This document shows positions 1 to 64,000 of a stretch of 64,000 nt of DNA, one piece after another. Within the stretch, counting starts at the first letter, position 1; each line of letters starts with the position of its first letter. Made by a program: the position numbers and the translations under genes. Source of the stretch: Eledone cirrhosa (lineage: Eukaryota); the NCBI GenBank assembly GCA_964016885.1, contig OZ024743.1, forward strand, positions 55,366,001-55,430,000, written 5' to 3'. Below the pieces are notes generated by a model. The model saw nothing but the letters and a program-made list of their open reading frames with translations, was not told the DNA's origin and made no database searches.

Positions 1-235
1 TCACAGGGTTGGAGCTTTGAAAAGAGGGGCGGGCATTGACGTAAAGGAAATATAGAAAGGAGAAAGGGAGGGGGGATGAAAGAGACGACAGTGTGAGTGA
101 AAGTGATAAAGGGTTATGTGTGGTATAGTGTGGTTGGGGGTTGGCGGTGGATGCCTCGGTTGTCAGGAGTTCATTCCCGTTGTTTTTACGTCAACAGCAA
201 TAATCTTTCTTCCTCGACTGCACTAATGGACGTAC

Positions 236-400
236 GTGTGTGCCTGTATGTGTGTGTGTGTATGTGTGTGTGTGTGTGTACACGTGTATGTGTCTATGTG
301 TGCGTATGTATGTCTTTGGTTCTTTAATGTCTGTGTAGTCGCAACGACCATTTTATACACATGTATATATGCACACACATATATATGTACATATATATAC

Positions 401-484
<84 letters not shown>

Positions 485-732
485 ATATATGTGAGTGTGT
501 GCGTGTGTGTCTGTGTGTGTATAAAATATGTGTATATATTTATATATATGCATACATTTGTATGAATATATAAATATATGTATATACACACACACACATA
601 TGTATGTGTGTGTGTGTGTGTGTATATATATAAACACACACATATATATATGTGTGTGTGTTTATATATATATATATATATAGATATAGATATTTACACA
701 CACACACAAACACACACATATATATATATATA

Positions 733-819
<87 letters not shown>

Positions 820-836
820 GTATGTGTGTGTATATG
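236..836. repeat. Compound (TG)n/(TA)n/(CA)n microsatellite block
   Basis: Dinucleotide runs seen directly; the YIYI/CVCV ORFs are artefacts of these runs. Confidence 0.95.
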
Positions 837-926
837 GATAGAAAATAAAGTAGAATGGTGGATGAGGATGGCGAAATGGTCGTGTGGATAGGGTGAAGAT
901 AGCAGTGAAAGTGATGGGATGTAAAT

Positions 927-3900
927 TGTAGGGAGGGAGGGGTGGAGGGAGGAGTGGAGGGAGGAGTGTAGGGAGGAGTGTAGGGAGGGGTGTAGGGAGG
1001 AGTCTAGGGAGGAGTGTAGGGAGGGATGTAAGGAGGGGTGTAGGTGGGGGTGTAGGGAGGAGTCTAGGGAGGAGTGTAGGGAGGGATGTAGGGAGGGGTG
1101 TAGTGGGGGGTGTAGGGAGGAGTGTAGGGAGGTGTGTAGGGAGGGGTGTTGGGAGGGGTGTAGGGAGGTGTGTAGGGAGGAGTGTAGGGATTGGTGTTGG
1201 GAGGGGTGTAGGGAGGTGTGTAGGGAGGAGTGCAGGGAGGGGTGTAGGGAGGAGTGTAGGGAGGGGTGTAGGGAGGGGTGTTGGGAGGAGTGTAGGGAGG
1301 AGTGTAGGGAGGGGTGTTGGGAGGGGTGTAGGGAGGAGTGTAGGGAGGAGTGTAGGGAGGGGTGTAGGGAGGAGTGTAGGGAGGAGTGTAGGGAGGGGTG
1401 TAGGGAGGGGTGTAGGGAGGAGTGTAGGGAGGAGTGCAGGGAGGGGTGTTGGGAGGAGTGTAGGGAGGGGTGTAGGGAGGGGTGTAGGGAGGAGTGTAGG
1501 GAGGGGTGTAGGGAGGGGTGTAGGGAGGAGTGTTGGGAGGGGTGTAGGGAGGTGTAGGGAGGAGTGTAGGGAGAGGTGTAGGGAGGAGTATAGGGAGGGG
1601 TGTTGGGAGGGGTGTAGGGAGGTGTGTAGGGAGGAATGTAGGGAGGGGTGTTAGGAGGGGTGTAGGGAGGTGTGTAGGGAGGGGTGTAGGGTGGGGTGTA
1701 GGGAGAGTCTCTGGGAGGGGTGTAGGGAGGGGTGTAGGGAGGACTGTAGGGAGGAGTGTAGGGAGGGGGTGTTGGGAGGGTTGTAGGGAGGAGTGTAGGG
1801 AGGGGTGTAGGGAGGTGTGTAGGGAGGGGTGTAGGGAGGTGTGTAGGGAGGAGTGTAGGGTGGGGTGTAGGGAGGAGTCTAGGGAGGGGTGTAGGGAGGG
1901 GTGTAGGGAGGGGTGTAGGGAGGAGTGTAGGGAGGGGTGTTGGGAGGGGGTAGGGAGGAGTGTAGGGAGGGGTGTAGGGAGGTGTGTAGGGAGGAATGTA
2001 GGGAGGAGTGTAGGGAGGGGTGTAGGGAGGAGTGTAGGGAGGAGTGTAGGGAGGAGTGTAGGGAGGAGTGTAGGGAGGGGTGTAGGGAGGAGTGTAGGGA
2101 GGAGTGTAGGGAGGGGTGTAGGGAGGAGTGTAGGGAGGAATGTAGGGAGGGGTGTTGGGAGGGGTCTAGGGAGGTGTGTAGGGAGGAATATAGGGAGGGG
2201 TGTTGGGAGGGGTGTAGGGAGGTGTGTAGGGAGGAGTGTAGGGAGGGGTGTTGGGAGGGGTGTAGGGAGGAGTGTAGGGAGGAGTGTAGGGAGGGGTGTT
2301 GGGAGGGGTGTAGGGAGGAGTCTAGGGAGGTGTGTAGGGAGGAATATAGGGAGGGGTGTTGGGAGGGGTGTAGGGAGGGGTGTAGGGAGGAGTGTAGGGA
2401 GGAATGTAGGGAGGGGTGTTGGGAGGGGTGTAGGGAGGAGTGTAGGGAGGAGTGTAGGGAGGGGTGTAGGGAGGTGTGTAGGGAGGGGTGTAGGGAGGTG
2501 TGTAGGGAGGAGTGTAGGGTGGGGTGTAGGGAGGAGTCTAGGGAGGGGTGTAGGGAGGGGTGTAGGGAGGGGTGTAGGGAGGAGTGTAGGGAGGGGTGTT
2601 GGGAGGGGGTAGGGAGGAGTGTAGGGAGGGGTGTAGGGAGGTGTGTAGGGAGGAATGTAGGGAGGAGTGTAGGGAGGGGTGTAGGGAGGAGTGTAGGGAG
2701 GAGTGTAGGGAGGAGTGTAGGGAGGAGTGTAGGGAGGGGTGTAGGGAGGAGTGTAGGGAGGAGTGTAGGGAGGGGTGTAGGGAGGAGTGTAGGGAGGAAT
2801 GTAGGGAGGGGTGTTGGGAGGGGTCTAGGGAGGTGTGTAGGGAGGAATATAGGGAGGGGTGTTGGGAGGGGTGTAGGGAGGTGTGTAGGGAGGAGTGTAG
2901 GGAGGGGTGTTGGGAGGGGTGTAGGGAGGAGTGTAGGGAGGAGTGTAGGGAGGAGTGTAGGAAGGGAGGGGGGGGGGGGTGTAGGAAGGAGTGTAGGGAG
3001 GGGTGTTGGGAGGGGTGTTGGGAGGGGTGTAGGGAGGGGTGTTGGGAGGAGTGTAGGGAGGAGTGTAGGGAGGGGTGTAGGGAGGAATGTAGGGAGGGGT
3101 GTTGGGAGGGGGTAGGGAGGAGTGTAGGGAGATGTGTTGGGAGGGGTGTAGGGAGGAGTGTAGGGAGGAGTGTAGGGAGGGGTGTAGGGAGGAGTGTAGG
3201 GAGGAGTGTAGGGAGGGGTGTAGGGAGGAGTGTAGGGAGGAGTGTAGGGAGGGGTGTAGGGAGGAGTGTAGGGAGGAGTGTAGGGAGGGGTGTAGGGAGG
3301 AGTGTAGGGAGGAGTGTAGGGAGGGGTGTAGGGAGGAGTGTAGGGAGGTGTGTAGGGAGGAGTGCAGGGAGGGGTGTTGGGAGGAGTGTAGGGAGGGGTG
3401 TAGGGAGGGGTGTAGGGAGGAGTGTAGGGATGAGTGTAGGGAGGGGTGTTGGGAGGGGTGTAGGGAGGTGTGTAGGGGGAGTGTAGGGAGGGGTGTAGGG
3501 AGGAGTGTAGGAGGGGTGTAGGGAGGTGTGTAGGGAGGAGTGTAGGGAGGTGTGTAGGGAGGAGTTTAGGGAGGGTTGTTGGGAGGGGTGTAGGGAGGTG
3601 TGTAGGGAGGAGTGTAGGGAGGGGTGTTGGGAGGGGTGTAGGGAGGTGTGTAGGGAGGAGTGTAGGGAGGGGTGTTGGGAGGGGTGTAGGGAGGAGTGTA
3701 GGGAGGGGTGTAGGGAGGAGTGTAGGGAGGAGTGTAGGGAGGAGTGTAGGGAGGGGTGTTGGGAGGGGTGTAGGAAGGAATGTAGGAAGGGTGTAGGGAG
3801 GAGTGTAGGGAGGAGTGTAGGGAGGAGTGTAGGGAGGGGTGTTGGGAGGGGTGTAGGAAGGAATGTAGGAAGGGTGTAGGGAGGAGTGTAGGGAGGTGTG

Positions 3901-4478
3901 TAGGGAGGAGTGTAGGGAGGGATGTAGGGAGGAGTGTAGGTAGGGGTGTAGGGATGAGTCTAGGGAGGGGTGTAGGGAGGGGTATAGGGAGGAGTGTAGG
4001 GAGGGCTGTAGGGAGGGGGTGTAGGGAGGGGGTGTAGGGAGGGGGTGTAGGGAGGAGTGTAGGGAGGAGTGTAGGGAGGGGGTGTAGGGAGGGGTGTAGG
4101 GAGGGGTGTAGGGAGGAGTGTGGGTGGGGGTGTAGGGAGGGATGTAGGGAGGGGTGTAGGGAGGGGTGTAGGGAGGTGGGTAGGGTAGGGTTTAGGGTGG
4201 GGGTGTAGGGAGGTGTGTAGGGAGGGGTACAGGGAGGAGTGTAGGGAGGGGTGTATGGGGGTGTAGGGAGGAGTGTAGTGAGGGGTGTAGGGAGGAGTGT
4301 AGGGTGGGGTGTAGGGAGGAGTGTAGGGAGGGGTGTAGGGAGGGGTGTGGGGAGGGGTGTAGGGAGGTGTGTAGGGAGGAGTGTAGGGAGGTGTGTAGGG
4401 AGGAATGTGGGGGTGTATGGGGGGTGTTGGGAGGGGTGTAGGGAGGGGGGGATGTGGGGGTGTATGGAGGGGTGTTGG
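927..4478 (+). repeat. G-rich 12-bp minisatellite (GTAGGGAGGRGT)n, about 3.5 kb
   Basis: Tandem unit GTAGGGAGGAGT/GTAGGGAGGGGT with variants (GTTGGG, GGTGT, GGAAT). The GRSV/CREE ORFs are translations of the repeat. Confidence 0.97.
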
Positions 4479-4504
4479 CATTATGCCTAAATCAGAAACC
4501 ATTA

Positions 4505-4688
4505 TTGGCAGTATCGGTAGAGGGTTGGACGCCATGCTTTGAAGCATAGAGTTACCTCCCTTTATGGTCTGAGTTCAAATCCCGCCGGGGTAAACTTTGC
4601 CTTTCATCCTTACGGGGTCGATAAAATAAAGTACCAGTAATACACTGGAATAATTGCTGGCCTTGTGCCAAAATTAGAAACAATTATT
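4505..4688 (+). mobile_element. tRNA-derived SINE, family A
   Basis: A-box-like TGGCAGTATCGG, B-box GAGTTCAAATCC and central CCTTTCATCCTTACGGGGTCGATAAAATAAAGTACCAG, which resembles the Meta-type SINE domain from memory. Closely similar copies at 24455, 31453 and 58150. Confidence 0.85.
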
Positions 4689-4729
4689 TAGTAGATTATT
4701 TAGATCCTTAAACAATATATAGATTTATC

Positions 4730-4965
4730 CTCCTCCCTTCCTAAAGAGGTAAATCTCTCATCTGGGATGCGACAGGCTTTGACACGTTCTTCTCATCCAA
4801 CTTAGTCGCTTCGACAACAAACCCCGGTACCGTGGCTCGCAATACAGAAGACAGGAAACAAGCAAATACCGGAGCTTATCGGGCCATTTCTCCTTTGTAC
4901 CGGTCGCCGTCGAGACCTCAGGCGTCCTCTGACCTCGAACTCTGTTGATCTCCTCCGTAAAATCG
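4730..4965 (+). mobile_element. Degenerate CRE-clade non-LTR retrotransposon fragment (restriction-like endonuclease domain)
   Basis: Manual translation gives GKSLIWDATGFDTFFSSNL...PGTVAR, a frameshift, then KYRSLSGHFSFVPVAVETSGVL*PRT. This matches the CRE RLE motif GK.L.WD.T..DT...AE..K..KY...F.P.AVET.G and is homologous to 13765-14067. Confidence 0.7.
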
Positions 4966-5443
4966 CATCGATAGCAACCCTTCTGAAGAAATAGCCCCGC
5001 GATTAGGTGTAACTGTTTGCAGCGTGTCTTTGATCATTGTTCGCGGAAATGCCTTTGTCATTTTGACTGTGGGGGGGGGGGGGGGGGGGCTCATCTGAAA
5101 GTTCGTTCTAGCTTAAGTGGAGAATCTGTCAGTCTCACTACTTCCCCTTCTCTCTTCTTTTGTCTAGTAGTCCTTTCTCCCTCTCCCCCTCCCTCATTTA
5201 TAGCATTTATAGTACTTTCCAATACTGCTTTTTTTTCTGTATGTTAAACCAAATAAAGATTACACCATTTGTTACGTCTTCTGTTCTGTGTTCAAATTAC
5301 CCCGAGGTTGATAAAATAAAAATACCAGTAACGCACAGGGTGAAATTTAATCGATTTTATCTGCCCCTAAAATTGTCGGCAAAATGCCTAAATTGGAAAC
5401 CATTATCATCATCATCAACGCCATCATTTTCCTCTTCTTCTTC

Positions 5444-5567
5444 TTCTTCTTCTTCTTCTTCTTCTTCTTCTTCTTCTTCTTCTTCTTCTTCTTCTTCTTC
5501 TTCTTCTTCTTCTTCTTCTTCTTCTTCTTCTTCTTCTTCTTCTTCTTCTTCTTCTTCTTCTTCTTCT
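5444..5567. repeat. (TTC)n microsatellite
   Basis: Pure TTC run; (GGT)n, (GGA)n and (TA)n(GA)n runs follow up to about 6010. Confidence 0.95.
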
Positions 5568-5927
5568 ATTCCCTATATTCATCATTACTATTGTTGTTCT
5601 TGTTATAGTGGATTGGGTACCAGTGGTGGTGGTGGTGGTGGTGGTAGTGGTGGTAGTGGTGTGGGTGTAATATCAAAGTCTGGCAGGTCATGTCAGTTCG
5701 AATTAATGGCGTAGGTGGATGTATGGAATGGGATGAAGAAAGTGGGTGGAGTATAGGAGGTGGTGGAGGAGGAGGAGCATGAGGAGGAGGAGGAGGAGGA
5801 GGAGGAGGAGGAGGAGGAGGAGGAGGAGGAGGAGGAGAGTAAGAGGTGGAAGGTGAAGGTGGATTGGGCTTTGGGGTTTGAATTATAGAGAGGGAGAGGG
5901 CGATAACGGCATAAGAAGATAGAAGCT

Positions 5928-6012
<85 letters not shown>

Positions 6013-6137
6013 GAGAGAGAAATCGAGTGATAGAAAGATATAGATATAGAGAGAGGTAGAGAAGGAAAAGACAAGAGAGGGTAAAACTGATAGTTATAAA
6101 GCTGGAGTAGAATATTAGGTTAACTGTGAGAGTGAAG

Positions 6138-6203
<66 letters not shown>

Positions 6204-6204
6204 T
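6138..6204. repeat. (GATA)n microsatellite at the 3' flank of Tx1 copy 1
   Basis: Pure ATAG run abutting the element terminus. Confidence 0.95.
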
Positions 6205-6420
6205 ATTTCTTTATTTACCATAAAGGCATAAAAAGAAGGGACAAATACAAAGGGGGAGTTTACATAAAACTGAGTAAAAAGGGTATAAAATGAAAATAAT
6301 CAAAAACAACCTCAAAAGGGAGGGGACGTGATGGGGGTTGCACACACCCACGAAAAAGTGTGCAATCCTTTGCCCGGGGAGCACACAGAGAAGGTGCTCC
6401 CCGCCCCTTCATTTCTTTAC

Positions 6421-9398
6421 CTACAGGATGGTATACAGAGAAGGCCCATTTACACGAGCCATTCTCGCCACTATCACCCACCTTTCATAAAACTGCCTGT
6501 GGCCAAGCACCTCTCTCTCCATTCTTATCCTTCTTCCGAAGTGATATCGGAAGAAGTAGACCAGACTATGGCCAGAGAGGAAGTTGCCTGACCTCAGACC
6601 TTTCAATCGTGTCCACCAAACAACCTCTTTCAACATGGCTATTACGCACAGAAAAACCGCCTTTGCTTCCTTTGTGAAGAGGGAAGGCGGCTTGATTGTC
6701 AAAACGGACTCGGCGGTCAATCGAATCGGCGCCACCCGCGACAGCAGTCGTTCGGCGTAGCCCCACAGATCAGCCACGCCCGGACATTGCACCAATGCGT
6801 GCGCAACGGTTTCTTCGTGACGCACGCATCTAGGGCAAATCTTTTTCGAGGGATCCCTGCCCGGGCGCCCGTGTCTGTAGAGCTTTTCTCGAACGGTTAG
6901 AGCCCCCCGGTAGCACTGCCAGGCCAGTGACTTCTGGAAGTTGTCCATTGGTCCCGGGCCGAAAGTCCTACCGAACAGGCTGGCCAGTTGATCCTCTTCC
7001 ATGTCCAGCGACTCTCCAAGGGTGTCATCGCCCCTGCTAGCCACCAGCCCTCTATAGAATGACGAGGTGGATTCTCCACCGATGGCCGGGTCCGCTTGCC
7101 AGCAGATGGATCTTCTCACCATAGGAGGGCGCTTTTTCCAAAGAAATTGAAAGAGCATGCGTTCCATGGTGGTGAGTGTTTCCTTAGGGCAAGGCACGAC
7201 AGTCAGGCGGTAGTAAGTGAGGGACGCTATGTAAATGTTCGCCACCTCCGCCCGACCTTTCAGGGACAGCTTACACTTGGCCCATTTCTGGGTCAGTGCA
7301 AACACCTTGCTAGTAACCTCGCCCCAGTTCATTTACACCTGGAGGTCCGGTCCAAACCAGACCCCAAGCAACTTCACCGGGCCCTCCATCCAGTGTCCGA
7401 CGACACCGTCGGGAGGCATCGGTCTGCCTCTCCACGTTCCGAGTTGCAGCCCGATGGATTTTTCCCGGTTCAGTTTCGCTCCTGACAACCTTTCGTATTC
7501 CTCCAGTAGCCGTTCACCTTGATCCTAGAACAGATGTGGTTGCTATGTAAGGCAGTGATCCAGCCTCTGAAAACAGGACCGAACCCAGCCGCCGCTAGCA
7601 CCGCATCCAGGTAACCATGGTCGACCCTATGGAACGCCTTAGACTGATCCAAGTTGATCAGGGCCCCACCGAAGCCGGGTTTGTTGCCAATCCTCTCTAT
7701 GATGTATCGCATGAGGTGGAGGTTGTCGTGAATGGACCTGGATGGCATAGCACATGTCTGCGCATCTCCCACCAGGCTACCCACGACAAGCGCCAACCTC
7801 TTTGCTAACACCTTGGCCAAAATCTTTAACTCTGTGTTTAGCAGGGTTATGGGCCGAAAATTATTTATACTATCCCCCTTGTTCTCGTCCTTCCTCACCA
7901 GCGAGACTACGCCCTTGGCTACAGAACAAGGAATTCTCCCGTTCTGATGCCAATTGCAGTAGACTGCTTCGAGGAGTTCGGAGAAGAAGACCGGCATTGC
8001 CAAATAAAGTTCGTAAGGTATACCATCGCGTCCTGGAGATTTGCGTCTGCTGCATTGGCTCAGCGCATCCCCGATCTCATCAGCCGAGATTGGTCCCTCG
8101 CAGGACTCTGCCTCTTCGCTCGAGAGACGCGGCAGGCCGTCGAGGTATGGACCGAAATCCACGTCCCCACCCGGACCCCCGCCTCCCCCGAACAATCGGG
8201 CAAAGTGCCTTTGAAAGGCCTCGCACATCTGCTTAGGCTCCCCGATCATCCGTCCATCCTCGTCTTGCAAAGACCCGATGGTGGATCGATTTCAACTCTT
8301 AGCTTCTGTCACGCGGGCCCAGCCAACGGCTTTGGCCCCCTCATTACCTAGAGCACGTATTTTACTTCGAATGACGCAGCCTTCGTGCTTTGCATCGAAA
8401 AACTGGCTCAAGGCCGTCCTCGATGCCAGCACTCTGGCCACATCTTCGCTCTTGATTGCCTCTTCTAATTTACCTGTTAATTCTTTCTCGTTCCTATTCC
8501 TATCGTCAGCTAACATCTTACTATAACTTATTGATTCTGTTCTAATCTCTCTTTTGAGAGATGCCCACCATCGGTTGTTGACGATTGCACCCGTTAACCT
8601 CTCCTTAACTAATCTGCTAATCCGGTCTCTGTAAGCCTCTTTTGCCGGTAAAGACAAATTAAGTTTCCAGTAACCGGGACCCTGTCTATGTGTTCTCTCG
8701 AGGTTGACTACGCAGGTCACTAATTTGTGATCTGTATAGCCAACCGTGAGCATTTCTGGACAGCTTAATATGTCCCTATCCTTACTTCTAACTAAGAATC
8801 TATCTAAGTACGATCTAGATTGACCACTGTGGTTCGTCCAAGTCCACGTTGGCACAGTTGGCAAATCTAGTCGATATCTATCGATCAAGTTAAAAGTAAC
8901 CCTTTGAGGCTGTTACACCCCTCTATTAGGACTTGCTCCTGCATAGTCCCAACGTGCATCTAGGATGTCATTCCAGTCTCCCGCTAGAAGCAGAGAACGC
9001 GACGTTCCCAGAAAAGTCTCCAGACGCTGGAAGAAGTCGGGTCATTCAGCTCCGAAAGGGGAGTAGACGGCGACCAGTCTCAAGGCCGCACCTCCACTAC
9101 TGCCAACGTCTAGCACCAACAAACGACCTTCCGGGTCCGAGTGAACAACCTGTACGGCGAGACCCAGGTGTTTTTCCAGCAGTACGACAACCCCACCCCC
9201 ACCTCCAGGTTGACAGAGAGATGCGTGCACCTCAAAGTCATCGAAGGTAGAGGCCAGCTGCCACACGACGCTGATCCGAGTCTCACAGATAACCATTACA
9301 TTTATACCACGTGGCCTGAGGTCATTTAGAAGCTTTGCTTGCTTCCAAGTTGAGCCCAGGCCTCGTGCATTCAAACATCCTACTCTTAACACATCCAT
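6421..9398 (-). pseudogene. Tx1 ORF2 (APE endonuclease-RT-CCHC zinc finger), frameshifted with two internal deletions
   Basis: Pieces 9042-9398 (GCLNARGL, APE), 8292-8888 (SYLDRF, TDHK), 7470-8270 (FRPITLLN, LDQSKAF) and 6421-7332 (CPRC...HALVQC). The QGCPLS/YADD segment is missing. Confidence 0.9.
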
Positions 9399-9431
9399 GT
9401 GGGCGGCAAAGCCAAAGGAGAGTGTAGAGAC

Positions 9432-11331
9432 CTACCTTTCTGCTTCCCGGGGTTCGGGTCGCACGACTTCCATGGGGTCGGGGGTGTTGGGTGAAGGGGT
9501 GTCTTGTGGTGGTGTGGGGTCGTCAGTGTGTGGTGGGGTTGGGGTGTTTGGAGTTGTGTTGGGGAGGAGAAGGGGAGGGGGAAGGCTTTTTAGGAGGACA
9601 CGGTTTATGGGTTTGACAGAGGATGGTCCAACGTCCTCCTTAAAATCCTTTAGTTTTTGGTAGAGGTTCATTGGGATCTTTATTAATTTTAAATGTGGGT
9701 AGTTTTCTGAAGAAACAAAGTTTACCCCTTCGGTTTGTACCGTTGGGTTATTGTTTATGAGTTCATTTAATTTATTATTGTTTCTGTTGATTTAAGTATA
9801 GTGTAATGTATTTTTTTCGGATGGTGTGAGTGTTTCGAAGAGGGGAGGGGCAGGTTTGGTTTTGTTTGTTGCTGGAGGGGTATTTTGTGTTTTGTTGGAT
9901 TGTGTTGACATTTGGGTAGGGGCTGTTTGGCCTTGTGTGTTTTGCACATGTTTTCTTTTTTTCCTTTTAATCTGTCTGAAGGACTCCGTTTCTTCCTCCG
10001 AATTCGTTGGGTTATCTTCAGTGTTGGAGGGAAGAGGTATGTTTGCTGGTAATGTTTCCGTGTTGGTTTTCTTTGTGGAGGAGATGGATGTCACTATGTT
10101 AGACTGTGTTGTGTGTTGTGGCTGCGGTGGTTGTGTTGTTTTATTGAGTGGGGGGTTGGGTGGGACTGTGTTTTGTTTTTGAGTAATTTGTTGTGTCTGT
10201 TTGTGTTGTGGTGGTGGTGTAGTTTTACTGAGGGACGGGTTGGGTGGGACTGAGTTTTGTTGTTTGTTTATCTGTTGTGATGGTGGTGGAGCTGGTGTTG
10301 GTAGCAGGGTTTTCTTCTTGTTGAGTTGGGGACAAGCCGCCTTCAGGTGCCTTCTTCCTGCACAGATATGACAGGACGGCCTTCTCCCCTCCACGCTAAT
10401 GTTTATATACCTGTGGCCCTCTAATAGGATTCTGTCGGGTATTTGGGCAATGCGTTCAGGCTTCATCTGCACTACAAGTTCTATACCTGTTCCACTGAAC
10501 GCATTGCCTGTGGTTTTCCCAATGGAAATCACGTTGTCATTCGCTGGATCGATGAAGCCAGCTATGAGCCAGCAGTAGTCCATATCTAGCATCATCGCAT
10601 CCAGCCATATGCGCTGAGTTCTTTTACCCATATAAGATGGATAAAAGGTAAAATTTGTCGAACGAATCGGCGACAAGGCATATTTTTTTGCCGCTGATTC
10701 GTTCTTCATAATAATGGCTAGGCTTCCATACAGCCTGTCTCTTCTTAAGAAAGTGGCTTCATTAAGTACTTCTCTAAGTACTGCTTTAATTTCTGCTTGT
10801 GTTGGTTGTTGAGGTTTTTTTTAGATGTTGTTGATGGTGCGGAAAACGACCGTCCGACTTTCAATATCTTTGGTGAGTTCTTGGGGCATTTTTACCGATA
10901 AGGTTCCATTTTCCCCTTGAGTTATGAATTGTTTGGCGTTTTTTATTCTTTGTGCCACATCTGAAATATTTTCAGGTATATATGTTAAAGATTGTTTTGT
11001 TGTTTGTGCAATGAGATATTATTGGTGTTGACTTTGTCGTCTGTTTTGCTTTCTGTTATAATGATGTTTTCAAATGTTATTTTTGTGTTTGCTGTTTCTT
11101 TGTTTGTGGTATTAATATTGTCATGCAATTCTTTCAAATTTTTGTTGTTGTTGGAATCAATCTCCAGATTTGTGTTTTCGTCATTTTGCTCCGCACATTC
11201 GTCTGTTTTTATTTTATTTTTTCTTTCCTTCTCTATGACGTTAGTTGGGAAGGAAGGGGGGACTAAAGCGTGCGAGCTTACAACTCTTACCGCTGTCCCC
11301 CACCACTATATTCGTTAGCTTCGTTTAACAT
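9432..11331 (-). pseudogene. Tx1 ORF1 (zinc-knuckle nucleic-acid-binding protein), disrupted
   Basis: ORF 9792-10709 carries CHICAGRRHLKAAC (CX2CX4HX4C) and continues in frame after a premature TAA into 9432-9671. The N-terminus is frameshifted. The ATG at about 11331 aligns with the copy 3 start. Confidence 0.8.
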
Positions 11332-11572
11332 TTCTGCCAGACGATTGAAATTTTATACAACAAAATTTTTAAAAACAGGTTTTTCACCCCTGGGAGGGGC
11401 GAAAATGAGCTGACCCACCACCTGACAGTTCAGACGGGGGGGGGGGGGTCAAGCGACACAATAGTGTCAAAATTAAAATTAAACTTACAGAATTTCCGCA
11501 ATAAATTGGAACAAAACTTCTGCGCTAAGTGAATTACGTCTACGCTATCGAACAGACGACAGCTAGACCTTC

Positions 11573-11636
<64 letters not shown>
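11573..11636. repeat. (GATA)n microsatellite at the 5' flank of Tx1 copy 1
   Basis: Pure ATAG run. Confidence 0.95.
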
Positions 11637-11637
<1 letters not shown>

Positions 11638-12609
11638 GTTCAAAGAAAAAATAATTTCTAATTGAAGCACAAGGCCCACAATTTTGTGGGGAAGGAAGTT
11701 TAGAGGCTGGATTATCATCAATTATATTGATCCTCTAGTTTTAGACTGCTACTGTAATTTATCTATCTCGGGAGGGTGAAAGATCAAGTTGAGCACGGCT
11801 CTATTTGAACTCGGAATGTAAAGAGTCGGATCAAAATCCACCAAATTATTGATCTGCTTCTCTAACGAATCTGTCCATCAAATGTTCTGTACTACAGGTA
11901 CCGATGGTCGGTATACCTGAGCTGGGCAGTGGGATGAGTTACTACAAAATGACTCAAATAGGTTATGTTTATGACCTCTGTCGGCTAAACACCCTCCTAT
12001 GCGCCCCCGTCGTGACACAGGCTCCACCAAATTAGGTTGGTTGTGAAAGCGAGAGCTCGGCGCTATAACCGATGCAATGCTTGGATTGCACTATCCTAAA
12101 GTTCATATAATTGCTGCTGGGCACCAATTGTGAAGCCAATCGCCCGAAGAAACTCCACTGAAATGAACTTACACCATGAATTCCTTTGATGGAGCCGGCT
12201 CAACCTCTAACAGGTAAACGCCGCTACAAGTCAAAGTATAACAGACGATGACGATGGTGGTGCTGGTAGTGGCACTGGTGGTGGTGGTGCTGGTAGTGTT
12301 GATGGTGATGATGAAAATAACAATAATGATAATGATGATGACGAATCAGATGATGATGATGACAATGAATATGATAAGGATGTTAATGATGATGACGATG
12401 TTATGATGATGATGATGATGATGATGATGACGACGAAGAGGATTATAATGATGGCAGTTGATGATGATGATGATGGTGATGTTAATAGTGGTGGTGGTGG
12501 CGATTGTGGTGTTAGCTATAGGTTTGCGTTGCTGGATGTGTTGTAAGGGAATGATTGATGCTTTAGCATTTGTGTTTACATGATGGTCATAATACTTGGG
12601 GTGATGTGA

Positions 12610-13025
12610 TTAGGAGAGGGGCCTGGGTATTTAGGACCCTAGGCCTGCTCTACAATGTGTCCCCTCCTCCCAAATTGATTGGCAAACTGGGAAAACTAGT
12701 TTTTGACACTTCTTACTCTGACCACACAAAGAAAATTATAAAGCCAGCATTTTCCACTACACAGTCCACACTCACCCACGTCAAATCATGTGACGGGTTA
12801 TTACACCATGTAACCCTCTCCGCCGCTTTTGATATTAGCACAACGCTGCCACATGGCAAAGATGTTTAATGATTTATTTTACTGGTCGTAAGAAATTTAA
12901 ATATATTTAATTTAGTTATAGACATTTGTATAAAATTGTTATCCTTTATGTTTCGGTAAAGTATCTCTTCAAAGGCTGAGCCCTAAGCGGCTGCCTAGTT
13001 GGTTTTAATGGTAGCGCCACTCCTG
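12610..13025. mobile_element. Possible hAT-derived non-autonomous DNA transposon remnant
   Basis: Right end reads CAGGAGTGGCGCTACCATTA...ACTAGGCAGCCGCTTAGGGC on the minus strand, resembling hAT MITE termini. The left end is poorly defined. Confidence 0.35.
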
Positions 13026-13678
13026 ATTGCCCTCATTAATGTCCTACTGTGTCATCTTTCATAGGGAGAAGTCAACAAGAATATTCTGCAGAAAGAATGA
13101 CAGTATTACCTGATAATGTAACATTTGGATAAGACTTGAATAAGATTTATTTAGAAACGACCACGGTATTCTCGCATTTGTGTTTGAACGAGAACATCTG
13201 TCATCTGTCCAGTCAAAGAGAAGCTATCAATTCGAGAAACAACGACGACGACAAAGAAGAAGAAGAAGAAGAAGAAGAAGAGCACTTATCATCTCGTTAA
13301 AACCCACACAAGCATAGCTTCGTTGATCAGAGGATGCTTAGAGACAGATTTATCATGATGACACACTATCACGAAATCATAAATATCTGCATGAGAGAGG
13401 AACGACGAGAGAAGCAGTCATTCTTTATTGAAGTAAGCCTCGTAAAAACAATGGTATCCTCTCGTCTGGTGGAGAAAAGCTGTAACTGTAGAATTTTGGT
13501 TCCTTCTCCAAAGTAAAGAGATTATTTAGATTCCAGACATATCTTTCATTCATTGATTTAAATTCAGGAATATTTTCCATAACGATTTAACGAACAATAA
13601 GTAACCGCCAATTTATTAAATCTGTGTAAACCACTGACAATTTAACCGTCATTTAACTATTTTCACTGATAAAGTAAC

Positions 13679-14050
13679 TTTATTAAATATTTAAATACGG
13701 AAAAGGAATGGCTCTAGGGTCATAGAAGAATGGGAGGGAAGGTGGAAGATGATGGGTTCTGTGCCTAGGGCGCGGCGGTGTTGGGGCTACGCCTCGCGGG
13801 CAAGACTGGAAAAGCCTTTCCGCGGTCAATGGCAAGCGACACTCGCTGCAACAGCCACCCCTCCTCGCGGGACTCCTTCCTCAGACGGGCTGACGACTGT
13901 CCGATCTTGCAGAGGAGCTTGGTAGTTCGGGGTTCGAGTAAAGCTGAAGTCTCGACGGCGACCCGTGCAAAGAGGAAGCGGCCGGACAACCCTCGGTATT
14001 TGTTTGTCTTCCTTTCCTCTGCATTGCGGGGCGCAGTACCGAGGTTTGTG
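13679..14050 (-). mobile_element. 5'-truncated CRE-clade non-LTR retrotransposon (RLE C-terminus plus 3'UTR)
   Basis: ORF 13765-14067 reads AEERKTNKYRGLSGRFLFARVAVETS...REEGWLLQRVSLAIDRGKA, the typical CRE C-terminus (QR.S.A..RGNA). It is a GC-rich island ending in a minus-strand AATAAA near 13680. Confidence 0.75.
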
Positions 14051-15206
14051 TTAAAGTATAAAGACATTTGCCATTGTTAAGCAGATATTTTCTGTAGAGT
14101 TACCATGATTTTCAACAAAGATTATTTAACAAACCGTAACCTACTGTTTGTTTAATGCCTCTAAACCACTGACTGGTATTTATCTACTTTCACTGTTAAA
14201 GTATGGATCTGCTCTAATAGATCCATAGAAGTCAAGAATTTAGTAAACGATTATTTCAATTTCTCTATTCTTGGGTCCCAAATAATAGGGAGGGTGGATT
14301 AAGCGGGTGGTTGAATAAGTGGTGTTGCATAAGCGGGGGCTAAATAAGCAGGGAGTTAGAATAAGCACCATGAGTTCAAATTTCACCGAAGACCACTTTG
14401 CTTTTCGTTTATTTAAAGATCTTTAAAATAACAGCCCAAGGTGGTGGATTGATGTAATTTTAGAGCACTAGACGAGCTGTTTTGCGTTAATTGTTTCAGC
14501 TCACTGCGTTCAGAGATAAATGTCACCGGGGTCCATCTTTTGAATTTTGCATTTGATCTTTTGGAAACCCATTAACAAAAAAAATAATTAAAAAAGCACC
14601 AGTCCAGGGTGATGATTGGTGAGGTTGGCAGAATCACCAATATTTCAATTCCCATTAGCACCTTGAAGCGGTTTGTAAACATGTATTATATAGACATACA
14701 TTTGACATATCCAGGGTTATGTAAACCCCTCCCGCTCCTTTACTTTAAAACTCCAGGTTAGAATTCGATACGTATTAAGAAAAGAGCGGGGACAGCCTGT
14801 GTTGAGAGAGGAGAGATGTAGCGCGAGGCTAGTAATCTGTCTACAGTAATAAAACATAGCTACTGAAACGACGAGTCGTCGAATACTCTAAAAGAAGCAA
14901 AAGGAGCTAAAGAAGGAAAAAGAGAAAGAAGAGTTACAAAACCATATGTTTTTGTTTTTTTTTCATGATAAACTTTGTATGTTGTAACACCGTCTTTTCC
15001 GAGATCAACAGAACAGCCTGTTCGTGAAATTAACTTTCAAGTGAGTAAGCATTTCTCAGAAACATAGACCCTTAACATAGAGTGACAAGACAGACTCTTT
15101 AAATTACTGATCCAGCCCCTCACCCATATGATGGTCTTCTAAACAGCCTATTCGTGAAATTATTGAGCAGGTGGCCGATTCAGCATGACAGTGTGTAACA
15201 AATGTA

Positions 15207-15600
15207 CTCTCGGGTCCCAAATTATAAAGAGGAGTTGGAATAAGAGAGGGTGGAATAAGCAGGCTGCTTCGATAATCGGTAATTTTTGTAGGTTGACTCC
15301 GATGATTTAAAAAAAAAACATGAATTAGTCGTTTAGTTTACATATTGAAGCCTCAACCTATTCTATTTATTTTATAACGTAGAGGATTGCAACATTCTTC
15401 TTTTGTTTTTTGTCATATGTAATGTTTTTTTAATGTATAAAAAAAATTAACTGTCGTAGGAAAGCTACTAATTAAAACAGAATTTCGCCAGAGAGATAAA
15501 AAGAAATTAATAATCGGGGGGAGGGGGGTAATAGCGTGGGTGTTGGAAATATCTGAAAATTAATAACCTGTGGGAGAGAAGATTATTTAAAATCCGATGT
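15207..15600. mobile_element. Degenerate TA-flanked MITE (same family as 51925-52321)
   Basis: Starts TA|CTCTCGGGTCCCAAAT and has internal GGAATAAG subrepeats. The right TIR is degenerate. A partial related end lies at about 14268. Confidence 0.5.
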
Positions 15601-15922
15601 AGCTTTTTGAAATACAATTTTAATCAGTCGTGTACACCGCGAAATAAAGTTTTGTTTTTTTTAATGTCACAGCGCGCGGCTGGGGCCGAACCCAACGACA
15701 TTACAACGCTGAGTCGAACACACTAACCAGTAGGCCACGCGCCTTTCATTGTAACTAATTGTATATTTAACTTGTTTATGGGTTAGAAGTGGATTGTATT
15801 CTAATTATTACCCACAATTTCTTTATTTTTCTTTACTCTTCTTCCCCAGATTGAAAGTTTCTTTCTGTCTCTCTCACACCGTCTCTCTCTCTCTCTCACA
15901 CACACACGCGCACACACACACA

Positions 15923-15994
<72 letters not shown>

Positions 15995-16145
15995 CTCTCT
16001 CTCTCTATCCACCTATCTATCTACCCACATAGCTATCATCCTATCTATCTATATGTCTGACTATCTATCTGTCTATCTATTTATCTACCCACCTACCCAA
16101 ATCTCAACTTATCTATCTATCTATCGATCTATCTATCTATCTATC

Positions 16146-17110
16146 TCGAGTGCCTACAGGCGCTCACAGCCCTCTACCAAGCGGAAACGGCAATCAGCGG
16201 AGACTCCACTTCGACATTCTATAGGGGATTAGTGGAGGATAAGTGCGACGACGTTCTCGGGGAAACTCTAGGCATCGAGGAGGACGAACTGACCAGTCTG
16301 TTCGGGAGGACTTTCCGTCCAGGGCCTATGGATAACTTCCAGAGGTCTCTGGCCTGGCAGTGCTACCGAGGAGCTCTACCAGTTAGAGACAAAATCTACA
16401 GGCACGGACGCCCTGGCAGAGATCCTGCCAAAAGGACCTGTTCAAGATGCGAGCAGGACATCGAAACCGTTCTGCACGCAATTGTTCAGTGCCCAGGGGT
16501 GACCGAGCTGTGGAATTATGTCGAACAGCTACTCTCACGAGTGGGACGCATCCAGTTCTCAGCCGAGTCCATCGTGAGTATCACCCCGCCGCCTTCATTT
16601 AAGAACGAAGGAGAGGCGGTTTTCATCTGTCTGGTGGCTATGGCGAAAGAGGTAATATGGTGGACGAGGTTAAAAGGACTGGGGGCAAACACCTTTCTCT
16701 CCGGACAACAACTTATCCCCTTCTTTAAGTATCACTTCAGAAGGAAGGTAAGAGTGGAGAGAGAGGTGCTACACCCCAGCAAATTCCTTGAAAGGTGGGT
16801 GAATGTGATAAAAATGGCCCGAATGAATGGGCCTTCTCTGTATATAAACCTGTAGGTTGAGGAAGATAAACAGAGGGAAGACAGGAACACCTACAAAACG
16901 TGTTCTTGGTGTTGAGGGTTGTTCTATCCACGGGGTGTAAAACAACCCTGCAGTAACGTCCCCCCCCCCCCTACTGGGGATTTCAATTGTTATTTTATTA
17001 TATATAGTTTATTGTTATTTATTAATATTAAAGTTATTTTTATGTAAAACCCCCGCCGTCACGTCTTGTAATGTCCCATTTTTGTACGCCCCTGTGGCAA
17101 ATAAAGAAAG
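16146..17110 (+). mobile_element. Tx1-clade LINE copy 2, 5'-truncated
   Basis: ORF 16232-16855 is the ORF2 C-terminus (GPMDNFQ.SLAWQCYRGALP, CSRC...HAIVQC). (ATCT)n lies on both sides, and the 3' end reads AATAAAGAAAG|ATATCTATCT. Confidence 0.92.
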
Positions 17111-17361
17111 ATATCTATCTATCTATCTATCTATCTCTCTATCAGTCGTGTGTCACTTCGCGGAGAAGTTTCCGTTAATTTATGTAAGGAAAAAACGTGA
17201 GTTTTTAGTTCAATTTTATATCATTGTGTAACTTGACCACCCGTCTGGACCTTCAGGTGGTGGGTCAACTCATTTTCGCCCCTTCAGGGGCGGAATATCC
17301 ATTTAAAAAATTTTTCTCCATCGAATCTTGGAAAAAAATATTGTAAAATTTTGATTACGTT

Positions 17362-19279
17362 ATGAACGCTGCGTCCAACGATAATGGTGGTGGAGAGGCG
17401 GTAAGACTACCAAGCTCGCAGTCAACAACGTCTTCTTCACTAAATACTATAGAGATGGAAAGACAAAATGAAAATAAAAAAACGAATTCACATCCAAACA
17501 ACACAAATGACACCAAACAGCTCAATGACAACAAAAATAACAGCAAAACCAATAATGATGATAAAAGCAACAATGATAACAACAACAAAGAAAAAAATAA
17601 AGACAACGCCAATAACACCAGCATCAAAGACAACAACAACACCAAGGAAAATACGGATGATACCAACATCGGTGACAACAAGAATAACAACAAGAATAAC
17701 AACAATAATGACAACACCACCAATACGGATTCCACAAAGAAACCAAAAATCTCCTTTGCGGAGAAAGTTCAAAAGAAAGAACAATTGATATATCTCGACA
17801 TAACAAATGCTGAACACCTTTTAAAGGACGCTAAGAGATATGTCACCTTCGAAAAAAATGGTGCTTTCAGCATCAATTCTCCGGTAGAAATTCGCAAGGA
17901 AACTGCTCTCAAAACGATAGTTTTTAGGACAGTTTCCAATTCTACCCGAAAACCAGTCCAATTGTCACAGAAAGATATTGAACTGGTTTTCAAAGATTCA
18001 ATGAATGATATTGCATTCATTCAAAGAAGCAAACTTTTTGGGAGTATTTCGGTACTGATGAAGGATCAATTGACGGCCCAAAATTACTCTGTGTCGCCAA
18101 TTGTATCCAACCTGTACACCTTTTTCCCTACATACATGGGAAAAAGGACACAAAAGATCAGAATCACAAGTGTCACACCAAAGGTGAACATATGGTGGAT
18201 ACTGTGCGGCTTCATCAATTTTGATGAAGACAGAATACTGTCAGTAGGCAAGTCCCCCAGAGATGTATTCAATGGGACTAGCATTGAAGTTCTGGTGCAA
18301 ATGAGCCCAGAGCGAATAGCTATGATCCCACAGCGTGTACTCCTGGACGGACTTACCTACATAAACCTTTCGGTTGAGGGTAGGCGGCCTTCATGTTACC
18401 ATTGCTTTAGCAGGGGTCACCTGAGGGCTTCCTGTCCTAAACTAATGAACCAAAAAAAGGCTCTTCTGCCAACACCCATCAAAACAACACAACCACCAAC
18501 ACCACCACTACAACAACAACACCAACACACAAAAATAACCACAACAAACACAGTCCCACCCAACCTCACTCCACCTAAAACCACTGCAAAATCACATACA
18601 GACACAACAGCTCCCCAAGACATACCCCTCCCCAATCACACAGACGATACAACAGATGAGGCTATCTCGCCATCACCCAGTGAAGACGAGGGAGAACCCC
18701 ATCGCTCGAAAAGAAAGAAAAGACATCACAAAAGCAAAAAACCAGCAAACACTACCACAAACATACAACCACCAACACAAACAACAAAAATATCACAAAC
18801 AAAACCCCCACCTCCTGAAAACAAAATACCTACAACAAAACGAAAGCACACACAAGAACTACAGACAAAAACAAACACAACACAAGAAAATTACACTTAC
18901 ACTTACATAAACACTGAAAACAAAACACTAATGGAGACCATTACGAACGACCCTTCGGTTTTCACCGAAGGGAAAACTTTCGCCCACTCTATAAAAAATA
19001 GCAAAAAAAATGAACCTAAAACTGATTAGGGTCCCTATACAAACTTATAGGTCCCTAAAAGAAACATTTGAGAAGGATGTGGGGAATTCCTGCGTGAAAC
19101 CACTCAACCGCGTCCTTCTCAAATGCCTCCCCACCCCAGACACCCCCATTCCACCAGACCCCACCCCACCAAACATCTGCGTCCCCACCCCGCCGGAAAC
19201 CACCACCCATCCAGACAACCCCTCCAACACCCCCATGGAAATCGTGCGGCCTGGTCCCCAGGAGGCGAAGGGTGAGTGA
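17362..19279 (+). CDS. Tx1 ORF1p (Asn-rich N-terminus, CCHC zinc knuckle, Pro/Thr-rich C-terminus), split by a +1 frameshift in an A8 run
   Basis: ORF 17362-19029 contains CYHCFSRGHLRASC. ORF 19010-19279 is homologous to a segment that is in frame with ORF1 in copy 1. Confidence 0.82.
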
Positions 19280-19312
19280 TCTCTTTTCCTCTTTTAACTT
19301 TTCAGCACCAAC

Positions 19313-22300
19313 ATGGCCAATATAAGAGTTGGATGTGTGAACGTACGCGGCCTGGGGATGCCCTGGAAACAGGGCAAACTCTTAAACGACCTCAGGTCGC
19401 ACAGTTTGGATGTGGTAGCCATTTGCGAGTCCAGGATCCACGGCGAGCGACAGCTGGCCCCCATCTTCGATGACTTTGAGATCTACGCATCTCTCTGTCA
19501 ACCGGGGGGTGGGGGCGGAGTTGCCGTTTTGCTGCGGAAACACCTGGGCCTCGTAACACAGACGGTACATCTGGACCCGGAGGGTCGACTGGTGGTCCTA
19601 GACGTTGACGGTAGTGAAGGTGGAGCGTTCAGGCTGGTGGCCGCATATGCCCCATCCGGGACACCGCGGCCAGACTTCTTCAAACGTCTAGAGACTTTTC
19701 TGGGAACGTCCCGCTCCTTGCTTTTAGTGGGGGACTGGAATGGAATCCTAGATGCACGTTGGGACTATGTGGGAGCATGTCCCGATAAAGGGGGGTGTAA
19801 CAGCCTCAAACAGTTAATCGACCGATTTGACCTGGCCGATAGATATCGACTAGATTTTCCGACTGCGCCACTGTGGACGTGGAGTAATCGTAGCGGAACA
19901 TCTAGATCGTACCTAGATAGGGTTCTAGTTAGAAATAAGGATAGGGACATGTTAAGCTGTCCACAAATGTTCATGGTTGCCTATTCAGATCACAAACTAG
20001 TGACCTGCATGGCCAACCTTGATAGAACCCATAGACAAGGACCCGGCTACTGGAAGCTGAACTTGTCGTTACCGACAAGCAAAGCCTACAGTAGACGGAT
20101 TAGCACTTTAGTTAAACAGCACTTGACAGGGGCCATTGTCAACAACAGATGGTGGTACTCTCTCAAGAGGGCAGTTAGATTAGACTCGATAGTTTTTAGT
20201 AAAGAATTAGCGTTAGATAGAAATAGAACCGAGAAGGAACTGGTAGATAAAGTAGAAGAGGCTATTAGAAGTGGCAACGTAGCCAGCGTGCTAGCAACGA
20301 GAACGGCCTTGGACCAGTTCTTCGACGCAAAGCACGAGGGCTGCGTTGTCAGAAGCAAAATACGTGCTCTGGGAAACGAGGGAGCCAAAGCTGTTAGCTG
20401 GGCCCGAGTGACGGAGGCAAAAAGTGGCAACAAGTCCACGATTCGGTCTTTGAAGGACCAAAACGGACGCGTGATACGTGAGCCGAAGCAGATGTGTGCG
20501 GCTTTTCAGCGGCACTTTGCTCGGCTGTTCGGGGGGAGCGGCGCGCCGGGAGAGGCTATGGATTTCGGTCCATACCTCGACGGCCAACCGCGACTCTCGG
20601 ACAGCGAGGCGAAGTTCTGCGAAAAGCCGATTTCAGCCACTGAGATAGGGGACGCGCTGAGCCAATGCGGCAAACGCAAATCTCCAGGTCTCGACGGTCT
20701 ACCCTACGAATTTTACGTAGCAATGCCGGACTTATTCTCCGGTCTCCTGGAAGCGGTCTACTGCAACTGGCAACAGAACGGGAGAATTCCCAGTTCTGTA
20801 ACCGGGGGCGTGGTCACACTAATCAGGAAGGACGAGAATAAGGGGGATGACATAGGCAACTTCCGGCCCATAACTCTGCTAAACACAGAGTTACAGATTT
20901 TGGCCAAGGTGTTGGCAAAGAGGCTGGCGCTTGTCGTCGAGAACCTGGTGGGAGAAGCGCAGACATGCGCGATCCCGACCAGGTCCATACACGACAACCT
21001 CCACCTCATGCGATACATCATAGAGAGGGTAGGGTGTAAACCCGGCTTCGGTGGGGCCCTGATCAACTTGGATCAGTCTAAGGCTTTCGATAGGGTTGAC
21101 CATCGTTACCTGGATGCGGTGCTCGAGGCGGCAGGCTTCGGACCCGTGTTCAGGGGCTGGATTGCTGCAATGCACAACAGCAACATCTGCTCAAGGGTCA
21201 AGGTGAACGGTTACCTCTCGGAGCCGTTCCATATTACGCGATCCATTCGACAGGGATGCCCTCTCTCCTCCCTTCTGTACGTACTGACTCTCGAGCCACT
21301 ACTGCGGAAGCTGGAGCTATTGCAGGGCATCCCTCTGGAACCGGGACTGCGGAAAGCGGCGTCGGCCTACGCCGACGACGTGACAGTAATGGTGTCGAGC
21401 GCCTCGCAAATCGAGGAGGTCGGCACCTTACTAAAGGAATACGAAAGTCTCACAGGAGCGAAGCTGAACCGGGACAAGTCCATCGGTTTGCAACTCGGAT
21501 CGTGGAGAGGCAGACCGATGCCTTCCGATGGCGTCGTCGGACGCTGGACGGAAGGACCGGTAAAGCTGCTCGGGGTCTGGTTTGGTCCGGACCTCCAGGT
21601 GGAGAAGAACTGGAACGAAGTGACGGCCAAGGTGTTTGCACTCACCCAGAAGTGGGCCGAGTGCAAACTATCCTTGAAAGGTCGAGCGGAGGTGGCGAAC
21701 ACTTTTATAGCGTCCGCCATCTACTACCGCTTGACCGTCGTGCCTTGTCCAGCCAAAACGCTCGCCAAAATGGAGCGCGCCCTCTTCCGATTCCTTTGGA
21801 AGAGGCGGGCTCCTTTGGTAAGAAGATCCATCTGCTGCCAACACCCTTCTAACGGAGGGCTGGGGATGCCGTGGTTGACGATGCGCAAACACGCGCTCAG
21901 GCTGCGGCATCTCTACGTATTCCTCACCGGACAACCGGTGTGGGCCCCGTTCGTGAGGCGAGCCTTCCCACGACTCGTCTCGCTGACCGAGCTGCAGTCC
22001 TGGGTCAAGCAGAGACCGAGGAAAATGGGCGACTGGCACATCGAATGTGCTCAGGCGCTCACAGCCCTCTGGCAGGCGGACCCGGCGATCAGTGGAGACT
22101 CCACTTCGTCATTCTATAGAGGGTTGGTCCGCAGCAAGTGCGACGACGCGCTCGGTGAAACTCTAGGCGTGGAGGAAGATGAACTGGCCAGTCTGTTCGG
22201 TAGGACCTTCCGCCCGGGACCGATGGACAACTTCCAAAAGTCCCTGGCCTGGCAGTGCTACCGAGGAGCTCTACCAGTTCGAGACAAGCTCTACAGACAT

Positions 22301-22750
22301 GGGCGCCCGGGCAGGGACCCTGCAAAAAAGATCTGTCCGAGGTGCGTGCGAGACGAAGAAACCGTCGCGCACGCATTCATACACTGCCCGGGCGTCACTG
22401 ACCTGTGGGGCTATGTGGAACGACTATTGTCGCGGGTGGGACCAATCCAGTTGACCACCGAGTCCATTGTCATGATCAAACCGCCACCCTCCTTCAAAAA
22501 CGAAGGAGAGGCGGTTTTCCTTTGTGTGATAGCTATGGCGAAAGAGGTTGTATGGTGGACAAGGTTGAAAGGGCTGAGGTCAGACACCTTTCTCTCCGGC
22601 CAACAACTGATTCTTTTTTTCAAATACCACTTTGGAAGAAGAATCAGGATGGAGAGAGAGGTGCTGTACCCCAGCAAGTTTTATGAAAGGTGGGTGAAAG
22701 TGGCGAGAATGGCCCGAGTGAATGGGCCTTCTCTCTATATCAGCCTGTAG
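19313..22750 (+). CDS. Tx1 ORF2p: APE endonuclease, reverse transcriptase and C-terminal zinc finger, 1145 aa, intact
   Basis: APE motifs NVRGL, ICES, GDWN, SYLDR and SDHK. RT motifs FRPITLLN, LDQSKAFDRVDH, RQGCPLS and AYADD. Also GGLG and CPRC-X8-HAFIHC. Confidence 0.96.
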   Translation: MANIRVGCVNVRGLGMPWKQGKLLNDLRSHSLDVVAICESRIHGERQLAPIFDDFEIYASLCQPGGGGGVAVLLRKHLGLVTQTVHLDPEGRLVVLDVDGSEGGAFRLVAAYAPSGTPRPDFFKRLETFLGTSRSLLLVGDWNGILDARWDYVGACPDKGGCNSLKQLIDRFDLADRYRLDFPTAPLWTWSNRSGTSRSYLDRVLVRNKDRDMLSCPQMFMVAYSDHKLVTCMANLDRTHRQGPGYWKLNLSLPTSKAYSRRISTLVKQHLTGAIVNNRWWYSLKRAVRLDSIVFSKELALDRNRTEKELVDKVEEAIRSGNVASVLATRTALDQFFDAKHEGCVVRSKIRALGNEGAKAVSWARVTEAKSGNKSTIRSLKDQNGRVIREPKQMCAAFQRHFARLFGGSGAPGEAMDFGPYLDGQPRLSDSEAKFCEKPISATEIGDALSQCGKRKSPGLDGLPYEFYVAMPDLFSGLLEAVYCNWQQNGRIPSSVTGGVVTLIRKDENKGDDIGNFRPITLLNTELQILAKVLAKRLALVVENLVGEAQTCAIPTRSIHDNLHLMRYIIERVGCKPGFGGALINLDQSKAFDRVDHRYLDAVLEAAGFGPVFRGWIAAMHNSNICSRVKVNGYLSEPFHITRSIRQGCPLSSLLYVLTLEPLLRKLELLQGIPLEPGLRKAASAYADDVTVMVSSASQIEEVGTLLKEYESLTGAKLNRDKSIGLQLGSWRGRPMPSDGVVGRWTEGPVKLLGVWFGPDLQVEKNWNEVTAKVFALTQKWAECKLSLKGRAEVANTFIASAIYYRLTVVPCPAKTLAKMERALFRFLWKRRAPLVRRSICCQHPSNGGLGMPWLTMRKHALRLRHLYVFLTGQPVWAPFVRRAFPRLVSLTELQSWVKQRPRKMGDWHIECAQALTALWQADPAISGDSTSSFYRGLVRSKCDDALGETLGVEEDELASLFGRTFRPGPMDNFQKSLAWQCYRGALPVRDKLYRHGRPGRDPAKKICPRCVRDEETVAHAFIHCPGVTDLWGYVERLLSRVGPIQLTTESIVMIKPPPSFKNEGEAVFLCVIAMAKEVVWWTRLKGLRSDTFLSGQQLILFFKYHFGRRIRMEREVLYPSKFYERWVKVARMARVNGPSLYISL

Positions 22751-23007
22751 GTTGAGGAAAAGGAGGAGGAGAGGAAAGGAGTACAAGCTCTTCGTACTCC
22801 TGGAGATGAGGGTTGCACATTTTTTTCGGGGGTCTGTGTTACCCATATAAACTGTCTCCCTCTATTGGGGAAAATCGACTAACTTTTAAATTCCATCTGT
22901 GATAACATTTTACACGTTTTTATTGTATGTAAACTTCCCCCTTTGTATTTGTCCCCTTCTTTTGTGCCCCTGTGGCTAATAAAGAAATATATCTATCTAT
23001 CTATCTA

Positions 23008-23051
<44 letters not shown>

Positions 23052-23823
23052 ACTGTCTGTCTGTCTCTCTATATGTCTGTTTATCTATGTCTTTCCATTT
23101 TTCGCCATATCTGTTATCCTCTTTCTCTTTTAATCTTCGCTTCTTCTATCTCTCTCTCCCCCTCCACTTTCTGCTATTGTTCTCTCTATAGCAGTGTTAT
23201 AAAAGTCCTGACGTTGTTTCCCAGTGGATCTAAACCACTCAAACTCCAGTCATCCTTGTCTAGTGTTCACTCTTTTACTCTACTTTTCTCTACCTGTCAT
23301 GACAGTTTCGTACGGAATTAGATTTTATCGCTTGATAACTACTGTCATTTTTGTCCTCGACTTGTTACGCCTGACCAGTTCAAATCGACCACAAACGCCA
23401 CCTTGAAGCGGCCGTCAGAGCATTTGTTCAGTCATCCAGTCGACACGACAGTGATTTGCATATCCGGCTGCTAACTCATCTGTTTTGATGGATGTCGCTT
23501 TATTATAATACAGCAGATATTTTTGTTTTCTATTTTATCATTACAGTAATGGCCGCCGCTTGTAATCACGACAACCAAACACACACGCACACACAAACGC
23601 ACATATACTCACATGCACATACACATACACTCTCGCACACAAACACACACCAATATCTTCTTCTTTCCTATCTACCTCCTCCTCCTCTTTCTCATCATCC
23701 ACTCTCTTTCACTTTATTACTCTGTCTGTCTCTTTCTTTCTCTCCTCCTTTCCTCCTCCTTCTCCTCTCCCAGCTCTCAAAATCACACAATCTCATTCTT
23801 TCTCTCACCCTTTCTCTCTTCAT

Positions 23824-23854
<31 letters not shown>

Positions 23855-23857
<3 letters not shown>

Positions 23858-24070
23858 TCGTTTTATTAAGGCTAAATAGTTAAATAGTGAGTCTTCTTAC
23901 TCTGGGCTTTCGCCTGTTTACCAAAGGGTCATCGTCTGATGACCCTTTGATAAATAGGCGAAACTCCAGTCTAACAAGGCTCACTAGTTAGCCTTAATAA
24001 AATGAATATTAAAACTCTTGCGCTCGGTATTGAGTACTCCTTTCTCTCAGTCGTCAACCACAGACGTATA
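23855..24070 (+). mobile_element. Penelope-like pLTR remnant with fold-back palindrome
   Basis: Inverted arms at about 23856-23933 and 23938-24008. The right arm carries a hammerhead core and the left flank is (TA)n. Confidence 0.65.
23936..23972 (+). ncRNA. Hammerhead ribozyme core (type I, PLE-type), 5' helix I strand lost at the fold-back
   Basis: CTGATGA-C-CCT..AGG-C-GAAAC-TCCA-GTC. Confidence 0.6.
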
Positions 24071-24454
24071 TCAACGCGTATAGCTGGTTATTCCAACAGC
24101 ACCCACACTACTCCCACCAAGACTTCCATTAAGGTATCGTAGTCGTTAATCCTTAAATTGTGACCTCCCCGCTACGACCACCATCATTGAATTCTTACCC
24201 CAACCAAACCATACTGCCACTATTTATTCTTTCCCCTTCACTGCTCTCTTCCTGCCACTGTCCACTTACTGACGTGGACAGCACACTTTAACAAACATCC
24301 TTCTCCCTATTCTCTCCACTCACCCTCCACATGCTTTTTCCCTTTTCCCTCCTTTTCCTCCCCCTCCTCAACTTCCTCCTCCTCCTCCTCATCATCATCA
24401 TCATAACCACTATCATCTACATCAACCTTACAGAGTCCTCATCATTATTATGAA

Positions 24455-24640
24455 TTGGCAGTATCGGTAGAGGGTCAGATACCATGCTTTGACGCATAGA
24501 GTTACGGCCCTTTCCATTCTGAATTCAAATCCCGCCGAGGTTAACTTTGCCTTTCATCCTTACGGGGTCGATAAAATAAAGTACCAGTAATGTACTGAGT
24601 TATTGCTGGCCTTGTGCCAAAAGTAGAAACAATTATTAAT
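24455..24640 (+). mobile_element. tRNA-derived SINE, family A
   Basis: Colinear with 4505-4688. Confidence 0.85.
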
Positions 24641-24719
24641 CATTATCACCACCAAAGCTAGAATTTGTGGGGAATCCAAAACAAAGCTTTTATAAAATTT
24701 AAAAGAAAATTAGAAATAT

Positions 24720-24870
24720 AGGCGTAGGTATGGGTGTGTTGTTTTTATGACCATATAGTTTCGGGTTGAGCCCCACTGCGTGGTACCTTGGGCAAGTGTT
24801 GTACTAAAGCCTCGAGTTGCTCAATGCCTTGTGAGTAAGATTTGTTAGGTGGAAACTGTAGAAGCTCAGG
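24720..24870 (+). mobile_element. tRNA-derived SINE, family B (5' part)
   Basis: GGGTTGAGCCCCACTGCGTGGTACCTTGGGCAAGTG head/core followed by (TA)(TG)n. Related copies at about 43400-43500 (+) and 27590-27770 (-). A probable 3' part lies at about 25800-25960. Confidence 0.6.
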
Positions 24871-25443
24871 GTATATACATATATATATATATACGTGTGT
24901 GTGTGTGTGTGTGTGTGTGTATGTTTATTTAGGTTTGTTGGTTCACCCATGGATAGAACTGGTCATTCCGTATGGTCAACCTCGATGTAATATTATGTAG
25001 AGCACTCGACGTAATGCAACTCACCCGTCTTCGTTAGTGTAGTTGGTGGTGCGAATACGGAGTTAATTATTATAAAATAACAGGACTTGAGGGACGAGGT
25101 AGAAGCTGCTAAATAGTCGGTCGTCCTCTTGTCTCTGATTTTCAGCCCCATGGATTTTATCTGTTATATTCCTTTGTTATATTATAAATACCTCAGGATG
25201 TCACCGGATTCATACTGAACCCGGTCATTGAAATGATCATAGTATAATAAACCTTTCAAGGAGTTACACCAGTCCAGCCTCCTGTTATTTTATTATATAT
25301 ATATATATATATATATATTCATTCTCCCGAATGAAACAGTTCTAGTCCTGTAGAAGCCATTTCTATATTAAATATTTACACTCTGCTATGTATTGAGTAT
25401 CTTCATTACTGTGGTTACCCCCGATTGGACCCTGGATAAACTT

Positions 25444-25529
<86 letters not shown>

Positions 25530-25638
25530 TAAAATAACAGATTAAAGTTTAAGCAAAGAATCGGTGCTTTCACCCTTACGGGATCTTCTGAAACTAACAA
25601 AGTCAATCTGTAAACGCAGAACTGAATTTTATTATTAT

Positions 25639-25725
<87 letters not shown>

Positions 25726-26904
25726 TGTGTAAGTGCGTGAGTGTGTCTGTGTGCATGTGTGTATCTGTGTATGTGTCTGTGTGTTTGTGTCTATGCCTGT
25801 TTTTTTTTACCCGAAATTTAGCCGTTAGACAAAAGAGAGATCAACATATATTATAAGCCAGATTTGAAAAACAAAAAAGTACTGGGATCGATATGACCTA
25901 CTAAATCAATGTGCCGCCCCAGTATTGCCGAAGTCTTATTCCTGAAACCTTTGAAAGTAAAAAAGAAAAAAATAATAATATTTATATTTCCCTTCCGTTT
26001 ATGGACGGACAGTTCATGAAATTATATGTGCAGCTTTTTACAGTGTTCTTTACACTATACTCCTATATCTACTTCGTTTCCTCGCTTCTGTTTATATATA
26101 TGTATGTGTGTGTGTGTGTTATATTTTGATTTTTATTATTTTTAACTTTATCTTTTGCACTTCTCATTCCTTTCAATCAACAAACAGCCCTCACTGATTT
26201 TGATATTAAAACATGCTTTTAACTTGAGTCAACACGAGTGCACATAATGAGGACTTTTATTACGCCTATTCGAGCATTCATAGAGTAAATTCCTGAGCGT
26301 TTGTGTAGTCTTTGCTTTTCAATATTGTGCACTCATATGAACCGACTTTCTCACAATATGTTTTCTCTTAGATTCACACATTCTTGAGCATTACAGTTCT
26401 CTATTAGAGGATAGGATCATTCAAGCCTCCATCTCTTCTCATTATCCGCCTAATGGTCTTTCTTTTCTGTTGAATTAGTGCTAAGTGTACCTAAGTGTAC
26501 ATTCATTATACCTTTTTTAACGAAACCTGCTCTCACTTCTCTCACACACACTTTATCGTTTATATGGCTATAGTTGTTTCGGAAAAGCTGTTACATTGCG
26601 AATTTGAAAAAATAAGAAGGACAAAAAAAGAACATCGAGAGTAACTTTAGAGTATAGTATAGTAAGAAAAACAAAACAAAGCAAAAATTTACAATTTTAC
26701 CTCATATTCTGTTATTTCGAGGTTAGGACATCCCCCCTCCCCGCCGCCGCCTAAAAAAAAAGACAGGAGTGTGTTTATGGCGTCAGCCCTAATCTACAAC
26801 TAGTAGTATAGTTTATATGAAGCATTGTGAGATACGTGCTTATGATTGTTTTGGGTACAGTGCAAAATAGAATTACAGGAGTGAGGAACAGACTTTTGCA
26901 TGGG

Positions 26905-27240
26905 GTGTCTAATTTGCATTAACTCTGAGATGAGAGAGTCACTCCAGGTAGAGCTACTACTTCTCTGAATTGAGAGGTAACAACTCCGATATTATGGCAT
27001 GTGGTTAGAATGTCTCAGGAAAGAATCACTGGACAGATTTTACAGGTAAAACCAACCGGTAGAAGACCCAGGGGTAGATCCCCAGCAAGATGGTTGGATA
27101 ACATCCATGAATTTGGCTGGTCTCGCTTGGGGATCCAGCCGGACCAATTGGAGACGGTTGCTTCTGACAGGACCCGCTAGAAGGAGTGTTTGAGGTCTCT
27201 GCCCCATGACCCTCACAGGAAAAGTGGGCAAAGAAAAGAA
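26905..27240 (+). mobile_element. RTE-clade LINE 3' fragment
   Basis: Homologous to 32440-32883 and 28440-28670 (YYGHV.RMSQERI...KPTGRRPRGR), with a degenerate GAA-rich tail. Confidence 0.75.
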
Positions 27241-28356
27241 AAGAGAGAAAAAGAAGAAAGAGGAGAAGACGTCTTATTTGCATTGTATCGGCTTTTCTAA
27301 AACAATCATAACTCTCAAGTTCCTTTCTAAAAGCTTTTTAGTAATTAAAATCAGCCGGTTTCACAATCATTTTCTACCTTTTTATAATATATATTTCTCC
27401 ATAAACAGTTTCAGCTTTAACACATCTTTCTCTAGTCTCTTTATAACATTTCCTTCGCTCACGTCTACCACTACTCTCATTTAGTTGAGTATTCCATAGA
27501 CACACGAACTCTTAACGAATCAGTTTGACACAGTATGTCACCATGTAGGACCTTTGAATTGCTGCTACAATCAATCCAACCAGCTTTGATACAGTTTCCA
27601 CCTACTTAACTTCCCTCACAAGTCTTAGGTCAACCCAAAGCTATGGTAACGTCACATAATTTCCCCTCATACGTCTCACGATAACACAAGGCAATATGTC
27701 GCACAGTTAGATCGAACCTGGAATCTCATGATTAGGAATCGAAATTCTTAACCATTCAGTCCATAATTGCAACCATTTGAAACACTAACGATTGGTGGCA
27801 CAAACCATTTGTGCCGGCATGAATTAATCCTTTGAAACGTCAATAACTTGAAATATTAATACAACATAAGCATGTCATAAACCGCTTAGGATTATGGTGT
27901 TTGTGGTGTTGGTGGTAGTGGTGGTGGTGCTAGTGGTGTAGGAGATACATGTATTAATGTTTCAGTAGGGAAATATTCGGGAATATATATACTGAAGGGT
28001 CACGATATGGAATTTCAAAATTGAGCAGGGTAGAAGTGTAGGCTGAGAAGTTAGTAGAAGGAGAAGTGGGAAGAAGAGTGAGGAAGATGTGGGAGTAGGA
28101 GGAGAAATGTTGAGTCAGACTGTAGTACATTATACTTGTGATTTAGTACGATATTTGTTTTCCATTTTCGCATGTTACTCTTCGTGAACCCTTTAGCCAC
28201 TAGTGATAATTCACACATCTCTACTGACGCAAGGATCAGTGCATTCTTTTAAATGATACACGCTGTTTTTTAGGCAATCCATTAAGTCTTCTAAAATTGC
28301 CTTCTTTACCTGTAACTGGTTTTAAAAGCCATATGAACAATTATTGCAATACAATT

Positions 28357-28670
28357 TCTTCTTCTTCTTCTTCTTCTTCTTCTTCTTCTTCTTCTTCTTC
28401 TTCTTCTTCTTCTTCTTCTTCTTCTTCTTCTTCTTCTTCCTGAGTGGGTGGTGGAGGCATACTCCTCAAACACTCTTTCCAGTGGGCCCTGTCAGAACAA
28501 ACTGTCTCCAACGGATTCGGCTGGATCCCCAAGCGACACCAGCCAAGCTCATGGATGTTATCCAACCATCTTACTCGGGCTCTACCCCTGGGTCTCTTGC
28601 CGGTTGGTTTTGCCCTTAGAATCTGTCCAGCGATTCTTTCCTGAGGCATATTAATCATATGCCCATATGC
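28357..28670 (-). mobile_element. RTE-clade LINE 3' end with (GAA)n tail
   Basis: MPQERIAGQILRAKPTGKRPRGRARVRWLD..., followed by (GAA)n (the TTC run at 28357-28439 on +). Confidence 0.85.
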
Positions 28671-28727
28671 TCATAGAACTTAATAATTATATTCTATGTT
28701 AGCATGTTGTAGAACCTGCAGTAATAT

Positions 28728-28760
<33 letters not shown>

Positions 28761-30775
28761 AAGAAGAAGAAGAAGAAGAAGAAAAAAATACAAATGAGAG
28801 GGTCTTAATAGAGATCGATAAGAGTATGAGAAGGGCGAAGGTTAGTAAATATAGATATATAGATATATAGATTTAGAGTAAGAGTGTGTAAGAGAGAAAG
28901 AGGAGGATGGAGCTTTAATAGGATGTGAAGGTGCTGAAGAGGAGCGTAGATAAGATGTATGATAAAACTGAGGACGTATAGTTGTCTTTATTGTGTTTCA
29001 TCCTTTCGTTGTCGATAAAATAAAGTACCAGTTAAGTACTGGGATATTCGACTTCACCCCTCCTTCAAAATCACTGATTGTGTGCCAAATGTAGAAATAA
29101 TTATTGTTGTTATTTGTCTTTTGAGTTCAAATCCCTCCCTCCATGGTCTACTTTACATTTACCTTCCGGGGTCGATAAAATAAATTACCAATCAATTGAT
29201 ATTCCCTTTTCTCTAAATTGCTAACCTTGTGCCTAAATAAGAAATCGTTATTGTTTAACACTAAATCGATATTGCTGAACCATCTCTATGATGACAAACT
29301 TTTTAGCCGTCCCCACTGTCTTTCGAATATATTGCTTTGGGACAACATTATACGTAGTGTATTTTTTTTCCTAAAAGGCGGTTGATTGTAATTTAAGAGA
29401 AATTTAACTGCTGTTTATAACAGATTGAGCAATTAGGCAATAGCTCCCTCATTTAGAAATGTAGTGAATGGATGGAGTTAAGTGTAGTTGCATAGGTAGG
29501 GTAATGTTAGGGTGTGTATTGAAAGGCCATACGTTAGATTCCCTCAGTTCATTCAGCTGGCAAAAATGAGCTATACCAGCAATTCAAAAGGCCAGCCTTT
29601 TCACACACTGTGTCCTGTTACACACCGAATCTTCCTGTTTATTTCATGACTTAATCAAACAACTGGAACAGACATCGTCCGAATCGACTGAGGTTAGTAG
29701 ATGTATGTGGGATAGGGTAAATGAAGATTTGTAGGCGAGGGTAAGTGAAGTAGCTTTGATGGCTTATATTAGTATAAAGACAACGAATTGGCAGAGTCGT
29801 TAGAACGTTAGATAGAGTGCTTTGTGGTGTTCGTTCCGACTTTCTGTTTTCTGAGTTCAAATCCCTCCGAAGTTAACTTTGCCTTTCATCATTCCGAGGT
29901 CGATAAAAAAGCACCAGTCTAGTACTGGAGTCGATTCTTCCTCTATATTTCTTTCTAACTTCCTCTCTCTCACTATCTATCTTTCTCTTGAAGAATTCTA
30001 CTGTACTCAGGCCTGGAGGGGGATGGGCTTCACCAGGCTTAAAATGCCGGAGAAACGCCGTATGTCAATACGGCGCTTCTACGTCTCCATCAGTAATCAC
30101 AGGATCATACCATACCATATTAGTGTGTGAGTAGGGTGGGTAAAGATTTGTCTGCGGGGTAATTGGGGGTGTATAGGTGAGAGAAAGTGTAGGTAGAAAG
30201 GCAGAGAGATGGAGCATAAGTTTGAACTGATGTAAAACGTAGAAATCCTGCAACGTAGTGAAAGCCAAAGTGAACGCCATCAATATTTGCAGGAATAAAC
30301 CGTTGTAGTGGTTATTAACGCATCAGTGGATGGCAGCTCGTGCAGAAATACATGTTTTTCTCTTCAAGGCATTGTCGCTTTTATTGCATCTTAAGTAGAA
30401 AGACCATTATTATCAAGTAGACTAAAAGGACAGCAACATTTGATATGTTGACAGAAATATTGGTTGATTCGAAACATTAACGAGTCTAGAAATTTTCAGT
30501 TTAATTCATTCAAACAACATATCCCCAAAGAAGCCATCTCATTGGATAATACTCAGCGTTCACTCACTAAAACGATACCACCACTAGTATAATGCAGTAT
30601 CATGCCATTATTCTACTATTACTGTTACACGGTCTCCACTTCTTTGAAGTAACAAGCCGAGCACATATATTTAGCTTACCACGCCAATTCCGTCAATGCA
30701 TTTGACTTTCGACGTCGAATGATTCACGCTCCATCATTCCATCATGTATATATATATATATATATATATTAAAAT

Positions 30776-30879
<104 letters not shown>

Positions 30880-31267
30880 AGAAGAAGAAGAAGAAGAAGA
30901 AGAAGAAGAAGAAGAAGAAGAAGAAGAAGAAGAAGAAGAAAATGGACCTTCGTCGGTTTCGATGATTAGCAGTCTGTTCGTGAAATTAATGTGCAATTGG
31001 ATGAGCATTCCACTGACACGTGTACATCTGACTTACTTCTCACGGAGATACAGCTTGTCGCACTGTATGTCAAGGCTGGCCCTTTGAATTACAAGTACTA
31101 TTCATCCGATCGGCAGAGGTCTGCGACTACCCAGTTTCATTCACAAGGCTTGGGTCGACTCGATGTTATGGTAAATGAGTCTTGCTTAACATGACATGCA
31201 ATGGGAAAGAACCCTTGATTGCGAAGCCAACTTCTTAACAATTTATCCATGTTGTGTTCACATTATA

Positions 31268-31443
31268 TATATAACTGTTTCTACTTTTGGCACAAGGCCA
31301 GAAATTACCCAGTACATTACTGGTACTTTATTTTATCGACCCCGTAAGGATGAAAGGCAAAGTTAACCTTGGTGGGATTTGAACTCAGACCATAAAGGGC
31401 CGTAACTCTTTGCTGCAAAGCATGGCGTCCGATACTGCCAATC
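31268..31443 (-). mobile_element. tRNA-derived SINE, family A (left member of an inverted pair)
   Basis: Reverse complement of the family A sequence. Confidence 0.85.
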
Positions 31444-31451
31444 TACCGGTG

Positions 31452-31636
31452 GATTGGCAGTATCGGTAGAGGGTCGGAAGCCATGATTTGGCGCATAGAG
31501 TTACGGCCCTTTATGGTCTGAGTTCAAATCCCGCCGAGGTTAACTTTGCCTGTCATCCTTATGGAGTCGATAAGATAAAGTACCAGTAATGCACTGGGAT
31601 AATTGCTGGCCTTGTGCCAAAAGTAGAAACAATTAT
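31452..31636 (+). mobile_element. tRNA-derived SINE, family A (right member of an inverted pair)
   Basis: Colinear with 4505-4688. Confidence 0.85.
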
Positions 31637-32439
31637 ATATGCAACACACTAGAGTATTACTTATATTTCTTGTATTGAGAACACTCGTGTATTGAGAACA
31701 CTCGTGTATAAGACTTCTATGTATCTCTGCACTGAAAACAGACAAACGATAATTGTGATATCCATTATATATGAAAACATTGCTTTACATAGAAAGTAAT
31801 GTCAAGCATGATTCGACACTGATGGCTATAGTGTTTCTATTGCTAGAGTAACAATTGTGACAGTTACCCGATCTCACAGCTTTTACAATTCTCTGGTTAC
31901 ATACAGGCCGAAAAAAAAACTGTCATATATTATTATTATTATTATTATTTGTTGAATATATATTTAAAAGATATTGTATCAGTAATTGTAGATGCATTTC
32001 TAAAATATTACATATGTCTTTGTCTGTACTGTTTCCTTGATATATGTTCATGATAATCAGAGGATTTTGTCTTAAACTATGGCACTATTTTGACACATTA
32101 CTCGATGTCATTAGATATGCTATCAGACAAAATGTCCACTGCTTCTAGATTCTCGCCAATAACAAATATTGCCGTAGGAATCATGTTTTAAGTAATCAGA
32201 TATATTCTAAACAATTCTTGCCAATGTTTGGTATCCGTCATGTTTTCTTCTCAACTGATGGCTCTATGATTGATGAGATACACTAGAATAAAAAGAAAAC
32301 TAAAGATGGGCGGGTAATAAATAATGATAACATCAGCTTGATAGATATATGAGTAACTATACTCTTGATATAAATTATATTAGTTAGTTTGTATGATCAA
32401 ATTTGATGGTAATGCACACATTAATTCTAGTTTAGGTAT

Positions 32440-32995
32440 TCAGTATTCGTGCCAATCATTACCTACGGTCATGAATCTTGGGTAATGACCGAAAGAATAC
32501 GATCGCGAATACAAGCGGCCGAAATGGGGTTTCTTTGAAGGGTCTTTGGGGTAATGTTATTTGATAGAGTGCGTAGCTCGGCGATCAGAAATTTACTCCA
32601 TGTAGAATCGCTACTTCTCCTAATTGAGAGATCACAATTTCGATATTACGGACATGTGGTGAGAATTTCTCAAAAAAGAATCGCTGACAGATCTTATGTG
32701 CAAAAACAAATGGCAGGAGACCTAGAGGTAGAACCCGAGCAAGATAGTTCGATAAGATCCATGAGCTTGGCTGGTCTCACCTGGGGATTCGGGCGGATCA
32801 TTTGGAGACAGTTGCTTCTGACATGACCCACTGGAATGAGTGTTTGAGGACTCTGTCTCCGCGATCCTCCCATGAATAAGTGGAAGAAGAAGAAGAAGAA
32901 GAAGAAGAAGAAGAAGAAGAAGAAGAAGAAGAAGAAGAAGAAGAAGAAGAAGAAGAAGAAGAAGAAGAAGAAGAAGAAGAAGAAGAAGAAGAAGA
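32440..32995 (+). mobile_element. RTE-clade LINE 3' end with long (GAA)n tail
   Basis: Translates VPIITYGHESWVMTERIRSRIQAAEMGFL...IERSQFRYYGHVVR; (GAA)n at 32883-32995. Confidence 0.88.
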
Positions 32996-33264
32996 ATAGC
33001 AAATTGATTAGATCAACCCCAGGACTTAACCTGTTACCTTATTTTACTGAATCCGGGAGGATGAAAAGTACAATTGTCCTTGACGGGATTTGAACTCAGA
33101 ATGTAAAGAGCCGGATTAAATACCACATTGACGTTTTATCCGAGGTCCTAGCAATTTTCTTAATTCAGCACGCATATATATCAAAAATTATTTACATGAT
33201 TTGTACAGAGGAATATGAAAACGTCTATAGAGTTTAAAGCCCACAGGCTAGTAACATTTGTTCA

Positions 33265-33620
33265 TATGTCAATCTTCTTGCCGTATGACATGTACACAAT
33301 AGAGAGGCATGTCGCGACCTGCGATCCAGACCAAGGTGTCATTTGCAACATTAGGGATTGCCTTCAGGCTAGCAGAAAAATGTCTGAGGGGGCAATCCCA
33401 AACAACATGCAGTACGGTCTGGTCAGGAACCCCACAATCACATGCTGGGCTGGCTTTCATTTTCCATCGATGGAGATGAGGAGCTGTCCGGGCATGTGTT
33501 ATGCGGATACAATTAAGTGACACCCATTGTTTTCTGGGAAGGTCAAAGCCGGCTGGTTTAGATGTGGGGCCATGGACGAGATCATGGTTGGTACATCCCA
33601 TGATCTTTGGCACCTTCCCT
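33265..33620 (-). mobile_element. I-group (Ingi/Vingi-like) LINE C-terminal fragment
   Basis: GFDLPRKQWVSLNCIRITHAR...LHRWKMKASPACDCGVPDQTVLHVVWDCP, a CCHC zinc-finger C-terminus. Confidence 0.65.
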
Positions 33621-34702
33621 TCAGAACAACGTTATTGTCCTGACGGTTCTTCATTGATTACCATATGTCAATGAAATACTGCCTGTTAATTTAATCCGTT
33701 CATTAAATCAGTTCATCTAATATTCAACAAAACTTAGAATTTTCATACCATGATTGTTGATATTCTATGAAATATATTTTGAATACGAAAATATTACTAT
33801 AGCTCCAACGGACTTCCTTACATTGGGGTTATACATGCTTGGTACTGTAACTCCTGGTGGAATCGTAACGACACCATAGTAGCATACGACGTTTCTAGGG
33901 CATTTCATACATGAGGAAGCCCATCCATTTCCATGTCTGAACAGAACACATTTCTTCCAGAGAATGATATAAAATTAGACAGATGAAATGTGAAAGAGAT
34001 ATAGAATAAGAATGGACACCAGTACTAGACGGGTACATTTTTGTCGAGCTCGAAAGGATGAAAGAGGAAGTTAACCTCGATAGGATTAGAAGCCAGAACG
34101 AATACCATCAAGCATTCTATCCGACGTTCTAACGACTCTGCCAATTCGTCGCGCTATTGTGGCTATAATTGATATCTATTATACGTATTATTTGTGTGTG
34201 TGTGTGTGCGTGTGTGCGCGCGCGTGTGTGTGTGCGTGAGCCTACGTAGGTGCAGCCTAGCCAAATGGTGCCGGCTTCAATCTCATTGCGTTGAATCTTA
34301 GGATGTGCCATTCACCATGGTCTTGAGTCGACCCAGATTTGTGAGTGAGATTGGATGGACCAAAATTGCACCTGTAATTCAAAGGGACAATCATGTCACA
34401 CACTGTGTCGTACTGGATCTCCCTGAGAGCTATGTTAAGAGTACATGTGTCTGTGGAATGCTTGACCTCGAGCAGGCTGTTCTGGTGATTACATAACTTA
34501 AACACTCATTTTCAAAACCGACGGAGTTCTATTCTCTCTTTGTCTGCCTCTCTGTGTATTTGTGAATGTGTGTATATATATATATATATATATAACATTA
34601 TAAATGTAAGCTGTCGCCGTATTTTGACTGAAGAATTAAAGAAAATTATTTAGCCTGATAGTGGGGTTAAGAACCCTCGGAGAAATGGAAAATGATGAGT
34701 AT

Positions 34703-34773
34703 TGACGTAGATGGGAGTCGAACCCACATCTTTGGTTATCCAGACCACTGTGCTACCATTACACCAACACATC
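34703..34773 (-). pseudogene. tRNA-like cloverleaf (anticodon GGA, no long variable arm); tRNA pseudogene or repeat head
   Basis: GATGTGTTGGTGTAATGGTAGCACAGTGGTCTGGATAACCAAAGATGTGGGTTCGACTCCCATCTACGTCA has A and B boxes, D, anticodon and T stems, and an imperfect acceptor stem. Confidence 0.6.
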
Positions 34774-34831
34774 ACCCGTCTTCTTCCATTCATATTAGAA
34801 GCTATAATCTTAGCAACCTCAGGCTAGGGAA

Positions 34832-34902
<71 letters not shown>

Positions 34903-34906
34903 CACG

Positions 34907-34988
<82 letters not shown>

Positions 34989-35293
34989 CATATGTGTGTG
35001 TATGTATCCATGTATATGTATATATATATATATGTGTGTGTGTGTGTATTTCTGTGTGTCTGTATGTGTGAGTGTGTGCATGTGTGTACGTTCACGCCTG
35101 TATGTGATGGTAAACACATATATGTATATATTGTATGTTCGTTTATAATGTCATTGTCAAGTATCACGTAATACGGGAGCAGTGAGTTAACACCGTTTAG
35201 AGCGAGCTTGCAATCTGTTAAGATGTCAGAATGTATTGTTTGTGTTTCTGGCTATAATAATACATACTGTGTTTCACTGTGTTAGGAATGTAT

Positions 35294-35330
<37 letters not shown>

Positions 35331-35374
35331 TTTTAATGTATGTATGTATGTGCGTATGCAGTTACGTATGTTTT

Positions 35375-35446
<72 letters not shown>

Positions 35447-35449
<3 letters not shown>

Positions 35450-35629
35450 CGAAGGAGGTATGGTAAGGAACCAGATGGACCATAACGCAACAGAGTACTC
35501 AATACTTAGGTTAGTAGAGTGGGTAATAGGAAAATGCAAAGCTCAAGCCATTTCGACGGTTATTTCTGGACTAGTCCAGAAATAGCCGTCGAAACGGCTT
35601 GAGCTCTGCCGTCGGGGTTAAACATTTTC

Positions 35630-35630
<1 letters not shown>
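35447..35630. mobile_element. Penelope-like pLTR remnant with fold-back, in (TA)n
   Basis: Palindrome at about 35540-35605 centred on CTGGACTAGTCCAG. Same family as 48800-48945, which has GAAAC-GGC..GCC-GTC. Confidence 0.6.
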
Positions 35631-35712
<82 letters not shown>

Positions 35713-35714
35713 AA

Positions 35715-35840
<126 letters not shown>

Positions 35841-36133
35841 AATATATATATGTATGTATATATATATAAATTACACAATAATCAAAGCTATGTTCAAATC
35901 ATTTTATTGCTGACAATCGTTTCTTCCAAACTACCGTTTGTATTTATCGGAGCACTAGCAATGTTTGTACATATAATTAACCTCCTATTCAACTGAACAA
36001 TCATATAGATACATGGATATTAATGTTGTCAACAACAGTTTCGTATTTATAGAGTGAAATGGATGCGACATAGATTTCAAGGGAATTGTACAATAATTAA
36101 AATTAAAAATGAATATATGTATATATATATGCA

Positions 36134-36220
<87 letters not shown>

Positions 36221-36348
36221 AGAAGCAAAAAATTGCTTATTGTGATACAGTTTTTTGGTTAAGAAAGTCAGTTTCATGGATGGTTTCAACGTACGGTCAG
36301 GGGTAACTCCACAATTTTGTAAGAATTCCGTTCAATCTTGGAGTATAA

Positions 36349-36784
36349 AGTATAAAAGAGAAAACACAGGTAAGCATTAAGAAAAGGATTTTATCTAGGT
36401 ATTTACGACCGTTTCATTGGTAAGTGCAACCTTATATTGTTATACTGCAAATAGCAGCCACTCAATTATAATTGTTGTTCACACTCCAAATGTTCAAAAT
36501 AGTAAGTTACTCTTGAAATAATTCTTAATATATAGAGAAAAACATTTATTTGGAATTGCATTTACTAGTATAGAGAGAGAGGAATCAGGAGGTGAGGGGA
36601 CAGACGGAATAGTATAGAGAGAGAGGAAGGGGGAAGAGGTAGGAAGTAGAATGACAAACTATTATAATTGAGTGGCTGCTATTTGCAGTATAGCAATATA
36701 AGGTTGCACTTACCAATGAAACGGTCGTAAATACCTGGATAAAATCCTTCTCTTAATGCTTACCTGTGTTTTCTCTTTTATACT
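36349..36784. mobile_element. Inverted-repeat element (arms about 125 bp), probable PLE pLTR fold-back
   Basis: Arms 36349-36472 and 36661-36784 are near-identical in inverse orientation. They contain the hammerhead 3' half GAAAC-GGTC-GTA. The right end abuts (TA)n. Confidence 0.6.
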
Positions 36785-36989
36785 ATATATATATATATAG
36801 ATAGATAGATAGATAGATAGATATATATAGGTAAATATACACGGGTGTGTATGATTGTGTATAGAAGATTATATTAATAAGGGGAATTCCAACTTTGTCT
36901 GATTTACTCGTTTTATTTACAATCCTTTAAAATTTATAATGGTATTATAATGAAATAGTATGATAGAATATTAAATTCTAAGTGTTAAT

Positions 36990-37028
36990 TGAACAAGTAC
37001 TTTCATGCTTTCGCAATCTTCAGGTTCA
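36990..37028 (-). ncRNA. Type I hammerhead ribozyme, apparently intact
   Basis: Minus strand reads TGAAC-CTGAAGA-T-TGC(GAAA)GCA-T-GAAA-GTAC-TT-GTTCA: helix I of 5 bp, full core, GNRA-capped helix II and palindromic helix III AGTACT. Confidence 0.8.
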
Positions 37029-37474
37029 TAATATGTGGTGACAGTCAAGTTTGCAATTTTCAACTGTAATAAGATGGGTAAATTTCCTACCTTTTATACA
37101 TTTTATACAGGGAAAAGTGGCTCCAGAATGCTAAGCCCTGCAAACTGTATTTCGACCAATCAGTGTGTAGTTTCACTGAATTACTAAAGCTGATTGGTTT
37201 AAGCGTCACGGCTGGTTGAGCATGTCTAACGACCAATAATTAATCATGTCCAAAGCATCAATTGTTTTGCTATTTTTAGAAATGATGAAAATAGCATTTT
37301 CTATTAATCATCACCATCAACATCACTTTTATTATTATTATTATTGTTGTTGTTGTTGTTGTTGTTGTTGTTTGTGGTTGTAGTCATAGTGGTAGTAGAA
37401 GTAATATCCCTAAGCGTTATTATTGTTCATTTAGCTTGGGTTTGAATTTATCAATAAAATTCTTTTCTTTGATT

Positions 37475-37565
<91 letters not shown>

Positions 37566-37571
37566 TTATTT

Positions 37572-37637
<66 letters not shown>

Positions 37638-37795
37638 ATACTTTGGGAGGGTCATGTTGCCAATAAGAAACACACGCACCAGTTGCTTTCACTTCAATTT
37701 ATTATATATTTATAAATTTATAAATCTACAAATCTACAAATTTATAAATTTCTGGTTGGTTGGTTGGTTCCACAACCAGATAGTTGTTTATATAT

Positions 37796-37840
37796 AGTCA
37801 TGGTCCTTTCGTCACACACTCTGTGACCTCTTCAGTGACT
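37796..37840 (-). ncRNA. Hammerhead ribozyme in left pLTR, cleavage-site U changed to C
   Basis: AGTCA-CTGAAGA-G-GTCACA..TGTGAC-GAAA-GGAC-CA-TGACT. Confidence 0.75.
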
Positions 37841-38043
37841 GGGATTCCTTTCTTTATTTCTGTGCCTTTTCTTTCTTCTGTCCTACGCCATTTTGTTTCT
37901 GTGTGTGTGTTGTGTGCTCAGTTTGCGCATGCGCCACATCCGGGTGTCTGTGTGTGTTTGTGTTCATTTATCTATTTGTTTATTTATTTACATGTTGTTG
38001 GTTGGTTGTTTGTTCTATGTGTGTGTGTGTTTTCATTTTGTCC

Positions 38044-40439
38044 TTAATTGTAAGTTGTGATGTTGCTGTTCCACTCATATTTTCTATTTAATTTTGGTTG
38101 TAATTCTTTTATGTTTACTGCCTCTGTAATTTGTCTAAACATTGCATCTTTTCTGTGTGTAGATTCTATTTTTATTTCTATGTTCTCTAATTTACCCTTG
38201 TGTTCTATCTTAGCATGTTGGTAGAGTACAGATGATTCTTTATTATCTTGAAGGTCTCGCCAGTGTTCATTTATCCGTTCCCCTATACTACGAGCTGTTT
38301 CACCTATGTACACTATATTGTTGTTTCTACATTGTCCTTCAGTACATCTTATGCTATACACTACATTTCTAGTTTTACAGTTAATATGGGGGCTTATTTT
38401 ACAGGTTATACATTTCTTATCTATACATGAGGGTCTTTGGAACGGGTATGTCTTGCTAATAAGTGTTTTTACGGAGGTACCTGGTCTTTCTACTATCTTA
38501 ATATTGAGTTTATGTTTATTTAGGGCCCTTCTAAATTTGTAGGCTAGTTCGACTCTAGGGGTTGTATTGATGAACATTACACTCTGGTATTTATTGCTAT
38601 CATACCATGAGTTTATTCTATTGGCCTTGTTCCTAGTTCTTTCTATTCTATTCCAAAATTTGCTCCTATACACGGGGCAGGTCCCATTTATGTCATTATT
38701 TACCATTTTTTCCCATTTGGTTCTGACTCGTCTATACACTCTGATTCTATCTCTCTGATTGTAGCCAGAGAACTGCATACGGTGGATGAAGTGTTGTATG
38801 TGTCTCTCTAGTTCTTCGGGGTTGCACATGCGGGACACATTTCTCATCACCCGTACCAAATCCGCAATCAGTATGTTGATTTTGGTATGGTCCGAAATGG
38901 CCGAGTTTCGGTGGATCAGATGTTTGGAAGTCATGGGTTTGGCATAATGGGAATGGAGGATTTGTTTTTGGTTGTTAATGGTATCTAACCAGAGCTCTGT
39001 GTCTAGTACAGGTAATCTAAGGTTGGGGTGTCTACTTGGGTAGTCTATAGTAACTCTAATGCTCTGGTGGATGGAGTTTGCTATTTGCTGGATGCTTTCC
39101 ATTGTGTTTTTCCCTAGTTCCTGACTGTTCTCTAGTGGGGGTGTCTTAACTACGATGTTTATATCATCTACGTAGCGGGAGTACATTATCAGGGTTAAGC
39201 TGTCTTCTAATTGTTCTTTAAGTTTAAGTTTAAGTCTACTGTCCCACCATACCATGAATAAGTTAGCTATGTCGCCTGCAATGCTAACACCAATGGCTGC
39301 TCCTTCCTCTTGGGCATATGTTTTTCCATTAAATTTGAACATATCTTCCTTAAGGTTTATTTTTATGCCGGCCCCTACCGCATGTGCAATCATTTTCTTC
39401 AGTTCATCGTGGTTTTCGGGTGTCCGTATGGCTCTGGTCCACCCGTTCCATCTATCTGTGTGGGTTTTCTTGGACATTGAGGTAATGGTAGGTGGTCTGC
39501 CTCTTGCTGGTCTTGTAGGGCACAGGTTGCTAAGGTCATAAGTGTCTAGGTAACTATTACTATGGGTAAGCTTAAGTAGAAGTCCCAGCTCACTGGTATC
39601 AATCCCACGGAACTCAACCTTCCTCTCGCTGATCATTTCGACGCATTTCTCCACAGCAAAATCCACGTCAATAGATGGATACAGGGACACAACATCCATA
39701 CTGCCTATTATGGAGTTTGTTAGGTCCCCAGATCGGTTACTCACGCCAATTCTGCTGAGGAGATCCTCCGTGCTGTCACATACATCTGGGGAATCTCAAT
39801 GATGGGGCGTATGATCAGGGAGAGCAAGTAGGGCAGTCTGTAGTTACTAGCAATGTTAGCTCCACAGACTGGCCGTGTTGGTGGTCCCGCGACAGGGTCA
39901 CAGCCCGTTTTATGGTCTTTTCGAAGCCCATACAACGCCGGCACGTCATTGTTCCAGACCTGGAAGTTGTTGGCAATCCTTTTGTTGGGCTGCATTATAT
40001 TCGTCCACATCACCATATGGGCATTGAGGGCTTTTTCTCTATCCTCATGCTCCTGTGGTGTTACCTCTCTTGTGTTAGTGATGTGGGGTTGCATTGCCTG
40101 GATGTAGTTTGGCAGGCTGTCAACCGACATCCTGCCAGACTTGTCTGTTGGAAAGCATGCTATCTCTCCATTACGTGAGCGCTGCATGAGCTTACGCAAG
40201 CCATTTACAGATTTTTCTCCCAGTTGCTGGGCCTCTATTCTATTAGGCTTCTTGCTATACTGTTCTATAATATTTCTAAGTTCGGATCTAGCTATACTAA
40301 ATTGTGCTTCTGTTTGTTCATCGACCTGCGACAGCAACTGCGTGCGTTTGTTAAATGGTAAAGTCGTGGCGTGGACTCGTCGCAGGTCGAATGATTTATC
40401 GGAGGGATTATAAAACGGAGAGCTCCAGACTGCTGCTTT
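38044..40439 (-). CDS. PLE reverse transcriptase plus C-terminal GIY-YIG endonuclease, 5'-truncated, one frameshift near 39795
   Basis: Motifs PTDKSG, LYGLRKDHK, PTRPV, then after the frameshift DSTEDLL, SMDVVSLYPSID, GAAIG, YSRYVDD, LPVLD, a Cys linker and VVYSIRC...YIGETARSIGERINEH. Confidence 0.9.
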
Positions 40440-41851
40440 ATAGATGGAACGGGTGGACCAGAGCCATACGGACACACGAAAACCACGATGAACTGAAGAA
40501 AATGATTGCACATGCGGTAGGGGCCAGCATAAAAATAAACCTTAAGGAACATATGTTCAAATTTAATGGAAAAACATATGCCCAAGAGGAAGGAGCAGCC
40601 ATTGGTGTTAGCATTGCAGGCGACATAGCTAACTTATTCATGGTATGGTGGGACAGTAGACTTAAACTTAAACTTAAAGAACAATTAGAAGACAGCTTAA
40701 CCCTGATAATGTACTCCCGCTACGTAGATGATATAAACATCGTAGTTAAGACACCCCCACTAGAGAACAGTCAGGAACTAGGGAAAAACACAATGGAAAG
40801 CATCCAGCAAATAGCAAACTCCATCCACCAGAGCATTAGAGTTACTATAGACTACCCAAGTAGACACCCCAACCATAGATTACCTGTACTAGACACAGAG
40901 CTCTGGTTAGATACCATTAACAACCAAAAACAAATCCTCCATTCCCATTATGCCAAACCCATGACTTCCAAACATCTGATCCACCGAAACTCGGCCATTT
41001 CGGACCATACCAAAATCAACATACTGATTGCGGATTTGGTACGGGTGATGAGAAATGTGTCCCGCATGTGCAACCCCGAAGAACTAGAGAGACACATACA
41101 ACACTTCATCCACCGTATGCAGTTCTCTGGCTACAATCAGAGAGATAGAATCAGAGTTTATAGAGGAGCCAGAACCAAATGGGAAAAAATGGTAAATAAT
41201 GACATAAATGGGACCTGCCCCGTGTATAGGAGCAAATTTTGGAATAGAATAGAAAGAACTAGGAACAAGGCCAATAGAATAAACTCATGGTATGATAGCA
41301 ATAAATACCAGAGTGTAATGTTCATCAATACAACCCCTAGAGGCGAACTAGCCTACAAATTTAGAAGGGCCCTAAATAAACATAAACTCAATATTAAGAT
41401 AGTAGAAAGACCAGGTACCTCCGTAAAAACACTTATTAGCAAGACATACCCGTTCCAAAGACCCTCATGTATAGATAAGAAATGTATAACCTGTAAAATA
41501 AGCCCCCATATTAACTGTAAAACTAGAAATGTAGTGTATAGCATAAGATGGACTGAAGGACAATGTAGAAACAACAATATAGTGTACATAGGTGAGACAG
41601 CTCGTAGTATAGGGGAACGGATAAATGAACACTGGCGAGACCTTCAAGATAATAAAGAATCATCTGTACTCTACCAACATGCTAAGATAGAACACAAGGG
41701 TAAATTAGAGAACATAGAAATAAAAATAGAATCTACACACAGAAAAGATGCTATGTTTAGACAAATTACAGAGGCAGTAAACATAAAAGAATTACAACCA
41801 AAATTAAATAGAAAATATGAGTGGAACAGCAACATCACAACTTACAATTAA
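40440..41851 (+). CDS. PLE RT (partial) plus GIY-YIG endonuclease, inverted duplicate
   Basis: ORF 40355-41851 is near-identical to 38044-39744 from RWNGWTR onward; its first approximately 28 aa are antisense read-in across the junction. Confidence 0.88.
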
Positions 41852-42055
41852 GGACAAAATGAAAACACACACACACATAGAACAAACAACCAACCAACAA
41901 CATGTAAATAAATAAACAAATAGATAAATGAACACAAACACACACAGACACCCGGATGTGGCGCATGCGCAAACTGAGCACACAACACACACACAGAAAC
42001 AAAATGGCGTAGGATAGAAGAAAGGAAAGGCACAGAAACAAAGAAAGGAATCCCC

Positions 42056-42100
42056 AGTCACTGAAGAGGTCACAGAGTGTGTGACGAAAGGACTATGACT
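42056..42100 (+). ncRNA. Type I hammerhead ribozyme in right pLTR, apparently intact
   Basis: AGTCA-CTGAAGA-G-GTCACA(GAGTG)TGTGAC-GAAA-GGAC-TA-TGACT: helix I of 5 bp, helix II of 6 bp, predicted cleavage after CUA (42095). Confidence 0.85.
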
Positions 42101-42318
42101 ATATATAAACAACTATCTGGTTGTGGAACCAACCAACCAACCAGAAATTTATAAATTTGTAGATTTGTAGATTTATAAATTTATAAATATATAATAAATT
42201 GAAGTGAAAGCAACTGGTGCGTGTGTTTCTTATTGGCAACATGACCCTCCCAAAGTATAACAATATCGGTTTCAACACACGATTTCAGATAAAGAATCTT
42301 GCTAAACAAATTCAGAAA

Positions 42319-42365
<47 letters not shown>

Positions 42366-42630
42366 TGAGTGTGTGTGCACGGGTTCGTGTGTGTACATAC
42401 AAACACACACAAACAAACTTGTGTCCATGTATGTGTTAATATGTATGATAATAGTACGAATCAACCAATGAAAATTTGTCACTTTATTCGTTCGGTGGTT
42501 TAGCCTGTGTAAAGTATTGTAGTTATTGTTCGGAAGTATAGTAAACATTGTAAACGTTGTATTGTATGGTACTAAGTCACATTACAGTGCTGACGGTTGT
42601 TTGGGCTGTGCTCAACTTTCAATCATCGCA

Positions 42631-43137
<507 letters not shown>

Positions 43138-43619
43138 GAGGCAGGCGAAGGAGGAGGAGGATAATATCAACAACAGGCTGAAACAGTATTAGAAAAATAT
43201 ACAAACATGTATGTGATTACCGGGAATAGTTGTTATAAAAATGTGTATTTATCTAAGACTCGCCAAAGTTCGTGATATTGAAAGTATTCCGTGTCTAAAA
43301 CCAACCACGCCAGACCCTTCATAGTTCAGCAAAAACTTATCTGCTAACATGGCACTTCTTTGAAAATTCTGTCATGTAAGAAATATAAATACACAAATAG
43401 ACGGAGACATGTCTGTGTGATTAAAGAGGTCTCCTCACAACCACGCGGTTTCGGGTTGAGTCCCACTGCACAGTACCCGATAGACTTGTGAATGAAACAT
43501 GAGAGACAGAATAAAGTAATATAGTTAATATGAAGCATTGTGAGATATGTAAGAAAGTCGATACAATGCGGTAGAAATATATAAAGAGCAAAGGAAGCCA
43601 AATAAAAAAAACTAAAAAA

Positions 43620-44855
43620 TTTGTTCGGGGTCTACTCCTGGCTCTCCAGCCGGTTGGTTTTGCCCGTAAAATCTGTCCAGCGATTCTTTCCTGAGACATT
43701 CTAACTACCTGCTAATCGTATCGGAGCTGTGATCTCTCAATTCAGAGAAGTAGTTGCTCTGCCTGATCTCTGAGCTATGCACTTTATCAAGTAACGTTGT
43801 TCAAAAGACTCTTCGGAGGAACCCCATTTCGGCCGCTTGGATTCACGATCGTATTCTTTCGGTCAGGACCATAGGTAAGGGTTAGCACGATTACCGAATT
43901 GAGGATAGTGGGATTTTGGCTTTTACACCTACCTCTTTTCTTCTGATTATGGAATGCTGAAGTTGGCGCTTTACTGCAGCAGCACCTGCTATTCTTGCCC
44001 TTAATTCAGCCTCCTGCCTACCATCACTCGTGAACACAGCCTCGAGATGAACACAGCCCCTCCACCTGCTTCAGTGTAACTCCATTCACATGTAGAGTAC
44101 CCTGTACAGGCTTCCTTGAGAGGACAAATGTCTCAGTCGTCGCAGCACTGACTTTTATTCCAGCCATGCAGCACTCGGCATCAGATCTATTAAGTGCAAG
44201 ACGGAGAACAACTTCTGCTAGTTATGAAACATTATGTCGTCTACGAATTCCAGCCGATTGATGTTACCCCCGCCAGTCAACACGGCTGCGCATGTGAATC
44301 CTGTTCATGAAAATAATGAAGAGGCGAGGTGACTTTACGCACCCTTCGCGGAGTCCGAATACCACATTGAATGGTTTCGATTTAGCACCATTTATCCGAA
44401 CACAAATACTCGGGCATTCATACAGAGACATCAGGGCAGCAAGGAGCTGACCATCGATCCCATACTCCTGCACAACATGCCACAACAGGTCCCAAGGAAC
44501 TTGGTCATATGACTTTTCAAGTTCGACAAAACAAGAATATACCCCTTGGTAATACTCCTACAATTTATCGAAGACATGCCGCAGTGTGAATATTTGGTCG
44601 GCTGTGCTGCGTTCGGGGGGAAAACTGCACTGTTTATCAGCTAGCTTGGAGTAACAATCTCCCTACATCTCTTTGCCAGACGCTAAGCATAGACTTCAGC
44701 AGGGAGGCTTAACAAGGTGACCCCTCTGTAATTGGAACGATCTCTCTTGTCTCCCTGTTTGAAAATTGGGATTATACCTCCCCATTTCCATTGCTTAGGT
44801 GCCTTTCCAGAGGTCCAGACCACCCGGCACATACGAGTCAGCCAGAGAATACCTG
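43620..44855 (-). mobile_element. RTE-clade LINE RT fragment, degenerate
   Basis: LWHVVQEYGIDGQLL...VRINGAKSKPFNVVFGLREGCVKSPRLFIIFM and MSQERIAGQILRAKPTG; same family as 32440 and 28440. Confidence 0.88.
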
Positions 44856-45005
44856 TAAAACTACTGTAATTGTAAATTAACTGATTGGTTTAAACTCTGA
44901 ACTGTCATTTACATATCTTGGTGTGAACTATAAAATCCCATTTGAGTTTGAATTATTGTTTGCCTTATATGGTTATGTTATCAACTTATCTAAATTATTT
45001 TATAC

Positions 45006-45140
<135 letters not shown>

Positions 45141-45240
45141 TGTTTGTGTGGTGTGTGTGTGTGTGTAGTAATAATTACGAAGACCAAAATCCGAAGGGGG
45201 CTCGATAAGGATAGTATATATATATATATATATATATATA

Positions 45241-45660
45241 TAAGTTTATCCCGGGTTCAATCGGAGGTAACCACAGTAAGTAAGGTACTCAATACATAGC
45301 AGAGTATAAAAGTTTTAATATAGAAGAGCTTTTACAGGACTAGAACTGTTTCATTCGTGAGAAATCATCAGGGAGCTGGCTGTCCAAGTACGTAGTGGTA
45401 TTTATATCTTTTCTTTTCTGGTGGTAGGAGAGGGTGGGGGTTGGGATGGGTGGAGGTCATTGGTTGAAGGATTTAAAGAAAAGGGAGTTCATTAAAAGCT
45501 AATTCTTTAGTTTAAAAGTTGTGGTATCGTTCATGGCTTTCCTAGAGCTATTAGTAATATTTAGGTTCGACTTGTCAATCTTCTGGCTCTTTGGTAACAA
45601 CCTATTATTCCTATGTGTGTTTAACTGTTCAATTAATTTAATTTGATTAACTTAACAAAC
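45241..45660 (-). mobile_element. Penelope-like pLTR remnant with hammerhead core, in (TA)n
   Basis: Minus strand CTGATGA-T-TTC(TCAC)GAA-T-GAAAC-AGTTCTA-GTC at about 45338-45371. A shorter homologous copy lies at 25318-25444 (+). Confidence 0.65.
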
Positions 45661-45685
45661 AAATAATATATATATATTTCGTTTC

Positions 45686-45726
<41 letters not shown>

Positions 45727-45776
45727 GAGAGGAATGGCACACGAATTAGGATATATATATATATATATATGAAAAC

Positions 45777-47876
45777 AGAGACGATTATGAGGAAGAAAAA
45801 TTTTTTTTTTCCTTTTTTGTTTCTCTCTCTCTTTTTTCTGGGTTAGAAAATGATTAAAACGAAATGTTTTACTTTGTGTGAAGTGTTAAGGTATTAGTTG
45901 ATATATTTATTATTTAACAATGGCATTTATTTATCTATTTATATATTTAATTATTGTCTATTACCGGTTTCAGCATTTTTATATGCATTATCAAATAATA
46001 GTGAAATGTATTAGTGTGGTGTTGCACATGTTAAACAGAAGGTGCAGAAAGAATAATGTTATATGCAAACAAGGTTTAACAAGTGAAAAGAAAAAAGAAA
46101 AAGGAAAAAAAACGTGCATAATGTGGAACGTAAAAAGTCAATGTGGAAGAAAAGTTAATGTTATTTACAAGCACAGTCATTGAAGTTAAGCAGTTCAAAA
46201 TGTGTTAATATCGCAAGAGTGCTTAGTTGAACCATTGTTCCGTGAAGGAGGCAAATGGTGGACTGTGGTTTGATATGATTTACCTTTTTAGAGAATTAAT
46301 ATGCAGGGGGAAGCAATTCTTGCTGGGTGATATTTAATTTATTTAAGAAAAAGGATTAAGTAAGGTGTGAGGGAGGTAACTCTTGTAAATGTTTGATGGT
46401 TTGTTGCAGTTTTAGATTGGTCCGATTTTTAGGGCATTGAGTAGTGGTTGAAATTTATTAATGAAATGTGTTTCCTTATTGGTACGTTGGATGAAAGTAG
46501 CGTTGTCTATGAATTTGTAAATGGGGAAAATTTTAAAGTTTGGATGTTGGTTGAGAGCACAAGTGGCGATATGTTCACTAAATGCAATCTTTCTGTATTC
46601 CTGTATTTTAATTTGTGATTTATGGACGGTCATACGTTGACGGAGGCTATTTTTTGTCTCTCCTATGTAGTGCTTTTGACAACCGGAGCATGTCAAAACA
46701 TAGATAAGGTTTTCAGATGCACACGTAAAGTTGTGTTTAACTGTAAAATATTGTCCTTGTTTAAAATGGAATGTTGAATCTTCTATTAGATTTATGCATA
46801 TGCCACAGTTGGACCTTCCGCATTTTGTTACTGTAGGGTTCATTCTGAGGGTTTGTTGGATTTGGGCTTGTGTGAGGATGTTTTTCATGGATTCTTTTGC
46901 TCTTTATGATGTTGTGTGTTTGGAGGATATTGTTCATTCTTGGGTCTCTTTTTAGTAAAAGAATGTTCTGGAGGATGGTGTCGAATGCCTCATTGTTGAG
47001 GGGGTTGTGTGTGGAGATGTATGGTAGAGCTTTTTGTTGCGGTTCACTCCTAGGTTTGAGGTATCTGAGTTCCTGGATGTCTAGTTTTAGGGCACGTTGG
47101 AATCCTTTCTGCTGATAAGTGTGGTTTTTAATTCTTCTAGTCGTGTGTAGCATGTGTATTTATCTGAAACTATTGTGCAGATCCTTCTGGCTAGGTTACA
47201 AGGAATTGCCATTTTGGTGTGTCTAGGGTGGCACGAGTTGAATGGAAGTTATTGAGTAAACATTTACAAGAGTTACCTCCCTCACACCCTACCCAATCCT
47301 TTTTCTTAAATAAATTAAATATCACCCAGCAAGAATTGCTTCACCCTGCATATTAACTCTCTAAAGAGGTAAATCATATCAAACCACAGTCCACCATTTG
47401 CCTCCTTCACGGAACTATGGTTCAACTAAGCACTCTTGCGATATTAACCCATGTTGAACTGCTTAACTTCAATGATTGTGCTTGTAAATAACATTATTTT
47501 TTCTTCCACATTGACTTTTTACGTTCCACATTATGCACGTTTTTTTTTTCTTTTTCTTTTTTCTTTTCACTTCTTAAACCTTTTTTGTATATAACATTAT
47601 TCTTTCTACATCTTCTGTTTAACATGTGCAACACCACAATAATACATTTCACTATCATTTGATAATGCATATAAATGCTGAAACCGGTAATAGACAATAA
47701 TGAAATATATAAATAGATAAGTAAATGCCAGTGTTAAATAATAAATAAATCAACTAATACCTTAACACTTCACACAAAGTAAAACATTTCGTTTTAATCA
47801 TTTTCTAACCCAGAAAAAAGAGAGAGAGAAACAAAAAAGGAAAAAATATATATTTTTCATCCTCATAATCGTCTCT
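45777..47876 (-). mobile_element. Second Penelope-like element (Neptune-type), 5'-truncated, with inverted 3'-region duplicate
   Basis: LPFNSCHPRHTKMAIP.NLARRICTIVSD (RT thumb, about 47160-47250), KCGRSNCGIC linker and GIY-YIG. Inverted arms at 45777-46394 and 47258-47876, with (TA)n flanks. Confidence 0.88.
46412..46888 (-). pseudogene. PLE GIY-YIG endonuclease domain
   Basis: FTCASENLIYVLTCSGCQKHYIGETKNSLRQRMTVHKSQI...KETHFINKFQPLLN; upstream frameshifts. Confidence 0.88.
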
Positions 47877-47886
47877 TTCTCCATGT

Positions 47887-47916
<30 letters not shown>

Positions 47917-47923
<7 letters not shown>

Positions 47924-48250
47924 TGTAATAAACAACATAAGGTAATTATTTCATTTACCAGTGGTTTCTTAAAAGAAAAAAATGTTGCTTTCAATCATCA
48001 GAATGAAAAAATCCTGGTGTATTTATTGACGTTGGATTTTAAAAACGTTTTTTAAAGTTTTTAAAATCCAACGTCAATAAATACACCAGGATTTTTTCAT
48101 TCTGATAATTGAAAGCAACATTTTTTGCTTTTAAGAAACCACTGGTAAATGAAATAATTGCCTTATGTTGTTTATTACATAACTATTAAGCTCTGTTACC
48201 TACATAGAGCACTCTTTTTTCCTGGACTTTTCCGACAGAATTACTCCATT
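47917..48250. mobile_element. PLE pLTR fold-back with minimal hammerhead core
   Basis: Arms 47917-48046 and 48057-48186. Core CTGATGA-TT-GAAAGCAA..TTGCTT lacks helix II. (TA)n lies on both sides. Confidence 0.6.
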
Positions 48251-48799
48251 TATATATATATATATTAAGCTAGAAAGACCAAAGGTTAATATTGAAAGTC
48301 TCTGGATTTCGCAAAATACATAATATTTTTTATTGGAGAAGGTAAGATATTTTCCCGCAAGAATTTGATTGCACTGTTTTGTTTCCCCTTATGTATTTTT
48401 GGAAAATGTTATTTATTCATTATAAAAATTATATTATATGTAGGTGGGCCCACTTCATCTCCTGGCAACCAATATTTCTAGACCCAGTCCGCCACTGTAT
48501 ATACATTGTTTTTCTCGTATATTTTTTTTCCCATATACAATTTTCTCTCTCATTCTGGATCTATGTACTTTTTGTATTTTTTGTTTTTGTTTTTGTTTTT
48601 GTTTTTGAGTCATGTGATAGAAGAAGATATTAACTAATTGTTTGTTTAATTATTACTTTCCACACTTTAAATTTATTTTCCGTTCTTTTGTAGTATCGTC
48701 CAATATATCGTAATATCCAATATATCGAAATATCCAATATCCAATTATGATTCCACTTTTCATAATTTCTAACTACAATTTATACATCTTCCTATTTAT

Positions 48800-48942
48800 C
48801 AGTCCAGAGATAGCCGTCGAAACGGCTTGAGCTCTGCCGTCGGGATTAAACATTTTCCTATTACCCACTCTACTACCCTAAGTAGTGAGTACTCTGGTGC
48901 GTTATGGTCCATCTGGTTCCTTACCACGCCTCCTTCGTTATT

Positions 48943-48945
<3 letters not shown>
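48800..48945 (+). mobile_element. PLE pLTR remnant (family of 35447-35630)
   Basis: Near-identical to the reverse complement of 35448-35535 and to 35573-35628; ends in (TA)n. Confidence 0.6.
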
Positions 48946-48996
<51 letters not shown>

Positions 48997-49647
48997 TACT
49001 TCTATCAAGATTTTAACTTTTAATTTCTAGATTTTAACTTATTACCAATTTAATTTCCATTATGAAACCATATCTAGACCATAGAATTAAGTTTACATTC
49101 TCTTCGCGAGTGGTGGCCAATTGTCTAAGTATAATTTAGGGGTACAATTGAAACTTAGTGAAACTTATACTCTTCAACTACCATAAAGTTTCGGTCGGCT
49201 GCAGTAAACTACAACTTAGTGGCTGGCACGAACCCTATGACCGTGTCACCTTACCGGCCTGGATGGGGTGATTGATTGGGGGGGGGGGCGATTTGCCTAG
49301 GCTAGTTTCGTTGTGTGTTGAGGTAGTAGTTAAATGGTCAACTTCCTTCACATTTGCGCCCGTGCAAAGATGTGGAGGTGAATTGGGGATCACAAACGAA
49401 CGGGCGAAGGCTTCAAGAACATCATATTTGTCTGTTCCCTTGTCATTTCAATTTGGATTGCCTCGAGAACGTAACCTGATTATGTAAGAAGCTGTTTGAT
49501 GAAATCATGGCAGTGGGTTCGCGGAATCACTGTCATCATCGAAGTATGTATCACCACCTTATCAATAAAGGACTTCAACGTCTGAAACTACTTCGCATTT
49601 TCTTATTCTATATAAAAGTATATATAGACCCGTAGAGAAAATATATA

Positions 49648-49772
49648 TTATTAGTACAGATTTAAGTTTAAGCAAAGAATTTCTACTTTCACCTTATTAC
49701 GGGATCTTCTGAAGATCTCGTAATAGGATGAAAGCAGAAATTCTTTGCTTAAACTTTAATCTGTACTAATAA
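49648..49772. mobile_element. PLE pLTR fold-back palindrome centred on a hammerhead core
   Basis: Near-perfect palindrome with apex GATCTTC-T-GAAGATC. The right arm reads CTGAAGA..GAAAGC. A non-palindromic relative lies at 25525-25640 (-). Confidence 0.65.
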
Positions 49773-50189
49773 AGTATATATATATAAATACAGAGACAGA
49801 GAGGGGGCGGGGAGAAAGAGATTCTCAAATGCGAGTGATGGCTGTAGTTTAGTTTTCATCATCTTAATGTTTAGCTTATTACTTTGATAGCATGCAGAAT
49901 ATTATAATTTATTTGCAGTGGAAAATGTTAATTGTGGCGTTGATATACCTCCCAAATACAAAAACATGAAAGACAAATTAGATTACTTCAAATGGAATTC
50001 GAAATAGCATTGAGTATTAACTGCCAAAATGTTAATTGAATCACCAGGCTTTATGTATAACACAGTATCATGTGGCAATAAGTCATAGGATGTACAAGAT
50101 TAAACGGTTCGCCAGTCTCTCGTAACCGTTCAAATCCAGCTGCTGGAACACCGTGAAATGAAGTGTCTTGCTGAAGAATATAATGCTTT

Positions 50190-50690
50190 ATCTCCTTCAT
50201 CTTCAATTCCTATCCTCATAACTGAGTGTTGTGACCATGGACAATTGAATCAATGCTCTCCACTGGCTCCTCTCCTTCGTCACAATTGTGCCTCGTGTCA
50301 TTATCCAGCGTCTCCTTCGTCTTCCTCTGGATCTTCTGCCATCGATACATCCCTCCAAGATATGAGTGCTGAGGTTTTGGGTCCTGATGACATGACCGAA
50401 GTATTGTAGCTTTCGCTTCTTTAAGATCACACCCGTATACCTCTCAAGACCGAGTCGTTAGTTTTGTGGTCCACCCTGCTAATGTTCAGTGAGCGCCTGT
50501 AACATGTTATCTTAAACGACATTAGTTTGTTAACATCGGTGGTTTTCAGTGTCCAAGTTTCACAGCCTCTTCAATTTACTGCCCTTGTAGATAGCGTATT
50601 CTATCTGCAGGGTGTTGGAGGACGTAAATGCAGATCTTGCTGTCCCTAGCCTAACTCTGATCACATGACAAACATTCGCTGACACAATGT
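50190..50690 (-). mobile_element. RTE-like LINE fragment (second family)
   Basis: KRKLQYFGHVIRTQNLSTHILEGCIDGRRSRGRRRRRW, a typical RTE C-terminus. Confidence 0.72.
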
Positions 50691-51131
50691 ACCAACTGGT
50701 TAAATGATAGAACCCACGTCTTTACAATCGTTCACCCAACACCATTTGGTTGTACGCCTTCTCAAACTTCTCGTCTATTGACTGAGAACTAGTTTTGTAA
50801 ACAGTTGTGAAGTACTATTTTTGTTATAATAATGTTCATATCGTCGGTTTTGTACTTTTTCTTACCACACACAGTATAACGCTGCTCGTAGGGTACAGAA
50901 AATAAACAAAATCTCGATATGTCAGTTAAAATATTGATAAAAATCTTAGAGAACAGTATCAGAACAAGTGTCATAATGCTGTAGCAATCCAAATACGTAT
51001 TGGCACGTTCTACAACTTCTGATAAACATTGTTGTTATAAAATGAGGTCTCGCCTGTGTTGATGAGGGGCAGTGTGAGGAGACTGATAGGAGTAAAGAAG
51101 GATAAACAACAGGCTTTATTGAAGGAGGAGC

Positions 51132-51198
<67 letters not shown>

Positions 51199-51484
51199 CG
51201 CTGATGATGATGATGAGGAGGAGGAGGAGGGGAGGAGGAGGAGGAGGAGAACGCTGATGATAGTGACAACGAGGACGAAGACGCTGGTGATGATGATGAT
51301 GATGATGATGATGATGAGGAGGAGGAGGAGGAGGAGGAGGAGGAGGAGGAGGAGGAGGAGGAAAGGAGAAAGAGATTGGAAGTTTCGCCATCACTCGGTA
51401 ATGATTTCTGATCTCAACGATCCAAGTTAATTAATTATAAATACATACTGCTGTATATAGTGTTGGACCTTCTTCGGGTTTGAC

Positions 51485-51712
51485 TTAAGCCTTAATGTTG
51501 TTTCGACGTAACCTTTAACGTAGTTTCCATGTAACCCTTAACGTAGTTTCGATCTAACTCATAACGTCGTTTTGATCTAACCCGTAACGTAGTTTCGACA
51601 TAACCCTTAACGTACTTTCGACGTAATCATTAACGTAGTTTTGAGGTAAACCATAACGTAGTTCCGACCTAACCCATAACGTAGTTTCGACGTAACCTTT
51701 GACTTAGTTCTC
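51485..51712 (+). repeat. 23-bp minisatellite (TAACGTAGTTTCGACGTAACCCT), about 10 degenerate units
   Basis: Seen directly; it runs into an interspersed-repeat sequence (AACGTGACACAG). Confidence 0.85.
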
Positions 51713-51924
51713 TAGGACACTTAACGTGACACAGCGCATAACATGGCTGATCCTATAAATTACAAGTTTAGAATATCTTATGTTATAGTGCAAGTGGTTT
51801 GACTCTCCATAAATACGTGTATCTCAGCGTAACACTGAGTGTGATAAGGTTAACCCTATGAATTATAGGTACAGTTCATATTGTATTTTAGTGTAAGTGT
51901 TTCGGTTTTCCACAAACACATGTA

Positions 51925-52321
51925 CTCTCGGGTCTCGAATAATCGTCAGACCCCTTCCACTTATTAATTTTTCACACCCCACCCTCACACTTATTTAATT
52001 TTGCTAATCTATCTCCGACAGAATTTTATTTTAAGTGGTAGCATTCCTGCGACAGTTAATTTCCTTTATACATTAAAAACATTATACATGACAAAAAAGT
52101 ACATTACTAGAAATCCTATACCTTATAAAATAAATAGGATGTGTTGGGTGTCTCAATGTGTAAACTAAAGGACTAATTCTGGTTTTTAAAATATCGGCAG
52201 AGAAAACCTAGAAAAATTACTGGTTTTTCACCACCCCACTTATATCCCCCCAACCCCACACACCGCGTATTCCGACCCAAACCCACTTATTCCACAACCC
52301 CTATTATTTAGGACCCGAGAG
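51925..52321. mobile_element. MITE with CTCTCGGGTC...AATAAT terminal inverted repeats (Tc1/mariner-pogo-like)
   Basis: Left TA|CTCTCGGGTCTCGAATAAT; right ATTATTTAGGACCCGAGAG. Confidence 0.7.
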
Positions 52322-52954
52322 TTCCTTTCATGGAAATTCATTACTATACAGTGCGTAATGTGACCGATTCTTTGAAATACTGGTACAGCCCATCTTGTAT
52401 TGTAGAGTAAGTAGTTGGAATTTCCACATTCCACAGACGCGTGTACTTTTAAGGTAATTCTCAGGGAGATTCAGCGCGACACAATGTGTGACACGATTAG
52501 CCATTTAATACAGCTTATTACAGATGTAACTCGCTTTTCCTCCTCCCTTGTTATTGCTGCCGAAAAGCGAAACTAATCCAGGCTATTTTTAAGATTTTCT
52601 CAACAAGAGAGAATTTCCTATAACGAGTCTAACATGTTTCCTAAACAAAATTGAAATATAATTATTCGGTTATTCTTTTAATGGTTTCTGTCATCAAACT
52701 GTGGCCATGCTGTGACACCGTCTGAAACTATGTTAACAATCAAGATATGTTTTTTTTTTCTTTCTCAGAAGTCACGTTTTAAACTGAAAAAACAAATCTG
52801 AAGATATGAACATTTCCAGTATGTGTGTGTGTGTGTGTGTGTGCGTGTGCGTGTGTGTCTACGTGTGTGACAGTGTCAGAGCGTGCGTTTATGTATGTGC
52901 TTTATTGTTATCGACATCAAAGAAGAGAGAGAGTGTGAGTGTGTGAGAGAGAAA

Positions 52955-52985
<31 letters not shown>

Positions 52986-53427
52986 CGAGGGGGAGAGAGA
53001 GAGAGTTATTAAATTGAGAAGAGGAGAAACAAGAGTTGCTAAAATTTCAAGTAATATCAACGAAAAGCAATTACTGTTATGGGCGGAGGCAGAAATTACT
53101 GTATGTAGATAGATTTCAAGATAAACAAAAACGTAAGAGGGTTGCGCTCAGTCAGGTTTAAATGCCTGAGAAATGCCGTAGGGGACCCTACGACACCAGC
53201 AAGAATTAAGACCCCATGGATGAAAAAACCCATTAAATCCAATCATTACTTATTTAGGCTATTTTTAACTTGCCTTTCCTTTTATTCCCTTCATACAATT
53301 CTTGTTTGAGGGCGCGTATCCAAAGGGTTAAGATGTTGAATTCACGATTATAATGTCGTGAGTTCAAATGGGGAACTGGGCAGCTTGTTGCATTTTTGAA
53401 GCAGACGCTTCAGTTTTACATTTCATG

Positions 53428-53802
53428 ATAGAATTGCTGTCTTTATCACTAAAACACGCAAGAAACTTTCTATGACATACAACTTTGTAAAAGGTGAGCT
53501 AAATCCATATATACGTGATAGGATTGAAGCCCCTGTCATTAAAAAACATGAGGATTTCCCTATGTGATGCAACCACTTAGGAGGCTAGCTAAACTTGCAT
53601 ACAGGTGTGAGCTCCTATCATAAATGGGTCATACACTCGTAGGAAGCTAGATAAACCTTCATGAGTGTCACATGTAACAACAACCACGTATATAATAGGA
53701 CTTAGGCCCTTATCATTAAAACATCAAAACATCCAAGAAACCCTCTCTGGGATACAATTTTGTAGGCCGGCTGAATGTATTTAGGTATGAGCTGTAAGAA
53801 GA

Positions 53803-53877
<75 letters not shown>

Positions 53878-53990
53878 AGAGAGTCTCTGTCTGTGTATGT
53901 GATAGGACTGGGCTTCCTATCATTAAAGCACCCGAGAAACTTTCTATGAGATACAACCTCTTAGGAAGCCAGTTAAATCTAAGAGTGAGC
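53428..53990 (+). repeat. Degenerate tandem repeat of about 90 bp (4-5 units) interrupted by (TG)n
   Basis: Recurring GATAGGA..TATCATTAAA.CA...AGAAAC.TTCTATGAGATACAAC at about 53428, 53517, 53695 and 53901. Confidence 0.6.
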
Positions 53991-54097
53991 TGGAACTTAT
54001 TTCATTTCAGCCACCTTTATAGGGATCTATTGTTCTTGACATTTTTTGTATTATTCTATGAAAGATAGTTTCTTTTTTTTTTTGACAGTCAGTCTTA

Positions 54098-54143
<46 letters not shown>

Positions 54144-54699
54144 GCTGCTACTGCTGTTGCTGCTGCTGCTATGCTGCTGCTGCTGTTGCTGCTGCTAAGT
54201 TGTTTTCTAACAGAGATACAAGGCCACAAAATTGTTAGAGGAATCAGTCGCTTAAATCAACCTCAGTACATAAGGGGCAGGTCAGATTTGATCAACGACA
54301 TTTCAGCCATGACCATACAATCGAGTATTCCGTAACAGTACATCAAGACTGTGGAATCTGGTATAGCGAGGGGCTAAGGAAATTTTAATCAGGGATGAGC
54401 AGTCGAACAGAATCAATATTTCCACTGATTCGATATAATATTCAAGCGTAGAAAATTTTGAGCCGACAGAATAAATTGGAATTTCAATACAAATGCATGT
54501 GAGTAGATGTATGTGTGTGTGTATGACTATGTATGTATGTATGTATGTATGTATGTATGTATGTATGTATGTATGTATGTATGTATGTGTGTGTGTATGA
54601 CTATGTATGTATGTATGTATGTATGTATGTATGTATGTATGTATGTATGTATGTGTGTATGACTATGTATATATGTATAAATATATGTATGTATGTATG

Positions 54700-55082
54700 T
54701 CAAGGCAGAATTCTAGGAGAAGGAAAACTCTGATATAACACCTGCAGCCCTGATGGTATCCAATGATGTTGACTTGTTCTTCTTTTTGGTAAATATCATC
54801 TTGGTTAAGAGAGTGGGACTGGCTTTGTGCAGTGCATTTGCTCACTATAAAAGCTTCACGGCACAGGCATTGCTTTATATCTGGAGATCTCTGCACTTGT
54901 CGTGACATGGTACCATGGGCCCAGCACTATGTGTCAATAATTGTCACAAGTGTAGTGTTTGTACAAGAGTTTTCAAGTCGCTGGCTGGACTAAAAAGTCA
55001 CACTCGTTCAGCGCATCGGTAGGAGTTCTTCTACATGGATATAAAGTAGTGGCCGTACTCTAAAACGAGTTGGCAGCCACCA
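54700..55082 (+). mobile_element. Short RTE-derived non-autonomous element with (ATGT)n tail, copy 1
   Basis: RTE-5'UTR-like CTAGGAGAAGGAAAACTCTGA, then a C2H2 remnant CSVCTRVFKSLAGLKSHTRSAHR*, embedded in (ATGT)n. Confidence 0.6.
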
Positions 55083-55674
55083 TGTGTGTATGTATGTATG
55101 CTTGTATGTATGTATGTATGTGTGTATGCATGTATTTATGCATGTATGCGTGTATGTATGCATGTATGTATGCTTGTATGTATGTATTTATTTATGTATG
55201 TATGTATTGAAGTATATATATATATGTTTGTATGTATGTGTGTATGTAATATCTATATATGTAGATACATAGTATGTACATATGTGTGTTTATTTGTCTG
55301 TGCGTCTTTGTATGTGCATGTGGTTGTGAGTGTGTGTGCATGTGTGTGTGTGTGCCTGTGTGTTTGTATGTGTGTATTTGTGAGAGTACATGTGAAAGTA
55401 TATGTGTGTGTAAGGTACATTTATATGTGTAACTTTCAATTTACAACTCATCAGTTCGCGTTTATGTTTCTTCCATCCATTACAACGTACTTGAGATAAG
55501 AGGTAGAGAGATGGGAGGGGAGAGAGAGAGGTAGAAAGTATATGTATGTGTGTGTGTGTATGTGTATGTGTATATATGTGGTTGTGTGTATTTGTTAATC
55601 TGTCTGTGGTTGTGTGTGCAAATGTGTGTTTATATGAGAAACTAACACTTGACCACATGCTTCTATATTCTATA

Positions 55675-55779
<105 letters not shown>

Positions 55780-56013
55780 CGAGCGAGAGAGAGAGAGAGA
55801 GACAGACAGATATATAGAGAGAGTGAGAGACAGACTCAGAGAGAGAGAGTGTGTGTGTGTGTGTATGTATGTTTTCTATGTGTTTCTACGTAAGCAATGG
55901 TGCTCGCTAAGGGCGTTTGCACAGAGATCGAACGCACGCTTGTGTCGATATATATATGTATGTATGTATATATGTATGTAGGTATGTATGTATATATGTA
56001 TGTATGTATGCAT

Positions 56014-56428
56014 GTCCGGGAGATGTGATCCCTTAGCCTTTGTCAAGGCAGAATTCTAGGAGAAGGAAAACTCTGATATAACACCTGCAACCCTGATGGT
56101 ATCCAATGATGTTGACGTGTTCTTCTTTTTGGTAAATATCATCTTGGTTAAGAGAGTGGGACTGGCTTTGTGCAGTGCCTTTGCTCACTATAAAAGCTTC
56201 ACGGCACAGGCATTGCTTTATATCTGGAGATCTCTCTGTACTTGTCGTTACATGGTACCATGGGCCCAGCACTATGTGTCAATAATTGTCGCAAGTGTAG
56301 TGTTTGTACCAGAGTTTTCAAGTCGCTGGCTGGACTAAAAAGTCACATTCGTTCAGCGCATCGGTAGGGGTTCTCCTACATGGATGTAAAGTAGTAGCCG
56401 TACTCGAAAACGAGTTGGCAGCCACCAT
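56014..56428 (+). mobile_element. Short RTE-derived non-autonomous element with (ATGT)n tail, copy 2
   Basis: Near-identical to 54700-55082 and about 30 bp longer at the 5' end; followed by about 550 bp of (ATGT)n-type repeat. Confidence 0.6.
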
Positions 56429-57325
56429 GTATGCATGTATATAGGTATGTATGTATGCATGCATTTTGCATTTATGTATGTATATAAGTATATATGTGTG
56501 GATGTATGCATGTATCTTTGTATGTATATATATATGTATGTATGAATCATGTATGTATGCAAGTGTATATGTATGTGCGTATGTATGCAAGTATGTATGT
56601 GTGTATGTATGAAAGTATGTATGTATGTATGTATGTATGTATGTATGTATGTATGTATGTATGTATGTGTATATGGAAGTATGTATGCATGTATGTATGT
56701 ATGTATGTACGTATGTATGTAAGTATGTACGTATGTATGCAAGTATGTATGTATGTATGTATGTATGTATGTGTGTGTGTATGTATGTATGTATGTATGT
56801 ATGTATGTATGTATGTATGCAAGTATGTACGTATGTATGCAAGTATGCAAGTATGTATGTGTGTGTATGTATGTATGTATGTATGTATGTATGTATGTAT
56901 GTATGTATGTATGTATGTATGTATGTATGTATGTTTGTATTAAGTATGCAAGTACATATGTGTGTATGTATGTATGCTACTGTGTATGTACGAACGTATA
57001 TAATGACTTTTGAACTATCATAAGCTTGCATTTATTTCTGTCAAGCACTCCGTCAGAAACATCCGGGGTAAGCACTACTCACCTCCGCCCATCCCTCTAC
57101 TGTACTGCTTTTTACACTGCCAACATGGTCGACAAACGGATTAGACGACCATGGACAGCACTAATCTCTTTAGCATACGGTTTATTAACCTTTACCGTGT
57201 ACCTATCTAATTCCCATCAAGCTCAGTTAATGCCAGCGACATCTGTTGGAGACTTACAAAAAGAAACAACTAAACGAAACTAACCTTGTTCTATCTTAGT
57301 AAAAGAAGTGAGAGAGAGAGAGAGT

Positions 57326-57417
<92 letters not shown>

Positions 57418-57478
57418 CACACATAATATACACACACATATCTATATATTTTTATATATATATACATATATATATATT

Positions 57479-57541
<63 letters not shown>

Positions 57542-57588
57542 AAATATTTCTCTCACTCTCTCTCTTTCTCTGTACATATATATAATAT

Positions 57589-57699
<111 letters not shown>

Positions 57700-57826
57700 T
57701 ATATTATATATATGTACAGAGAAAGAGAGAGAGTGAGAGAGAATGAGAGAGAGAGATCAGAGCAAGGCAGAAACATTGTAGAAAGTAAGAATGAAATTAG
57801 GTAAGAGTATGATGATGATGATGATG

Positions 57827-57863
<37 letters not shown>

Positions 57864-58149
57864 ATATCATCAGTATCAGTATCATCATCATCATCATCAT
57901 CATGCTTACTCAGTTAACATTTTAAAACGAATGGCTGATGATAGGTGAGGAAATAACAATTGTTCGCTGAAGAGGAGAGATATTAAAAAGTGGGGTGGAA
58001 AAGGAAAGATGTTAATTTCATACTAAAACATCGACAGAATCTAGAATATACACGATCGTCTTAAGATATCACTTGTCAACGAATTTTAACTTCTCACGGG
58101 GTATTATGTATTGCCTGTTAGCGGAGCTGCTATATTTATTATTTATTTC

Positions 58150-58335
58150 ATTGGCAGTATCGGTAGAGGGTCAGACGCCATGCTTTGCAGCATATAGTTT
58201 CGGCCCTTTTATTATCTGAGTTCAAATCCCGCCGAGGTTAACTTTGCCCTTCATCCTTACGGGGTCCATAAAATAAAGTACCAATAATGTACTGGGTAAT
58301 TTGCTGGCCTTGTACCAAAGGTAGAGACAATTATA
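58150..58335 (+). mobile_element. tRNA-derived SINE, family A
   Basis: Colinear with 4505-4688; its tail grades into the (GGT/GTT)n tract at 58350-58920. Confidence 0.85.
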
Positions 58336-59044
58336 ATTATTATTATTGCTGTTGTTGGTGGTGGTGGTGGTGGTGGTGGTGGTGGTGGTGGTGGTGTTGG
58401 TGGTGATGTTGGTGGTGGTGGTGGTGGTGATGGTGGTGTTGTTGTTGGCGGTGGTGGTGGTGTTGGCGGTGGTGGTGGTGTTGTTGTTGGTGACGTTGGT
58501 GGTGGTGATGGTGGTGTTGTTGTTGGTGTTGGTGGTGGTGGTGATGGTGATGGTGGTGTTGTTGTTGTTGTTGGTGGTGGTGTTGTTGGTGGTTGTGATG
58601 GCGGTGGTGGTGTTGTTGTTGTGTTGGTGGTGGTGTTGGTGGTGGTGGTGGTGGTGGTGGTGGTGTTGTTGGCGGTGATGGTGGTGGGGGTGGGGGTGGG
58701 GGTGATGATGGTGGTGTTGTTTTTTGTTGGTGGTGATGGTGGTGGTGGTGGTGATGGTGGTGGTGGTGGTGATGATGGTGGTGATGGTGGTAGTGGTGTT
58801 GATGGTGATGGTGTTGTTGTTGTGGTGGTGGTGGTGTTGTTGTTGGTGGTAGTGGTGATGGTGGTAGTGGTGTTGTTGTTGTTCGTGGTGTTGGTGGTGG
58901 TGGTGTTGTTGTTGTTGTTTTCCCTCCAACGCCCCACTACAAGACTAGCTGATCAACATGGTATTCATAGTTGTTTAAATTAGATCAATAAATGTAGGGC
59001 GAAACCTTTCAGCTTCTTGATGCCCCTCCCTCCTCCTCCTGCTT

Positions 59045-60305
59045 CCCTGCCTTCTTTCTTCTTCTTCTTCTTCTTCTTCTTCTTCTTCTTCTTCTTCTTC
59101 TTCTCTTCCTCCTCTCTCTTCTTCTTCTTCTTCTTCTTCTTCTTCTTCTTCTTCTTCTTCTTCTTCTTCTTCTACTTGTTCTCTTCCTTCCTCCTCCTTC
59201 TTCTTCTTCTTCTTCTTCTTCTTCTTCTTCTTCTTCTCCTCTTTCTTCTTCTTCTCTCTTCGTCTTTTCTCTTCTTCTTCTTCTTCTTCTTCTTCTTCTC
59301 TTCTTCTTCTTCTTCTTCTTCTCCTCCTCCTTCTTCTTCTACTTGTTCTCTTCCTCCTCCTCCTTCTTCTTCTTCTTCTTCTTCTTCTTCTTCTTCTTCT
59401 TCTTCTCCTCTTTCTTCTTCTTCTTCTTCTTCCTTCCTCTTCTTCTTCTTCTTTCTTCTTCTTCTTCTTCTTCCTTCTTCTTCTCCTTCTTCTTCTTCTT
59501 TATTCTTCTTCTTCTTTCTTCTTCTCCTTCTTCTTCTTCTTCTTCTTCTTCTTCTTCTTCTTCTTCTTCCTTCTTCTTCTTCTTCTTCTTCTCTTCTCCT
59601 CCTCCTCCTTCTTCTTCTTCTTCTTCTTCTTCTCTCTTCTTCTTCTTCTTCTCTCTCTTCTTCTTCTTCTACTTCTTCTTCTTCTTCTTTTTCTTCTTCT
59701 TCTTCTTCTTTCTTCTTCTCTCTTCTTCTTCTTCTTCTTCTTCTTCTACTTGTTCTCTTCCTCCTCCTCCTTCTCTTCTTCTTCTTCTTCTTCTTCTCTT
59801 CTTCTCTCTCCTTCTTCTTCTTCTTCTTCTTCTTCTTCTCCTCTTTCTTCTTCTTCTTCTCTTCTTCTTCTTCTTCTTCTTCTTCTTCTTCTTCTTCTTC
59901 TTCTTCTTCTCCTCTCTCTCCTTCTTCTCTTCTTCTTCTTCTTCTTCCTTCTTCTTCTTCTTCTTCTTCTTCTTCTTCTTCTTTTCTTCTTCTTCTTCTT
60001 CTTCTTCTTCTCTTCTTCTTCTTCTTCTTCTTCTTCTTCTTCTTCTTCTTCTTCTTCTTCTTTCTACTTGTTCTCTTCCTCCTCTTCTTCTTCTTCTTCT
60101 TTCTTCTTCTTTCTTCTTCTTCTTCTTCTTCTACTTGTTCTCTTCCTCCTCCTCCTTCTTCTTCTTCTTCTTCTTCTTCTTCTTCTTCTTCTTCTCCTCT
60201 TTCTTCTTCTTCTTCTTCGTCTTTTTCTTCTTCTTCTTCTTCTTCTTCTTCTTCTTCTTCTTCTTCTTCTTCTCTTCTTCTTCTCCTCCTCCTCCTTCTT
60301 CCTCT

Positions 60306-60337
<32 letters not shown>

Positions 60338-60468
60338 TTCTTCTTCTTCTTCTTTCTTCTTCTTCTTCTTCTTCTCCTTCTTCTTCTTCTTTATCTTCTT
60401 CTTTTTCTTCTTCTCCTTCTTCTTCTTCTTCTTCTTCTTCTTCTTCTTCTTCTTCTTCTTCTCCCCCC
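59045..60468 (+). repeat. About 1.4-kb imperfect (TTC)n polypyrimidine tract
   Basis: Almost purine-free on +, with a recurring interruption CTACTTGTTCTCTTCCTCC. Confidence 0.95.
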
Positions 60469-62483
60469 GAGAAATACTTGGTGATATTTGTTCCGTCTTT
60501 TTACATTCTATGTTCTAGTACCCACTGAAGTCGATAAATCTGTTGCTCTTGTTTTTTCACACGTGTTCTGTGTCTGCTGCCGCAAGACACTTATTTATAC
60601 TTGTTTATTTAAACAAGACCGCCCTTTTTATTCTTCATCATACGGCTCCTCATGTAAATAAAAACATGACCCTAGTTTAGCAAAAAACAAAATGGAGGTA
60701 AAGCTCAACTGCCAAAATTGTTCAGTCAGTGATGTGAGCAGCAAAATATATTTTCTCACTGATAATTATAATATCAAATATCCACCTTTGCAATATGTAA
60801 TTTACAGCACCAACAAAATCTCTACTTTGAACCTAGCAAACAACCAGAACAAAACGCCAACTAAAATAACATTAAAAACAACATCACTGAAATCTATACG
60901 GTAAAAGTAAGAGCGACAACACGACCAAGTACACAACCACAGACACTAGCGAGTTAACGTATCAACACTACCACAACGTTGACATGAGGCAATACTGATA
61001 CTACAACTACTGAAATATCAAAAAACTACATCGCGACCAGTATAAATGTAATGGTCCAAATAACCTAAAAGTATTTTACCAAGTCCATCCTGCTCCCAAG
61101 AAGAGTCGGTCAAACATTGTGTGGACCTGGATTAACCGGTTAAATTGCTCGGAATCTGGTTTGGTCTAGTTCTTTAGGTGACAATAAGCTCCGATAAGAT
61201 TATGTGTAGGGTAATCAGTCTCACCCAGAAATGAGCCGATAGAAAGCTCTCCTTAAACGACCCGGCACATGTGACGAATACCTACATTGCCTCCGGTATC
61301 TGTTACTATCTGAATGCCGTGCCTTGCCCCAGTTCACATCTAACCGAACTGAAGTGGTTCTTTTTTTTTTTTTTGGAAGGGACTCGTTGAACTGGTCAGA
61401 TGGTTTATTTTCTGTTAACACCTACAGTATGGTAAACTAGGCCCACTGTAGCTGGTGATGCAAGATATGCTCTGAAGTTACAACAGCTCGGTGAATATGT
61501 GTATTCATCATTTCGCATATATGCTTTTCCCCAGCCTCATCACTTTGATAGGGCTGCAGTCTATAGTCAAGAGTACACCGAGAAGGGAGGCTTGGCAACT
61601 GAAACGTTGTTAAGCGTTCACAGCCTTCTTTCATTTAGGCAATGTGGTCGGTGGAAACTCCACTTTGCTGCCCTGTAGAAGATTAGTGGTGGGTAAAAAA
61701 TGAAGACATTCTCGACGAAATTGTAGGCGTCGACAAAACTCACCTCAATAATTTCTATGAATCCTTAGCCTAGCAGCGCAACCGGGGTGCATTATTGGTC
61801 TGGATAAACTTTACAGGCATGGACGTGCCATTAGCCAAGCCTATCCTAAATGCATGCAGGGCAATGTAACCGTCCTACACGCATTTGTCAATTGTTGACG
61901 TGGATTTGTGTCGAAAGTTTATGTAGGATAGATCCGAGATCAGCTGTATCCATTGTGCAGATCACCCCACTTTGGCTAGGAATGATAGGCAGATGTTATC
62001 TATGTCATGGCCACGGTGAAGGAGATTCTGTGATAAGTAAAAATCATAAGAGTTGAAGGCAAGCAGTTTCATTTTCGGTTAATCTCTCATAGACCACTTT
62101 AAATGAAACAAGAAAAAGAAACTAAGGGTAGATAAGAAAGTGTTGCCTCGCAGAAAATGTGTTGAAAAATGGACGATAGTGGCTCACATGGTTCGAGTGA
62201 ACGACCCTACATTGAGTATGTACTTGTAGATTGGAGAAAGACAAATGTAAGAAGGCACATTCCTTTGTGGTCAGAGTGGCCGTGGCTTTTATGGGTTTTT
62301 CCAAGAGTAGTCCTCGAAAGTCTCTCCTCTACTGGGAATTTTCTTTGTTTTATTTTATTGATACCCATTTTGCTTTTGTTTTCGATATTTCGCTTTTTTA
62401 CACACTTTCATGTAAACCTATACAGAACCGTCCTCGATCTTTATCTAAACCCTCGTGGTTAATAAAATCATCATCATCACCAT

Positions 62484-64000
62484 TATTGTTGTTGTTGTTA
62501 TTTTTATTATTATTATTATTGTTTCTTCGCTCAGCTTCTAATGTTGGAGATGTATTACAGTGTTAGCTGTTCACTACCAGTGAACTAAGGCAAAACCCTT
62601 TATTTTTCGTGTACCCTCCGGAGTATTCGAGCTGTTCCAAGCAATGCTGTTTTTTGCAAGTATTGCAATCCCTATTTGTTTGATGTACCGTATTTCCCGG
62701 CGCCGAAGACTCTTCGTCCTCGAGGACGCACTCTAATTTTGACAACCAAAAATTTGAAAAAAAATAATAAACAACCTTCGGCCTCTAGGACGCATGGTAG
62801 ATTTTTTAGACTTATTTTAGGAAAAAAGTAGCGTCTTCGACGCCGGGAAATACGGTACTTCTCAAGATCTTTACTCACTGTTCCCAACACTCCAACTATT
62901 ATTGGTGTTACCTCCGTCTTGTTCAATGACCACAACTTCTTAATATTCCAAGCTAACATGCCATATCTTTCAATTTTTTCCTTCTTTTTCACACACCTTG
63001 TTATCAGCTGGACAGGCTATATCTATGATCCAACACTATCTGCTTTCTCAATTAATACATTATCTGGTCTCCTATATTCTATCTCATGGTCACACTCTAT
63101 TACAAAGTCCCACAGGATTTTTACATTGTCATTTTGGGTAACGCCCTCAGCGTTATATTCGAACCACTTTTCTGCTGTCAAGTGCACATTTGCCACAACG
63201 TGTCCAATAGACTACCCTTGCTATGTTGTGACGTTTTTTGTATTCTTTCTGACCTAGTGGTCTGCATTGACTGATAATATGTCATACAGTTTCTCCTTTC
63301 ATGCCATAAATTCTACGCTTATCACTTTCTGCTGTGTAGTCTACTCTATGCTTGATATAGTTAGTTCTTAGTGATTGAGGCTTCTGTTTATCGTTTTAGA
63401 TCACTTTTAGCCATCAATAATCACCTTTTTTCTCTGTCTGTCCTATCTTCAACATCACTATGAAACTGTCCATACATTCTTTTTTCCATCCATCTCCTTT
63501 CTGTTTCATCCATCTTGAAATGCTTGTACCGTGTTTTTTCTTTACAATCTTCTATTTTGACAGCCCTGACATTCTTACTTCCAGCAACAGTGGTTCTGTG
63601 GAATGTTTTATGTACCACGCCAGTCTTTCGGTCTAAACTGTTTAGCTCGTCCACTGCCCACGTGATCACTCCCACCTCATATCTAAGGAGTGATACCGCC
63701 CATGTGTTGATAACTTCCATCTTACTCCGACCATTCAGTTTTGACATGAGAATAAATCTCAGTCTGCGCATGTGTTCCACCCTAATCTTTCATTCATTTT
63801 CTCCTGCATTATCTTATCAACTCCAATATCCCTAAGTACTTATAACCGTCCTCTTCAATTTGCTTCACGCCCTTTCCTGATGACAGCACCAACCCACCAA
63901 TGCTTTAAATTTGCCTCTGTTCAAGATTAATACACCACTTTTTAATCCGAACTATGACAGCACTAAATGTATTACAACGTATCAACGAGGGAACCAAACT
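62484..64000 (-). mobile_element. R4/Dong-clade (RLE) non-LTR retrotransposon, degenerate, running off the window end
   Basis: RRLRFILMSKLNGRSKMEVINTWAVSLLRY...LDRKT, KEKIERY...PIIVGVLGTVSKDLEKY and LQKTALLGTARILRRV; the 3' end is at (TAA)n/(CAA)n. Confidence 0.85.
62688..62855. mobile_element. 168-bp pogo/Tigger-type MITE inserted in the Dong element
   Basis: TA|CCGTATTTCCCGGCGCCGAAGAC ... GTCTTCGACGCCGGGAAATACGG|TA: TIRs plus a TA duplication. Removing it restores LEKY|IKQIG. Confidence 0.9.

Follow-up and report, generated by a model that had tools for sequence, protein, structure and literature searches.

Our analysis of the Eledone cirrhosa genome indicates with good probability that young, high-copy LINEs of the L1/Tx1 type insert in a single orientation at the motif C^TAT(C/A)T, most often where it lies within (ATCT)n microsatellites, and do so through an APE endonuclease nicking the AGAT strand. 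Besides this site preference, the elements show a fixed orientation, target duplications and a recent expansion; they lack poly(A), occur in tandem arrays and have sister families residing in (ATT)n. The window, a stretch of 64,000 nucleotides of contig OZ024743.1, contains three copies which represent three families (f1, f2 and f3) of one lineage and are arranged as follows.

6138..6203, minus strand (AGAT in forward reading): (ATCT)n tract, in the sense strand of the element, bordering copy 1 on its 3′ side
6203..11572, minus strand: copy 1, family f1, a full-length but degraded LINE
9792-10820: ORF1 remnant of copy 1
11573..11637, minus strand (AGAT in forward reading): (ATCT)n tract bordering copy 1 on its 5′ side
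15928..16146, plus strand: degenerate TCTA-rich tract with pure ATCT at its end, the truncation point of copy 2
16147..17111, plus strand: copy 2, family f2, 964 bp, 5′-truncated, containing the end of ORF2 and the 3′ UTR
17112..17143, plus strand: ATCT tract common to copies 2 and 3
17144..22989, plus strand: copy 3, family f3, a full-length and very young LINE
17362..19029, plus strand: ORF1 of copy 3 with one CCHC knuckle
19313..22750, plus strand: ORF2 of copy 3, open, 1145 aa, with an APE endonuclease (ca. aa 1-235), a reverse transcriptase (aa 511-755) and a zf-RVT domain (aa 976-1032)
22751..22989, plus strand: 3′ UTR of copy 3, last bases AATAAAGAAATA
22990..23010, plus strand: target tract of (ATCT)n on the 3′ side of copy 3, turning into (GTCT)n

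As proposed in the first-pass annotation of the window, the three copies are clearly divergent, with pairwise identities of 72-82%, and terminate in the same register, AATAAAGAAA(T/G)A-TATCT, without poly(A). Likewise, the 5′ truncation of copy 2 was confirmed to lie at ATCT. ATCT indeed flanks all three copies on both sides, except that copies 2 and 3 stand in tandem with one tract in common, so that the window contains five tracts and not six. The ATCT-like bases directly preceding full-length copies, previously counted as target, are partly carried by the element: the last bases of the 17112..17143 tract, with a CT interruption, constitute a target-like leader present at 26 of 30 dispersed family-3 5′ ends, and full-length 5′ junctions were left out as proof because this leader is partly element-borne. 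Stops and frameshifts interrupt the ORF2 of copy 1, as do two deletions of ca. 0.2 kb. The ORF2 of copy 3 is intact, as had been noted, and this copy has a mean identity of 99.6% to 25 other full-length copies. Its ORF1 (555 aa) is shortened by a frameshift near the end (638 aa in most siblings), and AATAAA lies a few bases upstream of its poly(A)-less end.

The 3.0-Gb genome contains at least 28,422 3′ ends of the lineage, and one of its families accounts for at least 150 endonuclease copies that are nearly identical. An 8-mer of the ATCT repeat was found in sense orientation at the 5′ break of 44 out of 68 truncated copies, a sample biased to young elements because it was chosen as the best matches to the window copies; a predominance of 5′ junctions without ATCT, which the first-pass annotation had named beforehand as evidence against a target, was thus not encountered. 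AGAT and ATT were each seen at none of these 68 breaks, in line with the sense-strand polarity suggested earlier. The 3′ flank carries ATCT in 47 of the 68 copies. As background, both strands of twenty randomly chosen 10-kb stretches were sampled, and the same 8-mer occurs in 57 of 39,880 random 34-nt windows (0.14%). Sorted by family, 5′ ATCT is present in 25/30 truncated copies of f3, 16/27 of f2 and 3/11 of f1; the preference is therefore strong in the youngest family and weak in that of copy 1, and the postulated repeat specificity stands as a strong preference of unequal strength. The 24 copies lacking the 8-mer at the break include 8 of the 11 f1 copies and at least three cases (L157, L161 and L168) in which an internal break was taken for an end, and some copies sit in other repeats, namely (AT)n, (ATC)n or (CA)n, or in unrelated sequence. 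Directly after 2,672 of 6,665 family-3-type ends counted genome-wide (40%) the exact string T(A/C)TATCTAT follows, a strict lower bound because variants starting with CATATCT or TGTATCT escape the exact-string count. Target-specific elements have been defined by more than 20% of flanks being one sequence type (PMC4494074), a share exceeded here at the 5′ breaks, the 3′ flanks and the family-3-type ends. A general microsatellite preference is ruled out, as repeats far commoner than (ATCT)n go unused (per 200 kb: (AT)6 328, (AG)6 50, (AC)6 46, (ATCT)3 2).

The ATCT might alternatively be a tail encoded by the element or added by its reverse transcriptase, the repeats being made by insertion and the 5′ tracts stemming from tandem neighbours. 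Such a tail would agree with TATCT after nearly all 3′ ends, with the frequent tandem arrangement (11 of the 45 truncated copies with 5′ ATCT) and with the rarity of ATCT arrays away from elements. However, for 34 of these 45 copies the 250 bases upstream contain no 3′ end of the lineage, four resolved insertions carry no ATCT after the element end, and the tract is already present in empty paralogues. An element-encoded tail is thereby largely refuted, and we regard this reading as very improbable. CR1/L2/RTE-like LINEs possess element-encoded repeat tails, which are located only 3′ and copied from RNA; the present elements deviate from this pattern by the repeat at their 5′ breaks and by the four tail-less insertions.

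That the repeat is the target is further supported by target duplications. Duplications anchored in non-repeat sequence were detected in 20 of 110 copies versus 30 of 3000 mismatched pairs, and their length at imperfect sites is mostly 10-21 bp. Fourteen of them begin directly after the element end, with TATCT in ten and TATAT in four cases, and are preceded by C in 13. The four TATAT-site insertions have no ATCT tail, which again identifies the repeat as target and not as tail. The duplications at imperfect sites define the target as the short motif C^TAT(C/A)T, which is densest in (ATCT)n; the suggested targeting of GATA repeats is accordingly supported, albeit for a short motif and not for a long array as such. 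For one insertion (L006), all 19 paralogues of the host repeat are empty, and the tract in most of them measures 17 nt, consistent with a 13-bp duplication. In one read contig the same site displays a skip of 851 bases, corresponding to 838 + 13.

Broad insertion followed by purifying selection, or an assembly bias, could also leave only microsatellite copies visible. Microsatellites are low-cost insertion sites, the association is weaker in the older families and some copies lie outside repeats, all of which this scenario would accommodate. It conflicts, however, with the strongest bias being found in the youngest family, with the strict orientation (antisense 0/68) and with the avoidance of much commoner repeats in a genome whose sister families use another one; we consider it hardly credible.

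On the basis of these sequence data we infer that the endonuclease recognizes the motif. In the proposed scenario, the APE domain would nick the bottom, AGAT-containing strand at 5′-A(G/T)ATA^G-3′ and thereby prime reverse transcription, the second nick presumably following at a distance of 10-21 bp. Due to the position of AATAAA near the element end, transcripts might extend into the adjacent ATCT and anneal to the nicked strand, which would let reverse transcription begin at the end of the element and leave the poly(A) uncopied. The target-like 5′ leader of full-length RNAs would aid 5′ joining, and since each insertion would leave the target at both ends, tandem arrays could be built up. 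RNA-target pairing is thus a co-factor of endonuclease recognition or its rival. As a rival, it would combine a loose endonuclease for AT-rich/TAT sites with a choice between ATCT and ATT set mainly by the pairing of the read-through RNA 3′ end, so that each new copy would take over the target of its source locus. The location of AATAAA a few bases from the end of copies devoid of poly(A), the target-like leaders and the TAT core common to ATCT and ATT targets are compatible with this alternative, and annealing of target-like RNA has been proposed for SART1Bm and R1Bm (PMC7265360). Pairing at the 3′ end cannot, however, choose the C preceding 13 of the 14 resolved duplications, and at the four sites starting with TATAT the fourth base would not match an ATCT tail. 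The target type also tracks the ORF2 tree, although ORF2 and the RNA end are passed on jointly. Priming governed mainly by RNA therefore appears unlikely, yet deserves more weight than the two readings discussed above. For the favoured endonuclease recognition, Tx1L offers a precedent in that its endonuclease nicks nearly exclusively its own target, while nicking specificity is not the sole determinant of L1 integration (PMC1950540).

The (ATT)n-associated relatives (n = 27) display ATT at 9 of 27 5′ and 25 of 27 3′ flanks and ATCT at none of the 5′ flanks. The earlier idea of a single ATCT-specific family consequently has to be widened to three families within a lineage that includes (ATT)n-targeting ones, whereas the ATCT preference itself holds for the ATCT families. 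In the phylogenetic tree the ATCT families form one clade (support 100/100) with one ATT group as sister (98/99); a single ATT clade is rejected (p-AU 0.010, an optimistic value because the ATT group was named after the first tree had been seen). This nesting among (ATT)n families indicates an ATT-to-ATCT switch, and the families likely record a recent change of the endonuclease target. The ATCT specificity would have arisen once from an ATT specificity, with the TAT core, found in both target types, being kept. ORF2 is 71% identical between ATCT and ATT elements, and intact young copies of each exist in one genome. Residues separating the two groups are mildly enriched in the APE domain (11/240 vs 19/905, p = 0.04, uncorrected for domain rate); the B6-B5 loop tip does not discriminate between them, since one ATT copy has the ATCT-type residue. 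One of the 11 lies at or beside L1 R155. We tentatively suggest, as a real albeit not the preponderant possibility, that a previously undescribed cephalopod L1/Tx1 lineage acquired (ATCT)n in place of (ATT)n as the target of its endonuclease via few APE substitutions, these 11 being the candidates. If true, the families would provide a natural pair for studying how APE enzymes gain new targets and possibly a tool for GATA-repeat-directed insertion.

Pfam Exo_endo_phos, RVT_1 and zf-RVT each score above cut-off in ORF2, in agreement with an L1-group APE-type architecture; a separate ORF1, 5′ truncation, target-site duplication and the lack of LTRs are further traits of this group. The best solved relative of ORF2 is human L1 ORF2p (PDB 8sxt; aa 4-856 aligned, E 1.8e-50), with which the APE catalytic motifs align. 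A quick RT tree, in which deep branches are unresolved, joins the lineage to Argonauta and unnamed proteins in a supported clade, surrounded by diverse L1/Tx1-like proteins of animals. The closest named protein, from Argonauta hians, is 67% identical over the RT region, and further relatives are known at 40% identity. Membership in the Tx1 clade, which an RT grouping with Tx1L, Keno, Kibi, Koshi, Dewa and Mutsu would define, is likely. Tx1 is marked by a Type I ORF1 (RRM + CCHC) rather than Transposase_22 (PMC5203782); in the ORF1 profile search a CCHC knuckle matched weakly (E 0.062) and neither Transposase_22 nor RRM did. Atlas look-alikes of ORF1 are of CCHC/RRM (0.90-0.92) and, as a lead only, ZCCHC3 type (0.89); a single-sequence fold (pLDDT 32) was too low for use, and the homologue search for ORF1 found none. 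Near-identical family 3 pieces occur in contigs of four other organisms, in two of which 3′ ends are joined to truncated copies via short TCTAT/CTCT links; these pieces are too slight a basis for conclusions about host range or horizontal transfer. A search of metagenome contigs for flanks of the distant relative P0005 found none.

With at least 28,000 ends, the lineage is a large, recent force on its genome. Microsatellite-targeting LINEs as such are already known; new are the use of (ATT)n by sister families in the same genome and the nesting of the ATCT families as one clade. An ATCT/GATA target for a LINE was not found in the literature searched, which lay outside Repbase/Dfam, key site-specificity reviews and the supplements and Fig. 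3 of PMC4494074, the latter presenting further Tx1 targets. The recognition of microsatellites by APE endonucleases has been described as poorly understood (PMC3812793) and the origin of new specificities called open (PMC1950540). Since the present close relatives differ in specificity, both types have intact copies and only about a dozen APE differences track the target, this question becomes testable by domain swaps.

Compared with known systems, the lineage shares the APE + RT architecture with human L1 ORF2p, whereas the weak TTAAAA preference, the poly(A) tail and the Transposase_22 ORF1 of human L1 are not seen. Human L1 target duplications are of similar length. Waldo belongs to the R1 clade and Dong, which uses a restriction-like endonuclease, to R4. 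Mino is likewise an R1-clade element (PMC3124438), and all three target microsatellites, namely (ACAY)n (Waldo), (AC)n (Mino) and (TAA)n (Dong) (PMC3812793). The Waldo target is also a tetranucleotide and the Dong repeat is that of the ATT sister families, but these elements reside in other clades and the targeting is convergent. Tx1L of Xenopus is a sequence-specific L1-clade APE element whose endonuclease specificity was demonstrated in vitro; its target, however, is a site in a DNA transposon instead of a microsatellite, and its B6-B5 loop comprises eleven residues (PMC1950540), whereas that of the present lineage aligns gap-free to human L1. The L1-Tx1 elements of the related host Octopus vulgaris (13 recently active families, 421 insertions) probably belong to the same broad group; the word 'target' is absent from the main text of that report (PMC13282606). 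Neither (ATCT)n nor (ATT)n is named as a Tx1 target in the text portions of PMC4494074 and PMC3812793 considered here. Close parallels are Kibi in (TC)n, Koshi in (TTC)n and the crocodilian Tx1 families in (TTCC)n/(TTTC)n (PMC4494074; PMC3812793), which are likewise L1/Tx1-group LINEs of the APE type and among which related families occupy different microsatellites; their targets are pure pyrimidine strands, in contrast to the (ATCT)n and (ATT)n used by the present lineage in an invertebrate host.

Re-examination of the window bore out the positions and ends of three LINE copies reported in the first-pass annotation (copy 1, about 6203-11572, minus strand; copy 2, 16147-17111, plus strand; copy 3, 17144-22989, plus strand), of which copies 2 and 3 form a tandem pair. 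Their pairwise identities of 72-82% define three families, f1, f2 and f3, respectively, here termed ATCT families after the repeat on the element sense strand. The ORF2 of copy 3 is intact as claimed, an open frame of 1145 aa with APE, RT and zf-RVT domains, and aligns with human L1 ORF2p, the catalytic motifs of the APE among the aligned parts. ORF1 of copy 3 is cut down by a frameshift, and both frames are open in 11 of 26 full-length f3 copies. By test, the lineage is an L1-group element. Tx1 membership is likely, as judged from a CCHC-type ORF1 and the absence of Transposase_22.

Other features of the window
934-4475: 12-bp G-rich unit repeated 296 times in tandem over 3.5 kb
38044-41851, opposite strands: two near-identical RT + GIY-YIG-like frames (motif-based label), consistent with an inverted Penelope-like pair
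46412-46903: short GIY-YIG-like frame (by motif appearance), probably a further Penelope-like remnant

The proposed specificity of this lineage for (ATCT)n is real, as a preference, on the basis of truncated-copy breaks, duplications and orientation, the actual site being C^TAT(C/A)T. Copies were sampled as best matches to the three window copies, extended where needed; the truncated set excludes three duplicates and any copy that extends past the edge of its stretch on the 5′ side. An ATCT 8-mer within 30 bases of the break, the 5′ end of a truncated copy, was found in 25/30 f3, 16/27 f2 and 3/11 f1 copies (random background, 57 of 39,880 windows), at least three internal breaks still being scored as negatives. 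A majority of copies devoid of 5′ ATCT, which would argue for a mere tail, was not seen: 44 of the 68 truncated copies have it, f1 being the weakest family. Strand polarity is conserved as claimed, since the antisense repeat occurred at none of the 68 breaks. Tandem neighbours do not explain the ATCT at breaks because, for 34 of the 45 positive copies (hand-pruned set), the 250 bases upstream contain no 3′ end of the lineage. Full-length 5′ junctions were excluded as evidence because the element RNA likely starts with target-like sequence. This is deduced from a CT interruption directly before the element start, common to 26 of 30 dispersed full-length f3 copies and present at locus L059 though the array upstream is absent, and from ATCT repeats within the duplication of L166, a full-length f2 copy. 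Insertions into (AT)n, (AG)n or (AC)n are seldom seen; in 200 kb of random sequence these repeats outnumber (ATCT)n by a factor of 20 to 160. Genome-wide, the string T(A/C)TATCTAT, whose strictness makes the count a lower bound, is found at 2,672 of 6,665 f3-type ends.

Duplications, readable at imperfect sites, are anchored in non-repeat sequence in 20 of 110 copies (mismatched pairs, 1%) and measure 10-21 bp, with two doubtful exceptions of 23 and 40. Fourteen begin directly past the last element base, with a preceding C in 13 and first bases TATCT in 10 and TATAT in 4, from which the site was derived. The four insertions with duplications starting TATAT rule out a copied ATCT tail. The insertion at L006 resides in a dispersed repeat whose 19/19 paralogues are empty, mostly carrying a 17-nt tract with one G interruption; at the filled site the tract is reconstructed as a perfect 17 nt with a 13-bp duplication, and one contig (run possibly from the source sample) omits exactly 838 + 13 bases there. 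This repeat (L006/L222-L240) has 2,925 candidate copies with a short ATCT-like tract. At L122 and L155 the duplication takes in the first bases of an older downstream element, which shows how arrays grow. L161 and L168 are chimeric, their 5′ and 3′ parts deriving from separate families, which suggests template switching or recombination in arrays. The 3′ flanks of L029, L030 and L134 share one head sequence followed by ATG and an ORF1-like low-complexity frame and may represent another ATCT-associated family or 3′ transduction; those of L084, L137 and L139 resemble Helitron 5′ ends.

The lineage is large, with at least 28,422 3′ ends in the 3.0 Gb assembly (exact matches to the common 3′-end pattern, which does not catch f1 and f2; reversed control pattern, 0). 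The first 30 ends on contig 1 are followed by ATT repeats (20), TATCT (8) or TA-rich sequence (2). L067, L072 and L073 are one insertion with identical flanks present three times on contig 1, which indicates segmental duplication. Family f3 is very young: 40/40 scored matches to its 3′ 589 bases are 100% identical, 150/150 scored matches to its APE are ≥98% identical, and the mean identity to copy 3 across 25 full-length copies is 99.6%. The nearest named protein, from Argonauta hians, shares 67% identity across the RT region, which makes a cephalopod host probable. Near-identical f3 words also occur in runs X4-X19, labelled as up to 15 further organisms, and contigs of four of these contain pieces with 0-1 differences from the f3 3′ end; close relatives, transfer or mixed samples may account for them.

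Pieces of the lineage were found in 6/20 random stretches, some ending with ATT repeats. Follow-up from these pieces yielded sister ATT families, whose truncated copies (27 kept from 75 loci after removal of imprecise junctions and run-offs) carry ATT at the 3′ end in 25/27 and at the 5′ break in 9/27, and ATCT in 0/27. The sister families at L217, L202, L205 and L331-L335 have the same 3′ end architecture as the ATCT families. The ATT families are mostly older, with one young family (L333) having intact ORF1 and ORF2, the latter 71% identical to that of f3. In the whole-ORF2 tree the ATCT families form a single clade (100/100) whose sister is one ATT group (98/99), and a second ATT group branches outside both; a single ATT clade, defined after the first tree was seen, is rejected (p-AU 0.010). 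The simplest reading of these sequences would be a single switch from ATT to ATCT with the TAT core retained. Target-tracking positions number 11 in the APE versus 19 among the other 905 ORF2 positions (p = 0.04, uncorrected); one in the APE, Y152 versus C, is aligned at or beside L1 R155, a likely DNA-contact residue according to PMC1950540. The ATT/ATCT pair raises the usefulness of the finding.

Site preference, orientation, duplications and family pattern are real; from the Tx1L precedent we infer a role of the APE in target choice. Insertion would most likely proceed by target-primed reverse transcription starting at an APE nick in the AGAT strand; the second nick would fall 10-21 bp from the first. 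Pairing between read-through RNA and target may help, in analogy to that put forward for SART1Bm and R1Bm in PMC7265360. An ATCT/GATA target for a LINE was not found in the passages of literature searched, and the word "target" is absent from the main text of the Octopus vulgaris repeat paper (PMC13282606); it is possible, though less likely than not, that a family with this target is already catalogued. The ATCT lineage operates in a manner similar to that of Kibi, Koshi and the microsatellite-targeting Tx1 families of crocodilians.
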